Source: Candidatus Omnitrophota bacterium
GTDB lineage: Bacteria; Omnitrophota; Gorgyraeia; Zapsychrales; Fredricksoniimonadaceae
Length of the DNA: 64,000 nt
Direction: 5' to 3'
NCBI GenBank assembly: GCA_903908245.1
Contig: CAIVRE010000017.1
Location: 133 to 64,132 of the forward strand
Shown here: piece after piece, positions 1 to 64,000 of the stretch
How the letters are laid out: each line of letters opens with the position of its first letter
Numbering within the stretch: the first letter of the stretch is position 1
Program-made: the position numbers and the translations under genes
The notes under the pieces: model-generated
Seen by the model: only the letters and a program-made list of their open reading frames with translations
Told to the model about the DNA's origin: nothing
The model's database searches: none

Positions 1-2
1 GC

Positions 3-2261
3 TATTTTTTCAAGAAACAGTACCTGAAAGCTTTTGCTGTTTTCCAGGAACTGGCCAAGCGCAGTGAATACAAGGATGTCACACTCTTCTGGCTGGGGGA
101 AACGTATCTAAAAGTGGGGGACAGCGCCAAGGCCCAGGAACAGTACCATCAGATCATCGAAGGCTATCCCAATTCGCTTTATGCCCCGCAATCGTATTAC
201 TCCCTGGGGTGGAGTTATTTTGAAAAATCCGCTTATGAGGACGCGAAAAAATCTTTTTCCAGGCTCGTTGAATTGTTTCCGTCCAATAATCTCGCGGAAG
301 ATGCCGCGTTCAAGCTTGGGGAATGTGATTATAACGCGGCCAATTACGAAGGGGCTGTTTTCTATTTTAATAAATACACGGTTTCTTATCCGAATTCCGT
401 ACGCTTTGCCGAAGCCTTGTTCAATATCGGCGAGTCTTATTATTATCTTGAACAGTTTGACCGGGCGGCGGAATTTTATGAAAAGGCCCGTGCGGCCGCG
501 GTCGATCCACGGACAGCCCTTAACGCAATGGTCGGAAGAGGCTGGAGTTTATTCAAGAAAAATGATTTTGAGGGAGCCCTTAAAGCCTTCGATTCTGCCC
601 AGGCGCACGCCAAAGTGAATAATTTTCCCGAAGATGACGTTCTTTTAGGCAAGGCCAGTTTATATACGGCCCAGGAAAAATATAAAGAGGCCGCGGCAAG
701 TTACGGGGAGGTCATTGAACGTTTTACAGCCAGTGCGCGTATCCCGGAAAGTTATCTTGGCCGCGCTAATGCGTATTATTTAATGAATAATTTCGCAAAA
801 GCGATCGAAGATTATAAGGCGCTTATCGCTTTACCTTCCGGGAACGGCCAGAATGACAAAACTTTGGAAAAGGCGCGTTTCGGGCTTGCCTGGACATATC
901 TCAAGAACGGCAATATTGACCTGTCGATCGAAAGTTTTAAAGGGGTCCTCGACAAGACCGAGAGTAAAACGGTCAAGGTCAGTGCGCTGACCCAGATAGG
1001 GGATGCTTACCAGGAAGCCGGGCAGGTTGATAAAGCCATTGAAACATATGACCGGGTCCTGAAAGATATGCCGGATACCCCGTACTCCGACTATGTTCAA
1101 TATCGTTTGGGCGTGGCTTTACTTAAAGTCGGGAAGATCGACGCGGCGATATTATCATTCCAGGCGTTGAAGACGAATTATCCGAAAAGTAAATACATTG
1201 CCGAATCACAGTATTATTTGGGGGTATCTTATTTCAAGAAACGGGATTGGACTGCCGCTCTTGAGGTCCTTGGGCCATTCCTTCAGACGGTAACACAGGA
1301 CAATGACTTTTCTTCCGAGGCGCGTTACCTAGAAGCCCTGTCTTTCTTTAATTTAAAACAGAATGACAAGGCCCTGGCCGCGTTCTTGCAGATGCAGAAG
1401 GATTTCCCTTCCAAACCCGCTGTCCAGCAGAATGCGGAACTCGGGATCGCTAAAACAAAATATGAAATGGGAAGCACCAAAGAAGCTTTGCTTCTTTTTG
1501 AACAGATCGTTACTCGTTATCCCCGGACAGACGCGGCGCTGGAATCTTCTTTGTGGATGGGGGATCATGCCATGTCGTCCGGGCTTTATGACAGGGCAAA
1601 GGACCTGTATGCCGGGATATTGAATGATTTCCCCGAGAATGAAAAACGTTATTTGGCTCATTTTGAACTCGGCCGCGCATATTACGCCTTGGGAGTACTG
1701 GATAAAGCCCTTGAACAATACCGTAGCGTGAATATCCCCTCCGACCCAGAACTTGCGGCCAAAGCCAAGTTGGCGATCGCCGAGATCTTTACCAAAGAAA
1801 TGGACCCGGCCAAAGCGGTGGAGGCGTATCAAAATATTATTTTAACCAGCCCGGAATACAAGAGGGATGCCCTGCTCAAGATCGCCCAGATCGACAGGAA
1901 AGCCATGAAATATGCGGAAGAACTCAACTCCTATATCGAAGCTTTGGCCGCGCCCAAGGGAGTTTCTTCGGTGAAAGATGTTCAGCTTCAATTCATGCTT
2001 GGGGATACTTATGAGGCCATGAACGAACCGGATAAAGCCGTGGAAGCGTATGTAAAAGTGCCTTACCTGCACGCGAAAGAACAGGACTGGATCGTAAAGG
2101 CTTATTTACGGATAGGCAAGATCTACGAGAACAAGGAAGAGTGGGATAAGGCCGTGACCGCGTATGAAAAAGTCGGCGCTATGGATGTTGATGAGGCAAA
2201 ATTCGCCAAAGAGCGGATCTTTTGGGTAGCGAATAACAGGAACAAGAAACAGGATCAATAA
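3..2261 (+). CDS. TPR-repeat protein (YbgF/CpoB-like), 5'-partial
   Basis: The frame is open from base 3 with no upstream stop; the ORF track's first start is GTG at 114. Repeated TPR-like W/Y-G-Y...A...F...P motifs run throughout. It lies directly upstream of the ExbB/TolQ-ExbD/TolR genes. Confidence 0.8.
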   Translation, partial: YFFKKQYLKAFAVFQELAKRSEYKDVTLFWLGETYLKVGDSAKAQEQYHQIIEGYPNSLYAPQSYYSLGWSYFEKSAYEDAKKSFSRLVELFPSNNLAEDAAFKLGECDYNAANYEGAVFYFNKYTVSYPNSVRFAEALFNIGESYYYLEQFDRAAEFYEKARAAAVDPRTALNAMVGRGWSLFKKNDFEGALKAFDSAQAHAKVNNFPEDDVLLGKASLYTAQEKYKEAAASYGEVIERFTASARIPESYLGRANAYYLMNNFAKAIEDYKALIALPSGNGQNDKTLEKARFGLAWTYLKNGNIDLSIESFKGVLDKTESKTVKVSALTQIGDAYQEAGQVDKAIETYDRVLKDMPDTPYSDYVQYRLGVALLKVGKIDAAILSFQALKTNYPKSKYIAESQYYLGVSYFKKRDWTAALEVLGPFLQTVTQDNDFSSEARYLEALSFFNLKQNDKALAAFLQMQKDFPSKPAVQQNAELGIAKTKYEMGSTKEALLLFEQIVTRYPRTDAALESSLWMGDHAMSSGLYDRAKDLYAGILNDFPENEKRYLAHFELGRAYYALGVLDKALEQYRSVNIPSDPELAAKAKLAIAEIFTKEMDPAKAVEAYQNIILTSPEYKRDALLKIAQIDRKAMKYAEELNSYIEALAAPKGVSSVKDVQLQFMLGDTYEAMNEPDKAVEAYVKVPYLHAKEQDWIVKAYLRIGKIYENKEEWDKAVTAYEKVGAMDVDEAKFAKERIFWVANNRNKKQDQ

Positions 2262-2274
2262 GAGCGGGCAGGAT

Positions 2275-2934
2275 ATGCCGGAAATAAAGCCATTGCAAAT
2301 ATTCTTACTGGGCGGCCCTTTAATGTGGCCGATCCTTTTATGTTCGGTATTCGCGCTGGCGATCGTCATCGAAAAGCTGGTCTTTTTTCATGGCCTTCGC
2401 GAGAATGTGGTGGACCTGAAGGACCGGATCTTTACCGCAGTGCGTAAGAACGATATTAAAGGCGCAATGGTCGTATGTGATCTTTCTGGTACTCCCGTTT
2501 CCAGGATCCTCAAATCCGGCCTGCTTCATTATGGCCGCAGCAAGGCGGACATCGAGGCGGCGATGGAGAATGTCAGCCGGTATGAAGTCCCTCTTTTGGA
2601 AGAACGAATGCCGACTCTTTTGGCCATCGGGCAGGTGGCTCCTCTTCTGGGGCTTCTTGGAACAGTCATAGGGATGTGTTCACTGTTCCACACCATGTCC
2701 CTGCGGGCACAAGCCTTGAATCAACTGATGCCAGGTAGTGTTGCCGGCGGCCTTTGGGAGGCGCTCATAACAACAGCCGCCGGATTAATGGTAGCGATCC
2801 CTTGTGTCCTGGCTCATAGTTATCTGGTCGGCTGTCAGACGGATTATGTTGTTCTGATGGAAAGGACTGCTGCGGATCTGGCGCACTTTCTGGACCATAT
2901 CATGGATCCGGATCAAAATGACAACAGGGGATAG
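2275..2934 (+). CDS. MotA/TolQ/ExbB family proton-channel protein
   Basis: 219 aa with three TM helices, N-terminal MWPILLCS and a C-terminal TM pair with conserved LLG..G and W..L.TTA.GL segments typical of TolQ/ExbB. Confidence 0.85.
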   Translation: MPEIKPLQIFLLGGPLMWPILLCSVFALAIVIEKLVFFHGLRENVVDLKDRIFTAVRKNDIKGAMVVCDLSGTPVSRILKSGLLHYGRSKADIEAAMENVSRYEVPLLEERMPTLLAIGQVAPLLGLLGTVIGMCSLFHTMSLRAQALNQLMPGSVAGGLWEALITTAAGLMVAIPCVLAHSYLVGCQTDYVVLMERTAADLAHFLDHIMDPDQNDNRG

Positions 2935-2937
2935 CAC

Positions 2938-3339
2938 GTGGATTTTCGCAAACATCTTCAAACAACGAAAGTTCCCGGGTTTCATCTGGTGCCTTTGATC
3001 AACATTGTTCTTTTATTATTCCTGTTTTGGACCATTTCTCCTTTATTCACAGGCATGCCGTCTGTAAAAGTCAGGCTGCCGGGGGCTGTCACCAGTGATA
3101 TTTCCAATGGCGAGAATATTACGGTCATTGTTTCCAGTGAAAATATTTTCTTTTATAATAACAAGGTGGTAACGCTCCAGGAACTCAGAGAGGTCTTGTC
3201 ACGGCCTCAAGGGCAGCGTCGGCCAGTCCTTATAAAAGCTGACCGGCGAGCTTCGGTCGGAAGGCTGGTGGACCTTTGGAATCTCGGACGAAGCCTTGGG
3301 GTGGAAAGGATCGATGTTGCTTGCGACCGTGAAGAATAA
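2938..3339 (+). CDS. ExbD/TolR family biopolymer transport protein
   Basis: 133 aa with a GTG start. The N-terminal PLIDVVLLLLIFF-type TM helix followed by a periplasmic domain is typical of ExbD/TolR. It sits 3 nt downstream of the ExbB/TolQ homolog. Confidence 0.8.
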   Translation: MDFRKHLQTTKVPGFHLVPLINIVLLLFLFWTISPLFTGMPSVKVRLPGAVTSDISNGENITVIVSSENIFFYNNKVVTLQELREVLSRPQGQRRPVLIKADRRASVGRLVDLWNLGRSLGVERIDVACDREE

Positions 3340-3754
3340 CTGGCTAAGTCCCCGTTTTATAGCCATGATCCTGTTGGCCGGATTGTTGCATGCTTTTGTA
3401 TTCACGTATGTTGTTTTTACGACGCGCGGGATGTCTCAGCCATACAGGGTAGACATGATCTTCTGGGGGAGCATATTGCGCAAGCAGGACCTGCAGCCCC
3501 AAATGCTTTCCCCGGGGAAAGAGATCAGTAAGGTGCTGGTCCTTGAGCCGTCAAAGTTACTGGGGGTTGTACAGTCGAAGGCCTGGCAATTGGGTGTGAT
3601 AGTGGATAAACCGGTCATATCCCTGCCTGATGGGGAAGCGGTATTACCGAACAAATTTTTAACCCGGAGGGTTGAGGTCGATGATGCTGTACCGGAGGCG
3701 ATCCCCGGGATCCCTGACGCGCCGAGGATCCCCCTTAGGATGCCGCGTCAATGA
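3296..3754 (+). CDS. hypothetical membrane-anchored protein (possible TolA/TonB-like anchor lacking a recognisable C-terminal domain)
   Basis: ORF with one N-terminal TM helix (MILLAGLLHAFVFTYVVF) and a Pro-containing C-terminus. It occupies the position where tolA/tonB would be. The start is uncertain (ATG 3296, 3314 or 3365), and the 5' end overlaps exbD/tolR. Confidence 0.45.
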   Translation: MGWKGSMLLATVKNNWLSPRFIAMILLAGLLHAFVFTYVVFTTRGMSQPYRVDMIFWGSILRKQDLQPQMLSPGKEISKVLVLEPSKLLGVVQSKAWQLGVIVDKPVISLPDGEAVLPNKFLTRRVEVDDAVPEAIPGIPDAPRIPLRMPRQ

Positions 3755-3999
3755 TCAGGTTCGACCTTGAAACATTCGCAGGGGGTTATTTCTTTACGCT
3801 CCTGGGTGTTCTTGTGTTTTTATGGCTGTTCTCTTTTCGCCGCAAGAAAGCAGCTGAACAATGGAATATGACCGATCATGTCAAGCGATGCCCTTACTGC
3901 GGGCATGTCTTTATTGACCAGACCGGCCAGGGCCCGATGAAATGCCCTTTATGCGAAAGTTATCTGGAGGTATTTGATGCTGATCAAGCCAAAAAATAA
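3751..3999 (+). CDS. small membrane protein with C-terminal zinc-ribbon (CxxC...CxxC)
   Basis: 82 aa with an N-terminal TM helix, then CPYC-N16-CPLC. Its start overlaps the previous stop (ATGA). Confidence 0.5.
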   Translation: MIRFDLETFAGGYFFTLLGVLVFLWLFSFRRKKAAEQWNMTDHVKRCPYCGHVFIDQTGQGPMKCPLCESYLEVFDADQAKK

Positions 4000-4285
4000 G
4001 GAATCCGGGATCATTCTGGTCATTGTGATCACTTTTATCCTGATGATGAGTATCACGATGGTCGGGGTATTCTCCAGGAATGCGTCCACATCGCTTACCC
4101 CGATCGAGCAGATCAAGCGCTCCAAGGCCGAGATCCTGGCCAAAGCAGGGTATTGGGATGCTTATTCACGCTTAAGTTCGGGGCTTGCGTTAGCCAATAA
4201 AGTTGTATGGCTGGATAATATTACATATAATATTGATTTTTACAGGACCGGGTCCAAAATCGAAGTGAATGTCACATATCCGTAA
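3974..4285 (+). CDS. hypothetical membrane protein (GspK/PilX-like N-terminal helix, no prepilin cleavage motif)
   Basis: 103 aa. The hydrophobic N-terminus SGIILVIVITFILMMSITMVGV resembles a pseudopilin transmembrane segment but lacks the G/FTLIE motif. It overlaps the previous gene by 26 nt. Confidence 0.4.
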   Translation: MMLIKPKNKESGIILVIVITFILMMSITMVGVFSRNASTSLTPIEQIKRSKAEILAKAGYWDAYSRLSSGLALANKVVWLDNITYNIDFYRTGSKIEVNVTYP

Positions 4286-4305
4286 CCATTTTAATTTGAA
4301 ACTGT

Positions 4306-4334
4306 TTGACAAAGGTTGGCCGATAGTCTTTAAT
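4306..4334 (+). promoter_or_regulatory. putative sigma70 promoter for pil operon: TTGACA-N17-TTTAAT
   Basis: Consensus -35 TTGACA at 4306-4311 and -10-like TTTAAT at 4329-4334. They lie about 24 nt upstream of the pilM start at 4358. Confidence 0.4.
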
Positions 4335-4357
4335 AATTTAAATGGATCTATTCTTTA

Positions 4358-5968
4358 ATGGTCAATAATAAAAAACTAGGGATCTGTTGGGGCAATGCCG
4401 GCATAAGCCTGGTTGAGCTCAATAAAGACATCGCCGTCAGTTCGACGTTCGTGCCTTTTAATGATGTTGACCGCGACTCCAGGCCTGGCATCCGGGATCT
4501 GAGCGCGGATCTCAGGTTGCTTGAAAACCTGCAAAGGGCCTTGCGCTCCGGTTCTTTCTCAGTAGGCAATGCGTTCTTCTCCCTTCCGTCCAAAGATATT
4601 ATCGTTCGCTGGTTCATTATTCCCTGGGTCAAGGCAGAAGAGATCCAGGGCATGGTGGCGTTCGAAGCCAAGAAGTATATCCCTTTTCCTTTGGAAGATC
4701 TTTTTTTCAACTATTATCCGACAACGATCACCAAGGATGGCGCCAGGCAGATCGGGATAGCCTTGACCGCCATCCGCAAAACACAATATGAGCATTACTG
4801 TAATGTCCTGCTCCAGGCCGGTGTGAACGTGGTTTACAGTGAACCGTCGGCGATGAGCCTTTTGCGTTCGCTGGTGTTCCGCAAGCTGATCAATACCGAG
4901 AAGGTCAGCGGGATCCTTGTCGCACGGGAAGATTCCTGCGAGATCGCTGTTGTTTCCAAAGGGTTTGTACGGTTCATCCGTGACTTCTCGCTTCAGTCGG
5001 CGCAGACTTCCAGTGAATCAAAAGATGATGACTTCTTTCGCCTGAAGTTGTTCAATGAAGTCAAAATGTCGCTGGATTTCTTCTCGCGGAACAACGCGAC
5101 ACCGGAAGTGGAACGGATCGTTGCGATCTCGTCAGGAATAAATCCGTCATTCCTGGAGGGGATGCACGAGGACCTCGGCCTTCCTGTTGATACCCTGGTG
5201 CCTGAACAAATACTTGAAAAGGGTAATAATACTACGCTCGTTGATCTGGGGTATGTCCGGGCTTTTGGTGCGGCCCTTTCCGGAGCTGTGCCCGCGGTCA
5301 TTGATTTTAATCTAAGCGAGGGGAATGTTCATGGCGGCCAGAAAAAGCCGGAACGCGTCAAGACGTTCAGCATACCTCCGCAGGCTCTTTTGATCGCGGC
5401 GGTCGCGTGCGGATGCCTTGCGCTTCTGGCGCTCAGCTGGTGGTGGATGAACGACCAGCTTGCGAAGAAACAATCGCTTAAAGTGGAAGTTTCTTCCCGG
5501 CTTGGCCGGTATCTTGAGATACCGAAAGAAGATATTGACAATAAAGTCGCATTATTGACGAGCAAGATCAACGCGATCAAGAGTTTGTCGTTGAAAAGTT
5601 CACTGGCCCCGTTCTTTGTGGATCTTGTGACTTTATTGCCCAAAGAGGCCTGGCTTGATTCGGTCGAGATCTCTTATGACAGCACCAATCCGGGAAGAGG
5701 TGCAGCGTCGGGGAAATATGCGCGTTCCAAGAAACTCCTGGCGGCGGATTATTATATTGTCAAGTATTCTGCGCAAATGACCATTTCAGGTTTTGTTTTT
5801 CTGGGGGACACTAATGCGGAATTCAATGTCATCAATCAGTTCGTTGAAACGCTCAAGAATGCGGCCCAGGTCAAACGGTTCTTTTCCGATATTAAATTAA
5901 AATCCTTGCAGACAACAAACAGCGGCCCGAAACAAACAATAACCGCGTTCACGATAGAGTTCCAATGA
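4358..5968 (+). CDS. pilM: type IV pilus assembly protein PilM fused to PilN
   Basis: 536 aa. The N-terminal ~320 aa is an actin-like ATPase fold typical of PilM (LGICWGNAGISLVEL start, compare GIDIGSSSIK). A single TM helix (LLIAAVACGCLALLALSWWW) is followed by ~190 aa of coiled coil plus a PilN-like domain. Confidence 0.8.
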   Translation: MVNNKKLGICWGNAGISLVELNKDIAVSSTFVPFNDVDRDSRPGIRDLSADLRLLENLQRALRSGSFSVGNAFFSLPSKDIIVRWFIIPWVKAEEIQGMVAFEAKKYIPFPLEDLFFNYYPTTITKDGARQIGIALTAIRKTQYEHYCNVLLQAGVNVVYSEPSAMSLLRSLVFRKLINTEKVSGILVAREDSCEIAVVSKGFVRFIRDFSLQSAQTSSESKDDDFFRLKLFNEVKMSLDFFSRNNATPEVERIVAISSGINPSFLEGMHEDLGLPVDTLVPEQILEKGNNTTLVDLGYVRAFGAALSGAVPAVIDFNLSEGNVHGGQKKPERVKTFSIPPQALLIAAVACGCLALLALSWWWMNDQLAKKQSLKVEVSSRLGRYLEIPKEDIDNKVALLTSKINAIKSLSLKSSLAPFFVDLVTLLPKEAWLDSVEISYDSTNPGRGAASGKYARSKKLLAADYYIVKYSAQMTISGFVFLGDTNAEFNVINQFVETLKNAAQVKRFFSDIKLKSLQTTNSGPKQTITAFTIEFQ

Positions 5969-5981
5969 GCCCAGGGGCATA

Positions 5982-6620
5982 ATGGTAAAGTTCAATTTTG
6001 ATGACACGAATGCGTATGGCGGTGTAGGAAAGTTCGGCGGGAAAAGTGCGCCTTCTGCACTTCCCAAACTTACGCTTAAGGATCTTAAAGATCTTGCGTT
6101 CAAGTACAAGGTCGAAACCGCTTGCGCGGGTGCTGTTCTTGTAACGATCGTCATCATCTGGCCGTTCTGTGCCATCCAGATGGGAAAGATCAGCGTTCTG
6201 GCCAATGATATTCAGGTGATGACAGATAAAGAAAAACCGATCCAGGATGTCGATAATCTTTCCAAAGAAGCAAAGACCCTGCTTGACGGTGTGCCGGAAT
6301 CTTTACCGGAGAACCGTTTTATTACCCAATTGACATCGCTGGCCAATAAACGTAATGTTACCGTAACAGCCATCTCACCGCCGGCATCCAAAGACAACGG
6401 TTTTTTCGGCCGGATAAGCACTCAGCTTTCATGTTCCGTGAATGGGTTTAAGAATGCGCTGCTTTTTATTAATGACATTGAACAAGCTCCATATGCCTTG
6501 AAAGTGGATTCCTGGAGTGTACGGCCTTCCAGTCTTCCTGATGCCAAAGGGCCGGGGGATGATTCGGTAAAACTTGACATGACGGTTATCGTGTCTTCTA
6601 TTGAGCTATTAGGAAAATGA
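5982..6620 (+). CDS. pilO: type IV pilus assembly protein PilO
   Basis: 212 aa with an N-terminal TM helix, a coiled coil and a C-terminal domain. It lies between the pilMN fusion and pilP. Confidence 0.65.
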   Translation: MVKFNFDDTNAYGGVGKFGGKSAPSALPKLTLKDLKDLAFKYKVETACAGAVLVTIVIIWPFCAIQMGKISVLANDIQVMTDKEKPIQDVDNLSKEAKTLLDGVPESLPENRFITQLTSLANKRNVTVTAISPPASKDNGFFGRISTQLSCSVNGFKNALLFINDIEQAPYALKVDSWSVRPSSLPDAKGPGDDSVKLDMTVIVSSIELLGK

Positions 6621-7096
6621 AAAAGATGATCGATCGTAATCCATGGACTTTGTTTTGGCTGACAGGAATTTTGACGGCTTTTATATTTTTCCGTGTGTCC
6701 GAAGGCTTTGCCGCCACGACACAGAAACCGGGAGTTGTCGGAGCGATAGAGCAGGCGATCCATGCCTTGATCGATCCTTTTAAGACAAAAGTAAAAGCAC
6801 CGGAACCGGTACCGGAACCTACGCCGCCGCCTGCGCCGCCTACGCCGCCTCCACCGCCTCCGCCGCCGCCGCCGCCGCCGGTAGTAGATCCGCCCAAATT
6901 GGCCCTGACCGGCATTATTTACAATGCGGCGCGCCCCATGGCGCTATTGAACGGAGAGGTAGTGGAACAAGGGCAAACGATCACCATCCACGAGGGGGAT
7001 GTCGCGGTCACGAAAATAAACAAAAACAATATCCAGGTCCAGTATAAAAATACAGACTTCGTCATTGCTATTACAGATACAACCCGGGGGGAATGA
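6617..7096 (+). CDS. pilP: type IV pilus assembly lipoprotein-like PilP with Pro-rich linker
   Basis: 159 aa with an N-terminal signal/TM segment, a (P/T/A)-rich linker including P12, and a C-terminal beta domain (LTGIIYN...ALLNGEVVEQGQTI) typical of PilP. Its stop overlaps the pilQ start. Confidence 0.7.
   Translation: MKKMIDRNPWTLFWLTGILTAFIFFRVSEGFAATTQKPGVVGAIEQAIHALIDPFKTKVKAPEPVPEPTPPPAPPTPPPPPPPPPPPPVVDPPKLALTGIIYNAARPMALLNGEVVEQGQTITIHEGDVAVTKINKNNIQVQYKNTDFVIAITDTTRGE
6860..6880 (+). repeat. (CCG)7 perfect trinucleotide tract inside pilP linker, flanked by degenerate GCC/CCG units (~6820-6885)
   Basis: Directly visible as ccgccgccgccgccgccgccg in frame, encoding Pro7. Confidence 0.9.
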
Positions 7097-8589
7097 TGAT
7101 CAACTTGCGTATGATGCCGTTCTTTTTTCTTTCTTTTGTAATGCTCTCCGGGCCTGTAATGGCAAGCCAGGAAGGAACGTCCGGCTTTGTACTTCCTCAA
7201 TATTCCCAGAAACTTTCTCTGGATTTCAAGAGTGCCGACCTGAAAGATGTCCTTAAGGCGCTTTCAAAACAGATCGGGGCGAACTTTATTCTCAATAAGG
7301 ATGTGGCCCCTGATATCAAGATCACTGTTTATCTGGAAAATGTCCCGGTAGAAGAATCCCTGAACCAGGTCCTATTGGCCAATGATCTTATTTATGAGTA
7401 CAATGAATCAATGAATCTCTTTATTGTAAAAACAAAACCGGTGGCGCTAGAGACGACCATTACCCGGATATTCGCGTTGAGGTATGCTTCCGTCGATTCC
7501 TCGAAAATGAAGACCACTGTGGCCGCCGGATCCGGAGCCGCAGCTCCAGCTGCTTCCGGCGGAGGTTCGCTCACCGCAGCGATCTCTTCTGTATTGACCA
7601 AGAATGGCAAGGTCGTTGATGATACCCGCACGAACAGCCTTGTTATCACCGATGTTGAAACAAATTTTCCAGCGATCGAACGGATGATCGCCAGGCTTGA
7701 TATCCCGGTCCGCCAGGTGGTCATTGAAATGGAAATGCTGGATGTTTCCACCAGCGTCCTGGATAAACTTGGTTCCAATATTAATTTGAATGCCCATATT
7801 AACAATGAGACCAAGGGGAGTGTTTTCCCCTGGAGGACCAACCGGGTTACAGAGCTGAATTTAACGCAAACCAATACTTTTTCTTCCGGGACTCTGAATT
7901 TTGCCAACTCCATGCTGGTGCTGGATTTCTTAAAACAACAGTCCTCAACAAGGACTTTGGCACGCCCGCGCATCGTTACACCGGACAATGAGACCGCGAC
8001 GATCCAGATCACAACGAATGAAGTAATAGGCGGTAAAAAGACTGATGCAACAAGCACTTCTGCTGCCACTGTAGCCCTTGAGCGTTATGAGACAGGCGTT
8101 TCTTTAACCGTTACACCGCAGGTCAACGCATTGACAAATGAGATATTATTGTCTATTGCCCCCAAAGTTATAGATGCCGGGACTATACAGACCATTATGA
8201 TTGATGGCACCTCCACTGAATATAAAAACCCGGAGGAGCGCAGTGTTAATATCACGGTACGAGTGGAGAATGGAAAGACCGCCGTCATCGGAGGATTATT
8301 GCGCTACCAGGACAACAGTGTTAATTCCAGTGTCCCGATATTAAGCAAGATCCCCTTGATCGGATTCTTTTTTAAACATAAAGTGGTAAACAAAGCCGAT
8401 CGCGAACTGGTCGTTTTTCTCACCCCGCGCGTTCTTGATCCGAATCAGCCGATTTCGGTGGATCCCAACAATAAATTTGCTCGTCCAAAAAGCTTGCGTG
8501 AACAACTGGCGCCGGATCGGGAGCAAACCGCCCCGGATATCCGCTCGGGCCTTATTGATCGCGAAATGGACAAGCTCAACGGGTTTTAA
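7093..8589 (+). CDS. pilQ: type IV pilus secretin PilQ (compact, no AMIN domains)
   Basis: 498 aa with a signal peptide. The C-terminal secretin signature is VPILSKIPLIGFFFKHKVVNKADRELVVFLTPRVL. Confidence 0.85.
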   Translation: MMINLRMMPFFFLSFVMLSGPVMASQEGTSGFVLPQYSQKLSLDFKSADLKDVLKALSKQIGANFILNKDVAPDIKITVYLENVPVEESLNQVLLANDLIYEYNESMNLFIVKTKPVALETTITRIFALRYASVDSSKMKTTVAAGSGAAAPAASGGGSLTAAISSVLTKNGKVVDDTRTNSLVITDVETNFPAIERMIARLDIPVRQVVIEMEMLDVSTSVLDKLGSNINLNAHINNETKGSVFPWRTNRVTELNLTQTNTFSSGTLNFANSMLVLDFLKQQSSTRTLARPRIVTPDNETATIQITTNEVIGGKKTDATSTSAATVALERYETGVSLTVTPQVNALTNEILLSIAPKVIDAGTIQTIMIDGTSTEYKNPEERSVNITVRVENGKTAVIGGLLRYQDNSVNSSVPILSKIPLIGFFFKHKVVNKADRELVVFLTPRVLDPNQPISVDPNNKFARPKSLREQLAPDREQTAPDIRSGLIDREMDKLNGF

Positions 8590-8599
8590 AAGGATAACT

Positions 8600-10336
8600 A
8601 TGGCACGTCTTCGTTTGGGCGAAAGATTGATCAAGCAGGGGCTTATCACCGAAGCGCAGCTGCAGGAAGCGCTCGAAGAACAGAAAACAGAGAAGATCCA
8701 TATTGGCGAGATCCTTGTCAATAAAGGGATACTGAAAGAGGAAGACCTGGCCGCGGCCATTGCCTCCCAGTTGCTTATTCCGTATGCTTCGCGCGCGTCA
8801 GGAATGCTTAACCCGCAACGCCAGCAGAGCCTTGAAAAACTTATTCCTTATGAATTCGCCAAGGAGCATTTGGTCCTTCCGCTGAACCGCAACATGAATT
8901 CGCTGACCTGCGGGATCTTCAATCCTTTCGACCTGATCATGATCGACAATTTGAAGAAGATCACCAATTGCGAGATCAATTTCGTTATTGCCACCAAGAG
9001 CGACCTGCTTAAGACCATCCTTGAGTTCTACGGCAACGTGGCCGGAGACTCAAAGGCCGGCGGAAGCGTGCTTTGGGGCGAAGCGCTGCAACGTTCCCGG
9101 GATATATCGCCGGCGAGCAGCGCGGCGGTATCCACCGATGATGCCACCGAGTCAGAGCTTAGCCTGGACAAAGTCATCGCAAGGGCCGAAGAGGCTCCGG
9201 TCATCAAGCTGGTGGACCTGATCATCCGCCAGGCCATTGATGAACGGGCGAGCGATATCCATATCGAACCTTTCAAGGACAAAGTTGAGGTGCGCTATCG
9301 TATCGACGGAGAGTTGTATCAGATCCCACCGCCGGCGAAACATTTACACCTGCCGATCGTGTCCCGCATCAAGATCCTAGCCAAACTGGATATCGCCGAG
9401 AAACGTCTGCCGCAAGACGGGCGTATTTCCGCAAAACTGGAAGACCGCACGGTTGACCTGCGCGTATCATCCCTGCCTACGGTTTGGGGTGAAAAGATCG
9501 TCATGCGTATCCTGGACAGCGAGGCGATCAAATTGGACCTGGTAACGCTTGGTTTTGAGCCAAGCCAGCTCGAGATCATCCGCAAAGCGCTTAAAGTGCC
9601 CTACGGGCTCCTTTTTGTCACAGGGCCGACAGGCAGCGGAAAATCCACCACTCTTTATTCGGCTTTGACCGAAGTGCTCGACCCCACCAAAAACATCATG
9701 ACGGCCGAAGACCCGGTCGAATTCCGTATTGAAGGGGTCAATCAGGTCCATGTAAGGCCTGATATTGGGTTCTCTTTTGCCGAGGCTCTGCGCGCTTTCC
9801 TGCGCCAGGACCCTGATATCATCATGGTAGGTGAAGTGCGTGACCTCGAGACTGCCCAGATCTGTACACGAGCGGCCCTGACCGGGCATTTTGTGCTGAG
9901 TACACTGCATACGAATGACGCGGCATCGGCCATAACACGTTTGCTGGATATCGGGGTCCCCAGTTATCTTTTAACACCGTCCCTGACGATGATCATCGCT
10001 CAGCGGCTCGGGCGCAAGCTTTGCCCTCATTGCAAAGAGCCTTATGAGCCCAAACCAGAGGAACTCGGGGAGATCAAGCTCAAGGCCGACCTTATTTACA
10101 GGGCCAAAGGTTGCGACAAATGTGCGCATACGGGGTATAAAGGCCGGATGGTCGTTGCGGAGGTCCTTTTGATCGACGAAGAACTCCGTCGCCTGATCGG
10201 CAAGAATGCCGGTTACAGCGACCTGAAAGATGCCGCCCGCAAGAACGGGATGATGACTCTTTTTGAAGCAGGCATACGGAAAGTTGAAGCAGGCATCACC
10301 AGCCTTGAAGAGATATTTGGTGTGACCGCGGGATAA
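8600..10336 (+). CDS. pilB: type IV pilus assembly ATPase PilB (GspE family)
   Basis: The start ATG at 8600 is preceded by AAGGA. The protein has a T2SSE_N-like N-terminus, Walker A GPTGSGKSTT, Asp and His boxes, and a tetracysteine motif CPHC...CDKC. The ORF-track extension to 8435 is rejected. Confidence 0.9.
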   Translation: MARLRLGERLIKQGLITEAQLQEALEEQKTEKIHIGEILVNKGILKEEDLAAAIASQLLIPYASRASGMLNPQRQQSLEKLIPYEFAKEHLVLPLNRNMNSLTCGIFNPFDLIMIDNLKKITNCEINFVIATKSDLLKTILEFYGNVAGDSKAGGSVLWGEALQRSRDISPASSAAVSTDDATESELSLDKVIARAEEAPVIKLVDLIIRQAIDERASDIHIEPFKDKVEVRYRIDGELYQIPPPAKHLHLPIVSRIKILAKLDIAEKRLPQDGRISAKLEDRTVDLRVSSLPTVWGEKIVMRILDSEAIKLDLVTLGFEPSQLEIIRKALKVPYGLLFVTGPTGSGKSTTLYSALTEVLDPTKNIMTAEDPVEFRIEGVNQVHVRPDIGFSFAEALRAFLRQDPDIIMVGEVRDLETAQICTRAALTGHFVLSTLHTNDAASAITRLLDIGVPSYLLTPSLTMIIAQRLGRKLCPHCKEPYEPKPEELGEIKLKADLIYRAKGCDKCAHTGYKGRMVVAEVLLIDEELRRLIGKNAGYSDLKDAARKNGMMTLFEAGIRKVEAGITSLEEIFGVTAG

Positions 10337-10339
10337 TCC

Positions 10340-11572
10340 ATGCCAAAATTCCTTGTTACATTTAAAGATGAATCAGGAAAAAGCAAGACCACGGTGTTGG
10401 ACGCGAAGGACAGCAATGACGCTGTTTCAAGCGTACAGACCCAGGGAGTCTTTGTTGTTGCCATTCAACCGCTGGAGGAAGCGCAAAAAAATGCCCAATC
10501 TTCCTCCAAAAAGGCCGCGCAGCGGAATTATACGCATAACAAGGCCAAACTGCAGGACATTGTTGTTTTTGCCCGTCAATTAGCCACCATGCTCGAAGCG
10601 GGTGTTCCTCTTTTAAGAAGCCTTACCGTTATCCTCGACCAGCTTGAAAGCCGTGAACTTTCCATGGTTGTTGCCGAGGTGCGCAGTGATGTGGAACAGG
10701 GGATGGCCTTCAGCAAAGCCCTGGACAAACACCCCAAGGTCTTCGGTCAGTTCTGGGTGAGCCTCGTCGAGGTCGGAGAAGCGTCGGGGACAATGCCCCG
10801 CGTCCTGAAGAAACTGACGGAATACGCGGAAGAGAGCGTCAAGTTCCAGTCGCAGTTGATCGGGGCGTTGATCTATCCGGCGGTGCTGACAGTGATCGTT
10901 TTCCTGGCGGTCCTAGCGTTCGCTTTGTTCATCGGGCCTATCTTCGAGAAGGTCTTCAAGAACCTGAACATGAGTTTGCCCGGCATTACCATCATGATGA
11001 TGGCGCTGTTCAAATTCATTCAGACGCAGTTCCTTCTCATCGTTGCCGCGATCACCGGGATGGTCTTCGCTTTCAAGGCGTATGTCAAAACGTCCGTCGG
11101 CCGCTGGCAAACAGAAATGTTCCTTTACAATCTTCCTACGGTCGGGAATATTTTCCGGCTTGTTGTTGTTGAGAAATTCACCTCCCAGATGGCTATCCTT
11201 ATTGAAAGCGGTGTGCCGATCCTTTACGCCCTGGAAATATCAGAGCGTCTCGTCGATAATATGGTCTGCGGCGCAGTATTAAAGGATGTGCGCAACGCCG
11301 TGCGGGAAGGAAAGCTCCTGGCCGACGCCCTGGAAAAAAGTTCTTTTTTCCCGTCGATCTCGGTTCAGATGATCCGCGTGGGGGAAGAGACGGGCGAATT
11401 GTCCAAAATGCTCGGCCATGTGGCCGTTTTTTACAAAGGGCAGGTGGAGGACTTCATGAGGAATATTTCCGTCCTCATTGAACCCGTCATGCTGGTGGTT
11501 ATGGGTGGTGTCATCGGGACCATGGTCATTGCAATGTTCCTGCCGCTTTTGTCGATCTCTACTGGCGGATAA
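10340..11572 (+). CDS. pilC: type IV pilus platform protein PilC (GspF family)
   Basis: 410 aa with two GspF repeats and three TM segments. It lies immediately downstream of pilB. Confidence 0.85.
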   Translation: MPKFLVTFKDESGKSKTTVLDAKDSNDAVSSVQTQGVFVVAIQPLEEAQKNAQSSSKKAAQRNYTHNKAKLQDIVVFARQLATMLEAGVPLLRSLTVILDQLESRELSMVVAEVRSDVEQGMAFSKALDKHPKVFGQFWVSLVEVGEASGTMPRVLKKLTEYAEESVKFQSQLIGALIYPAVLTVIVFLAVLAFALFIGPIFEKVFKNLNMSLPGITIMMMALFKFIQTQFLLIVAAITGMVFAFKAYVKTSVGRWQTEMFLYNLPTVGNIFRLVVVEKFTSQMAILIESGVPILYALEISERLVDNMVCGAVLKDVRNAVREGKLLADALEKSSFFPSISVQMIRVGEETGELSKMLGHVAVFYKGQVEDFMRNISVLIEPVMLVVMGGVIGTMVIAMFLPLLSISTGG

Positions 11573-11594
11573 ATAAAACATTTTTTTATTTGTT

Positions 11595-11623
11595 TTGTAT
11601 GGCTTGTGATTCTTTAGTATAAT
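11595..11623 (+). promoter_or_regulatory. putative sigma70 promoter of pilin paralog 1: TTGTAT-N17-TATAAT
   Basis: Perfect -10 TATAAT at 11618-11623, with TTGTAT 17 nt upstream. It is embedded in a TATTTGTTTTGTA...ATAATTAGATAA motif shared with paralog 2. Confidence 0.45.
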
Positions 11624-11697
11624 TAGATAATGTGGAGATTTAGCCGTTTTCCTTATGATCCAACAACCATAGTGAATATCATTGATATGGAGTAAGT

Positions 11698-12150
11698 ATG
11701 AATATAAAAGGTTTCACACTCATCGAAATCATCATCGTCATCGTTATTTTAGGCGTTCTGGCAACATTGGCGTTGCCGCGTTTGACAGCACAGATCGACG
11801 CATCTGAAGCCGCGGAAGCCATGCAATTCTTCGGAGCGATCAAAAGAGCAGCGATCGGTTGTTACGATGGCGCCGGTAATTTCTCGGTTTGCCGTACTTC
11901 GGCGGAATTAGGCGTACCCATTCCGGCGGCGACCAGGTTCCTGTATACACAGAGCAACCCGGATACCGCTTCGGCATCTATCCAGTGGTGGGCGCGTTCA
12001 ACACGTAATACCGCCAATTTTATTATGATGCAAATTGTAGGCAATACCGGGATCACAACGTTTGCGGCAACTGCAAATCCATTCCTGGGGATCGTTAATA
12101 AAACAGGGTCGTCAACTGTTGCTATTGCGGTATCGACGCTGCCTTATTAA
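11698..12150 (+). CDS. pilA: type IV major pilin (PilA-like) paralog 1
   Basis: 150 aa with the prepilin leader and cleavage motif MNIKG|FTLIEII, Glu at +5, and a hydrophobic N-terminal helix. GGAG lies upstream of the ATG. Confidence 0.85.
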   Translation: MNIKGFTLIEIIIVIVILGVLATLALPRLTAQIDASEAAEAMQFFGAIKRAAIGCYDGAGNFSVCRTSAELGVPIPAATRFLYTQSNPDTASASIQWWARSTRNTANFIMMQIVGNTGITTFAATANPFLGIVNKTGSSTVAIAVSTLPY

Positions 12151-12229
12151 CTTTGATATTTAGAATGTATATTTTTTAAAATTACTTATTATCATTAATT
12201 TCTTAAAAATAAATTATTCATTATTTGTT

Positions 12230-12258
12230 TTGTAAACGTAAACCTTTTGTGGCATAAT
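12230..12258 (+). promoter_or_regulatory. putative sigma70 promoter of pilin paralog 2: TTGTAA-N17-CATAAT
   Basis: Same architecture and flanking motif as the promoter of paralog 1. Confidence 0.4.
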
Positions 12259-12340
12259 TAAATAAGGTAGTGTTAATTTTTCATTGAAAAGGACGATGTT
12301 TATAGATTGCATATATTTACACTATAAAAAAGGAGAAAGT

Positions 12341-12796
12341 ATGAATAAGAAAGGTTTTACACTCATCGAAATCATCATCGTCATCGTTATTTTAGGCGTT
12401 CTGGCAACGTTGGCGTTGCCGCGTTTGACAGCACAGATCGACGCATCTGAAGCCGCGGAAGCCATGCAGTTTATGGGAGCGATCAAAAGAGCGGCGATCG
12501 GTTGTTATGATGGCGCCGGTAATTTTTCGGTTTGCCGGACTTCAGCGGAATTGGGCGTACCCATTCCGGCGGCGGCTCGGTTCACCTATACCCAAAGCAA
12601 TCCGGATACCGCTTCTGCGTCTATCCAGTGGTGGGCGCGTGCAACACGTAATACCGCAAACTTCGTTATGATGCAAATTGTAGGCAGCACCGGAACAACA
12701 ACTTTTGCGGCAAATGTCGGCGGTCCATTCTTGGGGATCATTAATAAAACAGGGTCTTCAACTGTTATTGTTGCAGTATCGACCCTTCCTTATTAA
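12341..12796 (+). CDS. pilA: type IV major pilin (PilA-like) paralog 2
   Basis: 151 aa, about 90% identical to paralog 1; the differences cluster in the C-terminal half. The start ATG at 12341 is preceded by AAAGGAG. The ORF-track extension to 12284 is rejected. Confidence 0.85.
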   Translation: MNKKGFTLIEIIIVIVILGVLATLALPRLTAQIDASEAAEAMQFMGAIKRAAIGCYDGAGNFSVCRTSAELGVPIPAAARFTYTQSNPDTASASIQWWARATRNTANFVMMQIVGSTGTTTFAANVGGPFLGIINKTGSSTVIVAVSTLPY

Positions 12797-12810
12797 TTTT
12801 TTTAAGGAAA

Positions 12811-12844
12811 AGAGGGCGTTCTTCGGGACGCTCTCTTTTTTTTC
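12811..12844 (+). terminator. rho-independent terminator after pilin paralog 2
   Basis: A 9-bp GC-rich stem (AGAGGGCGT / ACGCTCTCT) is followed by T9. It ends 4 nt before the start of the next pilin gene. Confidence 0.7.
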
Positions 12845-12847
12845 TAA

Positions 12848-13240
12848 ATGGACAAGAAGGGCTTTACAATAGTAGAAGTTATCGTTGTTATAGTCATTCT
12901 TGGCGTTATGGCCTCATTTGCCTTGCCGAAGCTCTTTGCGCAGAAAGAAAAGGGGATATTCTCGGAAGGCGTATCTGCGGCACAGACACTGTTCTCTGCT
13001 CAACAAAGGTATTTTCTGGATCATAATCCCAATTATGACACCAGTGCTCTATGTACGGCACTGGATGTTTCTATAGCACCGGTGAACTTTAACATCAATT
13101 GTAATACGGCAGGCTATGTTGCAGCGGTTGTTCGCAAGAACGGCCCTGTATATACGATCAGGACTACGAGTGCCGGAGTATATGACTGTCCTTCATGCTC
13201 CGGAAGTCTGGTATATCTTAATGCACAGGTCCCACATTGA
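12848..13240 (+). CDS. prepilin-type minor pilin/pseudopilin
   Basis: 130 aa with the motif MDKKG|FTIVEVIVVI and five Cys in the C-terminal half. Confidence 0.75.
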   Translation: MDKKGFTIVEVIVVIVILGVMASFALPKLFAQKEKGIFSEGVSAAQTLFSAQQRYFLDHNPNYDTSALCTALDVSIAPVNFNINCNTAGYVAAVVRKNGPVYTIRTTSAGVYDCPSCSGSLVYLNAQVPH

Positions 13241-13250
13241 TGAGGCGCGT

Positions 13251-13649
13251 ATGATCAATAAAAAAAGTTTTACTATGGTCGAATTGATCATCGTTATGGC
13301 CATTATTAGTGTAATGGCGGCTTTTGGTGTCCCCAGCTTTACCAAAGCCATGTCCCGGGCCAGGGCAAGAGACGCCCAGAATAACCTGACGATTATTCAT
13401 GCATCGCAAGCCTTGTACAGGGCAAATTTGGCAAGCAACCTCCGCGGCGCAAACCTCGGCGCTCTGAACGCAGCGTTGTCATTAAATCTTGTGTCCACTG
13501 GCGGCACTACGTATGCCTGTAATGACGGGATAGCTCCTGCTTCGCCAACCACTTGCGTCGCTACGGCAGCGGGAGGGGCAGCGGTTTTTCAAACGACATT
13601 GACCCTTGCGACAGGGGCTGTTGTGTGCGCAGGCACTGATTGTCCGTGA
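13251..13649 (+). CDS. prepilin-type minor pilin/pseudopilin
   Basis: 132 aa starting at an internal ATG with MINKKS|FTMVELII and four Cys. The ORF-track extension to 13116 overlaps the previous gene and is rejected. Confidence 0.75.
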   Translation: MINKKSFTMVELIIVMAIISVMAAFGVPSFTKAMSRARARDAQNNLTIIHASQALYRANLASNLRGANLGALNAALSLNLVSTGGTTYACNDGIAPASPTTCVATAAGGAAVFQTTLTLATGAVVCAGTDCP

Positions 13650-13656
13650 ACGGTCT

Positions 13657-13998
13657 ATGGGTAAAAAGTCTGCGTTCTCTTTAGTTGAAGTGATCGTGGC
13701 CGCGGTGGTATTCACTCTTTCTGCCGCCGCCATATTCGGAGCCCTCAGGTCGCTGGCCCAGCGGAGGGTTTCAGATTCTTCAACGGATGTTCGAGGCGTT
13801 GCTTACGGTCAGGTATTCCTCGAATCCTTGCGAAATGAAGTTTATGCCAACCGTTGGGGAGATGCGGCAAGTCCGCTTAAGCCTGGCGGCCCTTATAATA
13901 TGCCCACCTACGCTGAATTTCCAGGATACAACGGGACATATACGGTTGTGGATGACAGCGGATCCCGTAAAGTAACGGCCAATATCAATACTCCATAA
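13657..13998 (+). CDS. prepilin-like protein with atypical (Ala at -1) leader
   Basis: 113 aa beginning MGKKSAFSLVEVIVAAV. It has the prepilin-like N-terminal helix with Glu+5 but Ala instead of Gly before Phe. Start ATG at 13657. Confidence 0.6.
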   Translation: MGKKSAFSLVEVIVAAVVFTLSAAAIFGALRSLAQRRVSDSSTDVRGVAYGQVFLESLRNEVYANRWGDAASPLKPGGPYNMPTYAEFPGYNGTYTVVDDSGSRKVTANINTP

Positions 13999-14007
13999 AA
14001 GGCTTTT

Positions 14008-14508
14008 ATGAAAGGGATCACCCTTATTGAGTTGCTTGTATCCGTCGTGATCATAAGTATCATGATGGGAGGGATATTCGCGGCGAGTCAGGCGGTCCTG
14101 AACATTGACCGGGGGGAAACAGCACGATCAGCCGTATTCATTCGCGCACAGTCTATTGTCAGCACCATAGAAAGTGATGCCATTAACGCGGAAGGTATGG
14201 GGACGGGAACCTCTTCGGGAGTGTGGTTCAATAATCCCACGGATTTTTGTTTTCGGAACGATCCCGCCGGCGTAAATCCATGGGCTTGTTATTCAAGATT
14301 GGCCGGAAACGTATTATATAGATGTTTACGGGCGACCACTGGTGCCTGCACCACTTTTGATACGGCGATCGGTGTTTTGGATAACCCTGTCGCGGCAAGG
14401 TTCACCAGTGGTGTTTTTACAATGCCGATCGTTGTGAGCGATGCGACACTTATTAATTCTGCAGTTACGCTCGATGTTGTTGTATACCCTGAAAAAAACA
14501 GTTTCTGA
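14008..14508 (+). CDS. prepilin-type minor pilin/pseudopilin
   Basis: 166 aa with the motif MKG|ITLIELLVSVVI. Confidence 0.75.
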   Translation: MKGITLIELLVSVVIISIMMGGIFAASQAVLNIDRGETARSAVFIRAQSIVSTIESDAINAEGMGTGTSSGVWFNNPTDFCFRNDPAGVNPWACYSRLAGNVLYRCLRATTGACTTFDTAIGVLDNPVAARFTSGVFTMPIVVSDATLINSAVTLDVVVYPEKNSF

Positions 14509-14510
14509 CC

Positions 14511-15260
14511 ATGCACCGTTTTTATTGCGCCGCCCTTTTACAACAACAGGAACCGCTTGTTATTGATGACCCCGATGAGGTTCATCATATAGCGCGGGTC
14601 CTTCGTTTGCGCCCTGGGGACGCAGTGGAGCTGATCAATGGCCAAGGGGCTTTGGGTGCAGCCCGGATCATTGGTATTTCAAAACAGCACATTCAAGTGG
14701 AATTATTGGAAGAGGTCCGGTCTTTTTTACCTTCCCCGGTAAAGATCATTCTGGCCTGTGCTTTACCCAAACGGTCAAAGTTCGAAGATATCATTGAAAA
14801 ATGCACACAACTCGGCGTTGATGAAATAGTCCCTCTTGTCACAAAACGTACCGAGATCGTCCCTTCCAAAGAGGCTGTCTTGCGCATGGGAATACGATTC
14901 AACAAAGTGGCTCTGAGCGCCTCCAAGCAATGCCAGCGATTATGGTTCCCGGTAGTATACCCCGCCATGGCGCTGGAGACAGCGGTGGACCTGTTCGCGA
15001 AAGAAAGCAATGCATTATATTTCCCCTGGCTTGAAGGCAAGCGAACATTATTAAAAGAGGCTTTGGACCGTCGTGAACCCCGGCCGGGAGCCGTTGTTTT
15101 CTTCATTGGGCCTGAAGGCGACTTTTCTCCGGAGGAAGCAGATTACACGATACGTAAAGGCGCTGTCCCTGTTTCATTGGGCGAGACCGTGCTGAGGGTC
15201 GAGACCGCCGCGGTCGCCGTGATATCCTATGCGCATTTTATTATTGGAGGATCGGATTGA
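14511..15260 (+). CDS. rsmE: 16S rRNA (uracil1498-N3)-methyltransferase RsmE
   Basis: 249 aa with the RsmE N-terminal PUA-like region and a C-terminal SPOUT domain (FFIGPEGDFSPEE). Confidence 0.85.
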   Translation: MHRFYCAALLQQQEPLVIDDPDEVHHIARVLRLRPGDAVELINGQGALGAARIIGISKQHIQVELLEEVRSFLPSPVKIILACALPKRSKFEDIIEKCTQLGVDEIVPLVTKRTEIVPSKEAVLRMGIRFNKVALSASKQCQRLWFPVVYPAMALETAVDLFAKESNALYFPWLEGKRTLLKEALDRREPRPGAVVFFIGPEGDFSPEEADYTIRKGAVPVSLGETVLRVETAAVAVISYAHFIIGGSD

Positions 15261-17188
15261 AGTGGCCGATGCCCTTTTCATCGTCTTTTAAGAAAGCTGG
15301 AGCTGTTTCGGCCTTGCTGATAGCCGCTATTCTTGTTTATTCTCCAGTCTTCAAAGCAGACTACATCAATTGGGATGATCCCTCTCATGTGCAGGAGAAC
15401 CCGTTTATTGTTAACGGGGACCGTTCGTTCTTATCCAGGGTGTTCCTAAAAGAGGAAACAGCGAACAGGACGTATATCCCGTTAACGGCGGTATCGTTCT
15501 GCCTGGAAAAACAGTTCTTCGGGTTAACCTCTTTCAGTTCCCATCTGATCAATTTGACCCTGCATCTTTGTAATATCGTTCTTATCCTTCTTTTGGGGCT
15601 ACAATTTGGCTTGACTTTTATGGCAGCGTACATCGCGGCCGCTCTTTTTGCGTTCCATCCGATGCATGTCGAGTCGGTCGCCTGGGTGACAGAACGCAAG
15701 GATGTTTTATACAGCTTCTTTTATCTTCTCTCCTTGGTCTTTTATTGCCGTTTTCAGGATACCCGCCGGGGAAGCTTTTATATCGGCGCGCTGGGAATGG
15801 CGATCCTTAGCCTGTTGTCCAAGCCAATGGCGTTAAGTCTGCCGTTGATCATGTTCCTGGTCGATTATATCAGGTCCAGGCCTTTGACCCGGAGGTCCTT
15901 GCTGGAAAAAGCCCCGTTCGCTGCATCGGCCTTCATGGTCGCAGGGATCACGTATCTGATGAATACCCGTGTTGTCGGGTTTTCATTCCCCTCATCATTC
16001 CTGGTCTGGGACTGGACGTTCTTCTTTTATTTAAAGAAGTTCTTTGTCCCGGTCGATCTGTTGGCTTTGTATGATGTTGCAACACCGGTCAATATCCACA
16101 ATCCCGAATATTGGATGGCGGCACTCGGGATATTCGTGATGATCCTGATGCTGTTCAGGAACAGAAGATCCCGCTGGTTTGTTTTTGCTGTTGGATCTTA
16201 TACGGCGTCAATATTCTTTCTCTGTCGATTTGACATCCTTGACCCGACTCTCGTGGCAGATCGTTTCATGTATCTTCCAAGCGCGGGGATATGTTTCCTG
16301 ATCGGATTTTATTTTGACAAGATGCTGCGTGAGCCGCGATCATTGATCAGGGCGGCCGCTGTATTCTTCATCCCGCTATTATTCGCCGGATTAATGCTCG
16401 GCACATGCCAGCAGGTGAAATATTGGCGGAATTCCTGGACATTCTGGAGCCACATCCTGGAATTCAGGCCACGCCTGTATTTCGCACAATATATGCGCGC
16501 CCAGTCACTCTCCGACGAAAAAGCTTACAGGAAGATCGCGCCTTACTTTGAACAACTTGTTTATTGTCAGTTGCCATCCGTCCCGACGACCCCATTCCAG
16601 AAGTCGCTGGTGCAGGGCAAACTAAAATATTTCAGGTCTTTGTTCGCTTTGCGCTGGTATCATCATGAATTATCCCGTCCGCTCTGGAGAAAAAGCCGTT
16701 TTCAGGAGATCCCGCTTGTTTCCACTTATTCGGGGTATATCAATGAACTGCTTTTTATAGGGAATTATAATAAGGCCCTGGCGTTCACTTTAAAGAAGAT
16801 CGCCAAATTCCCGGCCAAGACACATGATTTTATTATAATGGGACGATGCTATACCAATCTGGGGCTTTATGCCAAGGCCTTTGAATCCTTATCCATGGCC
16901 ATCGAATCTGATCCCAATAACTATGAGGCATTCCTGGCACGAGGGGCCGTAGCGGTCCTGCTGGGGGATATTGGAAGAGCCATCGACGACAGTAAGCGGT
17001 TATTGATCCTGGATCCCAAAGCCATGAGCGGCTATGACCTTTTGTTCAATGTTTATGTGACGGCGAATCAGCTGGAAGAAGCGAAGAAAGTGCTCGACCA
17101 GGAAATGGTTTTGTGGCCTTATGACCCCCAGGTGTCCCGGCATTACAGTACCTATACAAGGGCAGTCCATTCGAGGGATATCCCGTGA
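15257..17188 (+). CDS. TMTC-like GT-C membrane protein (DUF1736-type motif) with C-terminal TPR repeats
   Basis: 643 aa with about 10 TM helices. The conserved loop motif is FHPMHVESVAWVTERKDVLYSFFYLL. The C-terminal ~200 aa are TPR. Its start overlaps the rsmE stop. Confidence 0.7.
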   Translation: MKWPMPFSSSFKKAGAVSALLIAAILVYSPVFKADYINWDDPSHVQENPFIVNGDRSFLSRVFLKEETANRTYIPLTAVSFCLEKQFFGLTSFSSHLINLTLHLCNIVLILLLGLQFGLTFMAAYIAAALFAFHPMHVESVAWVTERKDVLYSFFYLLSLVFYCRFQDTRRGSFYIGALGMAILSLLSKPMALSLPLIMFLVDYIRSRPLTRRSLLEKAPFAASAFMVAGITYLMNTRVVGFSFPSSFLVWDWTFFFYLKKFFVPVDLLALYDVATPVNIHNPEYWMAALGIFVMILMLFRNRRSRWFVFAVGSYTASIFFLCRFDILDPTLVADRFMYLPSAGICFLIGFYFDKMLREPRSLIRAAAVFFIPLLFAGLMLGTCQQVKYWRNSWTFWSHILEFRPRLYFAQYMRAQSLSDEKAYRKIAPYFEQLVYCQLPSVPTTPFQKSLVQGKLKYFRSLFALRWYHHELSRPLWRKSRFQEIPLVSTYSGYINELLFIGNYNKALAFTLKKIAKFPAKTHDFIIMGRCYTNLGLYAKAFESLSMAIESDPNNYEAFLARGAVAVLLGDIGRAIDDSKRLLILDPKAMSGYDLLFNVYVTANQLEEAKKVLDQEMVLWPYDPQVSRHYSTYTRAVHSRDIP

Positions 17189-27246: not shown

Positions 27247-27959
27247 TACTACCCGCGATCGATATAAAGAATGGCAAGGTTGTCAGGTTATACAAGGGGC
27301 AATTCGACAAAGTGACCGAGTATGGTTCTGACCCGGTCGATATGGCCAAGCACTGGCAGGACCTCGGGGCGCGTTATTTGCATGTGGTCGATCTTGACGG
27401 GGCTGAATCAGGCGAACGCCGGAACCAGGCGGCGATCAAGAAGATCGCCAGGGAAATCAAGATCCCTGTCCAGACCGGCGGCGGGATCCGGAATATTGAA
27501 GTGGTCGACGATTACCTGACAACGGGGATCACACGGGTCATTCTGGGGACAAGAGTGGTGGGGGACTGTGATTTTCTTGGCTCGCTGCTAAAAAAGTGGG
27601 ACGACCGTATCGCGGTCAGCCTGGATTGTTCCAACGGTTTCGTTGCCCAACGCGGATGGGTGGAAACATCCAATGTCAAGGGAGTGGACCTGGCGCGCCG
27701 GTTTGCGGCAATGGGCTTGAAATATGTGGTCTATACGGATATCGCCCGTGACGGGACTCTTAGCGGCCCGAATATTGACGGTTTAAAGGAGATCCTCAGT
27801 ATCGATGGACTTCAGGTCCTTGCATCAGGAGGTGTCAAATCGCTGGAAGACATTCAGGCGCTGATCGCTTTGAACGCCGTGAACTTATGGGGTGTTATAA
27901 CCGGTAAGGCTATTTATGAAGGCACGTTGGATATTACGCAAGCATTCAAACTATGTTGA
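27240..27959 (+). CDS. hisA: 1-(5-phosphoribosyl)-5-[(5-phosphoribosylamino)methylideneamino]imidazole-4-carboxamide isomerase
   Basis: 239 aa with [14 protein letters not shown] and a TIM-barrel fold. Confidence 0.9.
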
Positions 27960-28705
27960 CCAAACGGATCATTCCCTGTCTTGATGTGAAAGACGGCCGG
28001 GTGGTGAAGGGTGTAAATTTTGTGAACCTTCGTGACGCCGGCGATCCGGTGGACTGCGCCCGCGCGTATGATGCGGCCGGAGCGGATGAACTGGTGTTCC
28101 TTGATATTACGGCCAGTCACGAAGGCCGCAAGATATTTGTTGATGTGGTCAACCGCACGGCCGAGCAGGTTTTCATGCCGTTAACTGTCGGCGGAGGGAT
28201 CAATTCGATCGATGATATCCGGCTCCTGCTCAATGCCGGAGCGGACAAGGTCTCGATCAATACTTCTGCGGTCAAGACCCCCGGCCTTATTCGTGAAGCG
28301 GCGGACCGGTTCGGTTCGCAATGTATCGTTGTAGCTATTGATGCCCGGCGGATCGGGAATACCTGGAAAGTCTTTACGCATGGCGGACGCAATGAAACGG
28401 AGAAACAAGCCGAGTCATGGGCGCAGGAAGTTGTGAAGCTTGGTGCCGGCGAGATATTACTGACCAGTATGGATGCGGACGGGACCAAGAACGGTTTTGA
28501 CCTTCCGTTGACGAGCGCGGTATCTTCCGCCGTCAATGTCCCTGTCATTGCGTCCGGAGGGGCAGGGACGCTTGAACATTTTGCGGATGTCTTTACCAAA
28601 GCCGGCGCTGACGCCGGTCTCGCGGCATCCATTTTCCATTACGGCGAAATACCTATCAAGGATGTAAAAACATTTTTAAGAGGGCGCGGGATCAGTGTCC
28701 GTTAA
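27953..28705 (+). CDS. hisF: imidazole glycerol phosphate synthase cyclase subunit
   Basis: 250 aa with [16 protein letters not shown]. Confidence 0.9.
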
Positions 28706-28714
28706 GAGCTTTTT

Positions 28715-30214
28715 ATGTATACAATGACAGAAAAAGAGTTCCTGGGATATTGCGGCCAAAGCCCGAGCATTGTCCCTGTTTACCGCGCGATCTACGGAGA
28801 TCTCGAAACGCCGGTTTCGGCATATTTAAAACTGGCGAAAGGCTCAAAATATTCATTCCTGCTTGAATCAGTGGAAGGCGGAGAAAAACTGGCCCGGTAT
28901 TCTTTCATCGCGCGGGACCCGGAGTGCATTATTCGCAGCAAGGGACGTGATGCCGAGGTCCTGACATTGAGAAAGGGCCGACTGACTGTCCAAAAGGCCG
29001 GTTTTGAGCGAACACCGATTGAGATCATCCGGCAGTTGCTAAATAAATATAATTTTGTTAATATATCTGGCCTTCCGCAGTTTTGCGGGGGTTTTGTAGG
29101 TTATCTGAGTTATGATGCCGTTCGGTTCTTTGAGAAATTACCCGATAATACTTCGGATGACCTGGCATTGCCGGACATGGTCATGATGCTGGCCAAAGAA
29201 ATGGTCATCTTCGATCATCTGCATCACACCTTAAAGCTGGTGTCCTGTGTCGAGGTCGATCCTGGCGATACGAGATCGGAAAAGCTGATAAAATTCAGAA
29301 AGGCCATGAAGGCGATCGGACGTCTGGAATCCGGGCTTGCAGTGGCATTGCCCAGACCAGGCAAGCCCCGGAAGACCTCCAGGTTCAAGGTCCGTTCAAA
29401 CTGTTCCAAGGCCCATTTTGAACAGATGGTGATTAAAGCCAAGGAAGAGATCCAGAAAGGCGAGATCATCCAGGTGGTGTTATCCCAGCGACTTGAAATG
29501 GAAGTCCGCGTGTCTCCGGTCAGCCTTTACCGTACATTGCGCGCTCTTAATCCGTCGCCTTATATGTATCTGCTGGATCTTGACGGGATCGCGGTGGTCG
29601 GGTCATCGCCCGAGATGCTGGTGCGTTGTGAGCACGGGCTGGTGGAAACACGCCCTATTGCAGGGACCCGTCCAAGAGGGAGATCTCCGCAGGAAGATGA
29701 CAGGCTTGAGAAAGAACTGTTGTCCGACCCCAAAGAGGTCGCCGAACATGTAATGCTGGTGGACCTCGGGCGCAATGACCTTGGCCGGGTTTGCCGTGAA
29801 GGATCGGTCAAGGTGAATGACCTGATGTCGATCGAGCGATATTCCCATGTGATGCACATCGTCTCGAACGTTCAGGGGCGGCTGAGGGAAGGGCAAGATT
29901 CTGTTTCAGCGCTGGAAGCGGTTTTCCCCGCGGGAACCCTTTCCGGCGCGCCCAAGATCCGCGCGATGGAGATCATTGACGGTCTTGAGACCACACGACG
30001 CGGGCCTTATGGCGGATGTGTGGGGTATTTCAGTTTTTCCGGTGATCTGGATATGTGCATCACTATCCGGACGATCGTGTTAACGAAGAATAAAGCATAT
30101 ATTCAGGTTGGCGCCGGGATCGTGGCTGATTCCGACCCGTCCAGGGAATATGCGGAAACAATGAATAAAGCAGGAGCGCAGCTGAAAGCGCTTGAATTGT
30201 CTATTAAAAGGTAA
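28715..30214 (+). CDS. trpE: anthranilate synthase component I family protein (TrpE/PabB)
   Basis: 499 aa with a chorismate-binding domain (GAPKIRAMEIID, GGCVGYFSFSGDLD). The TrpE versus PabB assignment is uncertain. Confidence 0.8.
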   Translation: MYTMTEKEFLGYCGQSPSIVPVYRAIYGDLETPVSAYLKLAKGSKYSFLLESVEGGEKLARYSFIARDPECIIRSKGRDAEVLTLRKGRLTVQKAGFERTPIEIIRQLLNKYNFVNISGLPQFCGGFVGYLSYDAVRFFEKLPDNTSDDLALPDMVMMLAKEMVIFDHLHHTLKLVSCVEVDPGDTRSEKLIKFRKAMKAIGRLESGLAVALPRPGKPRKTSRFKVRSNCSKAHFEQMVIKAKEEIQKGEIIQVVLSQRLEMEVRVSPVSLYRTLRALNPSPYMYLLDLDGIAVVGSSPEMLVRCEHGLVETRPIAGTRPRGRSPQEDDRLEKELLSDPKEVAEHVMLVDLGRNDLGRVCREGSVKVNDLMSIERYSHVMHIVSNVQGRLREGQDSVSALEAVFPAGTLSGAPKIRAMEIIDGLETTRRGPYGGCVGYFSFSGDLDMCITIRTIVLTKNKAYIQVGAGIVADSDPSREYAETMNKAGAQLKALELSIKR

Positions 30215-30254
30215 GCCGTGACCGGCTTACGCATAAAACACAAAAGGAGTAACG

Positions 30255-30506
30255 ATGGAAGTTAAGATCAGAATGCAGAAGGCCGGCGATCCCGCCCAGA
30301 AAAATCACAATTGGCGTATTGTGGTCATCCCCAAGAGCTATCCGCGCGACGGGCGTGTGCTTGAGATCATCGGGTATTATGACCCGTCCAAGAAACCTGC
30401 GGTTTACAAGATCGATACCGCCAAGGCCGACACCTGGATCAAGAAGGGTGCGACCATGACGGATACTGTCCGTTCGCTTTACAACAAGACAAAAAAAGCC
30501 AAGTAA
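30255..30506 (+). CDS. rpsP: 30S ribosomal protein S16
   Basis: 83 aa. MEVKIRMQKAG...WRIVV...RDGR.LE.IG.YDP is typical of S16. Confidence 0.9.
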   Translation: MEVKIRMQKAGDPAQKNHNWRIVVIPKSYPRDGRVLEIIGYYDPSKKPAVYKIDTAKADTWIKKGATMTDTVRSLYNKTKKAK

Positions 30507-30562
30507 CCTTAATCCGTCTTTGGCCGGGCTTGAAGTTTTAATCTGCCTGTTATCAGGCATTA

Positions 30563-30856
30563 ATGGAGCTGATCATGCAACCGCAACAGTCGAATATGTT
30601 CATCCAACTTGTTCCGATGGTGCTTATTTTCGGGATCTTCTATTTCCTGGTGATCCGCCCTGAAAAGCAGAAACAAAAGAACCACCAGGAATTATTAAAA
30701 AACCTGCGCAAGAATGACGAAGTCCTGACTTCTGCCGGCATCCACGGGATCGTGGTCAATGTGAAGGACAAAACCGTTGTCCTCAGGCTCGACGAGAATG
30801 TGCGCGTGGAATTTGAAAAAGAAGCGGTCACATCCGTTATTAAAAAAGGCGAATAA
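30563..30856 (+). CDS. yajC: preprotein translocase subunit YajC
   Basis: 97 aa with a single TM helix, followed by the motif L..L.KGD.V.T.GG..G.V. Confidence 0.85.
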   Translation: MELIMQPQQSNMFIQLVPMVLIFGIFYFLVIRPEKQKQKNHQELLKNLRKNDEVLTSAGIHGIVVNVKDKTVVLRLDENVRVEFEKEAVTSVIKKGE

Positions 30857-30872
30857 CTAATAAGGATCTCTC

Positions 30873-33083
30873 ATGTCTAAAGCATTGCTTAACAGATTCT
30901 ATTTGATCATTGGTGTTATCGCGGCCTGTTTATTCTTCGCGTTGCCGCTCGAGAAACGCATTAACCTTGGGCTGGACTTGCGCGGGGGTATGCACCTTAT
31001 CATGAAGGTGGATACATCCAAATTGTCCGAAAATGCGAAATCGGATGCTGTGGTGCGGGCGATGGAGATCCTTCGCAATCGTATCGACTCCCTTGGGGTC
31101 GGTGAAACCGTTGTCCAGCGCCAGGGAGAAGACCAGATCCTGGTCCAGTTGCCCGGTGTGACCGACCGTGACAAAGCGGTCGACATGGTTAAACGCGTCG
31201 CCCATTTGGAGTTCAGGGTCGTCAAAGAAGACCCTGTTCTTTTTAAAGAAGCGATGGCCGGCAAGCCGGTTGAGGGTTACGAGATCAAATATGTGAAAGG
31301 CGCCAAGGCGGAGCCTCTGCTTCTGGAAGCCAATGCCTCCATGCAGGGCGACTCCATATCGGATGCCAAGGTTGATTTTGACCAAAGTTCATTCTATCCC
31401 AAGATCTCCCTGACATTCAACAGCCAGGGGGCCAAGGATTTTGCCGAACTGACACAAAAGCATGTCGGAGAACGTTTGGCGATCGTGATGGACGGGGAGG
31501 TCCTGTCCGCCCCTAATATTCGCGAAGCGATCCTGACAGGGACCGCGGAGATCACCGGGCAATTCAACGATGCGGAATCATCAATGCTCGCGCTTGCACT
31601 TCGTTCAGGTTCTTTGCCTGTGCCGATGTCGATCGAGGAAGAACGCACGATCGGCCCGCTGTTAGGCAAAGATTCCATAGACTCCGGGATCAAGGCGATG
31701 GTCATCGGAATGGCGGCGGTCTTTGTATTCATGATCTTTTATTATTTTATCGGCGGGATCATTGCGTCAATGGGGCTTTTCTTGAACCTCTTGATCACCA
31801 TCGGGACCATGGGTTTTATCAATGTCATGATGCCCGGGTCTCAAGTAACCATGACATTACCAGGTATCGCAGGTCTGGCGCTTACACTTGGTATGGCGGT
31901 CGATGCCAACGTGCTTATTAATGAACGTATCCGCGAAGAAGTTGACAATGGCAAGGCGCTTGTATCGGCGATCAATACCGGTTATGACCGTGCCTTTTCA
32001 GCTATCTTCGACTCCCATGTCACATCCCTTATTGCTTCGTTCATGTTGTTCCAGTTCGGTTCAGGCCCGATCAAGGGTTTTGCGATCACGCTTTCCATCG
32101 GTCTTTTGGCGAGTTTGTTCACGACGGTTTATGTCACTCGCACGGCATTCCTTTTCCTTATTGAACAGAACTGGATCAAATCCCTGCGGATGCAGCATTG
32201 GATCAAAGCGCCCAAGATCGACTTTCTCAAGGCGGCGCCGATCTTTATTGTCTTTTCACTGGTTATCAGCGTTGTCGGATTGGGAAGTATTGTCATGAAA
32301 AAGAACCAGGCCTATGGCATCGATTTCTCCGGAGGACAGGTGCAGCAGTACCGCTTTGCCAAGCCGGTCTCTGCGGAAAGCGTCCGCAAGGTCATAAAAG
32401 ACGGCGGGGTTACGGACGCCATCATCCAGCAGTTTGATAAGAACCCGGAGAACGTCCTTATCCGGACTTCGGAAGATACTTACGAAAAAGTCCAGGCCGC
32501 ATTCAAGGCGGAATTCAAGGATAACAAGTTCGAAACTTTAAGGATCGAGAAAGTCGGCCCGGTGGTAGGAAAACACCTGCGCCAACAGGCGATTTGGGCG
32601 CTTCTCCTGGCCCTTGGTGGTATCTTGATCTATCTGGGTTTCAGGTTCAAACATTACGATTTTGCGTTTGCGGGCGTTGTTGCCCTCTTGCATGATGTCA
32701 TTATTGCCATGGGGCTTACCGTATTTTTTGGCCGGCAGATCGACCTTTTAATGATCACGGCGCTGTTGACCGTGGCAGGTTATTCGATCAATGATACGAT
32801 CGTTATATACGATCGTGTCCGTGAGAATTTCAACAAGACCGGCCGAAAGGGAACTCTGGCTGAAGTCATCAACCTGAGTATCAATCAAACCCTCGGGCGT
32901 ACGTTACTGACCACCTTCGTGACCATGCTGGTCGTCTTCGCGCTCTTTTTCCTGGGGGGCGAGGTGCTCAACACGTTCTCACTGACGTTATTGATCGGGT
33001 TCACAGCGGGGATCTATTCCACGATCATGGTGGTTTCCCCCATAGTTGTATGGTCGCAAAAGTTCACCAAAAAATCATGGTGA
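30873..33083 (+). CDS. secDF: protein translocase subunit SecDF (fused)
   Basis: 736 aa. The SecD periplasmic domain plus 6 TM segments is followed by the SecF half. Confidence 0.9.
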   Translation: MSKALLNRFYLIIGVIAACLFFALPLEKRINLGLDLRGGMHLIMKVDTSKLSENAKSDAVVRAMEILRNRIDSLGVGETVVQRQGEDQILVQLPGVTDRDKAVDMVKRVAHLEFRVVKEDPVLFKEAMAGKPVEGYEIKYVKGAKAEPLLLEANASMQGDSISDAKVDFDQSSFYPKISLTFNSQGAKDFAELTQKHVGERLAIVMDGEVLSAPNIREAILTGTAEITGQFNDAESSMLALALRSGSLPVPMSIEEERTIGPLLGKDSIDSGIKAMVIGMAAVFVFMIFYYFIGGIIASMGLFLNLLITIGTMGFINVMMPGSQVTMTLPGIAGLALTLGMAVDANVLINERIREEVDNGKALVSAINTGYDRAFSAIFDSHVTSLIASFMLFQFGSGPIKGFAITLSIGLLASLFTTVYVTRTAFLFLIEQNWIKSLRMQHWIKAPKIDFLKAAPIFIVFSLVISVVGLGSIVMKKNQAYGIDFSGGQVQQYRFAKPVSAESVRKVIKDGGVTDAIIQQFDKNPENVLIRTSEDTYEKVQAAFKAEFKDNKFETLRIEKVGPVVGKHLRQQAIWALLLALGGILIYLGFRFKHYDFAFAGVVALLHDVIIAMGLTVFFGRQIDLLMITALLTVAGYSINDTIVIYDRVRENFNKTGRKGTLAEVINLSINQTLGRTLLTTFVTMLVVFALFFLGGEVLNTFSLTLLIGFTAGIYSTIMVVSPIVVWSQKFTKKSW

Positions 33084-33102
33084 CAGAATAGAAGTTATTA
33101 AT

Positions 33103-33146
33103 GAGCCCCGGGACAGCATGGTTGTACCCGGGGTTCATTGTTTATC
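33103..33146 (+). terminator. putative rho-independent terminator after secDF
   Basis: A GC-rich hairpin GAGCCCCGGGACA-loop-TGT(A)CCCGGGGTTC is followed by ATTGTTTAT. It begins 20 nt after the secDF stop. Confidence 0.5.
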
Positions 33147-33246
33147 TGAGACAGTTGTTAAAGGGCAATTCTTTCCCCTGTTCTTTCAAAGGGATCCTAA
33201 GGTTTTCTGATAGGCAATGAAATAACTGATAGAAAAAGGTACCTGG

Positions 33247-34947
33247 ATGTCTATCCGTTCTAAGAAAAAGATATCTATTCCCATCGCGAAGCCTGTAGTT
33301 GAGAAAAAGAATGAACTCTTGGCTCGACTATCAAGGTGGGGGCTTTTTATTTTATTCGCACTGGGGCTCGCTTTGCGTCTTTATCATCTGAACCGGAATG
33401 TTTTTTATTTCTACGATGAAGGGATGTATTTGAACAGTGGGCGTATTCTTCTTAATCCTCTTATCGGTAATCCGTCGCAGGGTTTGGGGACAATCCTTTC
33501 CAATATCCAGCATTGGTTTTCTTTGGCGACCCAAACCGACAGACCCTTGTGGCAGCTCATGGTTGATTCCCGGATCTTATTGGGTGCAACACAGGAATAT
33601 TGGTGTGTTCGGGGTATATCGTTCGTGATGGGACTTGGGGCTCTGGTCGTGCTTTACCACTTTTCCTGGCGACTTTTCAGCTCCAGATCGACAGCGATTT
33701 TAAGCGTCTTGTTTTTGCTCTTTCTTCCGAGCCACCTCTTTTATTCAAGATCCGGACTCCCGGAAGCCGCCACGACATTTTTCGTTATTTCGGGTTTCTA
33801 TTTTTATTGCTTCCCTCGGTCACTCGGGCCAAGGACATTCCTGGCCGGGCTCTTTTTCACATGTGCTTTCTTTACGAATTATCGCCTGCTTATATTGCCA
33901 ATCTTAACGTTTGCAGGAGAGTTCCTTTTAAGTAAGGCCGAAGAACGCTCTCTTGATCTCAAGAAATGGGGATGGACCGTTGCCATCTTCGGAGTGTTTA
34001 TTCTTCTAGCATGTTTGAACAATCGCGGTGAGTATTTTATTGTAACATCCGGCTGGATGTGGCATCAGGTCGGACTTGCTGTCAACCATTTCGCGTGGGG
34101 CAATATCTTTACTTATCCATATGGCCTCTTCCGTCTGGAAAGCTGGGCATTTGGCCTTCTCTTTTCCGGCGGAATATACTTCGTCTGGAAAAAAGACTGG
34201 CTTAAGGCATTCCCTTTTATCCTTGTTTGTTTCTGGATGACGATGTTCTCTTTTTCTTCGGACAAAGCGCTAAGGTACATGTCAGCCGTACTGCCTTTTA
34301 TGGCCTTAAGCGCTGCTGTCGCTGCGGTGGCAGTGCTTGAATCGGGAACACGCAAGTTCTTTCGTCAAATCGTTATTGTCCTGGTGATCATTGCCATCGG
34401 GACAATGGCGTTTAAATCGTTCCAGCTGGTCATTAATCAATCGCATCATAAGCGGCTGCATCAATATTTAACGAATCTGGACCCGAAAGCGAAGATCGTT
34501 TCAACACAGCCGATGATCCTTGGCCTTGATTACGACGATATTCATCAAATCATCTCTTGCCCTGGAATTAAAGAACCTTCATTCCTGGAATTGCCGGAGA
34601 ACGGATTTAACTATTTGGTACTTGGGCCACAGGCATATGTTTCCTGGACCGCAAGCGGTATCAGCTTTGATGGCGAATTAGGAGGGTTTCTCCGGTTCTT
34701 TGATAAGAAGGTAAGGCCATTAAACGTTTTCCCACATATGAACAAAACAATGCTGGAGCGTTTTGTTTTTGAGCATAATCAAAACTTGATGAGCTCCATT
34801 ACTTTTCTTGAGAAAGCCACTGATCATGCCGGTGAGCGCCGTGTTTATGATATCCAGCAAGGATTGGAACTGCTGGAAAAGGCGACTCATTTAGCCGAAG
34901 AAATGCAAAGCGTGAAAAAAATTAGAACTTCCGCTGCGAACCGGTAG
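33247..34947 (+). CDS. GT-C family glycosyltransferase (GT39/PMT-like) membrane protein
   Basis: 566 aa with about 11 TM helices. A YFYDEGMY loop-1 DE motif follows the first TM helix, and there is a C-terminal soluble domain. Confidence 0.6.
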   Translation: MSIRSKKKISIPIAKPVVEKKNELLARLSRWGLFILFALGLALRLYHLNRNVFYFYDEGMYLNSGRILLNPLIGNPSQGLGTILSNIQHWFSLATQTDRPLWQLMVDSRILLGATQEYWCVRGISFVMGLGALVVLYHFSWRLFSSRSTAILSVLFLLFLPSHLFYSRSGLPEAATTFFVISGFYFYCFPRSLGPRTFLAGLFFTCAFFTNYRLLILPILTFAGEFLLSKAEERSLDLKKWGWTVAIFGVFILLACLNNRGEYFIVTSGWMWHQVGLAVNHFAWGNIFTYPYGLFRLESWAFGLLFSGGIYFVWKKDWLKAFPFILVCFWMTMFSFSSDKALRYMSAVLPFMALSAAVAAVAVLESGTRKFFRQIVIVLVIIAIGTMAFKSFQLVINQSHHKRLHQYLTNLDPKAKIVSTQPMILGLDYDDIHQIISCPGIKEPSFLELPENGFNYLVLGPQAYVSWTASGISFDGELGGFLRFFDKKVRPLNVFPHMNKTMLERFVFEHNQNLMSSITFLEKATDHAGERRVYDIQQGLELLEKATHLAEEMQSVKKIRTSAANR

Positions 34948-34954
34948 ATCTATA

Positions 34955-36943
34955 TTGGCCAGACGAATACAATTCTCTTCCGGATCAGGCGAAGTTCGCT
35001 TTTGTTCACATTTTATGTTTTATTCTTTAAAATACTTCGTTAGCCAGACCTTATCATTTGAGACCATCCAGGCGGATATCGCCGGGTTCGGTTATGAACG
35101 GGAGAAGTCTGCGTGCGAAGAGGGCCGTTATACGGTCCGCGGCAGCATCATCGATATATTCCCTGTCAATTTCGATTCTCCCATCCGCATCGACCTTGAA
35201 GACGACAAGGTGCGCGCCATTTATTCATTCAATCTGACGACGGGAAAGAACATTTGGGAACATAAAGCTGTCATCATCCTTCCGGCGCGTAAACGGACGG
35301 AAAAGGGCGAAGGCGGATTCCGATCCGAAATGCCGCTCAATAATTTTGTTGATATCGAGCGGGGAGATTATGTCGTGCACAATATGCATGGCATCGGGAA
35401 ATATCTGGGAGTTAAAGAATTTGATATCGATCTCGGGAAGGTCGAACATTTTGTCATTGAGTACCAGGGAGGAGACAAGCTCTATGTGCCTAAAAGGGAC
35501 TTGCACCTGGTCCAGAAATATGTAGGTTTTAGCAAAAAACCTCCAAGATTGTTCAAACTGGGCAGCCGTGAATGGGAAAAAGTCCGCCGCATGATCGAAA
35601 AACGCATCCAGCGCCTGGCGGCAGAACTCCTGCATGTTCAGGCGTTGCGCGAAAGCCTGCGCGGGCATCCATTTTGCGCAGACGTCCCGTGGCAAACGGA
35701 TTTTGAAAAAACCTTTCCTTTCATTGAAACTCCGGACCAGCTTAAGGCGACTTTGGAGGTCAAAGCGGACATGGAGCGGGATCGCCCGATGGACCGGCTT
35801 TTGTGCGGAGATGTGGGCTACGGCAAGACCGAAGTTGCAATGCGTGCGGCTTTTAAAGCTGTAATGGACGGGAAACAAGTGGCTGTATTGGTCCCGACCA
35901 CTGTCCTTGCGGAACAACATTACTATAATTTTTCAAAGCGCATGAACAATTTCCCGGTCAGGATCGGCATGGTGAGCCGGTTCCGCAGCAAAGCGGAACA
36001 ATTGGCCATTGTCAAAGAAGCTGTCGAAGGCAAGATCGATATCCTGATCGGGACGCACCGCCTTCTTTCCAAGGATGTCTCATTCAAGGACCTTGGCCTG
36101 ATCATCATCGACGAAGAACAGCGTTTTGGGGTGCAGGCCAAAGAACGCCTGAAACACATGAAAATGCTGGCAGATGTCCTGACCCTGACGGCAACACCCA
36201 TCCCGCGGACACTTTATATGGCTCTGGCCGGCTCCCGCGACATGTCGGTCATTACAACGCCTCCGCAAAACCGTATTCCCGTTTCAACACATATGATCGA
36301 TTTTAACGAAGAGATCATCAATGATGCCATCCGTAAAGAACTGGCCCGCGGCGGACAGGTTTTCTTTTTGCACAATCATATTGAAGACATCACACCCGTA
36401 GCCGGGATCATTACACGCCTTGTCCCCAAAGCCCGCCTGGCAGTAGGCCATGGCCAAATGCCGGGAAAAGAACTGGAAAGCATCATGCTCAAGTTTCTTA
36501 AGGGTGAGATTGATGTTTTAGTGTGTACCACTATAATAGAATCGGGTATCGACATCCCGAACGCAAATACGCTGATCGTGAACCGGGCGGAACGTTTTGG
36601 CCTTTCGGACCTTCATCAGCTCAGGGGCCGGGTAGGTCGAATGGATGTGAAAGCATTCGCCTATTTTATTGTCCCGGACAAGTTGTTGTTGTCAACGGTG
36701 GCCAAACGCCGGTTGAAGGCACTTGAAAAATTCGCTGACCTCGGCGCGGGATTCAATATCGCTTTTGAAGATCTTCAGATCCGGGGAGCCGGGAACTTGC
36801 TGGGAGAACAGCAACACGGGTATATATCCAGTATCGGGTTCGACCTGTATTGCCGGCTCCTTAAAGAGTCAGTGGAAAATATAAAAAAAGAAGCTCTTTT
36901 ATCCAAAAAAGGGAGAACCGATGAGATCGCGAAATATCCTTAG
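34955..36943 (+). CDS. mfd: transcription-repair coupling factor Mfd, unusually short form
   Basis: 662 aa. A UvrB-homology D2-like segment (GYEREK...RGSIIDIFP) is joined directly to the RNAP-interacting CarD/TRCF domain (RGDYVVHNMHGIGKYLGV). SF2 helicase motifs follow (GDVGYGKTEVAMRAAF, DEEQRFG, QLRGRVGR), then the TRG motif, and the protein ends about 25 aa later. Confidence 0.8.
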   Translation: MARRIQFSSGSGEVRFCSHFMFYSLKYFVSQTLSFETIQADIAGFGYEREKSACEEGRYTVRGSIIDIFPVNFDSPIRIDLEDDKVRAIYSFNLTTGKNIWEHKAVIILPARKRTEKGEGGFRSEMPLNNFVDIERGDYVVHNMHGIGKYLGVKEFDIDLGKVEHFVIEYQGGDKLYVPKRDLHLVQKYVGFSKKPPRLFKLGSREWEKVRRMIEKRIQRLAAELLHVQALRESLRGHPFCADVPWQTDFEKTFPFIETPDQLKATLEVKADMERDRPMDRLLCGDVGYGKTEVAMRAAFKAVMDGKQVAVLVPTTVLAEQHYYNFSKRMNNFPVRIGMVSRFRSKAEQLAIVKEAVEGKIDILIGTHRLLSKDVSFKDLGLIIIDEEQRFGVQAKERLKHMKMLADVLTLTATPIPRTLYMALAGSRDMSVITTPPQNRIPVSTHMIDFNEEIINDAIRKELARGGQVFFLHNHIEDITPVAGIITRLVPKARLAVGHGQMPGKELESIMLKFLKGEIDVLVCTTIIESGIDIPNANTLIVNRAERFGLSDLHQLRGRVGRMDVKAFAYFIVPDKLLLSTVAKRRLKALEKFADLGAGFNIAFEDLQIRGAGNLLGEQQHGYISSIGFDLYCRLLKESVENIKKEALLSKKGRTDEIAKYP

Positions 36944-37859
36944 TATCATTATCCTGGGCATTATTTTTATGGCCCCGGCAATCCCGGCATACGCGATCGA
37001 TGACGCCATTCTTGCGGTCGTCAATGACGAGGTCATTACGGTCAAGGACCTGAAGGAATACATGAAGAGCGTTTTCGCCCAGCTCAAGATCGAGGGGCGT
37101 TCGCCACAGGAGATCAACGAGGTCATGTCCCAGTACGAAAATAAAGGGATCGAGCAGCTTATTGAGGACCGTCTCATCCTTTCAGCCGCCGAGAAAGCGG
37201 GCGTTATGATCCGTCCAAAAGCGGTCGATGACCGGCTTGAGGAGATCAAAAAGAAATACCCGTCCTATCAGGAATTCTTGGAATCGATCAAGAACGAGGG
37301 GTTGACCATTACCGATATCCGTAAAAAGATCGAGTCCCAGATCAAGGGGCAGGCGATGGTGAGCACGGAGGTCCGTTCCAAGGTCTATGTCAATCCGCAG
37401 GAAGTGACCGATTATTTTGCGCTACATGCACAGGAGTATTCCAAGAAAGCCCGGGTTTACGTTGAGACCATATTCGTGAAATCCGCTTTCGGGAAAGATG
37501 AGGCCAGAAAAAAGATCGATGACGCGCTTGCTGCAGTCCGAAACGGCCTGGATTTCAGGGCAGCTATCGGAAAATATTCCGAACTCCCATCTGTCGGCGA
37601 GATCGCACTCGACCAGCTGCGACCCGAGTTCAAGGAACGGATCGATAAAATGAACGTCGGCGATTTCTCGGAAGTCATTGAAGTGCCCAATGGGTTTTAT
37701 CTGATCAAGCTCGAAGGGCGCGCCGAAGCCTCAAACGCCCTTCTCAATGAAGTCAAAGACCGTATTTATCAGGATATTTTTGAGAACAAGTTCCGTGAAC
37801 GGTTCAAGTCCTGGATCGAAAACCTTCGTAAAAAAGCTTATGTTGAAGTCAAACAATAG
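36921..37859 (+). CDS. SurA-like periplasmic chaperone / parvulin-type peptidyl-prolyl isomerase
   Basis: 312 aa with a signal peptide, a SurA_N-like domain and a PpiC rotamase domain (FSEVIEVPNGFYLIKLEGR). Confidence 0.75.
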   Translation: MRSRNILSIIILGIIFMAPAIPAYAIDDAILAVVNDEVITVKDLKEYMKSVFAQLKIEGRSPQEINEVMSQYENKGIEQLIEDRLILSAAEKAGVMIRPKAVDDRLEEIKKKYPSYQEFLESIKNEGLTITDIRKKIESQIKGQAMVSTEVRSKVYVNPQEVTDYFALHAQEYSKKARVYVETIFVKSAFGKDEARKKIDDALAAVRNGLDFRAAIGKYSELPSVGEIALDQLRPEFKERIDKMNVGDFSEVIEVPNGFYLIKLEGRAEASNALLNEVKDRIYQDIFENKFRERFKSWIENLRKKAYVEVKQ

Positions 37860-38778
37860 AACGGTCCTTATTACCATGGGGGACCCCGCCGGGATCGGGG
37901 CAGAGGTGGCTGCCAAAGCTCTTCTTAAGACACGCTTCCCCAAAGGCATTGTTCCTGTTGTGATCGGGAACCGTGCTGTTTGGCAACAGGTATGGCCTGC
38001 GGGCCGACCGGAGCCATTGTTCATCCATATCGCGAATAAAGCGCGGGTACAGCACCGCCCTGGAATGCCAACCTCAGCATCCGGCATGGATTCTTTGCTT
38101 TATCTGGAAAAGGCAGTCGAACTCATAAAAGATGGACGAGCGCAAGCCCTCGTCACGGCACCTGTTTCAAAAGAGTCGATCAGCCGGTTCATCCCTGGTT
38201 TTAAAGGCCACACGACCTATCTTGCCGACGCGTTCGGGAAAAAGAATGTTGAAATGCTTTTTGTGGCCGACAAAATAAAGCTGGTGCTTGTGACCCGGCA
38301 TATTGCGCTTCGCGATGTCCCGGGGAAGATCACATCAAAGAAACTTTCGGATGTTGTTCGCGCAACACATCGTTTTCTCGTCGAACATTTTAAAGCCGGA
38401 AATCCAAGGATAGCCGTACTTGGCCTTAATCCTCATGCCGGAGAAGGCGGGCATATCGGCCGGGAAGAGATCCAGTCGGTCATTCCGGCCATAACAAAAT
38501 TACGTTCAGCCGGAATGGATATTTATGGGCCGTTCCCTGCCGATACTTTCTTTGAACCCCGCAATTGCCGGGGATATGACCTGATCGTCGCCATGTATCA
38601 TGACCAGGCTTTAACAGTCTTAAAATCGCAATATTTTGACCGCCTGGTCAATTTGACCATCGGGCTGCCTTTTATCCGCACATCTCCCGCCCATGGCACT
38701 GCCTTCGGCATTGCCGGAAAAGGGATCGCGGACGAAGGGTCCATGCTGGCCTCGTTAAAGTTAGCTGTTGGTTTATGA
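37840..38778 (+). CDS. pdxA: 4-hydroxythreonine-4-phosphate dehydrogenase PdxA
   Basis: The N-terminus is ITMGDPAGIG (GDP.GIG motif), followed by HTTYLAD and NPHAGEGG. The ORF-track start at 37747 overlaps surA and is rejected in favour of ATG 37840. Confidence 0.85.
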   Translation: MLKSNNRTVLITMGDPAGIGAEVAAKALLKTRFPKGIVPVVIGNRAVWQQVWPAGRPEPLFIHIANKARVQHRPGMPTSASGMDSLLYLEKAVELIKDGRAQALVTAPVSKESISRFIPGFKGHTTYLADAFGKKNVEMLFVADKIKLVLVTRHIALRDVPGKITSKKLSDVVRATHRFLVEHFKAGNPRIAVLGLNPHAGEGGHIGREEIQSVIPAITKLRSAGMDIYGPFPADTFFEPRNCRGYDLIVAMYHDQALTVLKSQYFDRLVNLTIGLPFIRTSPAHGTAFGIAGKGIADEGSMLASLKLAVGL

Positions 38779-39575
38779 CCCCATTCTTGCCTGCCAAAAG
38801 GCTCGGTCAAAATTTTCTGGTCGATGAGAACATCCTCAATCGTATTATTAACGCTTGCGATCTTCATGACTCCGATGATGTCCTGGAGATCGGCCCGGGG
38901 CACGGGGCCCTGACCAGGGCATTGTTACCGCGCGTCCGTAAGGTCATTGCCGTTGAAACAGACCCGAAGCTGTCGGATGAACTGCGCCAGGGACTGGTGC
39001 CGCTGGGCTTAAGGTTGCACTCGGCTGACATCCTTTCTTTTGACATTTCCAGTGTTATTAGCGGGCCTGTCAAGGTGATCGGCAACATCCCCTATAATAT
39101 CTCTACTCCGATCATGGAAAAAATGATCACAGACCGTCGATCGATCAGATCATTGTACCTGACGGTCCAGTATGAGTTCGGGAAACGTTTGACCGCCGCG
39201 ACAGGTTCAAAAGACCGTTCAGCCCTGACCTGTTTGCTGGATTTTTTTGCCATTCCCAAAATACAATTCCGTATCAGCAACCAGGCTTTTCGTCCCATCC
39301 CCAAGGTCGAATCCTGTTTTATGCGCATTGATTTCCGGACCTCTTTGTTATTCCCGCTTAAGAATGAAGCTTTTTTTATCAAAGTCGTCAAGACAGCATT
39401 CCTTCAACGCCGCAAGATCTTGTTGAACGCCCTTGCCCCTCTTGCTTCAAAGGAAGAAGTCCAGCGTGCTCTGGTCCAGGCCGGGATAAAAGAAAAAACA
39501 AGGCCGGAAGATGTCAAGTCCCAGGATTATGCTAGAATATCCAATATTCTTTTTAAGGGGCTGATCCATGCGTAA
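38775..39575 (+). CDS. rsmA: 16S rRNA (adenine1518-N6/adenine1519-N6)-dimethyltransferase
   Basis: 266 aa with LGQNFL and a SAM-binding site (LEIGPGHGALT). Confidence 0.9.
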   Translation: MTPFLPAKRLGQNFLVDENILNRIINACDLHDSDDVLEIGPGHGALTRALLPRVRKVIAVETDPKLSDELRQGLVPLGLRLHSADILSFDISSVISGPVKVIGNIPYNISTPIMEKMITDRRSIRSLYLTVQYEFGKRLTAATGSKDRSALTCLLDFFAIPKIQFRISNQAFRPIPKVESCFMRIDFRTSLLFPLKNEAFFIKVVKTAFLQRRKILLNALAPLASKEEVQRALVQAGIKEKTRPEDVKSQDYARISNILFKGLIHA

Positions 39576-39948
39576 ACAGATCTATTATCATGATACCGAC
39601 GCCGGCGGGATCGTTTATTACGCGAATTACCTCAAGTATCTCGAAGAGGCCCGTACGGAATTTCTTGAAAGCCGGGGGATCGGGATCGCCGCATTCCTGG
39701 CGCGCGGCCTTTTCTACGCGGTCCGTTCCTGTAATATCATTTACAAGGCGCCGGCCAGGTACGGCGATACGGTCATTGTTGATGCGCGGATCGCGCAACT
39801 GACCGGTGCGCAGATCGTTTTTGCCCAATCGGTCGTTGACCAGGCAACGGGGAAGCCCCTGGCCGAGGCATCTGTCGCGCTGGTCTGTTTGACCAGGGAT
39901 TTCAAGCCCCGGCCCATTCCAGCGGACATCAAAGAGAAGCTAAAATGA
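39568..39948 (+). CDS. acyl-CoA thioesterase, YbgC/4HBT family
   Basis: 126 aa. The hot-dog fold motif is YHDTDAGGIVYYANYLKY. Confidence 0.8.
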   Translation: MRKQIYYHDTDAGGIVYYANYLKYLEEARTEFLESRGIGIAAFLARGLFYAVRSCNIIYKAPARYGDTVIVDARIAQLTGAQIVFAQSVVDQATGKPLAEASVALVCLTRDFKPRPIPADIKEKLK

Positions 39949-41591
39949 AAATTTCAGTCAAGGTGGTTGTCATTGTCCTTGTTTTTATCGTGATCCTGAT
40001 CGTGGACGGATTGTTGAGCCATCAGCTCCTGTCTCGGATGGGGGGCGAATTAAGCGGGGTGGTCAATCGTGACGTGATCCTGATGCAATCGGCCTCGGCT
40101 ATTACCAGGGACCAGCTTCAGAAGGGCGTTGTTTTTGAACGGATCCGCCGTATCGCGGAAGAACTGGCTTACCAGCAGGTCACTCCCGCCAGGAAAGAAC
40201 ACCTCCTTTTTCATCTGAAGCTTGCCAGGACGAATCTTGACGAACTCGCTAAAGAAGGTGCGCTCAGTATCGTGAATGCCAAATTGCTGGTTACCGAGAA
40301 CCTGAAAGCCTCGCCGTCCTACCAGAAAACACAGGAACTTACCAAAGTCGCCGCAGTCCTTAAGGAGATCGAGAAGGCGCATATTCATTACGATGCCCTT
40401 ATCAACGACACCTTCCGTATGTTCAACGACGGAAAGTATGAGCTTTCCACGGAAGACCTGGCCCAGATCCACCGTGATGAACGGAAACTGGCGACGGAAT
40501 TGCAAAACCTGATCGATGCTGTCGATCATTTCACGAAAATATCCTTATCCAATGCCAGAAAATATGAACGGACCGCGGAAGTCATTCTCTGGGCCGCCAT
40601 CCTTTTAAGCCTTCTGGCGGGATTGGCGATGGCTTTATGGATCATCCGTGCGATCAATGTCCCTTTAAAAACACTGGTGGACGCGGCGCACAAGATCGGG
40701 TCGGGAAAACAGGACATTACGCTGGACCTTGATTCGCGTGATGAGATCGGGGAAGTCAGCCGTGCGTTTGACCTGATGACCCGCCAGTTGAATGAATCCA
40801 AGATCAGGCTCGAAGAACAGCGCAAGGAACTGGAGCGAAACCTCGAGCTGACGGAACTTCAGAAAAAAGACATGGAAAAGGTCAATCGGGAGCTGGACCG
40901 TTTTGTGCAAACAGTAAGCCACGATATCCGTTCGCCCTTGATGGGGGTTGTCTGGTATGCGGATTTTCTCAAAACGCATTATGGCGAACAGCTTGATACG
41001 AAGGGGCAGGAAAGCCTGGAGGGGGTTTGCCGCAGCGTTGAACGGGCGAATGTGCTGATCAAGGACCTCCTGGAACTGACCCGGTTATCCAGGGTCCGCA
41101 ATCCCTACGCCTATGTTGATCCGCTTGTTCTTTTGGATGAGGTCATCGCCAACCTGGAATACAAGATCAAACAAAACAAGGTGGATATCCATTTACAGCC
41201 GAACATGCCAATGGTCATTTGCGACGGCATTAAGGTCAAGGAAGTATTCCTCAACCTGATAACAAATGCCATTAAATTCTCTTCCGGATCCGGAAAGAAT
41301 CCACGGATCGATGTCTCTTATATCGACGGAGTTGATGCACACGAGTTCATCGTCAAAGACAACGGTATCGGGATCGAGCCACAGCATTACGATGAGATCT
41401 TTGCTATCTTCAAGCGGCTGGATGTCTCCGGAAAATACGAAGGGACAGGCGCGGGGCTCAGCATCGTCAAGAATGTTATTGATGACCATGGCGGCAAGGT
41501 CTGGGTGCAATCGGAAATAGGCAAAGGGTCTGAATTCCATTTTACTATCCCGAAAGCACTCGAGATCCATCAACGCCCCGTATCTTTATAA
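39945..41591 (+). CDS. sensor histidine kinase with HAMP domain (orphan)
   Basis: 548 aa with two TM segments flanking a periplasmic sensor domain of about 180 aa. It has a HAMP domain, the H-box VSHDIRSPL and a HATPase_c domain (DNGIGI, GTGAGLSIV). No response regulator gene is adjacent. Confidence 0.85.
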   Translation: MKISVKVVVIVLVFIVILIVDGLLSHQLLSRMGGELSGVVNRDVILMQSASAITRDQLQKGVVFERIRRIAEELAYQQVTPARKEHLLFHLKLARTNLDELAKEGALSIVNAKLLVTENLKASPSYQKTQELTKVAAVLKEIEKAHIHYDALINDTFRMFNDGKYELSTEDLAQIHRDERKLATELQNLIDAVDHFTKISLSNARKYERTAEVILWAAILLSLLAGLAMALWIIRAINVPLKTLVDAAHKIGSGKQDITLDLDSRDEIGEVSRAFDLMTRQLNESKIRLEEQRKELERNLELTELQKKDMEKVNRELDRFVQTVSHDIRSPLMGVVWYADFLKTHYGEQLDTKGQESLEGVCRSVERANVLIKDLLELTRLSRVRNPYAYVDPLVLLDEVIANLEYKIKQNKVDIHLQPNMPMVICDGIKVKEVFLNLITNAIKFSSGSGKNPRIDVSYIDGVDAHEFIVKDNGIGIEPQHYDEIFAIFKRLDVSGKYEGTGAGLSIVKNVIDDHGGKVWVQSEIGKGSEFHFTIPKALEIHQRPVSL

Positions 41592-41611
41592 TGAAATTCG
41601 GGGAATTCGGC

Positions 41612-41640
41612 TTGTCAGCCGCTGTTACGGGTGTTAATAT
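41612..41640 (+). promoter_or_regulatory. putative sigma70 promoter of gatCAB: TTGTCA-N17-TAATAT
   Basis: Hexamers with correct spacing lie 27 nt upstream of the gatC ATG. Confidence 0.35.
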
Positions 41641-41666
41641 CTCTGTTCCGATTAGGATAAGAAATT

Positions 41667-41951
41667 ATGATCACAAATGATACGGTCAAATATATTGCTT
41701 CACTGTCGCGCCTGCACATCGATGACGCCGACCTTTCCCGTTTCGGGGGAGAACTACAGAATATCTTGCAATATGTGGATAAGCTGAGCGAACTGGATGT
41801 TTCCAATGTCCCTCCGACAAGCCATGTCTTCAGGGTTGAAAATGTCTTTCGTGAAGATACGATCTTGCCGTCACTATCTCCGGTGGAAGCCTTCTCATTC
41901 GCGATCGAAAGCCATGACGGTCATTATAAAGTCCCCAAGGTCATTGAATAA
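41667..41951 (+). CDS. gatC: Asp-tRNA(Asn)/Glu-tRNA(Gln) amidotransferase subunit C
   Basis: 94 aa with I..LA.L..L....EEL.....L..IL.YV..L. Confidence 0.85.
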
Positions 41952-41952
41952 T

Positions 41953-43380
41953 ATGGATCTTTTCGCGCTTACAGCCCATGAGATCCTGGAATTACTGGCA
42001 AACGGCAAGGTTCTGCCGGATGAGGTGGAAACGTCTGTCCGCGGCCGCATCAATGCAGTTAATCCCAGGACCAATGCGTTCATCCGCACGTATCAGGAAA
42101 ACAAGACACCTGCCAATGCAATGCCGATCCCTATTGGCATCAAGGATAATATCTGTGTTAAAGGCCGCCCGGTGACCTGCGCTTCGGCGATCCTGAAAGA
42201 TTTTTGTCCACCGTATGATGCGGCCGTCATCGAAAAGATCAAGGCCTCCGGAGGAGTTATCCTAGGAAGCCTGAATATGGATGAATTCGCCTTTGGCTCA
42301 TCCACTGAATCCTCATCCAAAGGGATCGTCCATAATCCGTGGGACCTGGAACGGGTGCCGGGAGGATCTTCAGGCGGTTCGGCCGCGGCGGTAGCAGCGG
42401 GCGAGGCGATCTGGGCTTTGGGAAGCGACACCGGTGGTTCTATCCGCCAGCCCGCGAGTTTTTGCGGCGTTGTCGGATTAAAACCCACCTATGGTCGTGT
42501 TTCGCGTTACGGGCTTGTCGCTTTCGGATCGAGCCTGGATCAGATCGGCCCGATCACCCGGGATGTTACCGATTGTGCCAGGCTCTTAAGCATTATTTCC
42601 GGTTTCGACCGGAGGGATTCAACCTCCGTAGACCTGCCGGTTCCGGATTACGCCCTTGGACTACGCCGGGATGTCAGGGGGCTTCGGATCGGTATTCCGA
42701 AAGAATATTTTATCGGCGGGATCGAACCCGCGGTTGAAAAAGCGGTACGCGCCGCAGTGGAATTCTTCAGGAAAGAAGGCGCTGTTATAAAAGATATTTC
42801 ACTGCCGCATACCGAATATGCCGTCGCCACATATTATATCGTGGCTACCGCCGAGGCAAGCTCCAACCTTGCGCGATTTGACGGAGTGGAATACGGGCTG
42901 CGGGTTTTGCCCGATAAGCCGCGCAAGACCGGGATCGTTGATATGTATGAAGAGACACGCGCCAGAGGATTTGGTGATGAAGCCAAGCGCCGGATCATGC
43001 TGGGCACCTATGTCCTTTCCGCCGGTTATTACGATGCATATTATTTGCGCGCACTTAAAGCGCGGACATTGATCAAGAATGACCTTGATAAAGCTTTCAC
43101 GGATTGCGATATTATTCTTTCCCCTACGGCCCCTACAACGGCATTCAAGATAGGCGAAAAGACCAGCGATCCGCTTTCAATGTATCTTTCGGATATTTTT
43201 ACGATCCCCGCGAACCTCGCCGGTATTCCGGCCATATCGCTCCCTTGCGGGTTCGATGCGGGCGGGCTGCCGATCGGCATGCAATTGATGGGGGCGCCGT
43301 TCGCGGAAGAAAAATTATTGTCAACGGCTTACGCGTATGAACAGGCCAATGGCTGGCATTCGCGCAAGGCTCAGCTATAG
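41953..43380 (+). CDS. gatA: Asp-tRNA(Asn)/Glu-tRNA(Gln) amidotransferase subunit A
   Basis: 476 aa with the amidase signature [12 protein letters not shown]. Start ATG at 41953; the ORF-track extension to 41797 is rejected. Confidence 0.9.
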
Positions 43381-43400
43381 CCTCAGAGGAAACAGGAAGT

Positions 43401-44834
43401 ATGGATTTTGAGACGGTTATCGGGTTAGAAGTACATCTTCAATTAAATACGGCCACCAAAATATTCTGCGGATGCCGCAACGATTTTGGCCTTGAGGCGA
43501 ATACGTGCGTTTGCCCGGTCTGCCTTGGCCTTCCGGGCTCATTACCGGTCCTTAACCGGCAGGTCCTTTTTTCAGGGATGAAAGTGGGCCTGGCGCTGAA
43601 CTGCGCGATCAATACTTTTGTCAAATTTGACCGTAAGAATTATTACTACCCTGACCTTCCCAAAGGTTATCAGATATCCCAATTTGACTTTCCTATCGCG
43701 AAGAACGGCTTTCTGCCTGTTATCACGGGCGGGCAGGAGCGACGCATCGGGATCACACGCGCGCACCTGGAAGAAGATGCAGGGAAACTCATTCATGACG
43801 ACAGGACCAACGCGACTCTCGTGGACTATAATCGCACCGGCACCCCTCTTGTGGAGATCGTTTCCGAACCAGATATGCGTTCTGCCCAGGAAGCGTATGA
43901 TTATCTGACAGCGCTCAAATTAACCCTTCAATATTTGAATGTATCCGATTGCGACATGGAAAAAGGGTCTTTGCGCTGCGATGCCAATGTATCCATTCGT
44001 CCCAGGGGAGAAAGCAAGCTTGGGACCAAGACCGAACTGAAGAACATGAATTCTTTCAGCGCCATCAGGCGCGCCATAGACCATGAAGTCGCTTCCCAGG
44101 CCCGGACAATACTCTCCGGCAAACCGGTTGTTCAACAGACACTCCTGTGGAATGAAGAAAAAGGGATGACCATTCCCATGCGCAGCAAGGAACAGGCCCA
44201 TGACTACCGTTATTTCCCGGAACCCGACCTTGTCCCTTTTACATTAACAGAAGAACAGATCGATGCCGTACGCAGGGCTCTCCCGGAACTGCCGTACGCC
44301 CGGCTGCGGCGGCTGATCGGGCAATATGGTATTTCAGAATATGACGGGACCATTCTCGTCGGGGACAAACTGGCGGCGGATTTCTTTGAGACAGCGGCCG
44401 CGATGAAGGTCGATATCAAGAAACTGTGCAACTGGATGAACGGGCCGTTAATGAAGGAACTCAACGATCGCCGCTGCCGCATCCCGGGCCTGAAATTAAC
44501 ACCGCAGGATCTCGTCGCGCTGATCAACCGGGTTGAAGACGGGACGATCAGCAATCTGGCGGCAAAGGATGTCCTATCTGACATTGTTGAAACGGGAAAA
44601 GATCCGAACATTGTGATCCGGGAAAAAGGGCTGGCCCAGGTATCCGATGATGCCCAGCTTGAAACGATCGTGGATGAGGTCATCCGGGAAAATCCGCAGG
44701 TCGTTGAACAGATACGGTCCGGCAAAGCCAGTGCCGCCGGTTTTCTAGTCGGCCTGGCGATGAAGAAAATGCATGGGAAAGCAAATCCGAAAATATTAAA
44801 TACGGCCATTCAAAGGAGAATAGCAAATGTTTAA
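43401..44834 (+). CDS. gatB: Asp-tRNA(Asn)/Glu-tRNA(Gln) amidotransferase subunit B
   Basis: 477 aa beginning MDFETVIGLEVHLQL and carrying a C-terminal GatB/YqeY domain. Confidence 0.9.
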   Translation: MDFETVIGLEVHLQLNTATKIFCGCRNDFGLEANTCVCPVCLGLPGSLPVLNRQVLFSGMKVGLALNCAINTFVKFDRKNYYYPDLPKGYQISQFDFPIAKNGFLPVITGGQERRIGITRAHLEEDAGKLIHDDRTNATLVDYNRTGTPLVEIVSEPDMRSAQEAYDYLTALKLTLQYLNVSDCDMEKGSLRCDANVSIRPRGESKLGTKTELKNMNSFSAIRRAIDHEVASQARTILSGKPVVQQTLLWNEEKGMTIPMRSKEQAHDYRYFPEPDLVPFTLTEEQIDAVRRALPELPYARLRRLIGQYGISEYDGTILVGDKLAADFFETAAAMKVDIKKLCNWMNGPLMKELNDRRCRIPGLKLTPQDLVALINRVEDGTISNLAAKDVLSDIVETGKDPNIVIREKGLAQVSDDAQLETIVDEVIRENPQVVEQIRSGKASAAGFLVGLAMKKMHGKANPKILNTAIQRRIANV

Positions 44835-46251
44835 AAAATTCATGGTGATCGTTCTGTTGCTATCGGGAGTCGTAAGTTTTGCGACGTTTGCCCGTTCCCA
44901 GGCCGAGAAAACAACAGCGCCGTCCAGGGAACAGGCTGTGACAGGGTCGCCGTCTGACGCGGTTAACGCGCAGGAAGAAACCAAGAAAGAAGATACCGGC
45001 CCGCAAGACCTGTATTCTCAAGTCGAACTATTCAGCTATGTACTGACAACAGTCCAGTCTGAATATGTAGTGGAAAAGAAGCCGAAAGAGCTGATCTATG
45101 GTGCTTTGTCGGGGATGGTCGGAGCGCTGGATCCCCACAGTCAATTCCTGCCGCCGGATGATTATAAAGACCTGAAAACCGAGACGGAAGGGAAATTCGG
45201 CGGACTTGGCATCGAGATCACGACCCGTGACGGCATGCTGACCATTGTTACGCCTATTGAAGATACCCCGGCATGGCGGGCGGGTTTGAAAGCCGGCGAC
45301 CGTATCGTCAAGATCGAGAAAAAGATCACCCGGGACATGTCTTTAAGTGAAGCCGTCAAACAGTTAAGAGGGACCCCCGGAACAAAAGTGCATATAACGA
45401 TCCTGCGTGAATCGGAATTCAAGGTCCATGAATATGATATCGTCCGTGAAGTGATCCATGTGCAGGATGTCAAGGAGCCTGCGATCCTGGAGGATAATAT
45501 CGCTTACGTGCGGCTTGTTGAATTCCGTGAAGATTCTTACGAACAGATCTACGCAGCGATCAAGAAACTCAAGGATCAGGGAGCGACCAGCCTTATTTTT
45601 GATGTGCGCAATAATCCCGGCGGCCTCCTGAATGTGGCGATCAAGATCAGTGAAATGTTCCTGCAACAGGGAAAAACGATCGTTTCAACCAAAGGACGGC
45701 ATTCTTCCCAGGACAGCATCAGCATATCGCATAACACGAAGAACGAATTCGCCGAATGGCCGATCGTGGTATTGATCAATGAAGGCAGCGCATCGGGCAG
45801 CGAAATCCTTGCCGGAGCAATGAAAGACAACAAGCGCGCGGTCATCCTGGGCACCAAGTCTTTTGGCAAAGGCTCCGTGCAATCTGTCATCCCGCTGCCG
45901 GATGGTTCCGGACTGCGGCTGACCACCAGCAAGTATTTCACACCGTCGGGCATTTGCATCCATGATATCGGGATTACGCCGGATATCGTTGTGGACAGGA
46001 TCTATCCGAAAGGGGCCGACGCTGAAGATGAGGGGGAAGGCAAAGAAGCGAAGAACGGGAAAGACCTTAAGAAAACATCCAAAGACATTTTCGACAAACT
46101 TGAAGACGAGAAGATCCAGGATCCGAATGAAAGAGAAAAGCTCAAGAAGGAAGCGGAATTCAAAAAGCGGATGGCAGAAGACAATCAGGTGCAGAGTGCT
46201 ATCAGCGTGATCAAAGGTATCCGTGTATATAAGAAACTGGTAACGGAGTAA
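44827..46251 (+). CDS. ctpA: carboxyl-terminal processing protease (S41 family, PDZ domain)
   Basis: 474 aa with a signal peptide, a PDZ domain (GDRIVKIE) and an S41 domain (GSASGSEILAGAMKD...GTKSFGKGSVQ). Confidence 0.85.
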   Translation: MFKKFMVIVLLLSGVVSFATFARSQAEKTTAPSREQAVTGSPSDAVNAQEETKKEDTGPQDLYSQVELFSYVLTTVQSEYVVEKKPKELIYGALSGMVGALDPHSQFLPPDDYKDLKTETEGKFGGLGIEITTRDGMLTIVTPIEDTPAWRAGLKAGDRIVKIEKKITRDMSLSEAVKQLRGTPGTKVHITILRESEFKVHEYDIVREVIHVQDVKEPAILEDNIAYVRLVEFREDSYEQIYAAIKKLKDQGATSLIFDVRNNPGGLLNVAIKISEMFLQQGKTIVSTKGRHSSQDSISISHNTKNEFAEWPIVVLINEGSASGSEILAGAMKDNKRAVILGTKSFGKGSVQSVIPLPDGSGLRLTTSKYFTPSGICIHDIGITPDIVVDRIYPKGADAEDEGEGKEAKNGKDLKKTSKDIFDKLEDEKIQDPNEREKLKKEAEFKKRMAEDNQVQSAISVIKGIRVYKKLVTE

Positions 46252-46257
46252 AAGCCG

Positions 46258-47154
46258 ATGTTCTTGCACACAAATAACAAGGGGTTTTTCCGTTGGGCGA
46301 TCGTTATCGGGATCGTCATTGCTCTGCTCTGCGCCATTGGGTATGTTCTTTTTAAAAAAGCCTCCCCCGAACACAGGCCAAAAGTGGCCCAGCCCCTCGT
46401 TAAACCGCCCAAAAAGCCGGTGCCTCCTGTGCCTCTAAAGCCCCCCGTCGTTAAAAGACAGCCCGGAACGGTTGGACGGATCACGATCGTTATCGATGAC
46501 TGGGGCTATAACAACAGCCATTGCCGGTATTTGGCCTCGATACCCGCCTCGGTCGGCGTGGCGATCCTTCCGGCATTGCCGTATTCCAGGGATATCATTC
46601 GATGTGCCGAACAGAACGGGAAAGAGCCCATGTTGCATTTACCGCTTGAACCATTCAACCTCAAAGAAATATATCAAAAAGGATATGTTTTAACAACTCA
46701 AATGGGCGCGTCCGAGTTAAGAAAGACCATGCTCAAGATATTGGATGAAATGAATGGTGTTGTGGGCATCAATAATCACACCGGATCCAAAGGCAGTGAG
46801 AGTGAACTTCTTATGACGACGGTCCTGACCGAAACAAGAAAGCGCGGCCTTTTCTTTGTGGACAGTGTGACGTCCGACAGGACGGTCGGCGGGAAAGTGG
46901 CCGCGAAGCTTAAGATGCATATTGCCAAGCGGGATGTATTCCTGGATAACCGCAATGACCGTTCCGCGATCGAGCGGCAATTCGCCGAGACCGCCCAGAT
47001 CGCCAGGACGAACGGCTACGCTCTGGCCATCGGGCATGATCGCGCCCTGACCCTGCAGATCATTATTGAACAAATGAAGAAACTTTCGGACCAAGGCTAC
47101 GAATTTATAAGCCCTTCAGAATATATCAAGAAAAATGAATATCCTCGGTATTGA
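46258..47154 (+). CDS. divergent polysaccharide deacetylase family protein (YibQ-like)
   Basis: 298 aa with an N-terminal TM helix and a Pro/Lys-rich linker. The conserved core is ITIVIDDWGYN...GHDRA. Confidence 0.7.
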   Translation: MFLHTNNKGFFRWAIVIGIVIALLCAIGYVLFKKASPEHRPKVAQPLVKPPKKPVPPVPLKPPVVKRQPGTVGRITIVIDDWGYNNSHCRYLASIPASVGVAILPALPYSRDIIRCAEQNGKEPMLHLPLEPFNLKEIYQKGYVLTTQMGASELRKTMLKILDEMNGVVGINNHTGSKGSESELLMTTVLTETRKRGLFFVDSVTSDRTVGGKVAAKLKMHIAKRDVFLDNRNDRSAIERQFAETAQIARTNGYALAIGHDRALTLQIIIEQMKKLSDQGYEFISPSEYIKKNEYPRY

Positions 47155-48100
47155 AACATCCTGTGACGAAACATCGGCCAGTATTGTACGCAATGGCAGG
47201 GTCGTCCTGTCCAATATTGTCGCCACAAGCCTCAAGGACCACCAGAAATATGGCGGGATCATCCCCGAGATCGCGTCCCGCCGCCAGCTGGAATTCATTA
47301 ATATCGTTACAACCAGGGCTTTAACTGCCGCCGGACTCTCTTTGAAGCAACTTGATGCGGTCGCAGTCACCGAATCGCCCGGGCTTATCGGGTCTTTGGT
47401 CGTAGGCCGTTCTTTCGCGCATTCTTTGAGTTTTGCTTTAGGGATACCTCTGGTCAAGGTCAACCACATTGAAGCCCATGTTTATGCGGGTTACCTGTCC
47501 GATAAGGGCGATGAACGGTCCGATCCTTCCCGCGAATTCCCTTTGCCGGCGGTTGGCCTGGTCGTTTCGGGTGGACATTCGTCCCTTTTCTATATCAAAG
47601 ATTTTACTTCTTTCCGCATTTTTGGCCAAACCAGGGATGATGCCGCGGGAGAGGCGTACGATAAAGTGGCGCGCATCCTTGGCCTGGGATATCCCGGAGG
47701 GCCAGTGATCGACAAGCTTGCCCGGTCTGTTAAGGAGAATGATATTAAATTCCCCTGCTCCCCGATGGCGGGCACAAATGATTTCAGTTTCAGCGGGATC
47801 AAGACATCCGTACTTTACTATACTCAGCGCAATACCAAAACCGGCTTTTCGGTGGAAAAAGTGGCGAATGCTTTTCAGGAAAGCGTTGTCAATATCATCG
47901 TCAAGAAAAGCATCGAAGCTTGCCATAAGAAAAAGACGGGGTCATTGCTGGTAGGCGGTGGGGTAGCCGCCAATTCCTCTTTGCGTGAACGTTTGCTGGA
48001 ACAGGCCGCTGCGGAAGGAATAAAAGTTCGCTTCCCATCGTTACCTCTATGCATGGACAACGCAGCCATGGTCGCAGGCCTGGCATACCATTTAATCTAA
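47135..48100 (+). CDS. tsaD: tRNA N6-adenosine threonylcarbamoyltransferase TsaD
   Basis: 321 aa beginning MNILGIETSCDETSASIV, with an HxxxH metal-binding site (HIEAH). Confidence 0.9.
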   Translation: MNILGIETSCDETSASIVRNGRVVLSNIVATSLKDHQKYGGIIPEIASRRQLEFINIVTTRALTAAGLSLKQLDAVAVTESPGLIGSLVVGRSFAHSLSFALGIPLVKVNHIEAHVYAGYLSDKGDERSDPSREFPLPAVGLVVSGGHSSLFYIKDFTSFRIFGQTRDDAAGEAYDKVARILGLGYPGGPVIDKLARSVKENDIKFPCSPMAGTNDFSFSGIKTSVLYYTQRNTKTGFSVEKVANAFQESVVNIIVKKSIEACHKKKTGSLLVGGGVAANSSLRERLLEQAAAEGIKVRFPSLPLCMDNAAMVAGLAYHLI

Positions 48101-48127
48101 AAAAACCGCGATTCTTTCCGGTTTTGT
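48101..48127 (+). terminator. possible weak rho-independent terminator after tsaD
   Basis: The hairpin AAAAAACCG-loop-CGGTTTTGTT has a short GC-poor stem and a U-rich tail. Confidence 0.3.
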
Positions 48128-48176
48128 TATAAAATGATAACAAATGTGAAACGATAAGACCCCAAGGAGATCGTCC

Positions 48177-48707
48177 ATGGCTTTTGGTGACAAGAAACCT
48201 CAACGCGCAGAGCCCTCATCCAAAACGATCGAGATCAATGCGGAAATGCACGGGTCTTTATCTTTTAAAGAACAGGTTGACCTGAAGATCAATGGCCATT
48301 TTACCGGCAGCCTTGATGTTCGCGGAACATTGACCGTCGGCGAACGGGCAGAGGTGGAGGCGGATATTCTCGGAGACAATGTGGTCATCGCGGGGAAGGT
48401 CAAAGGCAACGTCGGCGCTGCCAAAATGCTCACGCTTTTGCCGACGGCTGTCCTGATCGGGAATATCAACGCGCCAAAATTAAATATTGTCGAAGGTGCG
48501 ATCTTCCAGGGGAACTGCCAGATGTCCCCGGCGGAAACAAATGAATGGATGAATATCAAGGAGCTTACGGCCTATCTTGAGCTCGATGAAGGGACAATCA
48601 TAGAACTTGTGCGTTCAGGCAAGATCCCGGTAGTCCGCGATGGCGATGTCCTTAAATTCGAACGTTCACAGATCGACAGTTGGGCCTCGGCGGGGATGGT
48701 GAGATGA
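48177..48707 (+). CDS. bactofilin domain protein fused to C-terminal helix-turn-helix (excisionase/MerR-type HTH_17-like) domain
   Basis: 176 aa. Residues ~30-120 form a bactofilin beta-helix with repeated G.V.G.V motifs (LDVRGTLTVGERAEVEADILGDNVVIAGKVKGNVGAAKMLTLLPTAVLIGNINAPKLNIVEGAIFQGN). Residues ~125-170 are IKELTAYLELDEGTIIELVRSGKIPVVRDGDVLKFERSQID. Confidence 0.7.
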   Translation: MAFGDKKPQRAEPSSKTIEINAEMHGSLSFKEQVDLKINGHFTGSLDVRGTLTVGERAEVEADILGDNVVIAGKVKGNVGAAKMLTLLPTAVLIGNINAPKLNIVEGAIFQGNCQMSPAETNEWMNIKELTAYLELDEGTIIELVRSGKIPVVRDGDVLKFERSQIDSWASAGMVR

Positions 48708-49009
48708 GCACAAGCCCTTACGTGACCGTCCGCGAGGCGGCGCATATCCTTGGGATCGCCGAGGGGAAAGTAATGGTCCTGATCGATGAAAAGAAGCTGA
48801 TGGCCTATCGTATCGCCGATCAGTACCTCCGGCTCAAGCGCAGTGACATCCTTTCCATCCGTGATTCCGGCAATGTTGCCTCGGAAACGATCAAATTCCC
48901 CTATACCGCCCAGGAAAAATTAATGGACCTCGTCAGGTATAATGATTTTTATATTCTTTCTTTCCTGGTCATTATGGTGCTGCTTTTCCTTGTATTCTTC
49001 GTGCGGTAG
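48704..49009 (+). CDS. HTH_17-like DNA-binding protein with C-terminal transmembrane anchor
   Basis: 101 aa from the ATG at 48704, which overlaps the bactofilin stop (ATGA). The N-terminal HTH (VTVREAAHILGIAEGKVMVLIDEKKLMAYRIADQYLRLKRSDI) is paralogous to the preceding gene's HTH. The C-terminus is FYILSFLVIMVLLFLVFFV. Confidence 0.6.
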   Translation: MSTSPYVTVREAAHILGIAEGKVMVLIDEKKLMAYRIADQYLRLKRSDILSIRDSGNVASETIKFPYTAQEKLMDLVRYNDFYILSFLVIMVLLFLVFFVR

Positions 49010-49050
49010 GGCCTTCCCGGTATTTGATCCTCCGGAAGTCAAGATTTGGG

Positions 49051-49079
49051 TTGATATTTACATTCTTTTAACATACAAT
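49051..49079 (+). promoter_or_regulatory. putative sigma70 promoter of tRNA(CAT): TTGATA-N17-TACAAT
   Basis: Correctly spaced hexamers end 14 nt before the tRNA 5' end. Confidence 0.45.
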
Positions 49080-49093
49080 TGTGCCCATATTTT

Positions 49094-49167
49094 GCCGGGG
49101 TAGCTCAGTTGGCTAGAGCATGCGGTTCATACCCGCCAGGTCGAGTGTTCGAATCACTCCTCCGGCA
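49094..49167 (+). tRNA. tRNA with CAT anticodon (elongator Met or lysidine-modified Ile2)
   Basis: 74 nt cloverleaf. The acceptor stem GCCGGGG/CTCCGGC has one G-U pair. The anticodon stem TGCGG/CCGCA carries the loop TTCATAC, giving anticodon CAT. T-arm GTCGAGTGTTCGAATCACTC, discriminator A, no encoded CCA. G1-C72 is paired and there is no 3xG-C anticodon stem, so it is not an initiator. T-rich sequence follows. Confidence 0.85.
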
Positions 49168-49297
49168 TTTTTTTGATTTTTGAAGAACATAAAATCACCT
49201 GCCCGTACCACGACTTCTTCTTATTCTTCTCATTAACAAGATGAAGGGATATCTTCCTTTCAGGAAGATGTTTCTCGTTTTCAGGGGTACATTTTCC

Positions 49298-49325
49298 TTT
49301 ACATAATCATAAAATCCCCCATAAT
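49298..49325 (+). promoter_or_regulatory. putative promoter TTTACA-N16-CATAAT giving a leaderless/very short leader transcript for the nuclease gene
   Basis: The -10 ends 6 nt before ATG 49332 and there is no SD sequence. Confidence 0.35.
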
Positions 49326-49331
49326 TAATCC

Positions 49332-49862
49332 ATGAAAAAAATATTTTTCCCTCTCGTTATATTCACATTTCTGTTAACGATCCCTGTTCGGGCAGAACTC
49401 AATCCGCTGCTGCAATCGTCCCCCAAATTTGAGAATATCCTTGTTGAGAAAGTATTAAGGGTTGATTACCTTTTGCTGGCCGGAGGGACCAAGGTCAGCC
49501 TTATCGGCATCGAAGGCCCGAACCCGCCGAGATTCCGCGATGTCAAAAGAGATGCGAACGGTTTTATTATTCCGGATGAAGATCCGACGACCCCCTTTGA
49601 GGTTGAAGCCCTTCAGTATGTCAAGGCACTCGCCGAGAGGAAGACAGTGCACCTGGAATTTGACGCCGAGCGCCGCACCGAAGACGGAAACCTGCAGGCA
49701 TATGTTTTTCTTCCTGACGGAAAAATGCTCAATGAAGAAGCATTGCGCAACGGTTACGCCCAGCTCAGCTTAAGGCTGCCGAACATGAAATATGCCGAGC
49801 GCTTTCGAAAAGCGTATAAAGAAGCCCGCCGGGAAATGCGGGGGATGCAAGGGAACTGGTAA
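49332..49862 (+). CDS. secreted thermonuclease (staphylococcal nuclease, SNase-like) family protein
   Basis: 176 aa with a signal peptide. SNase-like motifs are VSLIGIEGPN (compare RLxGIDAPE), LQAYVFLPDGKMLNEEALRNGYA and a C-terminal basic region. Confidence 0.7.
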   Translation: MKKIFFPLVIFTFLLTIPVRAELNPLLQSSPKFENILVEKVLRVDYLLLAGGTKVSLIGIEGPNPPRFRDVKRDANGFIIPDEDPTTPFEVEALQYVKALAERKTVHLEFDAERRTEDGNLQAYVFLPDGKMLNEEALRNGYAQLSLRLPNMKYAERFRKAYKEARREMRGMQGNW

Positions 49863-50872
49863 TGCCCTTCTGTAAAAGATTCCTTCAACACATCCATTCT
49901 TCCAGGCTCGTCTCTCCAGGGGAAAAACTGATCGTTGCCGTTTCCGGAGGGGCGGATTCCATGGCGCTTCTGCACGCCTTGTATCATGCCCGGCGAGAAC
50001 TCGGCCTTGAATTGATCGTTGCTCATTACGACCACCATTTGCGGTCGTCATCCGTCCAAGACCGCCTTTATGTCAAAGCCACAGCCCGGCGGCTGGGATT
50101 ACCGTTCGTAACACAGATCAATCGCCATCCGGCCCCCAGGACAGGTTCTGTGGAAGAGTTCGCCCGTGACCTGCGATATGAGTTCTTGTTTAAAACAGCG
50201 AAGAAACACAACGCCAGTGCCTTGCTGACCGCGCATACAAGTGACGACCTGGCAGAAACGGTCCTGATGCGGATCCTTCGGGGGACAGGCTTATCCGGGC
50301 TGCAGGCGATCCTTCCGCGTCGCAGCATCCGTGGCTGTGAACTCGTAAGGCCAATGCTGATATTCACCCGGAAGGACGTAGAAGAATTCCTCAAGGCCCG
50401 AAAGATCAAATTCATCAATGACCCCAGCAACCGGTCTCTTGATTTTGACCGTAATAAGATACGCAAACTCATTATTCCCTATCTGGAGAGGAACTACCAC
50501 CCCGGCGTGAAAGATAATCTGTCCCGGCTGGCGGATATTGCCGCCATGGACCAATCTTTCATCGAGGAACAGGCGGATCTTTTTCTGAAAAGAACGGTCA
50601 AGATCACATCACACTCGGTCTCCGTTCCTTTAACAAAACTTAAATTGCTCCATTGCTCTTTACGCCGTACGGTCTTACGGGCGATGTTCATTTCCCTTTT
50701 CGGTAATACAGGGCCCGTAACCCTCGCACATATTACAGCGATCGATGCTGCGCTTTTTGACCGGCACACGGATGCCGCCTTCGGGAAAAGGCCTTTGCCT
50801 GCAGGCTCCCTTTGTACAAGCAGGACAGGACGATTGATCTTAAGCCGAAAAAATCCTTCATCTTGCTCTTGA
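49862..50872 (+). CDS. tilS: tRNA(Ile)-lysidine synthetase TilS
   Basis: 336 aa with the PP-loop SGGADS (LIVAVSGGADSMALLH). Its start overlaps the nuclease stop (TAATG). Confidence 0.85.
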   Translation: MPFCKRFLQHIHSSRLVSPGEKLIVAVSGGADSMALLHALYHARRELGLELIVAHYDHHLRSSSVQDRLYVKATARRLGLPFVTQINRHPAPRTGSVEEFARDLRYEFLFKTAKKHNASALLTAHTSDDLAETVLMRILRGTGLSGLQAILPRRSIRGCELVRPMLIFTRKDVEEFLKARKIKFINDPSNRSLDFDRNKIRKLIIPYLERNYHPGVKDNLSRLADIAAMDQSFIEEQADLFLKRTVKITSHSVSVPLTKLKLLHCSLRRTVLRAMFISLFGNTGPVTLAHITAIDAALFDRHTDAAFGKRPLPAGSLCTSRTGRLILSRKNPSSCS

Positions 50873-50897
50873 GATTAAACGCCGGTGAAGTTACAAT
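50869..50897 (+). promoter_or_regulatory. putative promoter TTGAGA-N17-TACAAT inside the 3' end of tilS, 12 nt before the MORN-protein ATG
   Basis: Hexamers with correct spacing. The -35 overlaps the tilS stop codon, and the transcript would have a leader of about 5 nt. Confidence 0.35.
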
Positions 50898-50909
50898 AAC
50901 CTGACTTCT

Positions 50910-52127
50910 ATGAGAATATTTAATACTTTATATGCGATCGTTCTTTTCTGCCTGGTCATCCCTGTATTGGCGTTCGCACAGGCGCCATCCGACGGCATGA
51001 CCAAGGAGTTTTTTGATGATGGACGCGTGCGCTTTGAAAAGACTTATTCCGCCGGAGAGCTGAACGGCCCTTTTCGTGAATATTATCCTGACGGGAAACT
51101 TCTCAGTGTCGGAAATTACAAAGCCGGGCGCCTTGACGGCGGGTTCAAGTCTTACTATCAGAACGGAAACCTGTTCATTGAAAAAACCTATGTTAACGGT
51201 TCACAACACGGAATCAACAAGGAATACTTCGAGAATGGCAACATAAAGAGTGTCGAAGGGTATAAATACGATACGTTCGACGGGCCCTGCAAATATTATG
51301 CCGAAGACGGGACCCTTAAATATTCCCTGGAATTCCTCGCGGGCCAGCTTAACGGCGAGAGCCGGGAATACAATGAACTCGGGGTCCTGACCAGTATTGT
51401 GTTCTACCGTGACAATGTGCTTAACGGCGAAGCACAGGAGTTCAACGACCAGGGGACCCTGCATGCCCGATGGAATTACCGCAACGGCCTCAAAGAAGGT
51501 GAATCACGGATCTTTTATGATAATGGGAAAGAAGAATGGATCCTGAATTTCAAGGAAGGCGAGATCAATGGCCCGGGGAAGAAATTCTCCCGCAATGGCG
51601 TTCTGATACTCAATGCTGAATATAAAAACAACCAGTATAACGGCCTGGTCCGGGAATTTGCCGATAATGCCAAGCCCAGATCAGAATGTTCGTATAAAGA
51701 CGGGGTCAAAGACGGCGTCTGCCGTGAATATCATCCCAACGGCGCCCTTAAGATCGAATGGAGCTATGAAGCCGGTGAAAAGCAGGGATTAGCCAAAGAA
51801 TACACGGCGTCAGGCGTATTGTGGATGGAGGTTTCCTACGATAAAGGCAAACAAAATGGTATCATGAAAGAGTTTTATCCCAACGGCAAGGTCAAGAAAC
51901 AATGGGAGATCGTCAATGGCCTTCAGCAGGGAAGCAGTAAAGCATTTTACGAAACCGGTGAATTAATGAGTGAAGAGTTTTATCAGGACGGGAAGCTTCA
52001 GGGAGAATCCCGTTTGTTCAACAGGGATAACAATCTCGCTTATATCGACACTTTTGACCGGGGCGTCAAGATCAAACGTAAAGGTTTTGATGCCCGGGGA
52101 AAAATGGAGTTTGAGCAAAATTATTAA
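50910..52127 (+). CDS. secreted MORN-repeat-variant (YwqK-like) repeat protein
   Basis: 405 aa with a signal peptide. It contains about 14 tandem repeats of ~23 aa with the pattern G.....YY.NG.L...G.Y..G...G. Confidence 0.7.
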   Translation: MRIFNTLYAIVLFCLVIPVLAFAQAPSDGMTKEFFDDGRVRFEKTYSAGELNGPFREYYPDGKLLSVGNYKAGRLDGGFKSYYQNGNLFIEKTYVNGSQHGINKEYFENGNIKSVEGYKYDTFDGPCKYYAEDGTLKYSLEFLAGQLNGESREYNELGVLTSIVFYRDNVLNGEAQEFNDQGTLHARWNYRNGLKEGESRIFYDNGKEEWILNFKEGEINGPGKKFSRNGVLILNAEYKNNQYNGLVREFADNAKPRSECSYKDGVKDGVCREYHPNGALKIEWSYEAGEKQGLAKEYTASGVLWMEVSYDKGKQNGIMKEFYPNGKVKKQWEIVNGLQQGSSKAFYETGELMSEEFYQDGKLQGESRLFNRDNNLAYIDTFDRGVKIKRKGFDARGKMEFEQNY

Positions 52128-52138
52128 ATGGAGTGAAT

Positions 52139-54070
52139 ATGCCCCCGGAAATACCAAAAAAGAACATCACCCCCAAGAATCCCGATCCGCGTAAATCCTC
52201 GCGGACGCCCGGTCCCAACCAGGACAGCGGTGTCTGGATATTCTGGGTCATTTTATTTGTCATTTTCCTGATCATCGCGAACCCGTCGAATACAGCCAAC
52301 CCGGCTGTCCAGAAGATGACGTACGGAGAGTTTTATTCCCTGGTAAAAGATAATGACATCACCCCCAGGATCAAAAAATTGACATACAGCGAAGGCCCCG
52401 AAAATGTCCTCAAGGGCAAGTTGATGGACGGGAAAGAGTTCCGGGTCAATATCCCGCAGGATGACAAGGACCTGTTGAAACTTGTCCGCGATAACGTGAA
52501 AGATTTCGCGGTCGTCCCCGCGGAAACCTTCTGGACGCAATTCTTCTTCTCTTTTGTCCCGGTCCTTCTGATCATTTTCTTTATATGGTTCCTCGGCCGG
52601 CGGGGAGCGGAAATGGGCAACAAAATATGGTCGTTCGGCAAATCCAAAGCCAAGGTAAGCGACAAAGGACAGAACAAGATCACTTTCAAAGATGTGGCCG
52701 GTGTCGATGAGGCAAAAGAAGAACTTCAAGAGATCATCGAATTCCTGAAGGAGCCAAAAAAATTTGAACGCCTCGGAGGGAAGATCCCCAGAGGAGTCCT
52801 TTTGGTCGGCCCTCCGGGGACCGGCAAGACCTTGTTGGCCAAAGCAGTGGCGGGGGAAGCCGATGTGCCTTTCTTTTCATTGAGCGGGTCGGACTTTGTC
52901 GAAATGTTCGTTGGCGTGGGCGCTTCGCGTGTGCGGGACCTCTTCGACCAGGCGCGCAAGGCAGCCAAAGCGTCCGGAGGCAAAGGATGTATTATTTTTA
53001 TCGACGAGATCGATGCCGTTGGCCGCCAGCGTTTCGCGGGTATCGGCGGCGGTAATGACGAACGGGAACAGACGCTCAACGCGTTATTGGTTGAAATGGA
53101 CGGTTTTAATTCCCCCAGCGGGTTCATCCTGATGGCCGCGACCAACCGTCCCGACACGCTTGACCCGGCGCTGCTTCGCCCGGGCCGTTTTGACCGGCGC
53201 GTTATGGTCGGCCTGCCGGACATCAACGGCCGGGAGGGGATCCTCAAGGTCCATTGCCGCAATATCAAGCTGGATGCGGATGTTGACCTCAGGAAAATAT
53301 CCCAGCAAACCGTTTATTTTTCGGGTGCCGACCTCGCGAATGTCTGCAATGAAGCCGCCTTGCTGGCGGCACGCCGCAACAGGGAAACCGTCGGACAGCT
53401 TGAATTCCTCAATGCGGTTGAACGGGTCACTTTGGGACCGGAAAAGAAATCCCATATCACCTCAAAGAAAGAAAAAGAAATGACCGCCCATCATGAGGCC
53501 GGGCATGCCCTGCTCAGCCTTCTGATCGACGAAGTCGATACATTCACCAAAGTTTCCATTATCCCCCGCGGGATGGCGGGCGGCTATACGCTGACCCCTC
53601 CCACGGAAGACAAGCATTATTACACCCGCAAAGAACTCTACGGGCAGATGACCGTACTTCTGGGCGGGCTGGTAGGGGAAGAAGTGTTCATGAATGACTC
53701 CACCACCGGTGTTTCCAACGACCTGGAACGGGTAAGAGATCTTGCCCGCAGCATGATATGTTCTTTCGGGATGAACAATGACCTTGGAAAACTTGCGTTC
53801 GGTAAAGGCCATCAGCCGTCTTTTCTGGGGCGCGACCTGTTCCAGGAAAAAGATTACTCGGAGGAGACAGCGCGCCAGATCGATGATGAAGTGCATAAGC
53901 TGGTTGACTCTGCCTACAAGCGCGCAAAAGACATGATCATGGCCAACCGCGAAAAACTTGATCTTATCGCCAACCGGCTCATCGAAAAAGAAGTCACAGA
54001 CATTGAAGAAATGCGTACATTATTAGGATTGCCGTTACCGCCTCAGCCGGAAGAGAGCACCCCGAAATGA
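52139..54070 (+). CDS. ftsH: ATP-dependent zinc metalloprotease FtsH
   Basis: Two TM segments, AAA+ Walker A GPPGTGKT, the SRH, and the HEAGH zinc site are present. The ATG at 52139 has GGAG 5 nt upstream; the alternative GTG at 52133 is less likely. A basic/Pro-rich N-terminal extension of about 30 aa precedes TM1. Confidence 0.9.
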
Positions 54071-54936
54071 CCGGCCGTTGCTGTTATCAATTCAGGGCCA
54101 GGGACAGATCACTTGCCCTTGGAGTTCAAACCAGGATCATGGGGATCATTAATGCCACTCCGGATTCTTTCAGCGGAGATGGCCGCTTAAAGGCAAAGGA
54201 CCCTGTCAGGTCGGCATTGCGCATGGCAAAGTCCATGTGCACCGACGGAGCGGACATCATCGACATCGGGGGAGAATCGACCCGGCCGAATGCCTGCGCT
54301 GTTTCATCCATCGAAGAATGCCGCAGGGTTGTCCCGATCATTGAAGCATTGGCATCTTCGGGGATCGATGTTATTATTTCTGTTGATACATCAAAAGCCT
54401 GCGTGGCCAAAGACGCGTTAAAAGCCGGAGCCCATTTGGTCAATGTTGTACAAAGCAACGCCTTAAGCCGCGGATTATTACGGATCGTCCGTGACCACGA
54501 CGCCGGGATCGTTCTGATGCATATGCGCGGCACGCCGCGGACAATGCAAACCAAGTCGCGCTACCGGAAGTTTATCCCTGAAGTCCTCCGGGAACTGGAT
54601 CGCGCGGCCAGGACAGCCCTTGAGGCAGGGATAGAACGCAACCGGATGATCGTTGATCCGGGGATAGGTTTTGCCAAGACGGCAGGACAGAATTTTATGT
54701 TGATCAAAAGGCTTAACGACCTAAACACACTCGGCTTTCCGATCCTTGTTGGCCCGTCGAGAAAATCTTTTATCGGCACCCTGCTTGGCCTTGAACCTTC
54801 CCAAAGGCTGTTCGGAACGGTTTCGGCGGCTGTTGCCAGTGTGATGACAGGCGCGCATATTGTCCGGGTCCATGATGTCCTTGCGGTCAAACAGGCCGTG
54901 ACGGTCGCTGATGCCATATTATCGGGGGGGGAATGA
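54067..54936 (+). CDS. folP: dihydropteroate synthase
   Basis: 289 aa with IMGIINATPDSFSGDG and a pterin-binding TIM barrel. Its start overlaps the ftsH stop. Confidence 0.85.
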   Translation: MTGRCCYQFRARDRSLALGVQTRIMGIINATPDSFSGDGRLKAKDPVRSALRMAKSMCTDGADIIDIGGESTRPNACAVSSIEECRRVVPIIEALASSGIDVIISVDTSKACVAKDALKAGAHLVNVVQSNALSRGLLRIVRDHDAGIVLMHMRGTPRTMQTKSRYRKFIPEVLRELDRAARTALEAGIERNRMIVDPGIGFAKTAGQNFMLIKRLNDLNTLGFPILVGPSRKSFIGTLLGLEPSQRLFGTVSAAVASVMTGAHIVRVHDVLAVKQAVTVADAILSGGE

Positions 54937-55706
54937 ATTTCTTTTTCTGGTCCACATTAAAGCCGATCATTGAGATCCTTGTCCTTGCCTTTATTTTCTA
55001 CAGGGTCCTTGCTTTCTTTCAGGGTACGCGTGCGTTCCAGGTCTTAAAGGGGATGACGTACCTCCTGGTCCTCTTTTTGGTCGCGCAACTTCTGGGGCTT
55101 GACACCCTCAACTGGCTGCTGACCAAGTTCTTCACGATCTGGATCCTCGCGCTGGTCGTTATTTTCCAGCAGGAGATCAAACAGGGGCTGGCCCGCCTTG
55201 GCCGGGGGAACCTGTTCAACATCACCCTGGAAGACTCCGAGGTCGTCGCGGTCATCGATGAACTGGTGGATGTCTGTTTTATCCTTTCAGAAAAAAAGAC
55301 CGGCGCGCTTATTGCCATTGAACGTGAAGCCAAATTAAAGACCTATATCGAGAGCGGGATCGTCATTGACGGGCTTGTTTCTTCCGAAATGATCCAGACG
55401 ATCTTTAAACACGATTCCCCCATGCATGACGGCGGGGTGGTCGTGCGCGGCCAGCGGATCGTGGCGGCCTCCTGCCTGTTCCCGCTTTCCGAAAACCAGC
55501 ATTTGAGCAAGATCATCGGCACCCGCCATCGCGCGGCTCTCGGCCTGACAGAACAAACGGACGCACTGGCTTTGCTCGTTTCCGAGGAAACAGGCGATGT
55601 CTCGGTCGCCTGTGACGGAAAATTCATCCCTGTGACCGGCCAGGAGCGCCTGAGAGGTATTCTTAAAGACCTGCTTATCATCCATCCTGACCCGGAGAAA
55701 AAATGA
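54933..55706 (+). CDS. cdaA: diadenylate cyclase CdaA (membrane-anchored DAC domain)
   Basis: 257 aa with three N-terminal TM helices and a DAC domain (DGGVVVRGQRIVAASCLFPLS...GTRHRAALGLTEQTDALALLVSEETG). Confidence 0.9.
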   Translation: MNFFFWSTLKPIIEILVLAFIFYRVLAFFQGTRAFQVLKGMTYLLVLFLVAQLLGLDTLNWLLTKFFTIWILALVVIFQQEIKQGLARLGRGNLFNITLEDSEVVAVIDELVDVCFILSEKKTGALIAIEREAKLKTYIESGIVIDGLVSSEMIQTIFKHDSPMHDGGVVVRGQRIVAASCLFPLSENQHLSKIIGTRHRAALGLTEQTDALALLVSEETGDVSVACDGKFIPVTGQERLRGILKDLLIIHPDPEKK

Positions 55707-55804
55707 AACGCTTTTTCCTGCATAATATATCCCTGAAGATCATTGCACTCGGCCTGGCCATCATTGCCTGGATCTATGTGAACGGCGAAATCCTGAGACA
55801 ATAA
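55703..55804 (+). CDS. 33-aa micro-ORF resembling the N-terminal TM anchor of CdaR/YbbR (rest of cdaR absent)
   Basis: MKRFFLHNISLKIIALGLAIIAWIYVNGEILRQ. Its ATG overlaps the cdaA stop (ATGA) and it ends 1 nt before pdxJ. LKIIAL.LA...W.YVN matches the start of B. subtilis YbbR, which I recall as ...VKIIALLFALLLYVAVN. Confidence 0.4.
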   Translation: MKRFFLHNISLKIIALGLAIIAWIYVNGEILRQ

Positions 55805-55805
55805 T

Positions 55806-56525
55806 ATGCCCTTGCTTGGTGTTAATATCGACCATATCGCCACACTCCGTCAACAGCGCCGGGAATTTGATCCCGACCCGGTGAAAGGCGCCCTGATCTG
55901 CCAGGAAGCCGGAGCGGACAGCATTGTGGCTCATTTAAGGGAAGACCGCCGCCACATTAATGACCGGGATATTATCGCTTTGAAAAAAAGCCTGCGCATC
56001 CGGTTCAATCTTGAAATGTCCGTTGCCCCTGATGTTGTGGCAATGGCGTGTAAGGTCCGTCCTGACCAGGCTACGCTGGTGCCTGAACGCAGGCAGGAGC
56101 TTACGACCGAAGGCGGGCTGGACGTGATCAGGAATTCCAGACAACTCAAGACCGTTTGTGCCCGGCTTGCGGACAAGAACATCAAAGTAAGCCTTTTTAT
56201 CGATGCCGAGAAAGACCAGGTTGATGCGTCAAAGAAGCTCGGCGTTCCTTTTATTGAGCTGCATACAGGGCCTTATGCTGAAGCCCTTACAGCCAGGAAG
56301 CGCGAAACGGAATTGAAGAAACTGGATTCGATCACTCAATATGCCCGCAGCCTGGGGATCACGGTCAACGCAGGCCATGGGCTTAAATATCACAATACCG
56401 TCAACATAGCGCGGATCCCGGGGATGTACGAGCTCAACATCGGCCATTCGGTCATTTCATACGCGATCTTTGCCGGGCTCAATAACGCGGTCAGGGAAAT
56501 GAAAAGGCTCGCGTCCTTATCCTGA
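55806..56525 (+). CDS. pdxJ: pyridoxine 5'-phosphate synthase
   Basis: 239 aa beginning LGVNIDHIATLRQQR, with AHLREDRRHI. Confidence 0.9.
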   Translation: MPLLGVNIDHIATLRQQRREFDPDPVKGALICQEAGADSIVAHLREDRRHINDRDIIALKKSLRIRFNLEMSVAPDVVAMACKVRPDQATLVPERRQELTTEGGLDVIRNSRQLKTVCARLADKNIKVSLFIDAEKDQVDASKKLGVPFIELHTGPYAEALTARKRETELKKLDSITQYARSLGITVNAGHGLKYHNTVNIARIPGMYELNIGHSVISYAIFAGLNNAVREMKRLASLS

Positions 56526-56558
56526 TCTGTTCCAAGAGAAAAACAGGCAACCTGAAAT

Positions 56559-56909
56559 ATGATCATCGGTACCGGTATAGATATTATCGAGATATCCCGC
56601 ATCCGTTCGTCGGTCGATCAATGGGGCGGCCGTTTCCTTCAACGGGTCTTTAATCCGGAGGAGATCGCATACGCCCAGGCCCATACGATCCCCTATCCGC
56701 ATTATGCCGGGCGCTTTGCCGCGAAAGAAGCGATCTATAAAGCCCTGGGCGACCGCATGGTCAGCTGGAAGGATATTACGATCATTAACGACACCGCAGG
56801 CAAGCCTTCCTGCACTGTCAAAGGTTTAGCGCCAGGGAAGACCATTCATATATCCATATCCCATTCAAGGCATTATGCGGTTGCCAACGCCATTGTTGAG
56901 ACGAAATAA
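56559..56909 (+). CDS. acpS: holo-[acyl-carrier-protein] synthase
   Basis: 116 aa beginning MIIGTGIDIIEISRI, with FAAKEA. Confidence 0.85.
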   Translation: MIIGTGIDIIEISRIRSSVDQWGGRFLQRVFNPEEIAYAQAHTIPYPHYAGRFAAKEAIYKALGDRMVSWKDITIINDTAGKPSCTVKGLAPGKTIHISISHSRHYAVANAIVETK

Positions 56910-57741
56910 ACGGGCGCACAAGAATGAGTTCGGCCACCTGTTGGTCGTGGCGGGGTCTCCTTCCATGCTGGGCGCAGCCTGCCTGGTCGCTTTGGCAGCC
57001 ATGCGTTCCGGTGCCGGACTAGTTACCGGGGCTATCCCAAAAGCATTGAATAACACTCTTCAGCGAAAGATCGCTCACGCGATCATGACTTTACCGGTGA
57101 CAGGCGCTGCCGGAGAAGTCTTCGGCAAGAAAGACATCGGAGTTCTTAAAAAATGCTGGCATAAATATACCGCAGTCGCTGTCGGCCCAGGGCTTGGCTT
57201 AAAACCGGCGACAATACAATTCGTCCGAACGATCATTGAGCAATGCCCATTGCCAATGGTGATCGATGCCGATGCCATCAATGCTTTGTCGGGCGGCCTG
57301 AAACCGCTAAAGAAAAGTCCAGGCCCACGGGTCCTTACGCCTCATCCCGGCGAGTTCTTTCGTCTGACCGGCTTAAAACCGGAGACGGACCGTGAACGCC
57401 GCCTGGCGGCAAGATCTTTTGCCATTAAACATAACGTTGTCCTTGTCCTGAAAGGGCGCCATAGCATTGTTGCTTCTGCCGACGGACGAGTCTATCTGAA
57501 CAAAACAGGCAATGCCGGAATGGCCAAGGCGGGGATGGGGGATGTGCTGACCGGGATGATCGGCGCATTATTAGCGCAAGGAGTTCCGGCTTTTGAAGCC
57601 GCACGGGCAGCTGTGCACTGGCATGGCGCTGCCGGGGACCTTTGTTTAAAGAATAAACATATTTTTTCTTTAACTGCGCCGGATCTTATAGAGATCCTGG
57701 CCAGTAAAAAACTGACGAGTATCTTGCATGCCGAATTCTGA
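56875..57741 (+). CDS. NAD(P)H-hydrate dehydratase (YjeF C-terminal / Nnr2 family)
   Basis: 288 aa with GHLLVVAGS...GAA.LA..AA.RSGAG and GDVLTGMIGALLAQG. The start is uncertain because it overlaps acpS by 35 nt. Confidence 0.75.
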   Translation: MRLPTPLLRRNKRAHKNEFGHLLVVAGSPSMLGAACLVALAAMRSGAGLVTGAIPKALNNTLQRKIAHAIMTLPVTGAAGEVFGKKDIGVLKKCWHKYTAVAVGPGLGLKPATIQFVRTIIEQCPLPMVIDADAINALSGGLKPLKKSPGPRVLTPHPGEFFRLTGLKPETDRERRLAARSFAIKHNVVLVLKGRHSIVASADGRVYLNKTGNAGMAKAGMGDVLTGMIGALLAQGVPAFEAARAAVHWHGAAGDLCLKNKHIFSLTAPDLIEILASKKLTSILHAEF

Positions 57742-58150
57742 GGCGATGCCCTTACATGATCGTATCATTTTGTCTCTTATCGGCTGTTTGATCCTGATCA
57801 ATTTTACTTATATCTTTCGTATCCTGCCTGCGGATCATAATTCCGCAGTACCGGGAGGATGGGCGGCGCCGCTCAAGCCATTCCTGAAAAACGTAAATGT
57901 CGCGACATATTATACCGACCGCTACAGCCTGGATCATCCCAATGACCCCGAATCCAACTATTTTTTCCAACAGACGCAATATACCCTTTCTCCGGTCATG
58001 TTGTTTATGGATAATGACCTTACACGTGAGATCATCGTTTTTGATTGTAAAGAACCGGGGTGTTATAAAGACCTCTTGTCAAGGTCCGGCCATAAGCCGC
58101 AAATAATATTCAACGATCATATCGGCGTGTTAAGAAAACCGGGGTATTAA
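57728..58150 (+). CDS. hypothetical membrane protein
   Basis: 140 aa with one TM helix (IILSLIGCLILINFTYIF) and no recognisable motif. Confidence 0.45.
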   Translation: MPNSEAMPLHDRIILSLIGCLILINFTYIFRILPADHNSAVPGGWAAPLKPFLKNVNVATYYTDRYSLDHPNDPESNYFFQQTQYTLSPVMLFMDNDLTREIIVFDCKEPGCYKDLLSRSGHKPQIIFNDHIGVLRKPGY

Positions 58151-58152
58151 AA

Positions 58153-59502
58153 ATGGGTATCATCTTCTGGATCCTTTTAACATTCATGACGGGCTTCTGC
58201 TCCTTGCGGTTGATCACGTCATTGGATGTTAAAAAGACCGAAGACCGCCCCCTGGACCTGTTCCTTGCCTGGGGCATTGGGACCGGGATCACGGCCCAGG
58301 TCGCTTTCTTTAGTGTCCTGCTTTTTGACCGGTTCTCTTGCGTTGACCTGATAGCCCTGGTCCTTATTATCTTTTCTCTTCTCTGGTTCTTTTCATGTAA
58401 ATACGCTTTGGGAAATACGATCCGCTGGCAAGGGTCTCCGTATATATTCCTGATCTTTCTGCCGGTGATCCTTCTTCTGGTCTATAAACAATCGCTGTCT
58501 CCTTACGGGGACTGGGATGCATGGTCATTATGGAATTTCAGGGCTAACGCGATCTTTCGTTCAGGGGCCTCCCAATGGGGGTATATTTTTCATAATGATA
58601 CTCAACGAAGCCATCCATGGCTTTTGCCGTTTTTCGTCGCCTGGGGATGGGCTTGTGCGGGAAGGGAAACGCCGCTGGTCCCTATCACTGTCGCAACGGC
58701 AATGACCATGGCGACAGTCGGACTGCTGGTATACGGGTTACAACAATACGTAAAGCCGGTCGTTGCCTATGTCGCCGGATTCTTCCTGCTTTCCCTGCCG
58801 TTCTTTTTTTATCATTCCACCAGCCAATATGCCGAGATCCTGGTGGCCTTTTATTTCCTAGCGGTCATTCTTTGTGTACTTAAGACCTTGAACAGTTCCG
58901 GGCCGAAATACATGATCCTTGCAGGCATGTTCCTGTCTTTCCTGGCATTCAGCAAGGATGAAGGCATCCTTCTGGCGGCGATCGCGCTCCTGGTGATCCT
59001 GGTCAAACCAGGCCTCAGGAAGCACCTTTTTCAACGGCCGTTCTGGATAACAGCAGGAGTATCCGTTCTGGCGTTGATCATTTGCAAGATCCTGATGCGC
59101 TCGGATATCCTTCCAGGTTCCAATATGCTCCATGAAGAACATAAAACAAATATTATGCAATTGTTCCAATGGACGCGTTGGGAAATGATCTTTCTGTATA
59201 TCTATGAGAACACTATTTGGTCTGCGGGATGGTACTCCTTGATCATCCTTATTCTTCTGGCAGGTTTTCGTTCGATATTCAATAAATCCACCTTTACTGA
59301 AAAGATCATCCAGGCATTGCTTGCCGGATATTGCGCAGCTATATTATTCCTGTATATTGTTGTGTCCGGCGATATCCGGTGGCGAATGGCATTGACCATG
59401 AACAGGGTTGTTTTTCAGGTTGCTCCGGTGATCGTTCTTCTTGTTTTCCTTAAGATCTTTTCCCGTGACCGTCCGGACCATTCATCTTTTAAAGGAGTGT
59501 AA
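58153..59502 (+). CDS. polytopic integral membrane protein, hypothetical
   Basis: 449 aa with about 12 TM helices and no recognised motif. It is tightly linked to the following GT-C gene. Confidence 0.5.
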   Translation: MGIIFWILLTFMTGFCSLRLITSLDVKKTEDRPLDLFLAWGIGTGITAQVAFFSVLLFDRFSCVDLIALVLIIFSLLWFFSCKYALGNTIRWQGSPYIFLIFLPVILLLVYKQSLSPYGDWDAWSLWNFRANAIFRSGASQWGYIFHNDTQRSHPWLLPFFVAWGWACAGRETPLVPITVATAMTMATVGLLVYGLQQYVKPVVAYVAGFFLLSLPFFFYHSTSQYAEILVAFYFLAVILCVLKTLNSSGPKYMILAGMFLSFLAFSKDEGILLAAIALLVILVKPGLRKHLFQRPFWITAGVSVLALIICKILMRSDILPGSNMLHEEHKTNIMQLFQWTRWEMIFLYIYENTIWSAGWYSLIILILLAGFRSIFNKSTFTEKIIQALLAGYCAAILFLYIVVSGDIRWRMALTMNRVVFQVAPVIVLLVFLKIFSRDRPDHSSFKGV

Positions 59503-59504
59503 AG

Positions 59505-60737
59505 ATGCCGTTATCTTTTATAAAAAATATTAATTTCGGGCGGTTGATCTTATTGGCCCTCGTTGCTTCCGTGCTTTTCTTCATGGTAACACATCCTCTC
59601 AGGGGGGAAGAGTTCGGTGTTCAGTCGGATGAAGGCTATTATTACCGGTATGCGGCTTATATCCAGGAGCATGGGACTTCAGGGTTCCGTGATCTGATCA
59701 ACTGGTATGCGGACAACATTGAGGCAAAGAACCATCCTGCGCCGTTACGGGTCGGATATATTCTCAGCATCGTTCTCGGTTTTAATATTCTTGGCCCTGA
59801 TTACAGGGTGATCGCGTGCCTGTCTTGCCTGTTCCTGCTGGCTCTTCTGGGTATTAATCATCATTTTCTGAAAAAGTTCTTCCATCCTGATATCGCTCTC
59901 ACCGTAACGGCCCTGCTGACAACATCGCCTTTGCTGTTAGGCTTGTCGCGGCGGGCTTTGGGGGATATCCCTGTTGCATTTTTCTGGATGCTGGCGCTCT
60001 GGACCATGCTTGAACTCTATTTATCCGGGGTAACACACCGAAGGATCACCTTGCTGATCGTTACATTGATCGCGGGGCTTTTATTTAAAGAATCAACGAT
60101 CGCGCTGATCGGCGCAATGTCCCTGATGGCTGTTATTCTTCAAGTGTCGAAACAAAAGAAGGCTTGGTTCCTTGCTTTTATTGGTGCGGTCTGTTCTGCG
60201 CTTCTCATCCATTCTTTGATCCTGATCCTCATGCTGGGTGGAATATCCGGGCTCATAAAAGGGTGGGAGGGCGTTCTTTCCTTACATCTTAATTTAAGCA
60301 GTCAAAATCCTTACGCGTTATATTATTCTTCCGGCCCATGGTTCAGGTATTTGCTCGACCTTTTTATTTTAACGCCGGCCATGTTCCTGCTTGCGATCGG
60401 ATATCTTTTTTATTTCTTTTTAAAGGACGAAAAAAAGAACACCGTGATCCTTTTCTGGATCATTGCTTCAATTAGCATTTATTTTTTCTTCGATCTCCCT
60501 GCTCACAGTAAAGTGATCCGGATGGTGGCTGTTCTTTACGTTCCCATGGCCATATTTACCGCGCATGCCCTGGAGATGATCGGCAAACGTCAAAAGGTCA
60601 TTTCTATATATACTTTGGCAACCTTCCTGGGGATCATGAACTTTGCTTCTTTCTGGCAGATCTTCTATTCTACGGGATTGCTCGACCCGATATCAAAAAA
60701 CCTTTTGGCGATACAAGGGTTCCTTCCGCCGCTATAA
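59505..60737 (+). CDS. GT-C family glycosyltransferase-like membrane protein (ArnT/GT83-like)
   Basis: 410 aa with about 11 TM helices. The first periplasmic loop carries SDEGYYYRYAAY, compare the ArnT DE.RYAE motif. Confidence 0.55.
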   Translation: MPLSFIKNINFGRLILLALVASVLFFMVTHPLRGEEFGVQSDEGYYYRYAAYIQEHGTSGFRDLINWYADNIEAKNHPAPLRVGYILSIVLGFNILGPDYRVIACLSCLFLLALLGINHHFLKKFFHPDIALTVTALLTTSPLLLGLSRRALGDIPVAFFWMLALWTMLELYLSGVTHRRITLLIVTLIAGLLFKESTIALIGAMSLMAVILQVSKQKKAWFLAFIGAVCSALLIHSLILILMLGGISGLIKGWEGVLSLHLNLSSQNPYALYYSSGPWFRYLLDLFILTPAMFLLAIGYLFYFFLKDEKKNTVILFWIIASISIYFFFDLPAHSKVIRMVAVLYVPMAIFTAHALEMIGKRQKVISIYTLATFLGIMNFASFWQIFYSTGLLDPISKNLLAIQGFLPPL

Positions 60738-60765
60738 ATAAACACTGAACATAAAAATAAAAAAA

Positions 60766-60800
60766 CCCGATACAGAAATAATTGTATCGGGCTTCTTATT
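60766..60800. terminator. bidirectional rho-independent terminator between convergent genes
   Basis: A perfect 9-bp stem CCCGATACA / TGTATCGGG with an 8-nt loop is flanked by an A-run on one side and T-rich sequence on the other. It lies between the + strand GT-C gene and the - strand pfk. Confidence 0.65.
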
Positions 60801-60828
60801 ATGAAAAAAAGAAAGAATTCTTTCCGGG

Positions 60829-62034
60829 TTACATATGACGAGTGATACGACCCGCCGCCTTTTCAAACTTCGGCTTGTAAACTTGTGCCGGCCTGCCGAA
60901 ACAGGTGCCTAAAGCTTCATAGACCGCAACCTGGTCCAGGTCAACATGACGCTGTTCAATGGCTTTCTTGGACTCCATATACCGCACCTTATCGCCGTCA
61001 ATACCAACGATCGTAACACCGACCGTACCCTGCCTGAGAAGCATGACCGCCGCCGCACCCGCTTCTTTTCCGAAACACACATCATACGCGGAAGAACGCC
61101 CGCAACGAACGAGGTGGCCCGGGACAACCGCACGGATCTCGGGGATCTCGTTCATTTTTTCAACGTACATATGGGTCTTCTTCATGAGTTCTTTTATTTC
61201 AGGGTCAGCCTTAAAGCGTTTGGTCAACTCCTGAACAGCATACTTCCCGGCTCCGGCAAGTTTCTTATGGCCGAACGAGTCAATACCGGCAGATTCATCA
61301 TAGATCTCGGAACCGTCGGCATTCTTCAGGCCTTCGGCCACCACGATCATATAAGCGCCAGCCAGAACATCGCTTTTGAGTATCCGGCTGAAATAACGTT
61401 CCTTGCAATGCTTATAAAGGACATCAAAATCGGTCGGGATCTCCGGGATCAGAACAGCATCGGCATCAGCCGCAACACCGCCACGAAAAGCTGTATGCCC
61501 GGCATAACGCCCGAAAACCTCCAGGATAAGCACACGATTATGCGTAAAAGCCGTTGTCTTTAGTTCATCAACGAATTGAGCGATCCTGTTGATCGTTGAG
61601 TCGCCGCCAACGGAATATGTCTGAAGGTCCAGGTCCATGGTCTTGGGGGCATGGACACATTTAATGCCCTGCTCATAAAGATCGACCATAACGGAACCGG
61701 AATCATCACCGCCGGATATAACAAGCCCGTCGATGCCGAACTTCTTCATGCCTTCCTTGATGCGTTCATATTTCTTCGGATCATCGATCTTCTTCACTTT
61801 AACACGGGAGTGACCCGCTTCGGAACCTGCCAGGTTAGCATTGATCTTGTCAACACGTGCCGGCGTAAGAGCTGTCAGTTCATCCATATTGATGAGATTA
61901 TAAAGCCCTGCGTAACCGTTAGGGATCACATAAGGCGTGATCCCAAGGTTGTTCGCCATTTGAGCCGCACCTTTAACGACTCCGTTCAAACCGCCGCAGT
62001 CGCCGCCGGAAGTTAGGATACCGATCTTTTTCAT
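60829..62034 (-). CDS. pfkA: 6-phosphofructokinase (ATP- or PPi-dependent PFK family)
   Basis: 401 aa beginning MKKIGILTSGGDCGGLN, with PKTMDLDL and GGDDS motifs. The phosphoryl-donor specificity cannot be decided from the sequence here. Confidence 0.85.
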   Translation of the reverse strand: MKKIGILTSGGDCGGLNGVVKGAAQMANNLGITPYVIPNGYAGLYNLINMDELTALTPARVDKINANLAGSEAGHSRVKVKKIDDPKKYERIKEGMKKFGIDGLVISGGDDSGSVMVDLYEQGIKCVHAPKTMDLDLQTYSVGGDSTINRIAQFVDELKTTAFTHNRVLILEVFGRYAGHTAFRGGVAADADAVLIPEIPTDFDVLYKHCKERYFSRILKSDVLAGAYMIVVAEGLKNADGSEIYDESAGIDSFGHKKLAGAGKYAVQELTKRFKADPEIKELMKKTHMYVEKMNEIPEIRAVVPGHLVRCGRSSAYDVCFGKEAGAAAVMLLRQGTVGVTIVGIDGDKVRYMESKKAIEQRHVDLDQVAVYEALGTCFGRPAQVYKPKFEKAAGRITRHM

Positions 62035-62086
62035 GGAATGACTCCCTGTAGGTTGATTGTTAAAAGTCAGTTAAAATATCATGAGG

Positions 62087-63769
62087 TCATTGCCCGGGCA
62101 AGGACTTTCTGGCTTCATTGATCATGTCTTTGGCGTGTTTAACCGACACGTCCGTCATTTTATCACCGCTCATCATATGGGCCAGTTCATTAACACGATC
62201 TTTTGGCTCCAGCGGCGCGACAACCGTCCTGGTCCTGCCTTTATCAACAGCCTTGGTGATCCGAAAATGAGTGTCCGCGAAAGCGGCGATCTGTGGCAGA
62301 TGGGTGATAAGGATCACCTGGCGGTGACCGGAGATCTCTTTCAGTTTTGTCCCTATCACCGTCCCGAGCCGCCCGCCGATCTGGGCGTCAACTTCATCAA
62401 AAATAAGGACCGGAACAGGGTCCACCTTCATTAAAGCGCGTTTGATCGCCAGCATCAACCGGGCGGCTTCACCGGAAGAGACAATATCCGCCAAAGGTTT
62501 TAACTCTTCGCCGGTATTCGTACTGATGAAGAAGACGACCTTATCCGCGCCTGACGGGGAGAGAGGGGCTTTTTCAATACGGGCTTCGAATGAAATGCTT
62601 TTGAACGCGAGCTCCCGAAGCTCTTTTTCGATCGTTGTCTTAAGCGACTCCGCGGTCTTCTTTCTGTGCTGCGTTATTATTTTGGCCAGTTTATTCAGTG
62701 CGTCTTCTTTTACCTTAAGTTCAGCTTTCAGATCATCTTCATTCTGCTCGAAATCATTAAGCAGGGCAAATTTTATCTTGGCGTCACCATAAAACTTTCT
62801 GGCATCTTCCAACGTCGGCCCGTATTTACGTTTGATGTCAATATAAGCATCGTAACGGTTATTCACCGACTGGGCAAAACCGGGGTCGAAGCTGAGGGAG
62901 TCGGCATAATTGCGCAGATCGCTTATTAAAGAACCGGCACTCTCCTGCAAAGTCGAAAGGCTGTCAAGATAAGCAGTCGCTTTCTCGTCGATATCCGAAA
63001 GATGCTGCAAAGGTTTAAAAGCCCTGGATAATAAAGACTCCAGGCTCACTTCATCGTTCTCCAGGATAGCCATTGCCTGGGTGATATGCGTATAAAGCTT
63101 TTCCGAATTGTTGATCTTGACCCTGTCCTGTTCGATCTCGGCGAGGTCGTCTTCCGTGAGAGGGGCCTGTTCCAATTCCTTGATCTGATGGGCCAGAAGG
63201 CCGGTATCCCGCTCACGGGACTGCGCCAGTTCCTGCAAAGCCGACAGCTTGTTCCTGATCGATGAATATTGCGCAAAAACGACAGAATATTCTTTAAAAT
63301 GATCATTGGCCCCGGTAAGGGCATCAATAATAAGCAAATGCTGATCTTCCGCGAGCAGCTGTTGATGGTCATTAGGCCCGTGAAAATCGATCAGGCGGTC
63401 TCCGATATCCTTAAGTTGCGCAATACTGGCGGTAAGGCCGTTGAGCCTGGCTTTATTACGGCCGTCAGCGGTAACGGACCTCTGGATAATAAGAGAATTA
63501 TCGTCGTTCTTAAAGGTTTCCCAGTTGGGAAGTGTTTTCAGAAAAGAAGGTTTTAACAAGAAAACAGCCTCTACAGTACAAGCATCAGCGCCGGCGCGAA
63601 GGTGGCTAGACTGGAAACGCTCCCCAAGGGCAAAGCGCAGGGCATCGATCAGGATCGACTTGCCGGCGCCGGTTTCACCGGTGAGGGTGTTAAGCCCAGG
63701 GGTGAATTCCATGGACGTTTGTTCAATAATACCGAAATTCTTGATGGTCAGGCTTTCGATCATGGGCAT
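62087..63769 (-). CDS. recN: DNA repair protein RecN
   Basis: 560 aa. The N-terminal Walker A is GETGAGKSIL, the middle is a coiled coil, and the C-terminal signature/Walker B is LIFDEVDAQIGGR. The true start is probably Met3 at 63763 (MIESLTIKNFGII). Confidence 0.9.
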   Translation of the reverse strand: MPMIESLTIKNFGIIEQTSMEFTPGLNTLTGETGAGKSILIDALRFALGERFQSSHLRAGADACTVEAVFLLKPSFLKTLPNWETFKNDDNSLIIQRSVTADGRNKARLNGLTASIAQLKDIGDRLIDFHGPNDHQQLLAEDQHLLIIDALTGANDHFKEYSVVFAQYSSIRNKLSALQELAQSRERDTGLLAHQIKELEQAPLTEDDLAEIEQDRVKINNSEKLYTHITQAMAILENDEVSLESLLSRAFKPLQHLSDIDEKATAYLDSLSTLQESAGSLISDLRNYADSLSFDPGFAQSVNNRYDAYIDIKRKYGPTLEDARKFYGDAKIKFALLNDFEQNEDDLKAELKVKEDALNKLAKIITQHRKKTAESLKTTIEKELRELAFKSISFEARIEKAPLSPSGADKVVFFISTNTGEELKPLADIVSSGEAARLMLAIKRALMKVDPVPVLIFDEVDAQIGGRLGTVIGTKLKEISGHRQVILITHLPQIAAFADTHFRITKAVDKGRTRTVVAPLEPKDRVNELAHMMSGDKMTDVSVKHAKDMINEARKSLPGQ

Positions 63770-63787
63770 ATAATAGCAATTTCCTGC

Positions 63788-63816
63788 TTTACATCAAAAA
63801 TTAATTTTGCTATTAT
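63788..63816 (+). promoter_or_regulatory. putative sigma70 promoter of tRNA-Thr: TTTACA-N17-TATTAT
   Basis: Hexamers with correct spacing lie 47 nt upstream of the tRNA. Confidence 0.3.
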
Positions 63817-63862
63817 TACGCGCTTTAAAAGATCGTTCCATATTCCGACGAAGAGTCTTTGT

Positions 63863-63935
63863 GCCGATGTAGCTCAGTTGGTAGAGCAGCGGTTTTGTAA
63901 ACCGCGGGTCGGGGGTTCAATTCCTCTCGTCGGCT
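63863..63935 (+). tRNA. tRNA-Thr (anticodon TGT)
   Basis: 73 nt. The acceptor stem GCCGATG/CGTCGGC has one G-U pair. D-arm AGCTCAGTTGGTAGAGC. The anticodon stem GCGGT/ACCGC carries the loop TTTGTAA, giving anticodon TGT. T-loop TTCAATT. No encoded CCA. Confidence 0.85.
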
Positions 63936-64000
63936 TTTATTTTCTAGTGCTGTTTAGCATTACCCCGAGGATGGGTGCGGGTAGCAATGGCGGCTTCTTT

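Follow-up and report, generated by a model that had tools for sequence, protein, structure and literature searches.

Tandem major-pilin paralogs with predicted promoters of their own in a type IV pilus-like gene cluster of an Omnitrophota bacterium

Bacteria can carry multiple pilin sequences in several arrangements. In Neisseria, recombination among pilin-related sequences alters the expressed pilin, and the pilS cassettes are silent, having neither a promoter nor the 5' coding region. Multiple pilA paralogs are found in Pseudomonas stutzeri (pilAI/pilAII), Synechocystis (pilA1/pilA2) and Xylella (pilA1/pilA2). Thermus thermophilus has two major pilins, PilA4 and PilA5 (PDB 6xxd, 6xxe, 8qqj), which use one machinery to form two filament types. 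Stigmatella aurantiaca carries adjacent pilA paralogs, STAUR_6449/6450, and all of its paralogs are transcribed (PMC3776727). In Streptococcus sanguinis, pilE1 and pilE2 encode the two major pilins of a single heteropolymeric type IV pilus (PMC6497953, bioRxiv 10.1101/2023.06.15.545089). Tandem major-pilin paralogs are already known in other bacteria, and a further pair is unsurprising to a pilus specialist. The Omnitrophota are uncultivated nanobacteria, believed to attach to hosts or prey by their type IV pili, and clusters like the one described here have been classed as type 4a pili (PMC10066038).

The window analysed here, a 64,000-nt stretch of an Omnitrophota contig, contains two prepilin genes on the forward strand, located where a sequence-only reading of this DNA had put them: paralog 1 at 11698-12150 (150 aa) and paralog 2 at 12341-12796 (151 aa). 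The leader of the first is MNIKG, followed by FTLIEIIIVIVILGVLATLALP, with Phe at position 1 and Glu at position 5 of the mature protein; that of the second is MNKKG, followed by FTLIE. The two genes share 398 of 453 aligned DNA columns (88%), so that the near-identity proposed earlier holds while the exact figure is slightly lower than the 90% or so then given, and the proteins agree at 136 of 151 positions (90%). A single indel, of one codon at codon 125, separates the copies, and 13 of the 15 amino-acid differences lie past residue 75 (binomial p=0.007), which bears out the claim that substitutions and indel are concentrated in the C-terminal half. The mature pilins are identical over residues 1-39 and differ once within residues 1-73, polymerisation helix included, and the genes have identical tracts of 50 nt and 59 nt in common. 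Copy-specific tryptic peptides are FLYTQSNPDTASASIQWWAR for gene 1 and FTYTQSNPDTASASIQWWAR for gene 2. Direct repeats 635-646 bp apart span the upstream region as well as the gene, and a tandem duplication of a unit of about 640 bp (promoter, UTR and gene), giving two complete prepilin paralogs, is supported. No inverted repeats or invertible-element design were found.

The pair resembles S. sanguinis pilE1/pilE2 in having two adjacent, nearly identical major pilin genes in one pil locus, with identical N termini and the differences in the globular domain. Both S. sanguinis genes are complete and expressed, and their co-assembly is experimental, whereas co-assembly of the two pilins described here is expected from the identity of their helices. 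In contrast to the Omnitrophota, S. sanguinis is a monoderm Firmicute without a secretin, the globular domains are unrelated in sequence, and each Omnitrophota copy has apparently kept its own promoter. Other pilA paralogs are similar in their adjacency and conserved N-terminal helices, but have in most cases drifted much further apart and taken on distinct functions, whereas the Omnitrophota pair is young and nearly identical. The pilin family profile matches the Thermus PilA4 and PilA5 structures, with N-terminal sequence similarity. Those two pilins are very different proteins found in different filaments; the polymerisation helices of the present pair are identical, and separate filaments are therefore unlikely.

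The 55 differences between the copies include 31 synonymous and 19 non-synonymous changes. The pair has a dS of about 0.35 and an NG86 dN/dS of 0.17 over the whole gene, rising to 0.27 in its last third. Both genes are under purifying selection, and there is no sign of positive selection; an earlier suggestion of antigenic diversification is, as far as positive selection is concerned, not supported by these values, and the substitutions occupy columns that are variable across the whole family. The locus is like Neisseria pilE/pilS in having multiple pilin sequences with a conserved 5' part and a variable 3' part. It differs from pilS in that both copies are complete, promoter-bearing and under purifying selection, and a dedicated recombination-initiating element was not seen. 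Assignment to the pilE/pilS silent-cassette type was rejected since each copy has the promoter block, a Shine-Dalgarno sequence, an ATG and a full ORF.

Both proteins have the features of the prepilin superfamily, namely a class III signal peptide with a short basic leader, Gly-1, Phe+1, Glu+5 and a hydrophobic helix of about 20 residues, and pilins 1 and 2 scored 29.2 and 33.2 bits against Pfam N_methyl (cut-off 21.2) and 30.5 and 34.3 bits against TIGR02532 (cut-off 16.3). The pilin fold, a long alpha1 helix on an antiparallel beta-sheet, is present, and an AF2 model of pilin 1 (pLDDT 81.8) has pilin topology. In size and context the genes correspond to type IVa major pilins, with a leader of 5 aa, mature proteins of 145 and 146 aa and a position directly after PilC; an own promoter, here a predicted one, and an own terminator were counted as a further type IVa trait. 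The C-terminal disulfide-bonded D-region of type IVa pilins is absent, the cysteines being only at 55 and 65. As had been noticed from the sequence, this pair lies close to the N-terminal helix: Cys55 and Cys65, the only cysteines in either pilin, sit where alpha1 ends and in the next loop. Both are invariant in 34/34 family members, and the pair is characteristic of the family, not special to the two genes described here. The T2SS major pseudopilin GspG (TIGR01710) was rejected as an identity: its model, with a cut-off of 88.85 bits, aligns to residues 4-51 alone and gives the two pilins 40.7 and 41.7 bits.

The exact pilin 1 protein is present on 8 public contigs. For gene 2, ORF lists begin too far upstream (170 aa), and so do the public gene calls on 5 long contigs (166 aa); the call of 151 aa is found on 1 contig. 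The longer leader (166/170 aa) was rejected because in-frame stops occur in gene 1 and in the relatives L004 (second copy), L006 and L010. These stops, together with the short leader before FTLIE and the gene's own Shine-Dalgarno sequence, place the start of gene 2 at the ATG at 12341; the proximal Shine-Dalgarno sequence and an M-N-K-K-G leader are conserved in all the relatives compared.

There are exactly two copies of TATTTGTTTTGTA in the 64 kb, one at 11587-11599 and the other at 12222-12234. Predicted promoter 1 (11587-11623, forward strand) consists of this T-rich element, a -35-like TTGTAT (11595-11600), a 17-nt spacer and the -10 hexamer TATAAT (11618-11623); its -35 is weak, with a 3/6 consensus match. 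Predicted promoter 2 (12222-12258, forward strand) has the same element, a -35-like TTGTAA (12230-12235), a 17-nt spacer containing a TG and the -10 hexamer CATAAT (12253-12258), and was listed by a promoter scan with an extended -10. The pattern TTGTTTTRTR-N15-19-YATAAT has two matches in 64 kb, both upstream of the pilins, against 0 expected. The same motif block had been reported before each gene, and it was indeed found there and nowhere else in the window; the 17 nt then placed between motif and -10 is correct when counted from the -35 hexamer, the gap from the motif itself being 18 nt. The upstream regions are 60% identical compared with 53+/-2% for shuffles, the identity being concentrated in the -35 and -10 blocks, while the spacer between the block halves and the UTRs have drifted to near-random similarity. 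Retention of a sigma-70-like promoter footprint by each copy is supported, and both blocks, identified as consensus matches, probably function as promoters. With upstream regions that have diverged, the two genes may differ in their regulation instead of simply adding to each other's output. A sigma-54 promoter was rejected on inspection, as a GG-N10-GC match is absent from both upstream regions.

The -10 lies 74 nt before the ATG in gene 1 and 82 nt before it in gene 2. Degenerate, distal SD-like elements lie on the forward strand at the predicted 5' ends of the two mRNAs, GTGGAGA at 11632-11638 (-66 from the ATG) and AAGGTAG at 12264-12270 (-77); in relatives, AAGGAGG was observed at -72 to -86 from the pilin ATG. 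The proximal Shine-Dalgarno sequences, read from the same strand, are GGAG at 11689-11692 for gene 1 and AAGGAGA at 12330-12336 for gene 2. Both pilin UTRs are unstructured on folding (z +0.9 and -0.2). No known RNA element was found in these long 5' UTRs using Rfam: a permissive search of 11400-13000 gave sub-threshold chance matches only, and a search of six related loci at the gathering threshold gave no matches.

A terminator was found after the second gene only, in agreement with the sequence-only reading. It is an intrinsic terminator of the array (12804-12845, forward strand) with a GC-rich stem, a UUCG loop and a U8 tail; the hairpin has a dG of -23.8 kcal/mol and a z of -6.7, and 0/200 shuffles fold as well. 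A simple pattern scan missed it. The AT-rich spacer after gene 1 (12151-12221, forward strand) has no intrinsic terminator (fold z +0.54), and the whole intergenic region between the pilins has a GC content of 20%. A decayed terminator after gene 1 was undetectable by homology of the 3' flanks (45% identity vs 51% for shuffles).

The pair lies within a type IV pilus-like cluster, all on the forward strand, in the order PilM-like protein, secretin, PilB, PilC, two pilins and four minor pilins. The PilM-like assembly protein (4358-5968, 536 aa, a GspL-like length) matches Pfam PilM_2, with NCBIfam pilM and Amuc_1101 below cut-off. The PilQ/GspD-like secretin (7093-8589, 498 aa) matches Pfam Secretin, Secretin_N and STN, and in NCBIfam scores 186 bits as PilQ and 167 bits as GspD, both below cut-off. 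The PilB/GspE-like assembly ATPase (8600-10336) matches Pfam T2SSE with 462 bits and scores 631 bits as PilB and 591 bits as GspE in NCBIfam; it has an N-terminal MshEN c-di-GMP-binding domain, with a c-di-GMP motif score of 63 against a cut-off of 38. The PilC/GspF-like platform protein (10340-11572, 410 aa) matches Pfam T2SSF over two stretches and scores 336 bits as GspF and 302 bits as PilC in NCBIfam, both below cut-off. Downstream of the pair, minor pilin 1 (12848-13240, 130 aa, leader MDKKG before FTIVE, Pfam N_methyl) has no Shine-Dalgarno sequence, and its ATG is 4 nt past the terminator U tract. It is followed by minor pilin 2 (13251-13649, leader MINKKS before FTMVE, Pfam N_methyl and a class III signal peptide by motif scan), minor pilin 3 (13657-13998, 113 aa, a weak XpsI/GspI-like match) and minor pilin 4 (14008-14508, 166 aa, leader MKG before ITLIE, from profile searches). 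No PilT or other PilB paralog was found in the 64-kb window, and no PilD (peptidase A24) among the ORFs scanned in it. The order of ATPase, platform, major (pseudo)pilin and four small minor pilins is like that of a T2SS operon (GspG with GspH-K), and the short leader, length of about 145 aa and F1/E5 are like those of GspG. Unlike in a T2SS, there is a PilM-like protein in the cluster, and the ATPase scores best as PilB.

The sequence-only reading had proposed a search of relatives for the same duplication. The closest relative (L006, 74% aa identity) has one pilin copy in the same place, and tandem copies were found in other Omnitrophota, with two each in L004 and L018, three each in L005 and L014 and four in L032. 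In a neighbour-joining tree of the pilins each within-genome set is monophyletic, and since tandem copies always group by genome, the duplication is recurrent and lineage-specific. In the relatives checked, a terminator again stands behind the last copy only: L004 has none after its first copy and one after its second, as in the window, and the array of L005 ends in a strong terminator after copy 3. Nearly all matches in a scan of metagenome contigs were distant pilins, which gave no further information on copy number.

Taken as a whole, the locus is probably the product of a recent, lineage-specific tandem duplication of a whole major-pilin transcription unit in a type IV pilus-like (type IV filament) machine. 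Since the only terminator lies at the end of the array, transcripts begun at promoter 1 are predicted to run through both genes, and promoter 2 would contribute extra gene 2 transcripts. From the near-identical N-terminal 73 residues, use of the same prepilin peptidase and co-assembly in one filament are expected. The cell would then probably have more pilin at its disposal, and two slightly different globular domains would be mixed on the filament surface; an increased pilin dosage, with both copies expressed and a benefit from it, is plausible. That the two genes are instead alternative pilins, made under different conditions from diverged promoters to give alternative filament surfaces, seems improbable. 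The promoters do differ (TATAAT without TG and TTGTAT, against CATAAT with TG and TTGTAA), the near-random similarity of spacers and UTRs fits such a reading, and the two copies of L004 have quite different upstream architectures. Without a terminator after gene 1, however, transcription of gene 1 would always extend into gene 2. Both copies have kept their core promoter blocks, neither a regulator-binding repeat nor a sigma-54 motif is seen, and 90% identity with 15 substitutions only argues for a limited functional difference. A mis-assembled repeat, or a silent pilS-type cassette or pseudogene, is very improbable, even though some short assemblies have one gene only and many contigs break between the pilins, with ends at 12177-12270 in several public assemblies. 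Independent contigs (L001-L003, ending at 12218-12249, and L172, starting at 12177) overlap across the junction with 100% identity, and the duplication is therefore not the assembly artefact that would have undone the earlier claim. Pieces of the tandem come from samples ERZ1426827, ERZ27313102, ERZ27313089 and ERZ27313095. In addition, gene 2 with its own UTR is present on at least 5 contigs, of 50 kb or more, both copies have a signal peptide besides a full ORF, Shine-Dalgarno sequence and predicted promoter, the differences between them follow the purifying-selection pattern given above, and equivalent arrays exist in relatives.

The copies remain similar enough to recombine, and four short contigs (L088-L091, from samples ERZ18625568, ERZ18626558, ERZ18626419 and ERZ27313096) each carry a single hybrid gene, with promoter 1 and the 5' end of gene 1 joined in frame to the 3' end of gene 2 and its terminator. 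It is possible, but we think it rather unlikely, that the array is a pilin-switching device and not a plain dosage duplication, with unequal crossing-over and gene conversion yielding single-copy hybrid alleles (P0001) and copy-number variants in the natural population. The flanks of the hybrid contigs are 100% identical to the window, and the identical tracts of 59 and 50 nt each contain one of two distinct crossover points. Diagnostic SNPs at codons 6, 23 and 43 lie 50-60 nt apart. The dS is 0.14 in codons 1-50 and about 0.47 elsewhere (post-hoc Fisher p=0.02), and the 5' region has no intrinsic synonymous constraint, since it is saturated in the L004 pair; copies 1 and 2 of L005 have a patch with a dS of 0.03 flanked by 0.6, as expected after gene conversion. 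Against this, short-read assemblers are well known for wrongly collapsing A-R-B-R-C to A-R-C, and the loop (B) is demonstrably broken in other assemblies at the 20%-GC spacer (contig ends at 12177-12270), so that tip-clipping and collapse would come easily. The crossover site also follows contig naming style, the 59-nt tract being used in three 'scaffold' contigs and the 50-nt one in the 'k141' contig, and may thus reflect the assembler, while the 90% cluster, of 4 members only, holds no reciprocal hybrid or other variant. The earlier suggestion of recombination between the copies is thus favoured by the low 5' dS and the hybrids, and weakened by the possible collapse and by tract permutation tests on the window pair that were not significant (p 0.32 and 0.12). 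The hybrid contigs represent either a true unequal-crossover deletion or assembler collapse; a true deletion would mean that part of the population can do without the second copy.

The pilin duplication is real but fairly ordinary, and its kind recurs throughout the phylum. Pilin arrays break or collapse short-read assemblies, and gene callers mis-start the second copy, so pilin copy number in MAGs is probably under-counted. A more far-reaching view, which we put forward as speculation, is that the hybrids are real and that unequal recombination between expressed tandem copies repeatedly makes and deletes copies and produces chimeric pilins in natural populations. The genome-specific arrays of 2-4 copies would then reflect a birth-and-death or concerted-evolution cycle, driven by selection acting on the pilus with which these ultra-small and probably host-dependent bacteria attach. 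The independent amplification of pilins in many lineages, always as arrays with a terminal terminator, suggests that pilin supply or surface composition has repeatedly come under strong selection in the Omnitrophota.

The window contains a real and young tandem duplication of a complete major-pilin unit, in which both copies are intact and constrained and a single terminator lies at the end. As the sequence-only reading had described, two prepilin genes with class III signal peptides were found: gene 1 (11698-12150, forward strand) encodes 150 aa beginning MNIKG-FTLIE, and gene 2 (12341-12796, forward strand) encodes 151 aa beginning MNKKG-FTLIE. The start of gene 2 is called inconsistently, giving 166 aa in public records and 170 aa as an ORF (12284/12296-12796), and its true start is likely 12341. 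By codon alignment the genes are identical at 398 of 453 nucleotide columns (88%) and the proteins at 136 of 151 residues (90%), the DNA figure being slightly below the approximately 90% first given. The only indel is an additional codon in gene 2 at position 125, and 13 of the 15 amino-acid differences lie beyond residue 75 (binomial p=0.007), bearing out the reported concentration of substitutions in the C-terminal half; of the other two, one affects residue 45 and one the leader that is cleaved off. By the Nei-Gojobori method dS was 0.35-0.36, dN 0.06 and dN/dS 0.17, and dN/dS rose only to 0.27 in the last third of the pair. These low ratios place both copies under purifying selection, with no indication of diversifying selection in the whole gene or its last third. 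The duplicated unit takes in the upstream region, the repeat-finder segments being spaced 635-646 bp apart (11571-11599 and 12206-12234; 11689-11988 and 12332-12631; 12078-12154 and 12724-12800).

Across the 64 kb the sequence TATTTGTTTTGTA has exactly two occurrences, one upstream of each pilin gene, and the composite TTGTTTTRTR-N15-19-YATAAT had two matches in the window, both at the pilin pair, and none in 100 shuffles. In both copies 18 nt, and not the 17 nt originally counted, separate the motif from the -10 hexamer. Read as -35 hexamers, the predicted promoters are TTGTAT-17-TATAAT for gene 1 and TTGTAA-17-(TG)CATAAT for gene 2, the latter with an extended -10 in the promoter scan. Global alignment of the upstream regions gave 60% identity, compared with 53+/-2% for shuffled sequence, with the matches concentrated in three places: the T-rich block (13/13), the -10 region together with the start of the transcript (ATAATTArATAAkGT), and the Shine-Dalgarno (SD) sequence. 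The 17-18-nt promoter spacer has drifted, as has most of the UTR. This is the footprint that would be expected for a duplicated promoter still under constraint. The distance from -10 to ATG is 74 nt for gene 1 and 82 nt for gene 2, and neither 5' UTR folds better than shuffles or has an Rfam match. Gene 2 is followed by a strong hairpin and U8 (-23.8 kcal/mol, z -6.7 against shuffled sequence, UUCG loop), and no fold above shuffles follows gene 1 (z +0.5); the layout proposed earlier, with a promoter for each copy and the sole terminator after gene 2, is correct as a prediction from motif matches and folding. The first minor pilin (ATG 12848) lacks an SD and starts 4 nt past the terminator U tract (12804-12850), and the sole SD-like purine run before it, AAGGAAAAGAGGG, is the 5' arm of the terminator hairpin. 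Given this arrangement, minor-pilin expression would depend on terminator read-through and weak initiation.

The neighbouring genes form a compact type IV filament cluster, in the order 536-aa PilM-like protein, two small proteins, secretin, PilB/GspE-type ATPase, PilC/GspF platform, the two pilins, four small pilin-like genes (starts 12848, 13251, 13657 and 14008) and rsmE. Such Omnitrophota clusters have been described as type 4a pili that occur widely in the phylum and, in V. archaeovorus, are expressed (PMC10066038). Neither a PilT paralog nor a prepilin peptidase was found within the 64-kb window. We infer that genes 1 and 2 encode the major pilins from three features: their position as the first genes behind PilC, a strong promoter and terminator of their own, and the four minor-pilin-like genes that follow. 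The second of these has been called as 124 or 155 aa (13116/13275-13649), so that its class III signal peptide is truncated or lengthened; its true start is likely 13251. The assembly ATPase (8600-10336) has an N-terminal MshEN-type c-di-GMP-binding domain (63 bits, cut-off 38), which suggests that pilus assembly may be under c-di-GMP control. The PilM-like protein (4358-5968) and the secretin (7093-8589) matched the Akkermansia pilus-cluster families Amuc_1101 and Amuc_1098 below threshold, which hints at a machine of the PVC/Omnitrophota kind and not at a T4aP or T2SS of the classical proteobacterial kind. Directly after rsmE, at 15257-20542, are three large membrane and TPR proteins (643, 501 and 620 aa), the last of which matches the PMT_2 glycosyltransferase family below threshold. 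In two relatives (L004 and L006) rsmE is likewise followed by large genes in synteny, one or more of them with faint TPR matches; conceivably, these genes may act in glycosylation of pilin or the surface.

The duplication is not an assembly artefact. Collapsed or misjoined repeats, the alternative that the sequence-only reading itself had raised, are contradicted by the 55 nucleotide differences between the copies, which follow a coding-selection pattern, and by public contigs, eight of which carry the exact gene 1 protein and six gene 2. Three contigs (L001-L003) run from PilB/PilC through gene 1 and end at window 12218-12249, L172 corresponds to window 12177-15296 at 100% identity, and L087 begins at 12270, so that the junction is covered by overlapping contigs of independent assemblies. 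Five contigs of at least 50 kb carry gene 2 together with its own 5' UTR. The short contigs all end within the 20%-GC spacer (12177-12270), suggesting a coverage drop at this AT-rich sequence and not a repeat problem.

A fourth member of the 90% cluster, the 151-aa hybrid P0001, was found on four contigs from four samples (L088-L091), each with one pilin gene between PilC and the first minor pilin. The hybrid region (2715-3346 in L088, with counterparts in L089, L090 and L091) equals window 11573-12847 minus 643 bp, and its flanks are 100% identical to the window. Base-by-base alignment showed promoter 1, UTR 1 and the first gene 1 codons joined to the rest of gene 2 and the terminator, with the switch at codons 23-43 in three contigs and codons 6-23 in one; the two intervals coincide exactly with the stretches of 59 and 50 nt over which the paralogs are identical. 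Either these contigs carry a real deletion allele produced by unequal crossover, or a de Bruijn assembler has collapsed A-R-B-R-C to A-R-C. Collapse is especially likely where loop B is interrupted at the AT-rich spacer, a break that other samples demonstrably show. The crossover position tracks the contig naming style ('scaffold' for the three contigs, 'k141' for the fourth), and the records contain no reciprocal hybrid. We consider real recombinants doubtful, with a likelihood of roughly one-third. Between gene 1 and gene 2, dS was 0.14 in codons 1-50 and approximately 0.47 in the rest (post-hoc Fisher p=0.02), and permutation tests for an unusually long unchanged tract were not significant (p 0.32 and 0.12). 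Intrinsic constraint was rejected as the source of the low 5' dS because the same region is saturated in the L004 pair, where 27.5 of 35.8 synonymous sites differ. In the relative L005, dS between copies 1 and 2 was 0.03 in codons 51-100, flanked by 0.6, in what looks like a conversion patch. Exchange between the window copies is plausible on these sequence comparisons.

At the same position, the closest relative (L006, GCA_974330425.1; 74% aa identity) has one copy, and L004 (60-63% aa identity to the window genes) has two, which are 86% identical in amino acids and 73% in nucleotides, with saturated synonymous sites. Among more distant relatives, L005 has three copies packed 30 nt apart after rsmE, L014 three, L018 and L072 two each, and L032 four, three of them at 92-96% identity. 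The scaffold gap in L014, a run of N at approximately 4230-4400 between two of its copies, is another sign of pilin arrays disrupting short-read assembly. Several further pilin pairs share contigs, and at least two linked copies occur in 7 of the 17 loci with a strong family match. Each within-genome set is monophyletic in a neighbour-joining tree, and no orthology was detectable between copies 1 and 2 of the window and those of L004 (identities 0.60-0.63 in all four combinations), which points to repeated lineage-specific duplication, or to duplication followed by concerted evolution. The L004 pair (6001-7042) differs at approximately 84% of synonymous sites, which marks it as an old duplicate pair maintained either by strong constraint on the protein or through selection against recombination. 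No terminator follows its first copy (z +0.8) and a strong one follows its last (z -4.2); a strong terminator also follows the third L005 copy (z -3.1, from folding of the array end). A separate internal promoter is predicted in the window and is probably present in L004, and the copies in L005 and L032 are packed too tightly for one.

Of the models compared, only those for the generic prepilin N-terminal domain (Pfam N_methyl, TIGR02532) scored above their curated thresholds, and did so for both pilins; matches to GspG, PilA, ComGC and PpdD were confined to the N-terminal helix and lay far under cut-off. A 34-member family profile matched the solved type IVa pilins PilE, PilA, PpdD and Thermus PilA5 over the helix and part of the head, and GspG over the helix only; the globular part alone had no detectable relative among solved structures. 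An AlphaFold2 model from the family alignment (pLDDT 81.8) has pilin topology, with helix 8-59, short helix 68-71, four strands within 81-124 and short helix 129-135. In this model Cys55 is at the end of alpha1 and Cys65 in the following loop. Since both cysteines are invariant in 34 of 34 aligned members, the unusual position of the putative disulfide is shared by this Omnitrophota pilin family as a whole and does not set genes 1 and 2 apart. The family was placed in Candidatus Omnitrophota by the source names of homologues. One 57%-identical member (L007, DYOU01000012.1) is in a MAG labelled Candidatus Elulimicrobium (Patescibacteria group per NCBI), whereas every other close match bears an Omnitrophota label; misbinning, a wrong label or a transfer could account for this.

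A perfect SD-like AAGGAGG, in many cases GAAAGGAGGT, is also found in relatives at an almost constant position, -72 to -86 nt relative to the start codon of the major pilin; it is distinct from the real SD at about -10 (approximate sites of the element L004 6511, L006 5922, L010 1774, L012 4926, L016 4915 and L032 3967); L008 has AAGGAGA at -58. The window equivalents are degenerate, GTGGAGA at -66 (11632-11638) and AAGGTAG at -77 (12264-12270), and are located at the predicted transcript 5' ends. No conserved upstream ORF follows the element in the loci compared, and Rfam gave no match for it. In Bacillus, 5'-terminal 'STAB-SD' elements are mRNA stabilisers, and the distal element resembles these.

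Tandem or multiple major-pilin paralogs are already well known, occurring also in P. stutzeri, Synechocystis and Xylella. They have likewise been described in Stigmatella (PMC3776727). The nearest experimentally characterised analogue of the present pair is PilE1/PilE2 of S. sanguinis, whose identical N termini accompany assembly into one heteropolymeric filament and either of which suffices by itself for piliation, at a reduced level (PMC6497953). The Omnitrophota literature examined mentions type 4a pili and not pilin arrays. What is added here to the sequence-only reading is the independent recurrence of such arrays across Omnitrophota, the family-wide Cys55/Cys65, the hybrid contigs and the positionally conserved distal SD-like element. 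Three rival readings of the pair were weighed: variation through recombination, which is doubtful; differential regulation of the two copies, which is unlikely; and an artefact or silent cassette, which is very unlikely. In the arrangement we propose, both copies would be transcribed, gene 2 from promoters 1 and 2, and both prepilins would be processed by the same peptidase. The two pilins would be expected to co-polymerise, given that they share mature residues 1-39 and have a single difference across residues 1-73; this would raise the supply of pilin and give the filament a mixed surface.

Follow-up and report, generated by a model that had tools for sequence, protein, structure and literature searches.

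The transcription-repair coupling factor of a Candidatus Omnitrophota bacterium, encoded in the 64,000-nucleotide stretch of DNA analysed here (the window), is probably a lineage-specific minimal form of Mfd (we put the probability at roughly 0.6): a clamp-less protein in which the UvrA-binding domain D2 would be unmasked and the motor derepressed, and which would probably still couple to repair. In bacteria, the Mfd motor dislodges stalled RNA polymerase (RNAP) from damaged DNA and summons repair enzymes. The studied protein consists of D2, a short linker, the RNAP interaction domain (RID), the relay helix, the translocase domains TD1 and TD2 with the TRG motif, and the hook helices (Table 1). 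The genome seems to have no second mfd.

Gene Structure and Retained Domains

The reading frame 34955..36943 (+) is uninterrupted and amounts to 662 aa when counted from TTG 34955, which is the length given in the original prediction. The frame is indeed open from this codon, but the start is most likely ATG 35015, giving a protein of 642 aa, because residue M21 of the 662-aa ORF coincides with the family consensus N-terminus MFxSLK, and the same ATG is also chosen by gene callers in independent assemblies. The distance of 8 nt originally given to the upstream gene applies only to the TTG start and becomes 67 nt with ATG 35015; with either start, as had been argued, the space is too small for the missing domains. 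An antisense ORF of 231 aa (35225..35920) overlaps mfd and is treated as a by-product of the mfd coding frame. A promoter and terminator scan gave counts not above those of shuffled sequence.

Table 1. Positions of mfd, its domains and its neighbours in the window (residues in 642-aa numbering).
Feature	Position	Strand	Details
Upstream neighbour, 566-aa membrane protein	33247..34947	+	no Pfam family; not part of Mfd
mfd, short form	35015..36943	+	642 aa from ATG 35015; maximal ORF from TTG 34955, 662 aa
D2, UvrB-interaction-type (UvrA-binding) domain	35039..35290	+	aa 9-92, equivalent to E. coli Mfd about 134-216 (blastp); Pfam UvrB_inter 6.7e-18; AF2 pLDDT ~90
Linker replacing D1b, D3 and the D3-RID linker	35291..35335	+	aa 93-107; pairwise identity 0.24; AF2 pLDDT ~50; alignment gap median 236 aa vs canonical Mfds
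D4/RID, RNA polymerase interaction domain	35336..35569	+	aa 108-185; CarD_TRCF_RID PF02559 2.5e-15; aligns with E. coli Mfd 471-548
Relay helix	35570..35656	+	aa 186-214, AF2 helix; W187 (= E. coli W550) in 117/117 sequences
D5/translocase domain 1	35657..36274	+	aa 215-420; Walker A GKT (K271), motif II DEEQ 366-369; Pfam DEAD 6e-24
D6/translocase domain 2	36275..36835	+	aa 421-607; motif VI R539/R542; TRG R566/R590/Q600; Pfam Helicase_C 4.7e-21
Terminal hook helix, unconserved tail, stop	36836..36943	+	aa 608-642; AF2 helix 609-639; tail identity 0.14; E. coli alignment ends 987-993; no D7 after
Downstream neighbour, surA-like periplasmic chaperone/PPIase	36921..37859	+	ATG 36921, good ribosome-binding site GGGAG; overlaps mfd 3' end by 23 nt

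Judged by its sequence, the ORF is an Mfd/TRCF orthologue, in agreement with the earlier reading of its hallmarks as those of Mfd. It passes the NCBIfam equivalog model TIGR00580 'mfd' with 872.5 bits (cutoff 800) and falls below the cutoff of the E. coli-type Mfd model NF007966 (666 vs 1329). In a phmmer search of the PDB with the 662-aa ORF, aa 15-117 aligned with E. coli Mfd 116-221 and aa 121-645 with 464-988 (E=1e-180), and Pfam families were matched, in the same numbering, at aa 29-112 (UvrB_inter), 136-190 (CarD_TRCF_RID), 279-420 (DEAD) and 458-563 (Helicase_C). The AF2 model reached a pLDDT of 85.5 with an input alignment of 117 sequences that included the divergent subgroup (59 close relatives alone gave 64), and its best Foldseek matches in the PDB are the Mfd structures 6ac8 and 2eyq, with E-values of ~1e-61 to 1e-63.

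The retained parts correspond to E. coli Mfd 134-216 (D2) and 471-987 (RID to hook helices). All catalytic and translocation motifs are intact, and the relay-helix tryptophan, the role of which in E. coli Mfd has been described (PMC3488230), is kept. Two details of the original prediction had to be corrected: the RGSIIDIFP motif, taken as the end of a UvrB-like segment, lies in the middle of a complete D2, and the stop codon, placed about 25 aa after the TRG motif, is actually ~42 aa past the last TRG residue, hook helices included, so that the C-terminus lacks D7 alone.

Loss of D1a, D1b, D3 and D7

The alignment with canonical Mfds shows three clean gaps. Measured against 148 canonical Mfd cluster representatives (medians), 136 aa are missing ahead of D2 (D1a), 236 aa between D2 and RID (D1b and D3) and 143 aa after D6 (D7), and the residues left around the kept domains amount to only ~10 aa before D2, ~15 aa in the D2-RID linker and ~18 aa after the hook helices, the protein ending 18 aa beyond the equivalent of E. 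coli residue 987. The short N-terminus and the absent D7 had been correctly recognised, as seen from the phmmer alignment and from the Pfam family TRCF (PF03461), for which the canonical P0122 gave a match but the studied Mfd, P0121 and the divergent short member P0138 did not; the alignment contains no divergent equivalents of D1a, D1b, D3 or D7. The protein had been described as lacking most of the UvrB-homology module, D3 and D7, and these four domains are lost, but D2 was wrongly counted with them: it is kept whole and is all that is present of the module (D1a-D2-D1b). Canonical Veillonella Mfds can be aligned with UvrB 37-245, but for the studied protein similarity to UvrB is limited to ~148-245.

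None of the four domains was found in the window as a remnant, as a frameshifted continuation or as a gene of its own, which settles the earlier question of a continuation in the flanking DNA: in tblastn searches with 149 full-length canonical Mfds, the gene was matched in frame 0 only, with nothing significant elsewhere. A recurrent weak match at 30623-30847, which lies inside yajC and involves a motor segment, was dismissed as chance (best off-gene E=0.014). Three 'canonical' sequences without D7 or D1a (P0187, P0217 and P0223) were also set aside, as they look partial, P0187 being cut within the TRCF domain.

Distribution, Synteny and Alternative Origins of the Short Form

Relatives have the same short form, as the original prediction had suggested checking. 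The best 120 relatives of the studied Mfd and the best 120 of P0138 are 614-683 aa long, save for one 527-aa sequence that is probably partial, and nearly all of these ~240 relative clusters, which fall into two deeply diverged groups, share the length and the domain boundaries. The named short-form relatives are nearly all labelled Omnitrophota, and the short form was seen in every Omnitrophota relative examined, so that some 500 regulatory and scaffold residues look dispensable in this phylum; monophyly of the short form on the motor core alone received an NJ bootstrap of 45/100. Eleven Omnitrophota loci have the common gene order secDF-mfd-surA-pdxA-rsmA, in which secDF ends 87-150 nt upstream of mfd (8 of the 11 loci) and surA lies directly downstream. 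The membrane protein gene between secDF and mfd is an insertion found in the studied genome only, and beyond the surA-like gene the conserved synteny continues there with pdxA, rsmA and genes for a thioesterase and a histidine kinase.

Truncation by the gene caller, misassembly or pseudogene decay could be suspected as the source of the short form, given the metagenome-assembled nature of several of the genomes and the rare TTG with which the maximal ORF begins, 8 nt past the upstream stop codon. This reading is effectively refuted by the shared length and boundaries of nearly all ~240 clusters, by the presence of the identical protein on 8 contigs from at least 4 assemblies (one contig being 327 kb long), by the intact frame in which every catalytic motif is invariant, by the flanking genes, which adjoin both ends of mfd in all loci, and by the lack of out-of-frame remnants in the tblastn searches of the window. 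The idea that the protein is a RecG-like or other SF2 helicase with a chance CarD-like domain has a similarly negligible probability. RecG shares with it a homologous SF2 motor, the TRG motif and a long helix ahead of the motor, and RecG models and structures match the motor region strongly (404 bits and E=4e-79, respectively); however, every RecG model remains far under its cutoff (best 404 vs 718 bits) while the Mfd equivalog passes, and RecG (K03655) is annotated as a separate gene in Omnitrophota genomes. RecG also carries a wedge domain in place of D2 and RID, and targets branched DNA rather than RNAP. The N-terminus of the studied protein has no wedge domain and consists of RID and a D2 of the Mfd type (4dfc D2 chain E=6e-9 vs 1.7e-4 for UvrB D2), and RecG identity was rejected. 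Somewhat more conceivable, and still improbable, is that the missing domains act in trans, the ancestral gene having been split and D1/D3- or D7-like proteins encoded elsewhere rebuilding a canonical, autoinhibited Mfd. The data cover 64 kb of the studied genome and ~14 kb per relative, and distant genes are possible; yet similarity to D1a, D1b, D3 or D7 was detected neither by tblastn in the window nor in the flanks of the 11 syntenic loci, and the KO tables of two Omnitrophota genomes list one mfd per genome. In addition, no other parts of Mfd are as poorly conserved as these domains (0.18-0.26 identity), which is consistent with dispensability.

Comparison with Canonical and Engineered Mfds

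The canonical E. coli Mfd (1148 aa; PDB 2EYQ and the 6X26 series) is 51% identical to the studied protein over E. coli residues 471-987, and both share the RID, the relay helix, TD1/TD2, the TRG motif, the hook helices and an Mfd-type D2 bearing the R165 and R181 arginines. The studied Mfd differs in lacking D1a, D1b, D3 and D7 (~515 aa) and in the setting of D2, which is inserted in D1 in the canonical protein but stands alone on a ~15-aa linker here. In the E. coli model, the motor is held back and the UvrA-binding site concealed by the D2:D7 clamp together with D1-D3, and many ATP-driven steps unmask this site only on a truly stalled polymerase, which has been argued to avert premature UvrA recruitment (PMC7864632). 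Because D1a, D1b, D3 and D7 are absent, the studied protein has no D2:D7 clamp, no D1-D3/motor contacts and no staged unmasking of D2 of the kind described by Kang et al. 2021 (PMC7864632).

Constitutive derepression, with a clamp that is open or dynamic, has been reported for another natural Mfd, that of T. thermophilus, but this protein retains the whole UvrB-homology module and D7, and its derepression is dynamic rather than architectural. MfdΔD7 and MfdΔBHM/ΔN, truncated E. coli proteins obtained by engineering and described in Manelyte 2010 (PMC3025350) and reportedly in Smith 2007 and Murphy 2009, share the absence of the clamp with the studied protein; these mutants are derepressed in ATPase and translocase activity and still displace RNAP. 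In contrast to them, the studied Mfd is natural and conserved across its phylum, and it unites the two truncations, with only D2 spared; no D2-sparing double truncation, made or tested, was found in the literature. Removing only D7 from E. coli Mfd (MfdΔD7) relieves repression, makes UvrA binding constitutive and leaves transcription-coupled repair functional both in vitro and in vivo, whereas coupling is abolished and RNAP displacement kept both upon removal of the whole UvrB-homology module and in the R165A/R181A/F185A mutant, in which UvrA binding is lost (PMC3025350).

D2 and the UvrA Partner

The mean pairwise identity of D2 is 0.39 in the short family and 0.40 in canonical Mfds, and is higher than that of the linker and the tail (Table 1). 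Among the UvrA-contact residues, the list of which was taken from Manelyte 2010 only (PMC3025350), R42 (= E. coli R165) is arginine in 116/117 short-family sequences and R58 (= R181) in 117/117. E62 stands at the position of F185, which is never aromatic in the short family (D/E/H/Q/V/R), and which in canonical Mfds is F, W or L in 114/149 sequences and D or E in 18/149. The acidic residue at position 183 is kept in 71/117 short-family sequences, as against 145/149 canonical Mfds. UvrB domain 2 shares the D2 fold (Pfam UvrB_inter) and, where characterised, docks on the same surface of UvrA; however, the studied D2 is nearer to Mfd D2 (38 vs 23 bits) and is fused to an RNAP-directed motor. Listed among the phmmer matches in the PDB is 4DFC, a crystal structure of isolated D2 together with its UvrA partner. 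With E. coli queries, neither uvrA nor uvrB was found in the window or in 28 fetched loci, the sole matches being the UvrB-like part of Mfd. The KO tables of both readable Omnitrophota genomes contain uvrA, uvrB, uvrC, recG and one mfd each.

As D2 is whole, as conserved as in canonical Mfds, and equipped with the R165 and R181 equivalents, UvrA coupling is more likely to be kept, and un-gated, than to be lost. On the other hand, UvrA binding could be weakened or lost, because the short family never has an aromatic residue at the F185 position and only partly conserves the acid at 183, and D2 may be positioned differently without D1a and D1b; to our knowledge, E. coli D2 has been tested in vivo only inside the complete UvrB-homology module. 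D2 might thus no longer recruit UvrA, and the protein might be a pure RNAP release or recycling translocase acting on transcription-replication conflicts, roadblocks and pauses, with D2 kept for folding, DNA contact or another partner. The substitutions at 185 and 183, the separation of displacement from coupling in the E. coli triple mutant, and the repair-independent roles documented for Mfd (PMC13453472, introduction) all speak for this possibility, which we nonetheless consider rather unlikely: two arginines of the UvrA-binding triad are almost invariant, D2 matches its canonical counterparts in conservation although all other non-motor domains have been discarded, the aromatic residue is not universal among canonical Mfds, and uvrABC accompany the single mfd in 2/2 readable genomes.

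Proposed Mechanism and Implications

In the preferred reading of a clamp-less Mfd that still couples to repair, three separate canonical segments (D1a, D1b+D3 and D7) have been deleted. The RID would bind the β-subunit of stalled RNAP, and the RecG-like motor would translocate on the upstream duplex, pushing the polymerase forward or off. Since neither the D2:D7 clamp nor contacts between D1-D3 and the motor could form, the motor would be free of E. coli-style autoinhibition; the UvrA-binding face of D2 would be permanently exposed on a flexible tether, and UvrA repair coupling would probably be retained without the gated unmasking known from E. coli. A constitutively active motor can reasonably be inferred from the E. 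coli deletion mutants (PMC3025350, PMC3488230), but the term may be too strong, as other controls remain, namely the relay-helix/hook-helix interface and kinetic discrimination. We propose only tentatively that transcription-coupled repair in Omnitrophota relies on such an un-gated Mfd, with its UvrA-binding domain always exposed and its motor never autoinhibited. The remodelled D2 surface, without the F185 aromatic and with the relaxed 183 acid, may be a compensation that lowers UvrA affinity and avoids UvrA sequestration.

In the searchable literature, queries combining Mfd, uvrA or DNA repair with Omnitrophota or Omnitrophica returned nothing on this protein and no description of a short Omnitrophota Mfd. 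The universality of autoinhibition has already been questioned by a 2026 study of Thermus Mfd (PMC13453472). The short form would represent a natural minimal TRCF, from a lineage that deleted every domain of the control described for E. coli and kept D2, RID and the motor, and it would separate the core from the regulatory parts of Mfd. If the un-gated reading is true, multi-step loading and unmasking, together with D1, D3 and D7, would be an optional regulatory layer rather than the core mechanism. The short form also poses the question of what, in place of the clamp, keeps UvrA from being sequestered and RNAP from being removed off target. With 642 aa and one flexible linker, the protein would lend itself readily to structural and single-molecule studies. 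The architecture is also a warning for annotation, as 'transcription-repair coupling factor' labels in Omnitrophota hide an arrangement different from the canonical one.

Identity and domain content of the compact Mfd

The original prediction that the 662-aa ORF bears the hallmarks of Mfd is borne out. It scores 872.5 bits against the NCBIfam Mfd equivalog TIGR00580 (cutoff 800) and lies far under the cutoffs of all RecG models (NCBIfam), and its top PDB sequence matches are E. coli Mfd entries (E=1e-180), aligned as two collinear pieces (query 15-117 to E. coli 116-221, and 121-645 to 464-988, in 662-aa numbering). Pfam detects the domains listed in the table and no TRCF/D7 domain; together, these matches show the compact Mfd to be real and far beyond chance.

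P0001, a 100% identical database protein of 642 aa, begins at M21 of the ORF; the consensus N-terminus across the short family (Omnitrophota-type Mfds lacking D1a, D1b, D3, and D7) is MFxSLK, with upstream residues absent or unconserved in relatives, and gene callers picked the same ATG in independent assemblies. The 642-aa numbering is therefore used below. The preceding gene, said to stop 8 nt before the start, does so relative to the TTG but not relative to the ATG, where the gap is 67 nt. Downstream, a surA-like gene preceded by a GGGAG ribosome-binding site overlaps the end of mfd by 23 nt.

When blastp is run with E. coli Mfd as translated from NC_000913.3, residues 11-93 align with 134-216 (D2) at 29% identity, and residues 108-624 with 471-987, from the RNAP-interacting domain (RID) to the hook helices, at 51%. 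Every catalytic and translocation residue is kept, including Walker A K271, motif II DEEQ, motif VI R539/R542, and TRG R566/R590/Q600, as is relay-helix W187 (E. coli W550). The AlphaFold2 model (117-sequence alignment; pLDDT 85.5, pTM 0.75) predicts D2 (1-90) with confidence and the linker (91-105) with low confidence; the RID, a relay helix of 29 residues, a pair of RecA-like domains, and terminal helices to residue 639 follow. Mfd structures are its top matches in the PDB, with E of about 1e-61 to 1e-63. By sequence and the curated equivalog model, the protein is an Mfd orthologue, and its architecture and orthology are near-certain.

Coordinates of features in the window and of Pfam domains in the 662-aa ORF
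Feature	Position	Strand	Remarks
TPR protein	114..2261		large; ahead of the pilus/secretion-like cluster
Type IV pilus / type II secretion-like cluster	4358..11572	+	PilM-like gene, secretin, T2SSE/MshEN ATPase
Two adjoining large ORFs	15257..18690	+	643 and 501 aa; no Pfam match at 1e-5
Ribosomal protein S16-like ORF	30255..30506	+	just upstream of secDF
YajC-like ORF	30563..30856	+	just upstream of secDF
secDF	30873..33083		fused gene
Membrane protein	33247..34947	+	566 aa, multi-pass; no Pfam family; between secDF and mfd
mfd, maximal ORF	34955..36943	+	662 aa from TTG; uninterrupted
mfd, preferred start	35015	+	ATG; 642 aa
F185-equivalent codon (E62)	35198..35200	+	within D2
surA-like gene, start	36921		
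RecN/SMC-type ATPase	62087..63769	-	
UvrB_inter	aa 29-112		Pfam
CarD_TRCF_RID	aa 136-190		Pfam
DEAD	aa 279-420		Pfam
Helicase_C	aa 458-563		Pfam

Deleted domains

Two canonical architectural features, a complete UvrB-homology module and D7, are lacking. Relative to the short Mfd, 148 canonical cluster representatives carry a median of 136 aa extra before D2 (D1a), 236 aa between D2 and the RID (D1b and D3), and 143 aa after D6 (D7), and the multiple alignment shows three clean gaps, in line with the claim that these four domains are missing. Two further short-form representatives (56% and 49% identity) have identical boundaries. A tblastn search of the whole 64-kb window with 149 full-length canonical Mfds gave no significant D1a, D1b, D3, or D7 remnant elsewhere, and matches within mfd fell in its own reading frame, bar one chance match on the opposite strand (E=0.26). 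Both divergent equivalents of these domains and a frameshifted continuation are therefore excluded for this window. Motor segments recurrently gave weak chance matches in yajC, among them the best off-gene match (E=0.014).

D2, the UvrA-binding domain in E. coli Mfd

In E. coli, UvrA binds to D2. The UvrB-like module was described as mostly lost, which is right for D1a and D1b, but the N-terminal piece is a complete D2 and not a leftover of the module. Mean pairwise identity within the short family is 0.39 for D2 (0.40 in canonical Mfds), 0.24 for the linker, 0.49 for the RID, 0.70 for D5, 0.63 for D6, and 0.14 for the tail. In canonical Mfds, the lowest conservation is found in the very domains that the short form has lost (D1a 0.24, D1b 0.18, D3 0.24, and D7 0.26).

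Manelyte et al. showed that UvrA binding and coupling require R165, R181, and F185 (PMC3025350). In alignment A4, comprising 117 short Mfds, the R165 equivalent is arginine in 116 and the R181 equivalent in all 117, and none has an aromatic residue at the position of F185 (D 43, E 31, H 16, Q 8, V 6, R 4), compared with F 97, W 10, and L 7 in 149 canonical Mfds. The acidic position 183 is kept in 71/117 short versus 145/149 canonical proteins. These patterns point to a D2 that is constrained, yet partly remodelled on its surface; the two changes could compensate for an unmasked D2 or reflect a changed partner surface.

Distribution and origin

The short form recurs in relatives. Lengths among the best 120 homologues (65-100% identity) stay within 614-669 aa, and those with source names are nearly all labelled as transcription-repair coupling factors of Candidatus Omnitrophica/Omnitrophota, with one labelled Elusimicrobia. 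Among the best 150 representatives from a library of 1.84 billion 50%-identity clusters, only P0121 (642 aa) and P0138 (640 aa) are short, the rest spanning 975-1283 aa. The divergent P0138, used as query, retrieved as its best matches another 120 proteins of 627-683 aa and one, probably partial, of 527 aa; all with names are Omnitrophota except one called only "bacterium".

In species-representative genomes, a collinear short gene was found at 13 loci, 10 of them in Omnitrophota MAGs, and the next matches were canonical Mfds of Veillonella and Clostridium. The order mfd-surA-pdxA-rsmA-(thioesterase)-histidine kinase is common to 11 of the 13, and secDF lies upstream wherever upstream sequence exists, ending 87-150 nt before mfd at 8 of 9 such loci. 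The intervening membrane protein gene is found in this genome only, which suggests an insertion specific to its lineage; at L008, this junction has a gap of about 2 kb. The three loci not from Omnitrophota MAGs (L003, L008, and L012), whose MAGs are labelled Ca. Elulimicrobium (Patescibacteria group at NCBI), "uncultured Planctomycetales", and Elusimicrobia, share the secDF-mfd-surA-pdxA synteny and, at 75-86%, the identity to the window seen for Omnitrophota MAGs; their labels are probably inconsistent.

In a neighbour-joining tree of the motor core, short forms group together at a bootstrap of only 45/100, with two subgroups supported at 85 and 100. Core identity between these subgroups (0.56) does not exceed that to canonical Mfds from other phyla (0.55). 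The case for one ancient origin is therefore made mainly by the taxon and the three deletion boundaries that the short forms have in common; the subgroups may reflect a very deep divergence inside the phylum or deletions that occurred repeatedly.

Proposed mechanism and alternatives

E. coli D7 packs against D2 and joins D1-D3 in clamping the motor, and deletion of D7 or the UvrB-homology module derepresses the ATPase and translocase with RNAP displacement kept (PMC3488230, PMC3025350). UvrA binding by MfdΔD7 is constitutive, and strand-specific repair still proceeds with this mutant both in vitro and in vivo, and removal of the UvrB-homology module or mutation of the D2 triad abolishes coupling (PMC3025350). 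Cryo-EM revealed multi-step, ATP-consuming loading during which D7, and later DNA, occludes D2, an arrangement that the authors argue prevents premature UvrA recruitment (PMC7864632).

The Omnitrophota Mfd retains exactly the three modules found sufficient in these dissections (D2, the RID, and the motor with its TRG motif and hook helices), and the gating parts are absent. This combination suggests, as the most likely working model, with a probability of about 0.6, one in which the RID would tether the protein to RNAP, the un-clamped motor would drive forward translocation and release, and D2, always exposed on its flexible tether of 15 residues, would recruit UvrA. Selectivity would come from kinetic discrimination of stalled complexes and the retained relay-helix/hook-helix interface. 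Derepression is likely and UvrA coupling probable. Neither the 64-kb window nor the relatives' loci analysed contain uvrA, uvrB, or uvrC; both genomes with KO counts (Seymour et al. 2023 source data, "KO counts per genome"), one an Omnitrophota MAG 94% complete, carry uvrA, uvrB, uvrC, uvrD, recG, recA, and a single mfd.

A repair-independent RNAP remover with a repurposed D2 is a distinctly less favoured reading; the missing F185 aromatic speaks for it and the invariant arginines against it. Provision of the missing domains in trans is improbable, the window holding no significant remnant of them. An artefact or pseudogene is hardly credible for a protein found identical on 8 contigs of several assemblies, and just as hard to credit is a RecG-like helicase, given the RecG scores.

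The nearest functional analogues of the short Mfd are E. coli truncations made by engineering and Thermus Mfd, a natural form without autoinhibition that, unlike the Omnitrophota protein, keeps all domains (PMC13453472). No paper describing the form was found in the searchable literature, and database entries carry only the label TRCF or DEAD/DEAH helicase. Ordinary as a gene, it is useful as a natural minimal transcription-repair coupling factor.

Other features of the window

Among the window ORFs scanned, no gene related to DNA repair was recognised besides mfd and the one for the RecN/SMC-type ATPase. The 643- and 501-aa ORFs lie in a stretch of strongly negative AT skew at 16-20 kb.

Follow-up and report, generated by a model that had tools for sequence, protein, structure and literature searches.

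What does a bactofilin do when it carries a DNA-binding-type domain on its own chain, and when the next gene encodes a membrane-anchored protein with a related domain? This question is raised by two genes on the forward strand of a 64,000-nucleotide stretch of an Omnitrophota contig, hereafter the window. ORF1 (48177..48707) encodes a 176-amino acid fusion of a bactofilin with a winged HTH (wHTH), identified by Pfam, AF2 and Foldseek, and ORF2 (48704..49009) encodes a 101-amino acid tail-anchored HTH_17 protein. As the first-pass annotation had pointed out, the ORF2 ATG at 48704 overlaps the ORF1 stop codon as ATGA. The public gene calls place the ORF2 start at the same position, and a protein identical to ORF1 is also encoded on a public contig of 327,727 bp. 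The 64 kb window holds no further bactofilin and no further related HTH. Our literature search found no paper describing such a bactofilin-HTH fusion, in line with the first-pass annotation, which knew of no characterized example.

The N-terminal part of ORF1 is a bactofilin. Pfam assigned amino acids 18-115 to PF04519 (Bactofilin; E 2.1e-23; 82.8 bits vs. a cut-off of 27.9), with the alignment running from position 3 to position 98 of the 98-position profile, and the AF2 model (overall pLDDT 84) predicted a β-helix at amino acids 16-116 (48222..48524) with a pLDDT >90. Foldseek matched this β-helix to BacA of Caulobacter crescentus (2n3d; TMt 0.82, rmsd 2.2) and to TtBac of Thermus thermophilus (6ria/6rib; TMt 0.76-0.77). 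All 82 homologs share Phe110, which is located at the C-terminal polymerization face and aligns with BacA F130 and TtBac F105; the substitutions BacA F130R and TtBac F105R abolish polymerization (PMC12448750).

The first ten amino acids of ORF1, MAFGDKKPQR (48177..48206), resemble an MTS, combining a hydrophobic start with paired basic residues. They follow a family motif, M-A-[FL]-[GR]-[DE]-[KR]-[KR]-x-x-[KR], which occurs in exact register in 48 of the 82 homologs. The BacA MTS is MFSKQAKS and the global bactofilin MTS consensus is MFSKKKK (PMC12448750); compared with the consensus, the ORF1 peptide has one extra residue and an acidic position. The motif suggests that ORF1 may bind the membrane by itself, and therefore ORF2 would not be needed for the bactofilin to reach the membrane, contrary to the tethering role that the first-pass annotation had given to ORF2. 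The β-helix, the polymerization Phe, the MTS-like peptide and a membrane-protein partner are all features that the Omnitrophota system has in common with BacA and TtBac, where the client is PbpC (PMC12448750). Canonical bactofilins, however, end in a short disordered C-terminal tail, whereas ORF1 continues into a folded wHTH after a minimal linker (about 2-3 free residues in most members). The HTH would thus sit almost directly on the C-terminal polymerization face and, given this near absence of a linker, could interfere with nucleotide-independent polymerization into filaments.

The fused domain (amino acids 124-172; 48546..48692) is an acidic excisionase/MerR-like wHTH. It exceeds the cut-offs of HTH_17 (PF12728; E 1.1e-7; 32.5 bits vs. 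27) and of the NCBIfam "excisionase family" (TIGR01764; 30.9 vs. 28.8), bearing out the two-domain architecture read in the first-pass annotation. AF2 predicted a β-α-α-β-β-α domain at amino acids 124-171, composed of a bridge at 124-125, helices at 127-134 and 138-147, strands at 153-155 and 158-162, and a final helix at 163-171. Foldseek aligned it to RdfS (8dgl), Pukovnik Xis (4j2n), BldC (6ama) and RacA (5i44) with TMt values of 0.6-0.78, those for RdfS, Xis and BldC being 0.70-0.78; the likeness to RacA is one of fold only (E 0.4). Nearly all structural neighbors are DNA binders, several of which multimerize on DNA, and CbpM, a protein with a MerR-like fold that binds a J-domain, was also among them.

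Such a fusion could in principle result from a frameshift or from faulty assembly, or the HTH genes could be Xis-like genes belonging to an integrated element or defense system. The name given to the ORF1 family by JGI, "excisionase family DNA binding protein", and a domain-level similarity to Mad1 of the MADS system point in the latter direction. Mad1 itself was rejected as an identification: the antiphage HTH model (NF047737) scored 43.4 bits against a cut-off of 80, PADLOC returned only a 26-bit domain match to mad1, and the locus is a housekeeping one. The fusion was recovered in 637 protein clusters and in at least 139 species-level genomes, almost all of them labeled Omnitrophota; the best 120 of the 637 clusters were all about 170-190 amino acids long and covered the full query. 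At 50% identity, it corresponds to about 20 full-length clusters among 1.84 billion representatives. Three bactofilin-only close matches (P0183, P0187 and P0195) were discarded as truncated or chimeric contig ends, and two others (P0199 and P0201) are genuine bactofilin-only relatives. The genes surrounding the pair are housekeeping genes in an order fixed across the phylum, gatB-ctpA-(deacetylase)-tsaD-pair-tRNA-Met-SNase-tilS-ftsH, and no integrase was present near the pair in the loci compared. Hundreds of independent full-length homologs with the same architecture, together with this synteny, rule out the artifact and mobile-element readings, to which we assign virtually no probability. 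Since the fusion is conserved and its domains are confirmed, neither of the objections that the first-pass annotation had raised against itself, a missing domain or homologs that are always split, holds.

The two genes travel together. In a survey of co-occurrence of the kind proposed in the first-pass annotation, an ORF2 homolog lay directly 3′ of ORF1 in all 81 fetched loci, and when ORF2 was used as the starting point, the pair was present in 2 of 2 loci. The stop and start codons overlap in 43 of the 81 pairs; the overlap is 4 nt long in 36 of these and a single nucleotide in the other 7. One divergent lineage (L083) keeps the pair in a different neighborhood, with SPOR and TPR-PDZ proteins. 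Two copies binned together in nDJH2bin18 (L004 and L023) were considered as true duplicates, but mixed bins are more likely because both copies lie in the same synteny. A second apparent within-MAG paralog pair (L018 and L072) is likewise better explained otherwise than by duplication. We conclude that the pair is a conserved two-gene module of Omnitrophota; its function may be to link a membrane scaffold with DNA or with other partners.

The module appears to have its own expression signals. A Shine-Dalgarno AAGGAG (48164..48169) can be read from the sequence 7 nt before the ORF1 ATG, and the same hexamer is the most frequent 6-mer upstream of ORF1 homologs (36 loci). Further upstream lies a promoter-like extended -10 element, TGTTATAAA (48125..48133), identified by consensus match only. 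Within 120 bp upstream of the ORF1 homologs, TGTTATAA is the top shared 8-mer (17 loci), and, among the 43 loci where the gap between tsaD and ORF1 is short, 20 contain TGTTAT, often with TTGAC 17-18 bp before it. A generic promoter scan of the window did not call the element upstream of ORF1, because there is no -35 match. In the window, an inverted repeat, TGTTAT-N6-ATAACA, covers the -10; in the 42 other loci examined, it appears in 3, only as degenerate forms with one mismatch. The k-mers shared among ORF1 loci correspond to the extended -10, to the RBS and to the tRNA-Met that lies downstream, and they included no specific operator, repeat or binding motif near the operon.

ORF2 begins with a basic, strongly conserved HTH_17 domain (amino acids 6-50; 48719..48853). 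Its PF12728 score is a marginal pass (28.5 bits vs. a cut-off of 27) and its TIGR01764 score falls just under the threshold (26.8 vs. 28.8), so that the HMM check with PF04519 and PF12728 proposed in the first-pass annotation finds domains above cut-off in each of the two proteins. At the family level, the ORF2 profile matches Pukovnik Xis (4j2n; E 3e-4), the divergent ortholog in L083 scores 39.3 bits on TIGR01764, and precomputed Pfam annotations assign PF12728 to each of the best 120 relatives. In total, 1429 clusters make up the family, their members being about 100 amino acids long. AF2, run with 44 sequences, modeled amino acids 20-54 as a single long helix with no wing (pLDDT 59-73), and a Foldseek search with this low-confidence model returned generic HTH cores only (E >1). 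The magnetosome protein MamR (NF040990) was considered and rejected as an identity for ORF2 (13.5 bits vs. a cut-off of 100; E 0.07).

The C-terminal half of ORF2 supports the membrane helix noted in the first-pass annotation. A hydrophobic transmembrane tail anchor spans amino acids 81-99 (48944..49000), where AF2 predicted a helix with a pLDDT of about 90; a TM-like segment is present at the C-terminus of 82 of 82 homologs, and the chain stops 2 residues beyond it. It is preceded by an aromatic and acidic juxtamembrane helix (amino acids 66-80; 48899..48943; AF2 helix at 69-79) with the conserved sequence Y-T-x-x-E-R-x-x-D-F-F-Y-F-N-D-F-Y. Near-invariant residues in this helix and at the start of the TM segment are Y67, E71, D75, N80, D81, F82 and Y83, and we infer that the bactofilin could dock on the juxtamembrane helix.

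How closely are the two HTHs related? The first-pass annotation described them as clearly paralogous. Homology is supported by profile-profile comparison only, in which hhalign aligned the two domains with a probability of 94% (E 1e-7, 26% identity). The word "clearly" overstated the case, as BLASTP gave 21% identity with an E-value of 0.06, and the ORF1 family HMM, run over the window, did not find ORF2.

The two domains differ markedly in charge. The ORF1 HTH is net negative in every homolog examined (mean -4.3 to -4.6, range -8 to -2), with conserved acidic residues at the N-terminus of α1 and at the start of α2. Its recognition helix (α2) opens with D-E-x-x-I, where x is variable, compared with the canonical S/T-x-K-x-V of Xis. 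The ORF2 HTH carries a net charge of about +2 and the recognition-helix sequence S-E-K-K-V. Its conserved basic residues are R10, K21/K22, R36, R43 and K45, of which R10, R36, R43 and K45 are invariant or near-invariant, and the invariant positions sit at the α1 N-terminus, the α2 start and the wing, the elements that contact DNA in RacA (PMC4914108). In RacA, the helix equivalent to the recognition helix bears the base-contacting residues K15 and R19 (PMC4914108); these have no equivalents in the ORF1 HTH and only a Lys equivalent in ORF2.

These features bear directly on the literal model of the first-pass annotation, in which the polymer itself would bind DNA: both HTHs would contact DNA, the filament would coat or bridge it, and ORF2 would add a membrane-fixed contact. 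Both domains belong to HTH_17, some wing basic residues are retained in the fused HTH (K149, R153, K159 and R163), polymer avidity could offset weak binding by single domains, and the relatives BldC, RdfS and RacA coat DNA as multimers (PMC4914108). However, the fused HTH is acidic throughout the family, it places conserved acidic residues where its relatives contact DNA, and it lacks the canonical start of the recognition helix; therefore, the polymer itself may not bind DNA. The MTS-like peptide of the bactofilin, moreover, would make an ORF2 tether unnecessary. As stated, the claim appears not to hold, and we consider the model improbable. By contrast, the HTH of ORF2 is basic, strongly conserved and Xis-like, and ORF2 is therefore the better candidate DNA binder of the two proteins.

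We therefore tentatively favor a reading in which a membrane-bound bactofilin scaffold clusters the tail-anchored HTH protein and thereby tethers DNA, following a RacA/DivIVA-like logic; we hold it with somewhat less than even confidence. The MTS-like peptide at its N-terminus would attach ORF1 to the cytoplasmic membrane on the inner side, and ORF1 would polymerize end to end through the β-helix, each subunit presenting an acidic wHTH just beyond the point where the β-helix ends. The overlapping reading frame would supply ORF2 at a fixed ratio, and ORF2 would be inserted by its tail anchor, with some 25-30 residues separating its basic, canonical wHTH from the membrane. The polymer would then cluster ORF2, either by HTH-HTH contacts, as in BldC, RdfS and RacA, or through the juxtamembrane helix. 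The resulting array would bind DNA mainly via the ORF2 wHTH and hold the nucleoid or a specific locus at the membrane, an outcome that RacA-DivIVA and BacNOP-PadC-ParB reach with separate proteins. In other bacteria, bactofilins organize chromosome segregation proteins (Myxococcus xanthus; PMC5703909) and bind the HTH protein BacR at the membrane (Bacillus subtilis; PMC13649987). Several observations count against the tethering reading: no ParA-like or ParB-like gene is adjacent to the pair and its neighbors are not partition or replication genes, the ORF2 HTH_17 score is marginal and AF2 models no wing, the operon has no conserved operator or repeat nearby, and the ORF1 HTH lies nearly on the polymerization face. 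In its boldest form, the module would be a two-protein, nucleotide-independent chromosome-to-membrane anchor in which the lattice spaces DNA-binding modules and the HTHs are paired at tail-to-tail junctions; we regard this as rather doubtful.

The closest known systems share parts of this arrangement. In the BacNOP-PadC-ParA/ParB system of M. xanthus (PMC5703909), a bactofilin scaffold, itself a nucleotide-independent polymer, positions chromosome-handling proteins. There, however, DNA binding by ParB and the adaptor role of PadC fall to distinct proteins and the bactofilins have no DNA-binding-type domain, whereas in Omnitrophota each subunit bears a wHTH and the same operon encodes a tail-anchored wHTH partner. 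RacA-DivIVA of B. subtilis (PMC4914108) likewise combines a MerR/excisionase-like wHTH, a self-associating module and a membrane scaffold to tether DNA, with RacA multimerizing on DNA. Unlike the ORF1-ORF2 pair, this system involves neither a bactofilin nor a TM anchor, and RacA relies on a coiled coil and on binding to DivIVA. Pukovnik Xis (4j2n), Tn916 Xis (1y6u), RdfS (8dgl) and BldC (6ama) share domain family and fold with both HTHs, and several of them form head-to-tail multimers or filaments on DNA. Those proteins are free-standing, basic, and mobile-element or developmental, whereas the Omnitrophota HTHs, one of which is acidic, are fused to a polymer or a tail anchor and are encoded among housekeeping genes.

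Most characterized bactofilins scaffold envelope, shape or division enzymes. The main rival to the tethering reading follows this pattern and does without DNA: the HTH_17 domains would be protein-protein modules of a RodZ-like adaptor pair, with ORF2 as a membrane client or anchor docked on the bactofilin, its basic HTH against the acidic HTH of ORF1, on a scaffold for such enzymes. The opposite charges of the two domains and the variable recognition-helix positions of the ORF1 HTH are consistent with this arrangement, as is the presence of the J-domain-binding CbpM among the structural neighbors of that HTH. The genes next to the pair, ctpA, a divergent polysaccharide deacetylase and tsaD, have housekeeping and envelope functions, and the envelope character of ctpA and the deacetylase, like that of the SPOR and TPR-PDZ genes in L083, fits as well. 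There is also precedent, in that the HTH of RodZ binds MreB and not DNA (PMC13584716), offering a model for ORF2 as a cytoskeleton adaptor, and the cytoplasmic tail of BacA recruits a membrane client (PMC12448750). RodZ nevertheless differs from ORF2: its HTH is of the XRE type where that of ORF2 is HTH_17, it has a periplasmic domain that ORF2 lacks, and its partner is actin-like and not a bactofilin. ORF2, moreover, retains the canonical basic positions of its DNA-binding relatives and matches a phage excisionase by sequence, and the promoter-like element of the pair makes co-transcription with the envelope genes less than obvious. Compensating co-variation between the HTH charges was not seen across 82 ORF1-ORF2 pairs (Spearman +0.23), a value that is confounded by phylogeny and therefore uninformative. 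We consider the adaptor reading somewhat unlikely.

A further possibility is that the module acts as a switch in gene regulation, either in the manner of BacR or as a transcription factor bound to the membrane; ORF2 and/or the fused HTH would be sequestered on the polymer, so that gene expression would respond to changes in the scaffold or envelope. Membrane-anchored one-component regulators such as ToxR and CadC are known and provide a precedent, and the strongly conserved recognition helix of ORF2 would be expected if it had a conserved target. In B. subtilis, BacR (YhbD, DUF4004) is an HTH protein encoded in the bactofilin operon; it binds DNA, and when BacE/BacF bind it and hold it at the membrane, DNA binding is lost (PMC13649987). 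BacR, however, is soluble, has a mass of about 29 kDa, and shuttles between membrane and nucleoid and regulates its operon, whereas in Omnitrophota one HTH is fused to the bactofilin and the other is permanently tail-anchored, with no sensor domain. Neither ORF1 nor ORF2 matched DUF4004 (PF13171) at E-values up to 1, making the likeness to BacR a functional one only. Both the missing conserved operator at the module's own promoter, with an inverted repeat that degenerates elsewhere, and the unusual stoichiometry of a repressor on each polymer subunit also argue against a switch, which we judge distinctly unlikely.

Bactofilins are widespread scaffolds, and, to our knowledge, their known links to DNA all run through separate adaptor proteins. 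The module described here sets a DNA-binding-type domain in place of the usual disordered tail on each bactofilin subunit, co-encodes a membrane-anchored relative of that domain, and is retained across Omnitrophota, an uncultured phylum whose cell biology has hardly been explored. If DNA-membrane tethering is correct, the pair would amount to a minimal device for anchoring the nucleoid, one that could be rebuilt from just two proteins (176 and 101 amino acids), and if the two-protein anchoring system holds, it would be the first cytoskeletal filament with a DNA-binding-type domain on its own subunits. If tethering is wrong, the pair would be a clear case of HTH_17 recruited for cytoskeleton-membrane coupling, as in RodZ. 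Either outcome would annotate more than 1400 protein clusters that are now labeled only "excisionase family" or "polymer-forming cytoskeletal protein".

ORF1 (48177-48707, + strand, 176 aa), preceded by AAGGAG, is followed by the co-directional ORF2 (48704-49009, + strand, 101 aa), and the two genes together span 48177-49009. The ATG start of ORF2 lies within the ORF1 stop codon (ATGA) and is also the start used in public gene calls, which confirms the overlap described in the first-pass annotation. Pfam searches placed Bactofilin (PF04519) on aa 18-115 of ORF1 (E 2e-23, 82.8 bits against a cut-off of 27.9) and HTH_17 (PF12728) on aa 124-172 (32.5 bits against a cut-off of 27), and ORF1 passed the excisionase-family domain model of NCBIfam. 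The AF2 model of ORF1, built on a 102-sequence alignment (pLDDT 84), revealed a β-helix at aa 16-116 and a β-α-α-β-β-α domain at aa 124-171. In Foldseek searches with this model, the two halves matched PDB entries separately: the β-helix resembled both solved bactofilins, Caulobacter crescentus BacA (2n3d, TMt 0.82) and Thermus thermophilus TtBac (6ria/6rib), and the C-terminal domain resembled the excisionase/MerR-like winged helices of RdfS, Pukovnik Xis, BldC, RacA and CbpM. The architecture first proposed, a bactofilin β-helix joined to a C-terminal excisionase/MerR-type HTH, is thus borne out by both approaches.

Phe110 of ORF1 aligned with BacA F130 and TtBac F105, whose substitution with Arg abolishes polymerisation (PMC12448750), and was invariant in 82/82 homologues. 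The HMM match, the predicted fold and this interface residue place ORF1 in the bactofilin family. Its N-terminus, MAFGDKKPQR, fits a family motif, M-A-[FL]-[GR]-[DE]-[KR]-[KR], similar to the membrane-targeting sequence of bactofilins (MFSKQAKS in BacA; global consensus MFSKKKK; PMC12448750), and the predicted ORF1 polymer probably reaches the membrane without the help of ORF2.

Between the last β-helix motif (C-x-M) and YLEI in HTH helix 1 lie just 12 residues in 55 of 80 members, in which the free linker is only about 2-3 residues long, so that the fused HTH would sit right at the C-terminal polymerisation face, where it could hinder, permit or promote contacts of the tail-to-tail kind. This HTH was acidic in every homologue (mean net charge about -4.3 to -4.6, range -8 to -2). 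Its conserved residues belong to the structural core (YLE, GKIP, FER, ID, WA), its recognition helix begins D-E-x-x-I with x variable, and its profile matched solved excisionases at E 0.2-0.75 at best. The literal model of the first-pass annotation has the polymer itself bind DNA; the acidic and non-canonical fused HTH makes this less likely, although basic wing residues are retained and polymer avidity could help. Two further proteins, P0202 (231 aa, 3 copies) and P0221 (479 aa, 7-8 copies), consist of tandem HTH_17 repeats alone; they carry the fused-HTH signature GKIP...W.F....ID.W, yet their repeats are basic.

Close to the C-terminus of ORF2 (101 aa) runs a hydrophobic helix (aa 81-99), and the protein is therefore predicted to be tail-anchored. 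As had been noted for ORF2, a single C-terminal TM segment was present, and it recurred in 82/82 sequences, across which the juxtamembrane motif Y-T-x-x-E-R-x-x-D-F-F-Y-F-N-D-F-Y was nearly invariant. The HTH_17 match at aa 6-50 was marginal (28.5 bits against a cut-off of 27), ORF2 fell just below the NCBIfam excisionase-family cut-off, and the wing was absent from its AF2 model. The ORF2 family profile nevertheless matched Pukovnik Xis at E 3e-4, and at the sequence level both HTHs are HTH_17 domains, with family-level evidence supporting the marginal single-sequence score of ORF2. Homology of the two HTHs, initially called clearly paralogous, is supported by hhalign (probability 94%, E 1e-7), but "clearly" was too strong for an identity of just 21-26%. 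The ORF2 HTH carries a net charge of about +2 and is strongly conserved along its whole length. Its recognition helix starts S-E-K-K-V where that of Pukovnik Xis starts S-T-K-T-V; in RacA, bases are contacted by K15 and R19 of the corresponding helix (PMC4914108). Invariant or near-invariant basic residues, namely R10 (N-terminus of helix 1), R36 (wing), and R43 and K45 (before helix 3), fall in elements that touch DNA in RacA.

The ORF1 search gave 637 protein clusters, of which the best 120 were 168-190 aa long, save one truncated fragment, with 55-100% identity, and nearly all carried both Pfam domains. Named relatives among these 120 were almost all labelled Candidatus Omnitrophica/Omnitrophota. 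A pattern scan of one genome per species gave at least 139 loci encoding the fusion, a lower bound, of which 80 were fetched and combined with locus L001. Across these 81 loci an ORF2 homologue lay immediately downstream in 81/81, with a 4-nt overlap in 36, a 1-nt overlap in 7 and gaps of ≤120 nt in the remainder. The ORF2 profile retrieved 1429 clusters, the best 120 all of about 100 aa, and two of these 120, examined from the ORF2 side, each again followed a bactofilin-HTH gene. Searched against 1.84 billion representatives (50% identity), the ORF1 profile matched 23,385 at E up to 1e-3 but just 33 at E up to 1e-30, about 20 of them full-length fusions; few bactofilins thus have this architecture, which is nonetheless fixed in this lineage.

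Conservation and synteny led us to reject the artefact, split-gene and mobile-element readings. A defence role was rejected because neither protein belongs to MADS Mad1; neither belongs to DUF4004/BacR or MamR. Some records carry the labels Planctomycetales, Elusimicrobia or Elulimicrobium although identity is 55-81% and the synteny nearly always the same (L005, L007 and many CAY*/CAZ* records, including "uncultured Planctomycetales"), which probably reflects inconsistent labelling. Two MAGs each had two copies of the pair, nDJH2bin18 (L004, L023) and ERP125453_co1_189 (L018, L072); because L004 and L023, whose fusion proteins are 87% and 57% identical to that of the window, share the same synteny, mixed bins rather than paralogues are suggested. 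In public records the proteins carry only generic names ("polymer-forming cytoskeletal protein" or "excisionase family DNA binding protein"), and full-text literature searches yielded no description of a bactofilin fused to an HTH among the matches listed, in keeping with the remark in the first-pass annotation that no such fusion is known to be characterised. The pair is uncharacterised and conserved across the phylum, though not necessarily present in every Omnitrophota genome.

The conserved gene order was gatB-ctpA-(divergent polysaccharide deacetylase)-tsaD-ORF1-ORF2-tRNA-Met-SNase-tilS-(MORN protein)-ftsH, with tsaD upstream of ORF1 in 76/81 loci. About half of the loci carry an MgtC-family gene between tsaD and ORF1: the gap measures 440-690 bp in 36/76 loci, and in about 30 of these 36 an MgtC/SapB-family membrane protein gene (~150 aa) lies within it and runs directly into the bactofilin-HTH gene (e.g. 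L018, L021, L088:1914-2393). The window has no such gene there. A 405-aa MORN_2-repeat protein with a signal-like N-terminus (50910-52127) lies between tilS and ftsH, a position kept in 14/81 loci only. The tRNA-Met (49093-49168) and another tRNA (63863-63935) were the only RNA genes found in the window. The remaining genes are housekeeping (secDF, mfd, pdxA, ksgA, gatA, folP, cdaA, pdxJ, acpS, recN); ORFs of 566 aa (33247-34947) and 140 aa (57728-58150) within this co-directional array matched no Pfam family at E up to 1e-4. Of the 57 non-overlapping ORFs of ≥110 aa in the window (1-64000), 52 lie on the + strand, a co-directional run of unusual length.

The entire pair recurs in divergent form at L083:3912-6464 (GCA_964565945.1, CAZMGY010000013.1), as a 178-aa fusion and a 97-aa HTH_17 protein (TIGR01764, 39 bits) whose C-terminal part holds a TM segment. 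Here a SPOR-domain and a TPR-PDZ protein, not tsaD, are encoded ahead of the pair, which thus appears to move as a unit and again adjoins envelope or division genes. The main alternative, which we regard as rather unlikely, is that no DNA is involved and the HTHs are protein-protein modules of a complex scaffolding envelope or division functions. It has a precedent in RodZ-MreB, where an HTH serves as such a module (PMC13584716), and it fits the envelope-type genes nearby, which in the main family are ctpA and the deacetylase and at L083 encode the SPOR and TPR-PDZ proteins.

Other divergent bactofilin-HTH_17 fusions lack an HTH partner. P0329 (188 aa, 6001-6567) is the last gene of a cluster of positioning-type genes in L082:1-6850 (JGI 3300009777, Ga0105164_10002154), which encodes a MamF/MmsF-like membrane protein, an XRE HTH, an actin-like protein (Pfam Volactin; weak MamK-like match, 21 bits), a ParA-like ATPase that ends in an AMPK1_CBM domain, and three unknown proteins; the gene after P0329 encodes a membrane protein without an HTH. 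The cluster may serve to position an organelle or cargo. The fusions at L085:6001-6558 and L087:2564-3118 are followed, respectively, by a membrane protein with an N-terminal TM segment and coiled coil, and by a small multi-TM membrane protein.

An inverted repeat, TGTTAT-AAAATG-ATAACA (48125-48142), overlies a promoter-like extended -10 of ORF1. It is probably due to chance and not an operator, because it recurs only in degenerate one-mismatch forms in 3 of the other 42 comparable loci. A regulatory switch of the BacR type (PMC13649987) is possible but improbable: no conserved operator was found near the pair in the compared loci, and ORF2 would be permanently anchored and sensor-less.

ORF1 and ORF2 would be expected to act together, because they are co-conserved and translationally coupled, and they probably form a complex at the membrane. 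The acidic fused HTH could be joined to the basic ORF2 HTH by HTH-HTH contacts, as in BldC/RdfS/RacA multimers. A DNA anchor built in this way would resemble RacA-DivIVA (PMC4914108) and BacNOP-PadC-ParB (PMC5703909) in its logic, except that here the wHTH modules are built into scaffold and partner. Tentatively, and with more reserve than confidence, we propose that a membrane-bound bactofilin lattice clusters tail-anchored ORF2 and binds DNA through it, in which case the pair would constitute a two-protein anchor for the nucleoid or a locus.

Follow-up and report, generated by a model that had tools for sequence, protein, structure and literature searches.

The membrane-bound diadenylate cyclase gene cdaA of this Omnitrophota bacterium is followed directly by a 33-codon gene, micro-cdaR, whose product is, by position and by sequence, the orthologue of the membrane anchor of CdaR, a protein that acts on the essential c-di-AMP synthase CdaA. 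We consider it probable that this CdaR-derived, domain-less micro-protein is made together with CdaA and binds its membrane domain, and that envelope sensing has been lost. CdaR crosses the membrane once, carries YbbR domains on the extracytoplasmic side and contacts the N-terminal transmembrane (TM) region of CdaA (PMC8573169, PMC8316131, PMC12974146). [quoted passage not shown] Like the cdaR genes of Bacillus, Listeria, Staphylococcus and Streptococcus, the micro-ORF lies immediately after cdaA and is coupled to it, and YbbR-domain proteins also adjoin cdaA in Borrelia, Leptospira and Chlamydia. The micro-protein further resembles CdaR in having an N-terminal single TM helix preceded by a basic cytoplasmic stub. 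However, whereas a typical CdaR carries one to four YbbR domains, the micro-protein has none, and with seven residues outside the membrane it has nothing with which to sense the envelope. Literature searches returned nothing relevant on c-di-AMP in Omnitrophota or on a CdaR that is truncated, of micro size or reduced to its TM segment.

Micro-cdaR occupies positions 55703-55804 on the forward strand of the window, the 64-kb stretch of DNA that was analysed, and encodes the 33-aa product MKRFFLHNISLKIIALGLAIIAWIYVNGEILRQ. The preliminary description placed an ATGA-coupled ORF at exactly this position, and the reading holds: the ATG (55703-55705) shares bases with the TGA stop of cdaA (55704-55706). 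A Shine-Dalgarno-like GGAG motif, read from the sequence at 55694-55697 on the same strand, lies 5 nt 5' of this ATG within the 3' end of cdaA. The product is predicted to consist of a basic cytoplasmic N-terminus (MKRFFLHN), one TM helix and a seven-residue external tail (NGEILRQ). The predicted helix comprises residues 9-26 (ISLKIIALGLAIIAWIYV; 55727-55780, forward strand), with a mean Kyte-Doolittle value of about 2.2 over residues 9-27. Since K2 and R3 precede the helix, the positive-inside rule would put the N-terminus in the cytoplasm. The TAA stop ends at 55804 and the ATG of pdxJ begins at 55806, so that YbbR domains have no room in the single nucleotide between the two genes. A YbbR domain (PF07949) is absent from the micro-ORF, which extends only seven residues past the helix, and neither a profile of long CdaRs nor one of the micro-proteins detected a YbbR-like segment elsewhere in the six-frame translation of the window; the proposed loss of the YbbR domains is thereby borne out. 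The 33-aa peptide has no match in Pfam (E up to 1) or in NCBIfam.

The surrounding genes form a recognisable operon, all on the forward strand. The cdaA gene itself (54933-55706) encodes a 257-aa protein in which a three-helix TM domain at the N-terminus is followed by a DAC domain (TIGR00159, 234.8 bits; PF02457 DAC, 1.4e-39; PF19293 CdaA_N, 9.9e-09). Conserved upstream genes are ftsH (52133-54070), for which FtsH domains are recorded in matching contigs, and folP (54067-54936; Pterin_bind, 1.1e-74). The cdaR slot is closed on its downstream side by pdxJ (55806-56525; PF03740, 4e-97, 324 bits; NF003625, 347.8 bits), and the conserved genes beyond it are acpS (56559-56909; PF01648, 1.8e-18) and a gene for NAD(P)H-hydrate dehydratase (56875-57741; PF01256, 1.4e-57). 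The full order reads tilS, a MORN-repeat gene, ftsH, folP, cdaA, the micro-ORF, pdxJ, acpS, the NAD(P)H-hydrate dehydratase gene and two PMT_2 glycosyltransferase genes. As had been remarked at the outset, glmM is not adjacent, its place downstream being taken by pdxJ, acpS and the dehydratase gene; a motif search for the GlmM active site, a weak test, gave no match anywhere in the window. Because glmM is also missing beside a 323-aa Omnitrophota CdaR, its non-adjacency belongs to the operon type and is ancestral to it, unlinked to the reduction of cdaR. Borrelia has a cdaA-ybbR-acpS arrangement without glmM (PMC8316131), and a comparable operon type in which glmM is not adjacent is found in Leptospira (PMC12974146). 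No Rfam family, c-di-AMP riboswitches included, was detected in the window apart from two tRNAs. The window also codes for several multi-helix membrane proteins, none of which is matched by either CdaR profile.

Conservation along the helix is one-sided, and the same side is conserved in the short and the long forms of the family. The conserved face of the predicted TM helix comprises N8, L11, K12, A15, L16, L18, A19, W23, Y25, V26 and E29, and the variable helix positions are 10, 13, 17, 21 and 24. When 239 short members were compared per position with 35 long ones, the respective conservation was 88% and 97% for N8, 93% and 94% for L11, 100% in both for K12, 97% and 91% for L16, 100% and 97% for A19, 99% and 91% for W23, 98% and 89% for Y25, and 90% and 94% for E29. 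Conservation has the alpha-helical periodicity of 100 degrees per residue and points in nearly the same direction in the two groups (75 degrees in the short and 70 degrees in the long forms); the observed periodicity was reached by 12 of 10,000 shuffles for the short forms and by 53 of 10,000 for the long forms. Such a pattern suits a helix with one side packed on protein and the other turned to lipid.

We propose a model in which the peptide would be co-produced with CdaA by translational coupling at the ATGA stop/start overlap, would insert with its N-terminus in the cytoplasm, and would pack its conserved face (N8, L11, K12, A15/L16, A19, W23, Y25/V26, E29) on the three-helix membrane domain of CdaA. 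This putative binding mode is extrapolated from Firmicutes, in which full-length CdaR contacts CdaA through the same membrane region (PMC8573169). Packed in this way, the peptide could add a fourth helix to the cyclase oligomer in the membrane, as a constitutive subunit with a stabilising or tuning role. In the membrane CdaA forms a tetramer whose activity exceeds that of the soluble domain more than 100-fold (PMC11686323). Envelope input, thought to come via the YbbR ectodomains, would have been dropped in this Omnitrophota clade, and we infer that the regulation of the c-di-AMP synthase is altered.

It is also conceivable, although unlikely, that the micro-protein functions without CdaA, either in another membrane complex or because its translation merely couples cdaA to pdxJ. 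The tight packing of the ORF between two genes means that its translation could act as a coupling device; however, a coupling spacer needs no set amino-acid sequence, and K12, A19, W23 and Y25 are 98-100% invariant. Moreover, the long CdaRs encoded beside cdaA have the same conserved positions and the same conserved face, and cdaA is the neighbour in every locus examined, whereas between 1 and 146 nt separate the micro-ORF from pdxJ. Because the gene is consistently linked to cdaA and shares its constraints with the long CdaRs, a partner other than CdaA is less likely than CdaA itself.

The micro-ORF is neither a product of chance nor an assembly artefact, because gene calls on at least 15 contigs, drawn from independent metagenome assemblies, include the identical 33-aa peptide; among these contigs the ORF lies between cdaA and pdxJ wherever the contig reaches far enough. 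A scan of related loci, taking one genome per species, yielded 14 loci from metagenome-assembled genomes (MAGs) with CdaA 70-87% identical to that of the window, most of the records being titled Omnitrophota, and each of the 14 has an ORF of 32-34 aa in the cdaA-pdxJ slot. In three further loci with CdaA 62-65% identical, the slot ORFs measure 45, 32 and 37 aa, so that all 17 related Omnitrophota loci (CdaA 62-87% identical) carry an ORF of 32-45 aa between cdaA and pdxJ. Across 18 loci, the window included, synonymous sites are essentially saturated (pS = 0.78), whereas pN is 0.20 for the whole ORF and drops to 0.12 in residues 11-29, the core. Mean pairwise identity in the same genomes is 81% for the helix core of the micro-protein, against 73% for the DAC domain and 70% for the TM region of CdaA. 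In each of the 18 loci the micro-ORF comes after cdaA, with the ATGA overlap retained in 14 of them, and a purine-rich Shine-Dalgarno-like motif lies 4-9 nt upstream in all 15 loci in which the start overlaps cdaA. None of the other reading frames stays open across the 18 loci. An antisense ORF at 55343-55843 was rejected, as it is not open across loci.

The family to which the micro-protein belongs is large. A search profile built from 18 members and headed by a 45-aa member yielded 377 matching clusters (90% identity); the 120 that match best are all 32-48 aa long. When 1.84 billion representatives at 50% identity were scanned with HMMER (cut-off E up to 0.001), 194 clusters came back, most of them 29-83 aa; among the 148 newly listed, 120 are of 100 aa or less. 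All family members that carry an organism name are Omnitrophota. They are labelled 'hypothetical' at NCBI, and at JGI/IMG several are labelled 'YbbR domain-containing protein' without having such a domain; the long Omnitrophota CdaRs, too, lack an NCBIfam model.

The preliminary description had left two options for the ORF, a minimal TM peptide still in contact with CdaA or a decayed gene. The first is favoured by the sequence comparisons, which point to a peptide that would work with CdaA, and the second is rejected. Saturated synonymous sites, low pN and the conservation of both the start overlap and the Shine-Dalgarno-like motif argue against decay, so that on these comparative grounds the micro-ORF is a gene under purifying selection, very probably translated, and not a decaying remnant. 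The ORF is, admittedly, very short, matches neither Pfam nor NCBIfam and is annotated as 'hypothetical' or not at all, and the cdaR gene of L. lactis MG1363 is a pseudogene (PMC10117814), all of which would suit a functionless stub left behind by the deletion of cdaR. However, such a stub would be highly improbable here, given that length and sequence are kept in the face of saturated synonymous sites (pS 0.78 against core pN 0.12), that conservation exceeds that of the CdaA catalytic domain, that start overlap and ribosome-binding-like motif persist, and that the family comprises hundreds of distinct clusters.

The junction with cdaA could in principle be read differently, if a -1 ribosomal frameshift on an A-run before the ATGA fused the peptide to CdaA and so supplied the cyclase with a fourth helix. 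The window junction does contain GAGAAAAAATGA, the topology would be compatible, and a 468-aa ORF from another lineage (P0410, a single contig) fuses CdaA, a TM segment and YbbR. We nevertheless regard a frameshift as scarcely credible: the A-run occurs in just two of the 18 loci, no slippery site is conserved, cdaA and the micro-ORF are 4-13 nt apart in three of the 18, and the start codon and Shine-Dalgarno-like motif are conserved. The P0410 fusion, if real, would be a Rosetta-stone hint of association, and a 1-nt assembly error may instead have produced it. A second apparent in-frame fusion, P0250, was rejected because it lies on an error-rich contig of 0.37x coverage with many broken genes.

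The derivation of the micro-ORF from CdaR, proposed initially from the likeness of its helix to the N-terminal TM helix of CdaR/YbbR, is supported from several directions. The micro-protein profile matched 23 long proteins of 126-323 aa, in each of which the match begins within residues 1-8 and ends by residue 38, and a YbbR domain (PF07949) is present in 18 of these 23. The ectodomain of the long forms matches the solved YbbR domain 2KXY in the PDB, in which no chain matches the anchor profile. The syntenic slot is likewise the same. The 323-aa protein RKY39881.1 (Omnitrophota), with three YbbR stretches, is encoded at X in cdaA-X-pdxJ-acpS-nnrD; a 142-aa form with one YbbR domain occupies ftsH-folP-cdaA-X-pdxJ-acpS-nnrD; a 70-aa form occupies folP-cdaA-X-pdxJ-acpS-nnrD; and a 138-aa form comes directly after folP-cdaA, where its contig ends. 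In the converse test, the YbbR ectodomain of the 323-aa protein, with its TM segment removed, served as the query and retrieved 19 proteins. All 13 close proteins with a complete N-terminus (308-327 aa) match residues 1-33 of the micro-protein profile at 26-50 bits, which indicates that the helix of the micro-protein is homologous to that of the full-length Omnitrophota CdaRs found in the same slot. P0399 (298 aa), which is also close and has no N-terminus, does not score, and five distant CdaRs of 410-468 aa gave no significant match to the micro-protein profile (6.9 bits or less). Within the window, unfiltered searches of 1,220 six-frame segments recovered the micro-ORF and nothing else, at 52.3 bits with the long-CdaR profile (next best 4.8) and at 77.6 bits with the micro-protein profile (next best 5.2).

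Synteny, peptide-profile matches and the ectodomain-first test thus agree, and on this agreement the micro-ORF is, in position as in sequence, orthologous to the CdaR anchor. It is through the full-length Omnitrophota forms, their YbbR domain and the position beside cdaA that it connects with characterised CdaR. Although it lacks the YbbR domain that defines CdaR, the micro-ORF is clearly CdaR-derived. That the likeness is instead a generic similarity between hydrophobic helices, and the micro-protein a member of an unrelated small membrane protein family, could be argued from the roughly 30 mostly hydrophobic residues of the match and from the silence of the distant CdaRs, but it has almost nothing to commend it, since the profile matches no other helix in the window, its long matches among 1.84 billion proteins are YbbR proteins and lie at their N-termini, the converse test succeeded in 13 of 13 cases, the synteny is exact, and the polar and aromatic residues N8, K12, W23, Y25 and E29 are common to short and long forms.

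The long and short forms appear to represent stages of a progressive reduction. Domain-reduced CdaRs in Omnitrophota include proteins of about 126-156 aa with one YbbR domain, of 220-252 aa and of 298-327 aa. They share with the micro-protein the N-terminal signature N-x-x-L-K-[ILV]-[IVL]-[AS]-L-x-L-A-[IV]-x-x-W-x-Y-[VI]-x-G-E, have the same conserved helix face, and are encoded in the same operon where the downstream flank was recovered. Whereas each of them retains at least one ectodomain, the form in the window is the end point of the series. In a neighbour-joining tree of CdaA, built without support values, the loci with 32-45 aa forms make up one clade; those with the 323-, 142-, 138- and 70-aa forms lie outside this clade and have CdaA identities of 45-49%. 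This suggests that the ectodomains may have been lost stepwise and that the domain-less state became established early on in a large clade. In the same tree the 70-aa form clusters with the one-domain forms, which tentatively hints at a second, independent loss.

How a single helix could act on the cyclase may be seen from the small subunits of other membrane complexes. KdpF, CydX, AcrZ and MgrB are shorter than 50 aa, have one TM helix, are often encoded in the operon of their partner, and act by helix-helix packing. The micro-ORF shows the same set of features, with 33 aa, one helix, a place in the cdaA operon and a pN far below pS, and by this analogy the micro-CdaR most likely works like such single-helix micro-subunits. 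KdpF, CydX, AcrZ and MgrB have no sequence relation to the micro-CdaR, and their history differs as well: they arose small, whereas the micro-CdaR is what remains of a large protein after all but the anchor was lost. The cdaR pseudogene of L. lactis MG1363 (PMC10117814) offers a different parallel, in that the function of the CdaR ectodomain was lost beside cdaA, as here. However, the L. lactis case is one of strain-level decay, whereas the micro-CdaR stub is under purifying selection across a large clade.

Several consequences follow for the family and for the organisms that carry it. A large family of micro-proteins, with at least 194 clusters at 50% identity and without a Pfam or NCBIfam model, is now defined, and micro-CdaR genes are easily missed by gene callers. 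The clade amounts to a natural deletion experiment, in which all YbbR domains are gone and the helix is under stronger constraint than the catalytic domain. This suggests that the helix alone carries a core function of CdaR and that the helix-helix contact is one of the core elements of how CdaR works, and it singles out N8, K12, A19, W23, Y25 and E29 as residues for mutation. A more far-reaching idea, which we put forward only tentatively and do not hold to be the likelier outcome, is that the TM helix is the ancestral and sufficient core of CdaR, an obligatory fourth-helix subunit for the assembly or activity of CdaA, and that the YbbR domains are an optional sensor that was shed stepwise (three domains, then one, then none), perhaps on more than one occasion. 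If this were true, a TM-only CdaR would be expected to reproduce the CdaR phenotype partially in model Firmicutes, and c-di-AMP synthesis would be uncoupled from envelope sensing in the micro-CdaR clade. On the evidence of the 64 kb analysed, the Omnitrophota of this clade would make c-di-AMP without the usual envelope-facing sensor.

The members of the micro-CdaR family, the short relatives of the 33-aa membrane-anchor protein encoded between cdaA and pdxJ in the window, are represented by neither a Pfam nor an NCBIfam model, and their annotation differs between databases. NCBI labels them as hypothetical. Many members of 32-83 aa carry the JGI/IMG name ‘YbbR domain-containing protein’, including P0121, P0123, P0133, P0143, P0145, P0151, P0299 and others, and the YbbR domain is absent from them.

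The genes around micro-CdaR are tightly packed. From ftsH to the PMT_2 glycosyltransferase genes, neighbouring genes overlap or are separated by a few nucleotides throughout, with the exception of a 33-nt gap between pdxJ and acpS. The overlap of acpS with the NAD(P)H-hydrate dehydratase gene spans 35 nt (56875-56909) and is likewise called in most of the related contigs. Further downstream, the ORF at 57728-58150 (plus strand) encodes a 140-aa product that starts with a hydrophobic segment and matches no Pfam family; in contigs with the CdaA of the window itself, this ORF keeps its position upstream of the two PMT_2 genes. At the other end of the operon, a gene at 50910-52127 (plus strand) is inserted between tilS and ftsH; MORN_2 repeats (154 bits) make up nearly the whole of its 405-aa product, which has a hydrophobic, signal-like N-terminus. 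In the related locus L024, its place is taken by a gene for a 245-aa product without a Pfam match. Three other related loci (L021, L016 and L018) are titled ‘Candidatus Elulimicrobium sp.’ and ‘uncultured Planctomycetales’ in their records, and NCBI places Candidatus Elulimicrobium in the Patescibacteria group. Since their CdaA and entire operon nest within Omnitrophota, these taxonomic labels look doubtful.

Several database proteins give the appearance of fusions or chimeras. P0410 (L038, 3501-4907) is a 468-aa ORF in which CdaA_N, DAC, a TM helix and YbbR domains are fused. It lies in a different gene context, downstream of rpoA-rplQ and upstream of a LysM/NlpC-P60 gene, and is known from one contig only; it could be either a natural CdaA-CdaR fusion or the product of a 1-nt assembly error. 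P0284 (135 aa) appears chimeric, with the C-terminal two thirds of a micro-CdaR following unrelated N-terminal and middle parts that by eye are translation-factor-like and MurB-like; faulty assembly or gene calling is the probable cause. In P0250 (L037, 3001-3216), micro-CdaR is seemingly joined in frame to the CdaA C-terminus; we judged this fusion an artefact, as the contig has 0.37x coverage and its ftsH, folP and pdxJ are all in fragments.

Among the 23 long forms, whose N-termini match the micro-CdaR profile, five gave no match to PF07949 at an E-value of 0.01. A subgroup of 126-138 aa (P0316, P0343, P0347, P0361 and P0362) has an ectodomain that, by eye, is unlike that of the other one-domain forms. 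P0343 (L036, 2387-2803), encoded directly after cdaA, has no Pfam family on record. The proteins of this subgroup may contain a more divergent YbbR-like domain. Forms of intermediate length, 60-83 aa (L035, 1644-1856; P0271, P0277, P0299, P0306 and P0356), lack the YbbR domain and carry a hydrophilic, low-complexity tail behind the helix, for example ...NGELDKERRLSSREFYQSHSFKHSKNQ... These tails may be linker remnants, or the intermediates may constitute a separate sub-family.
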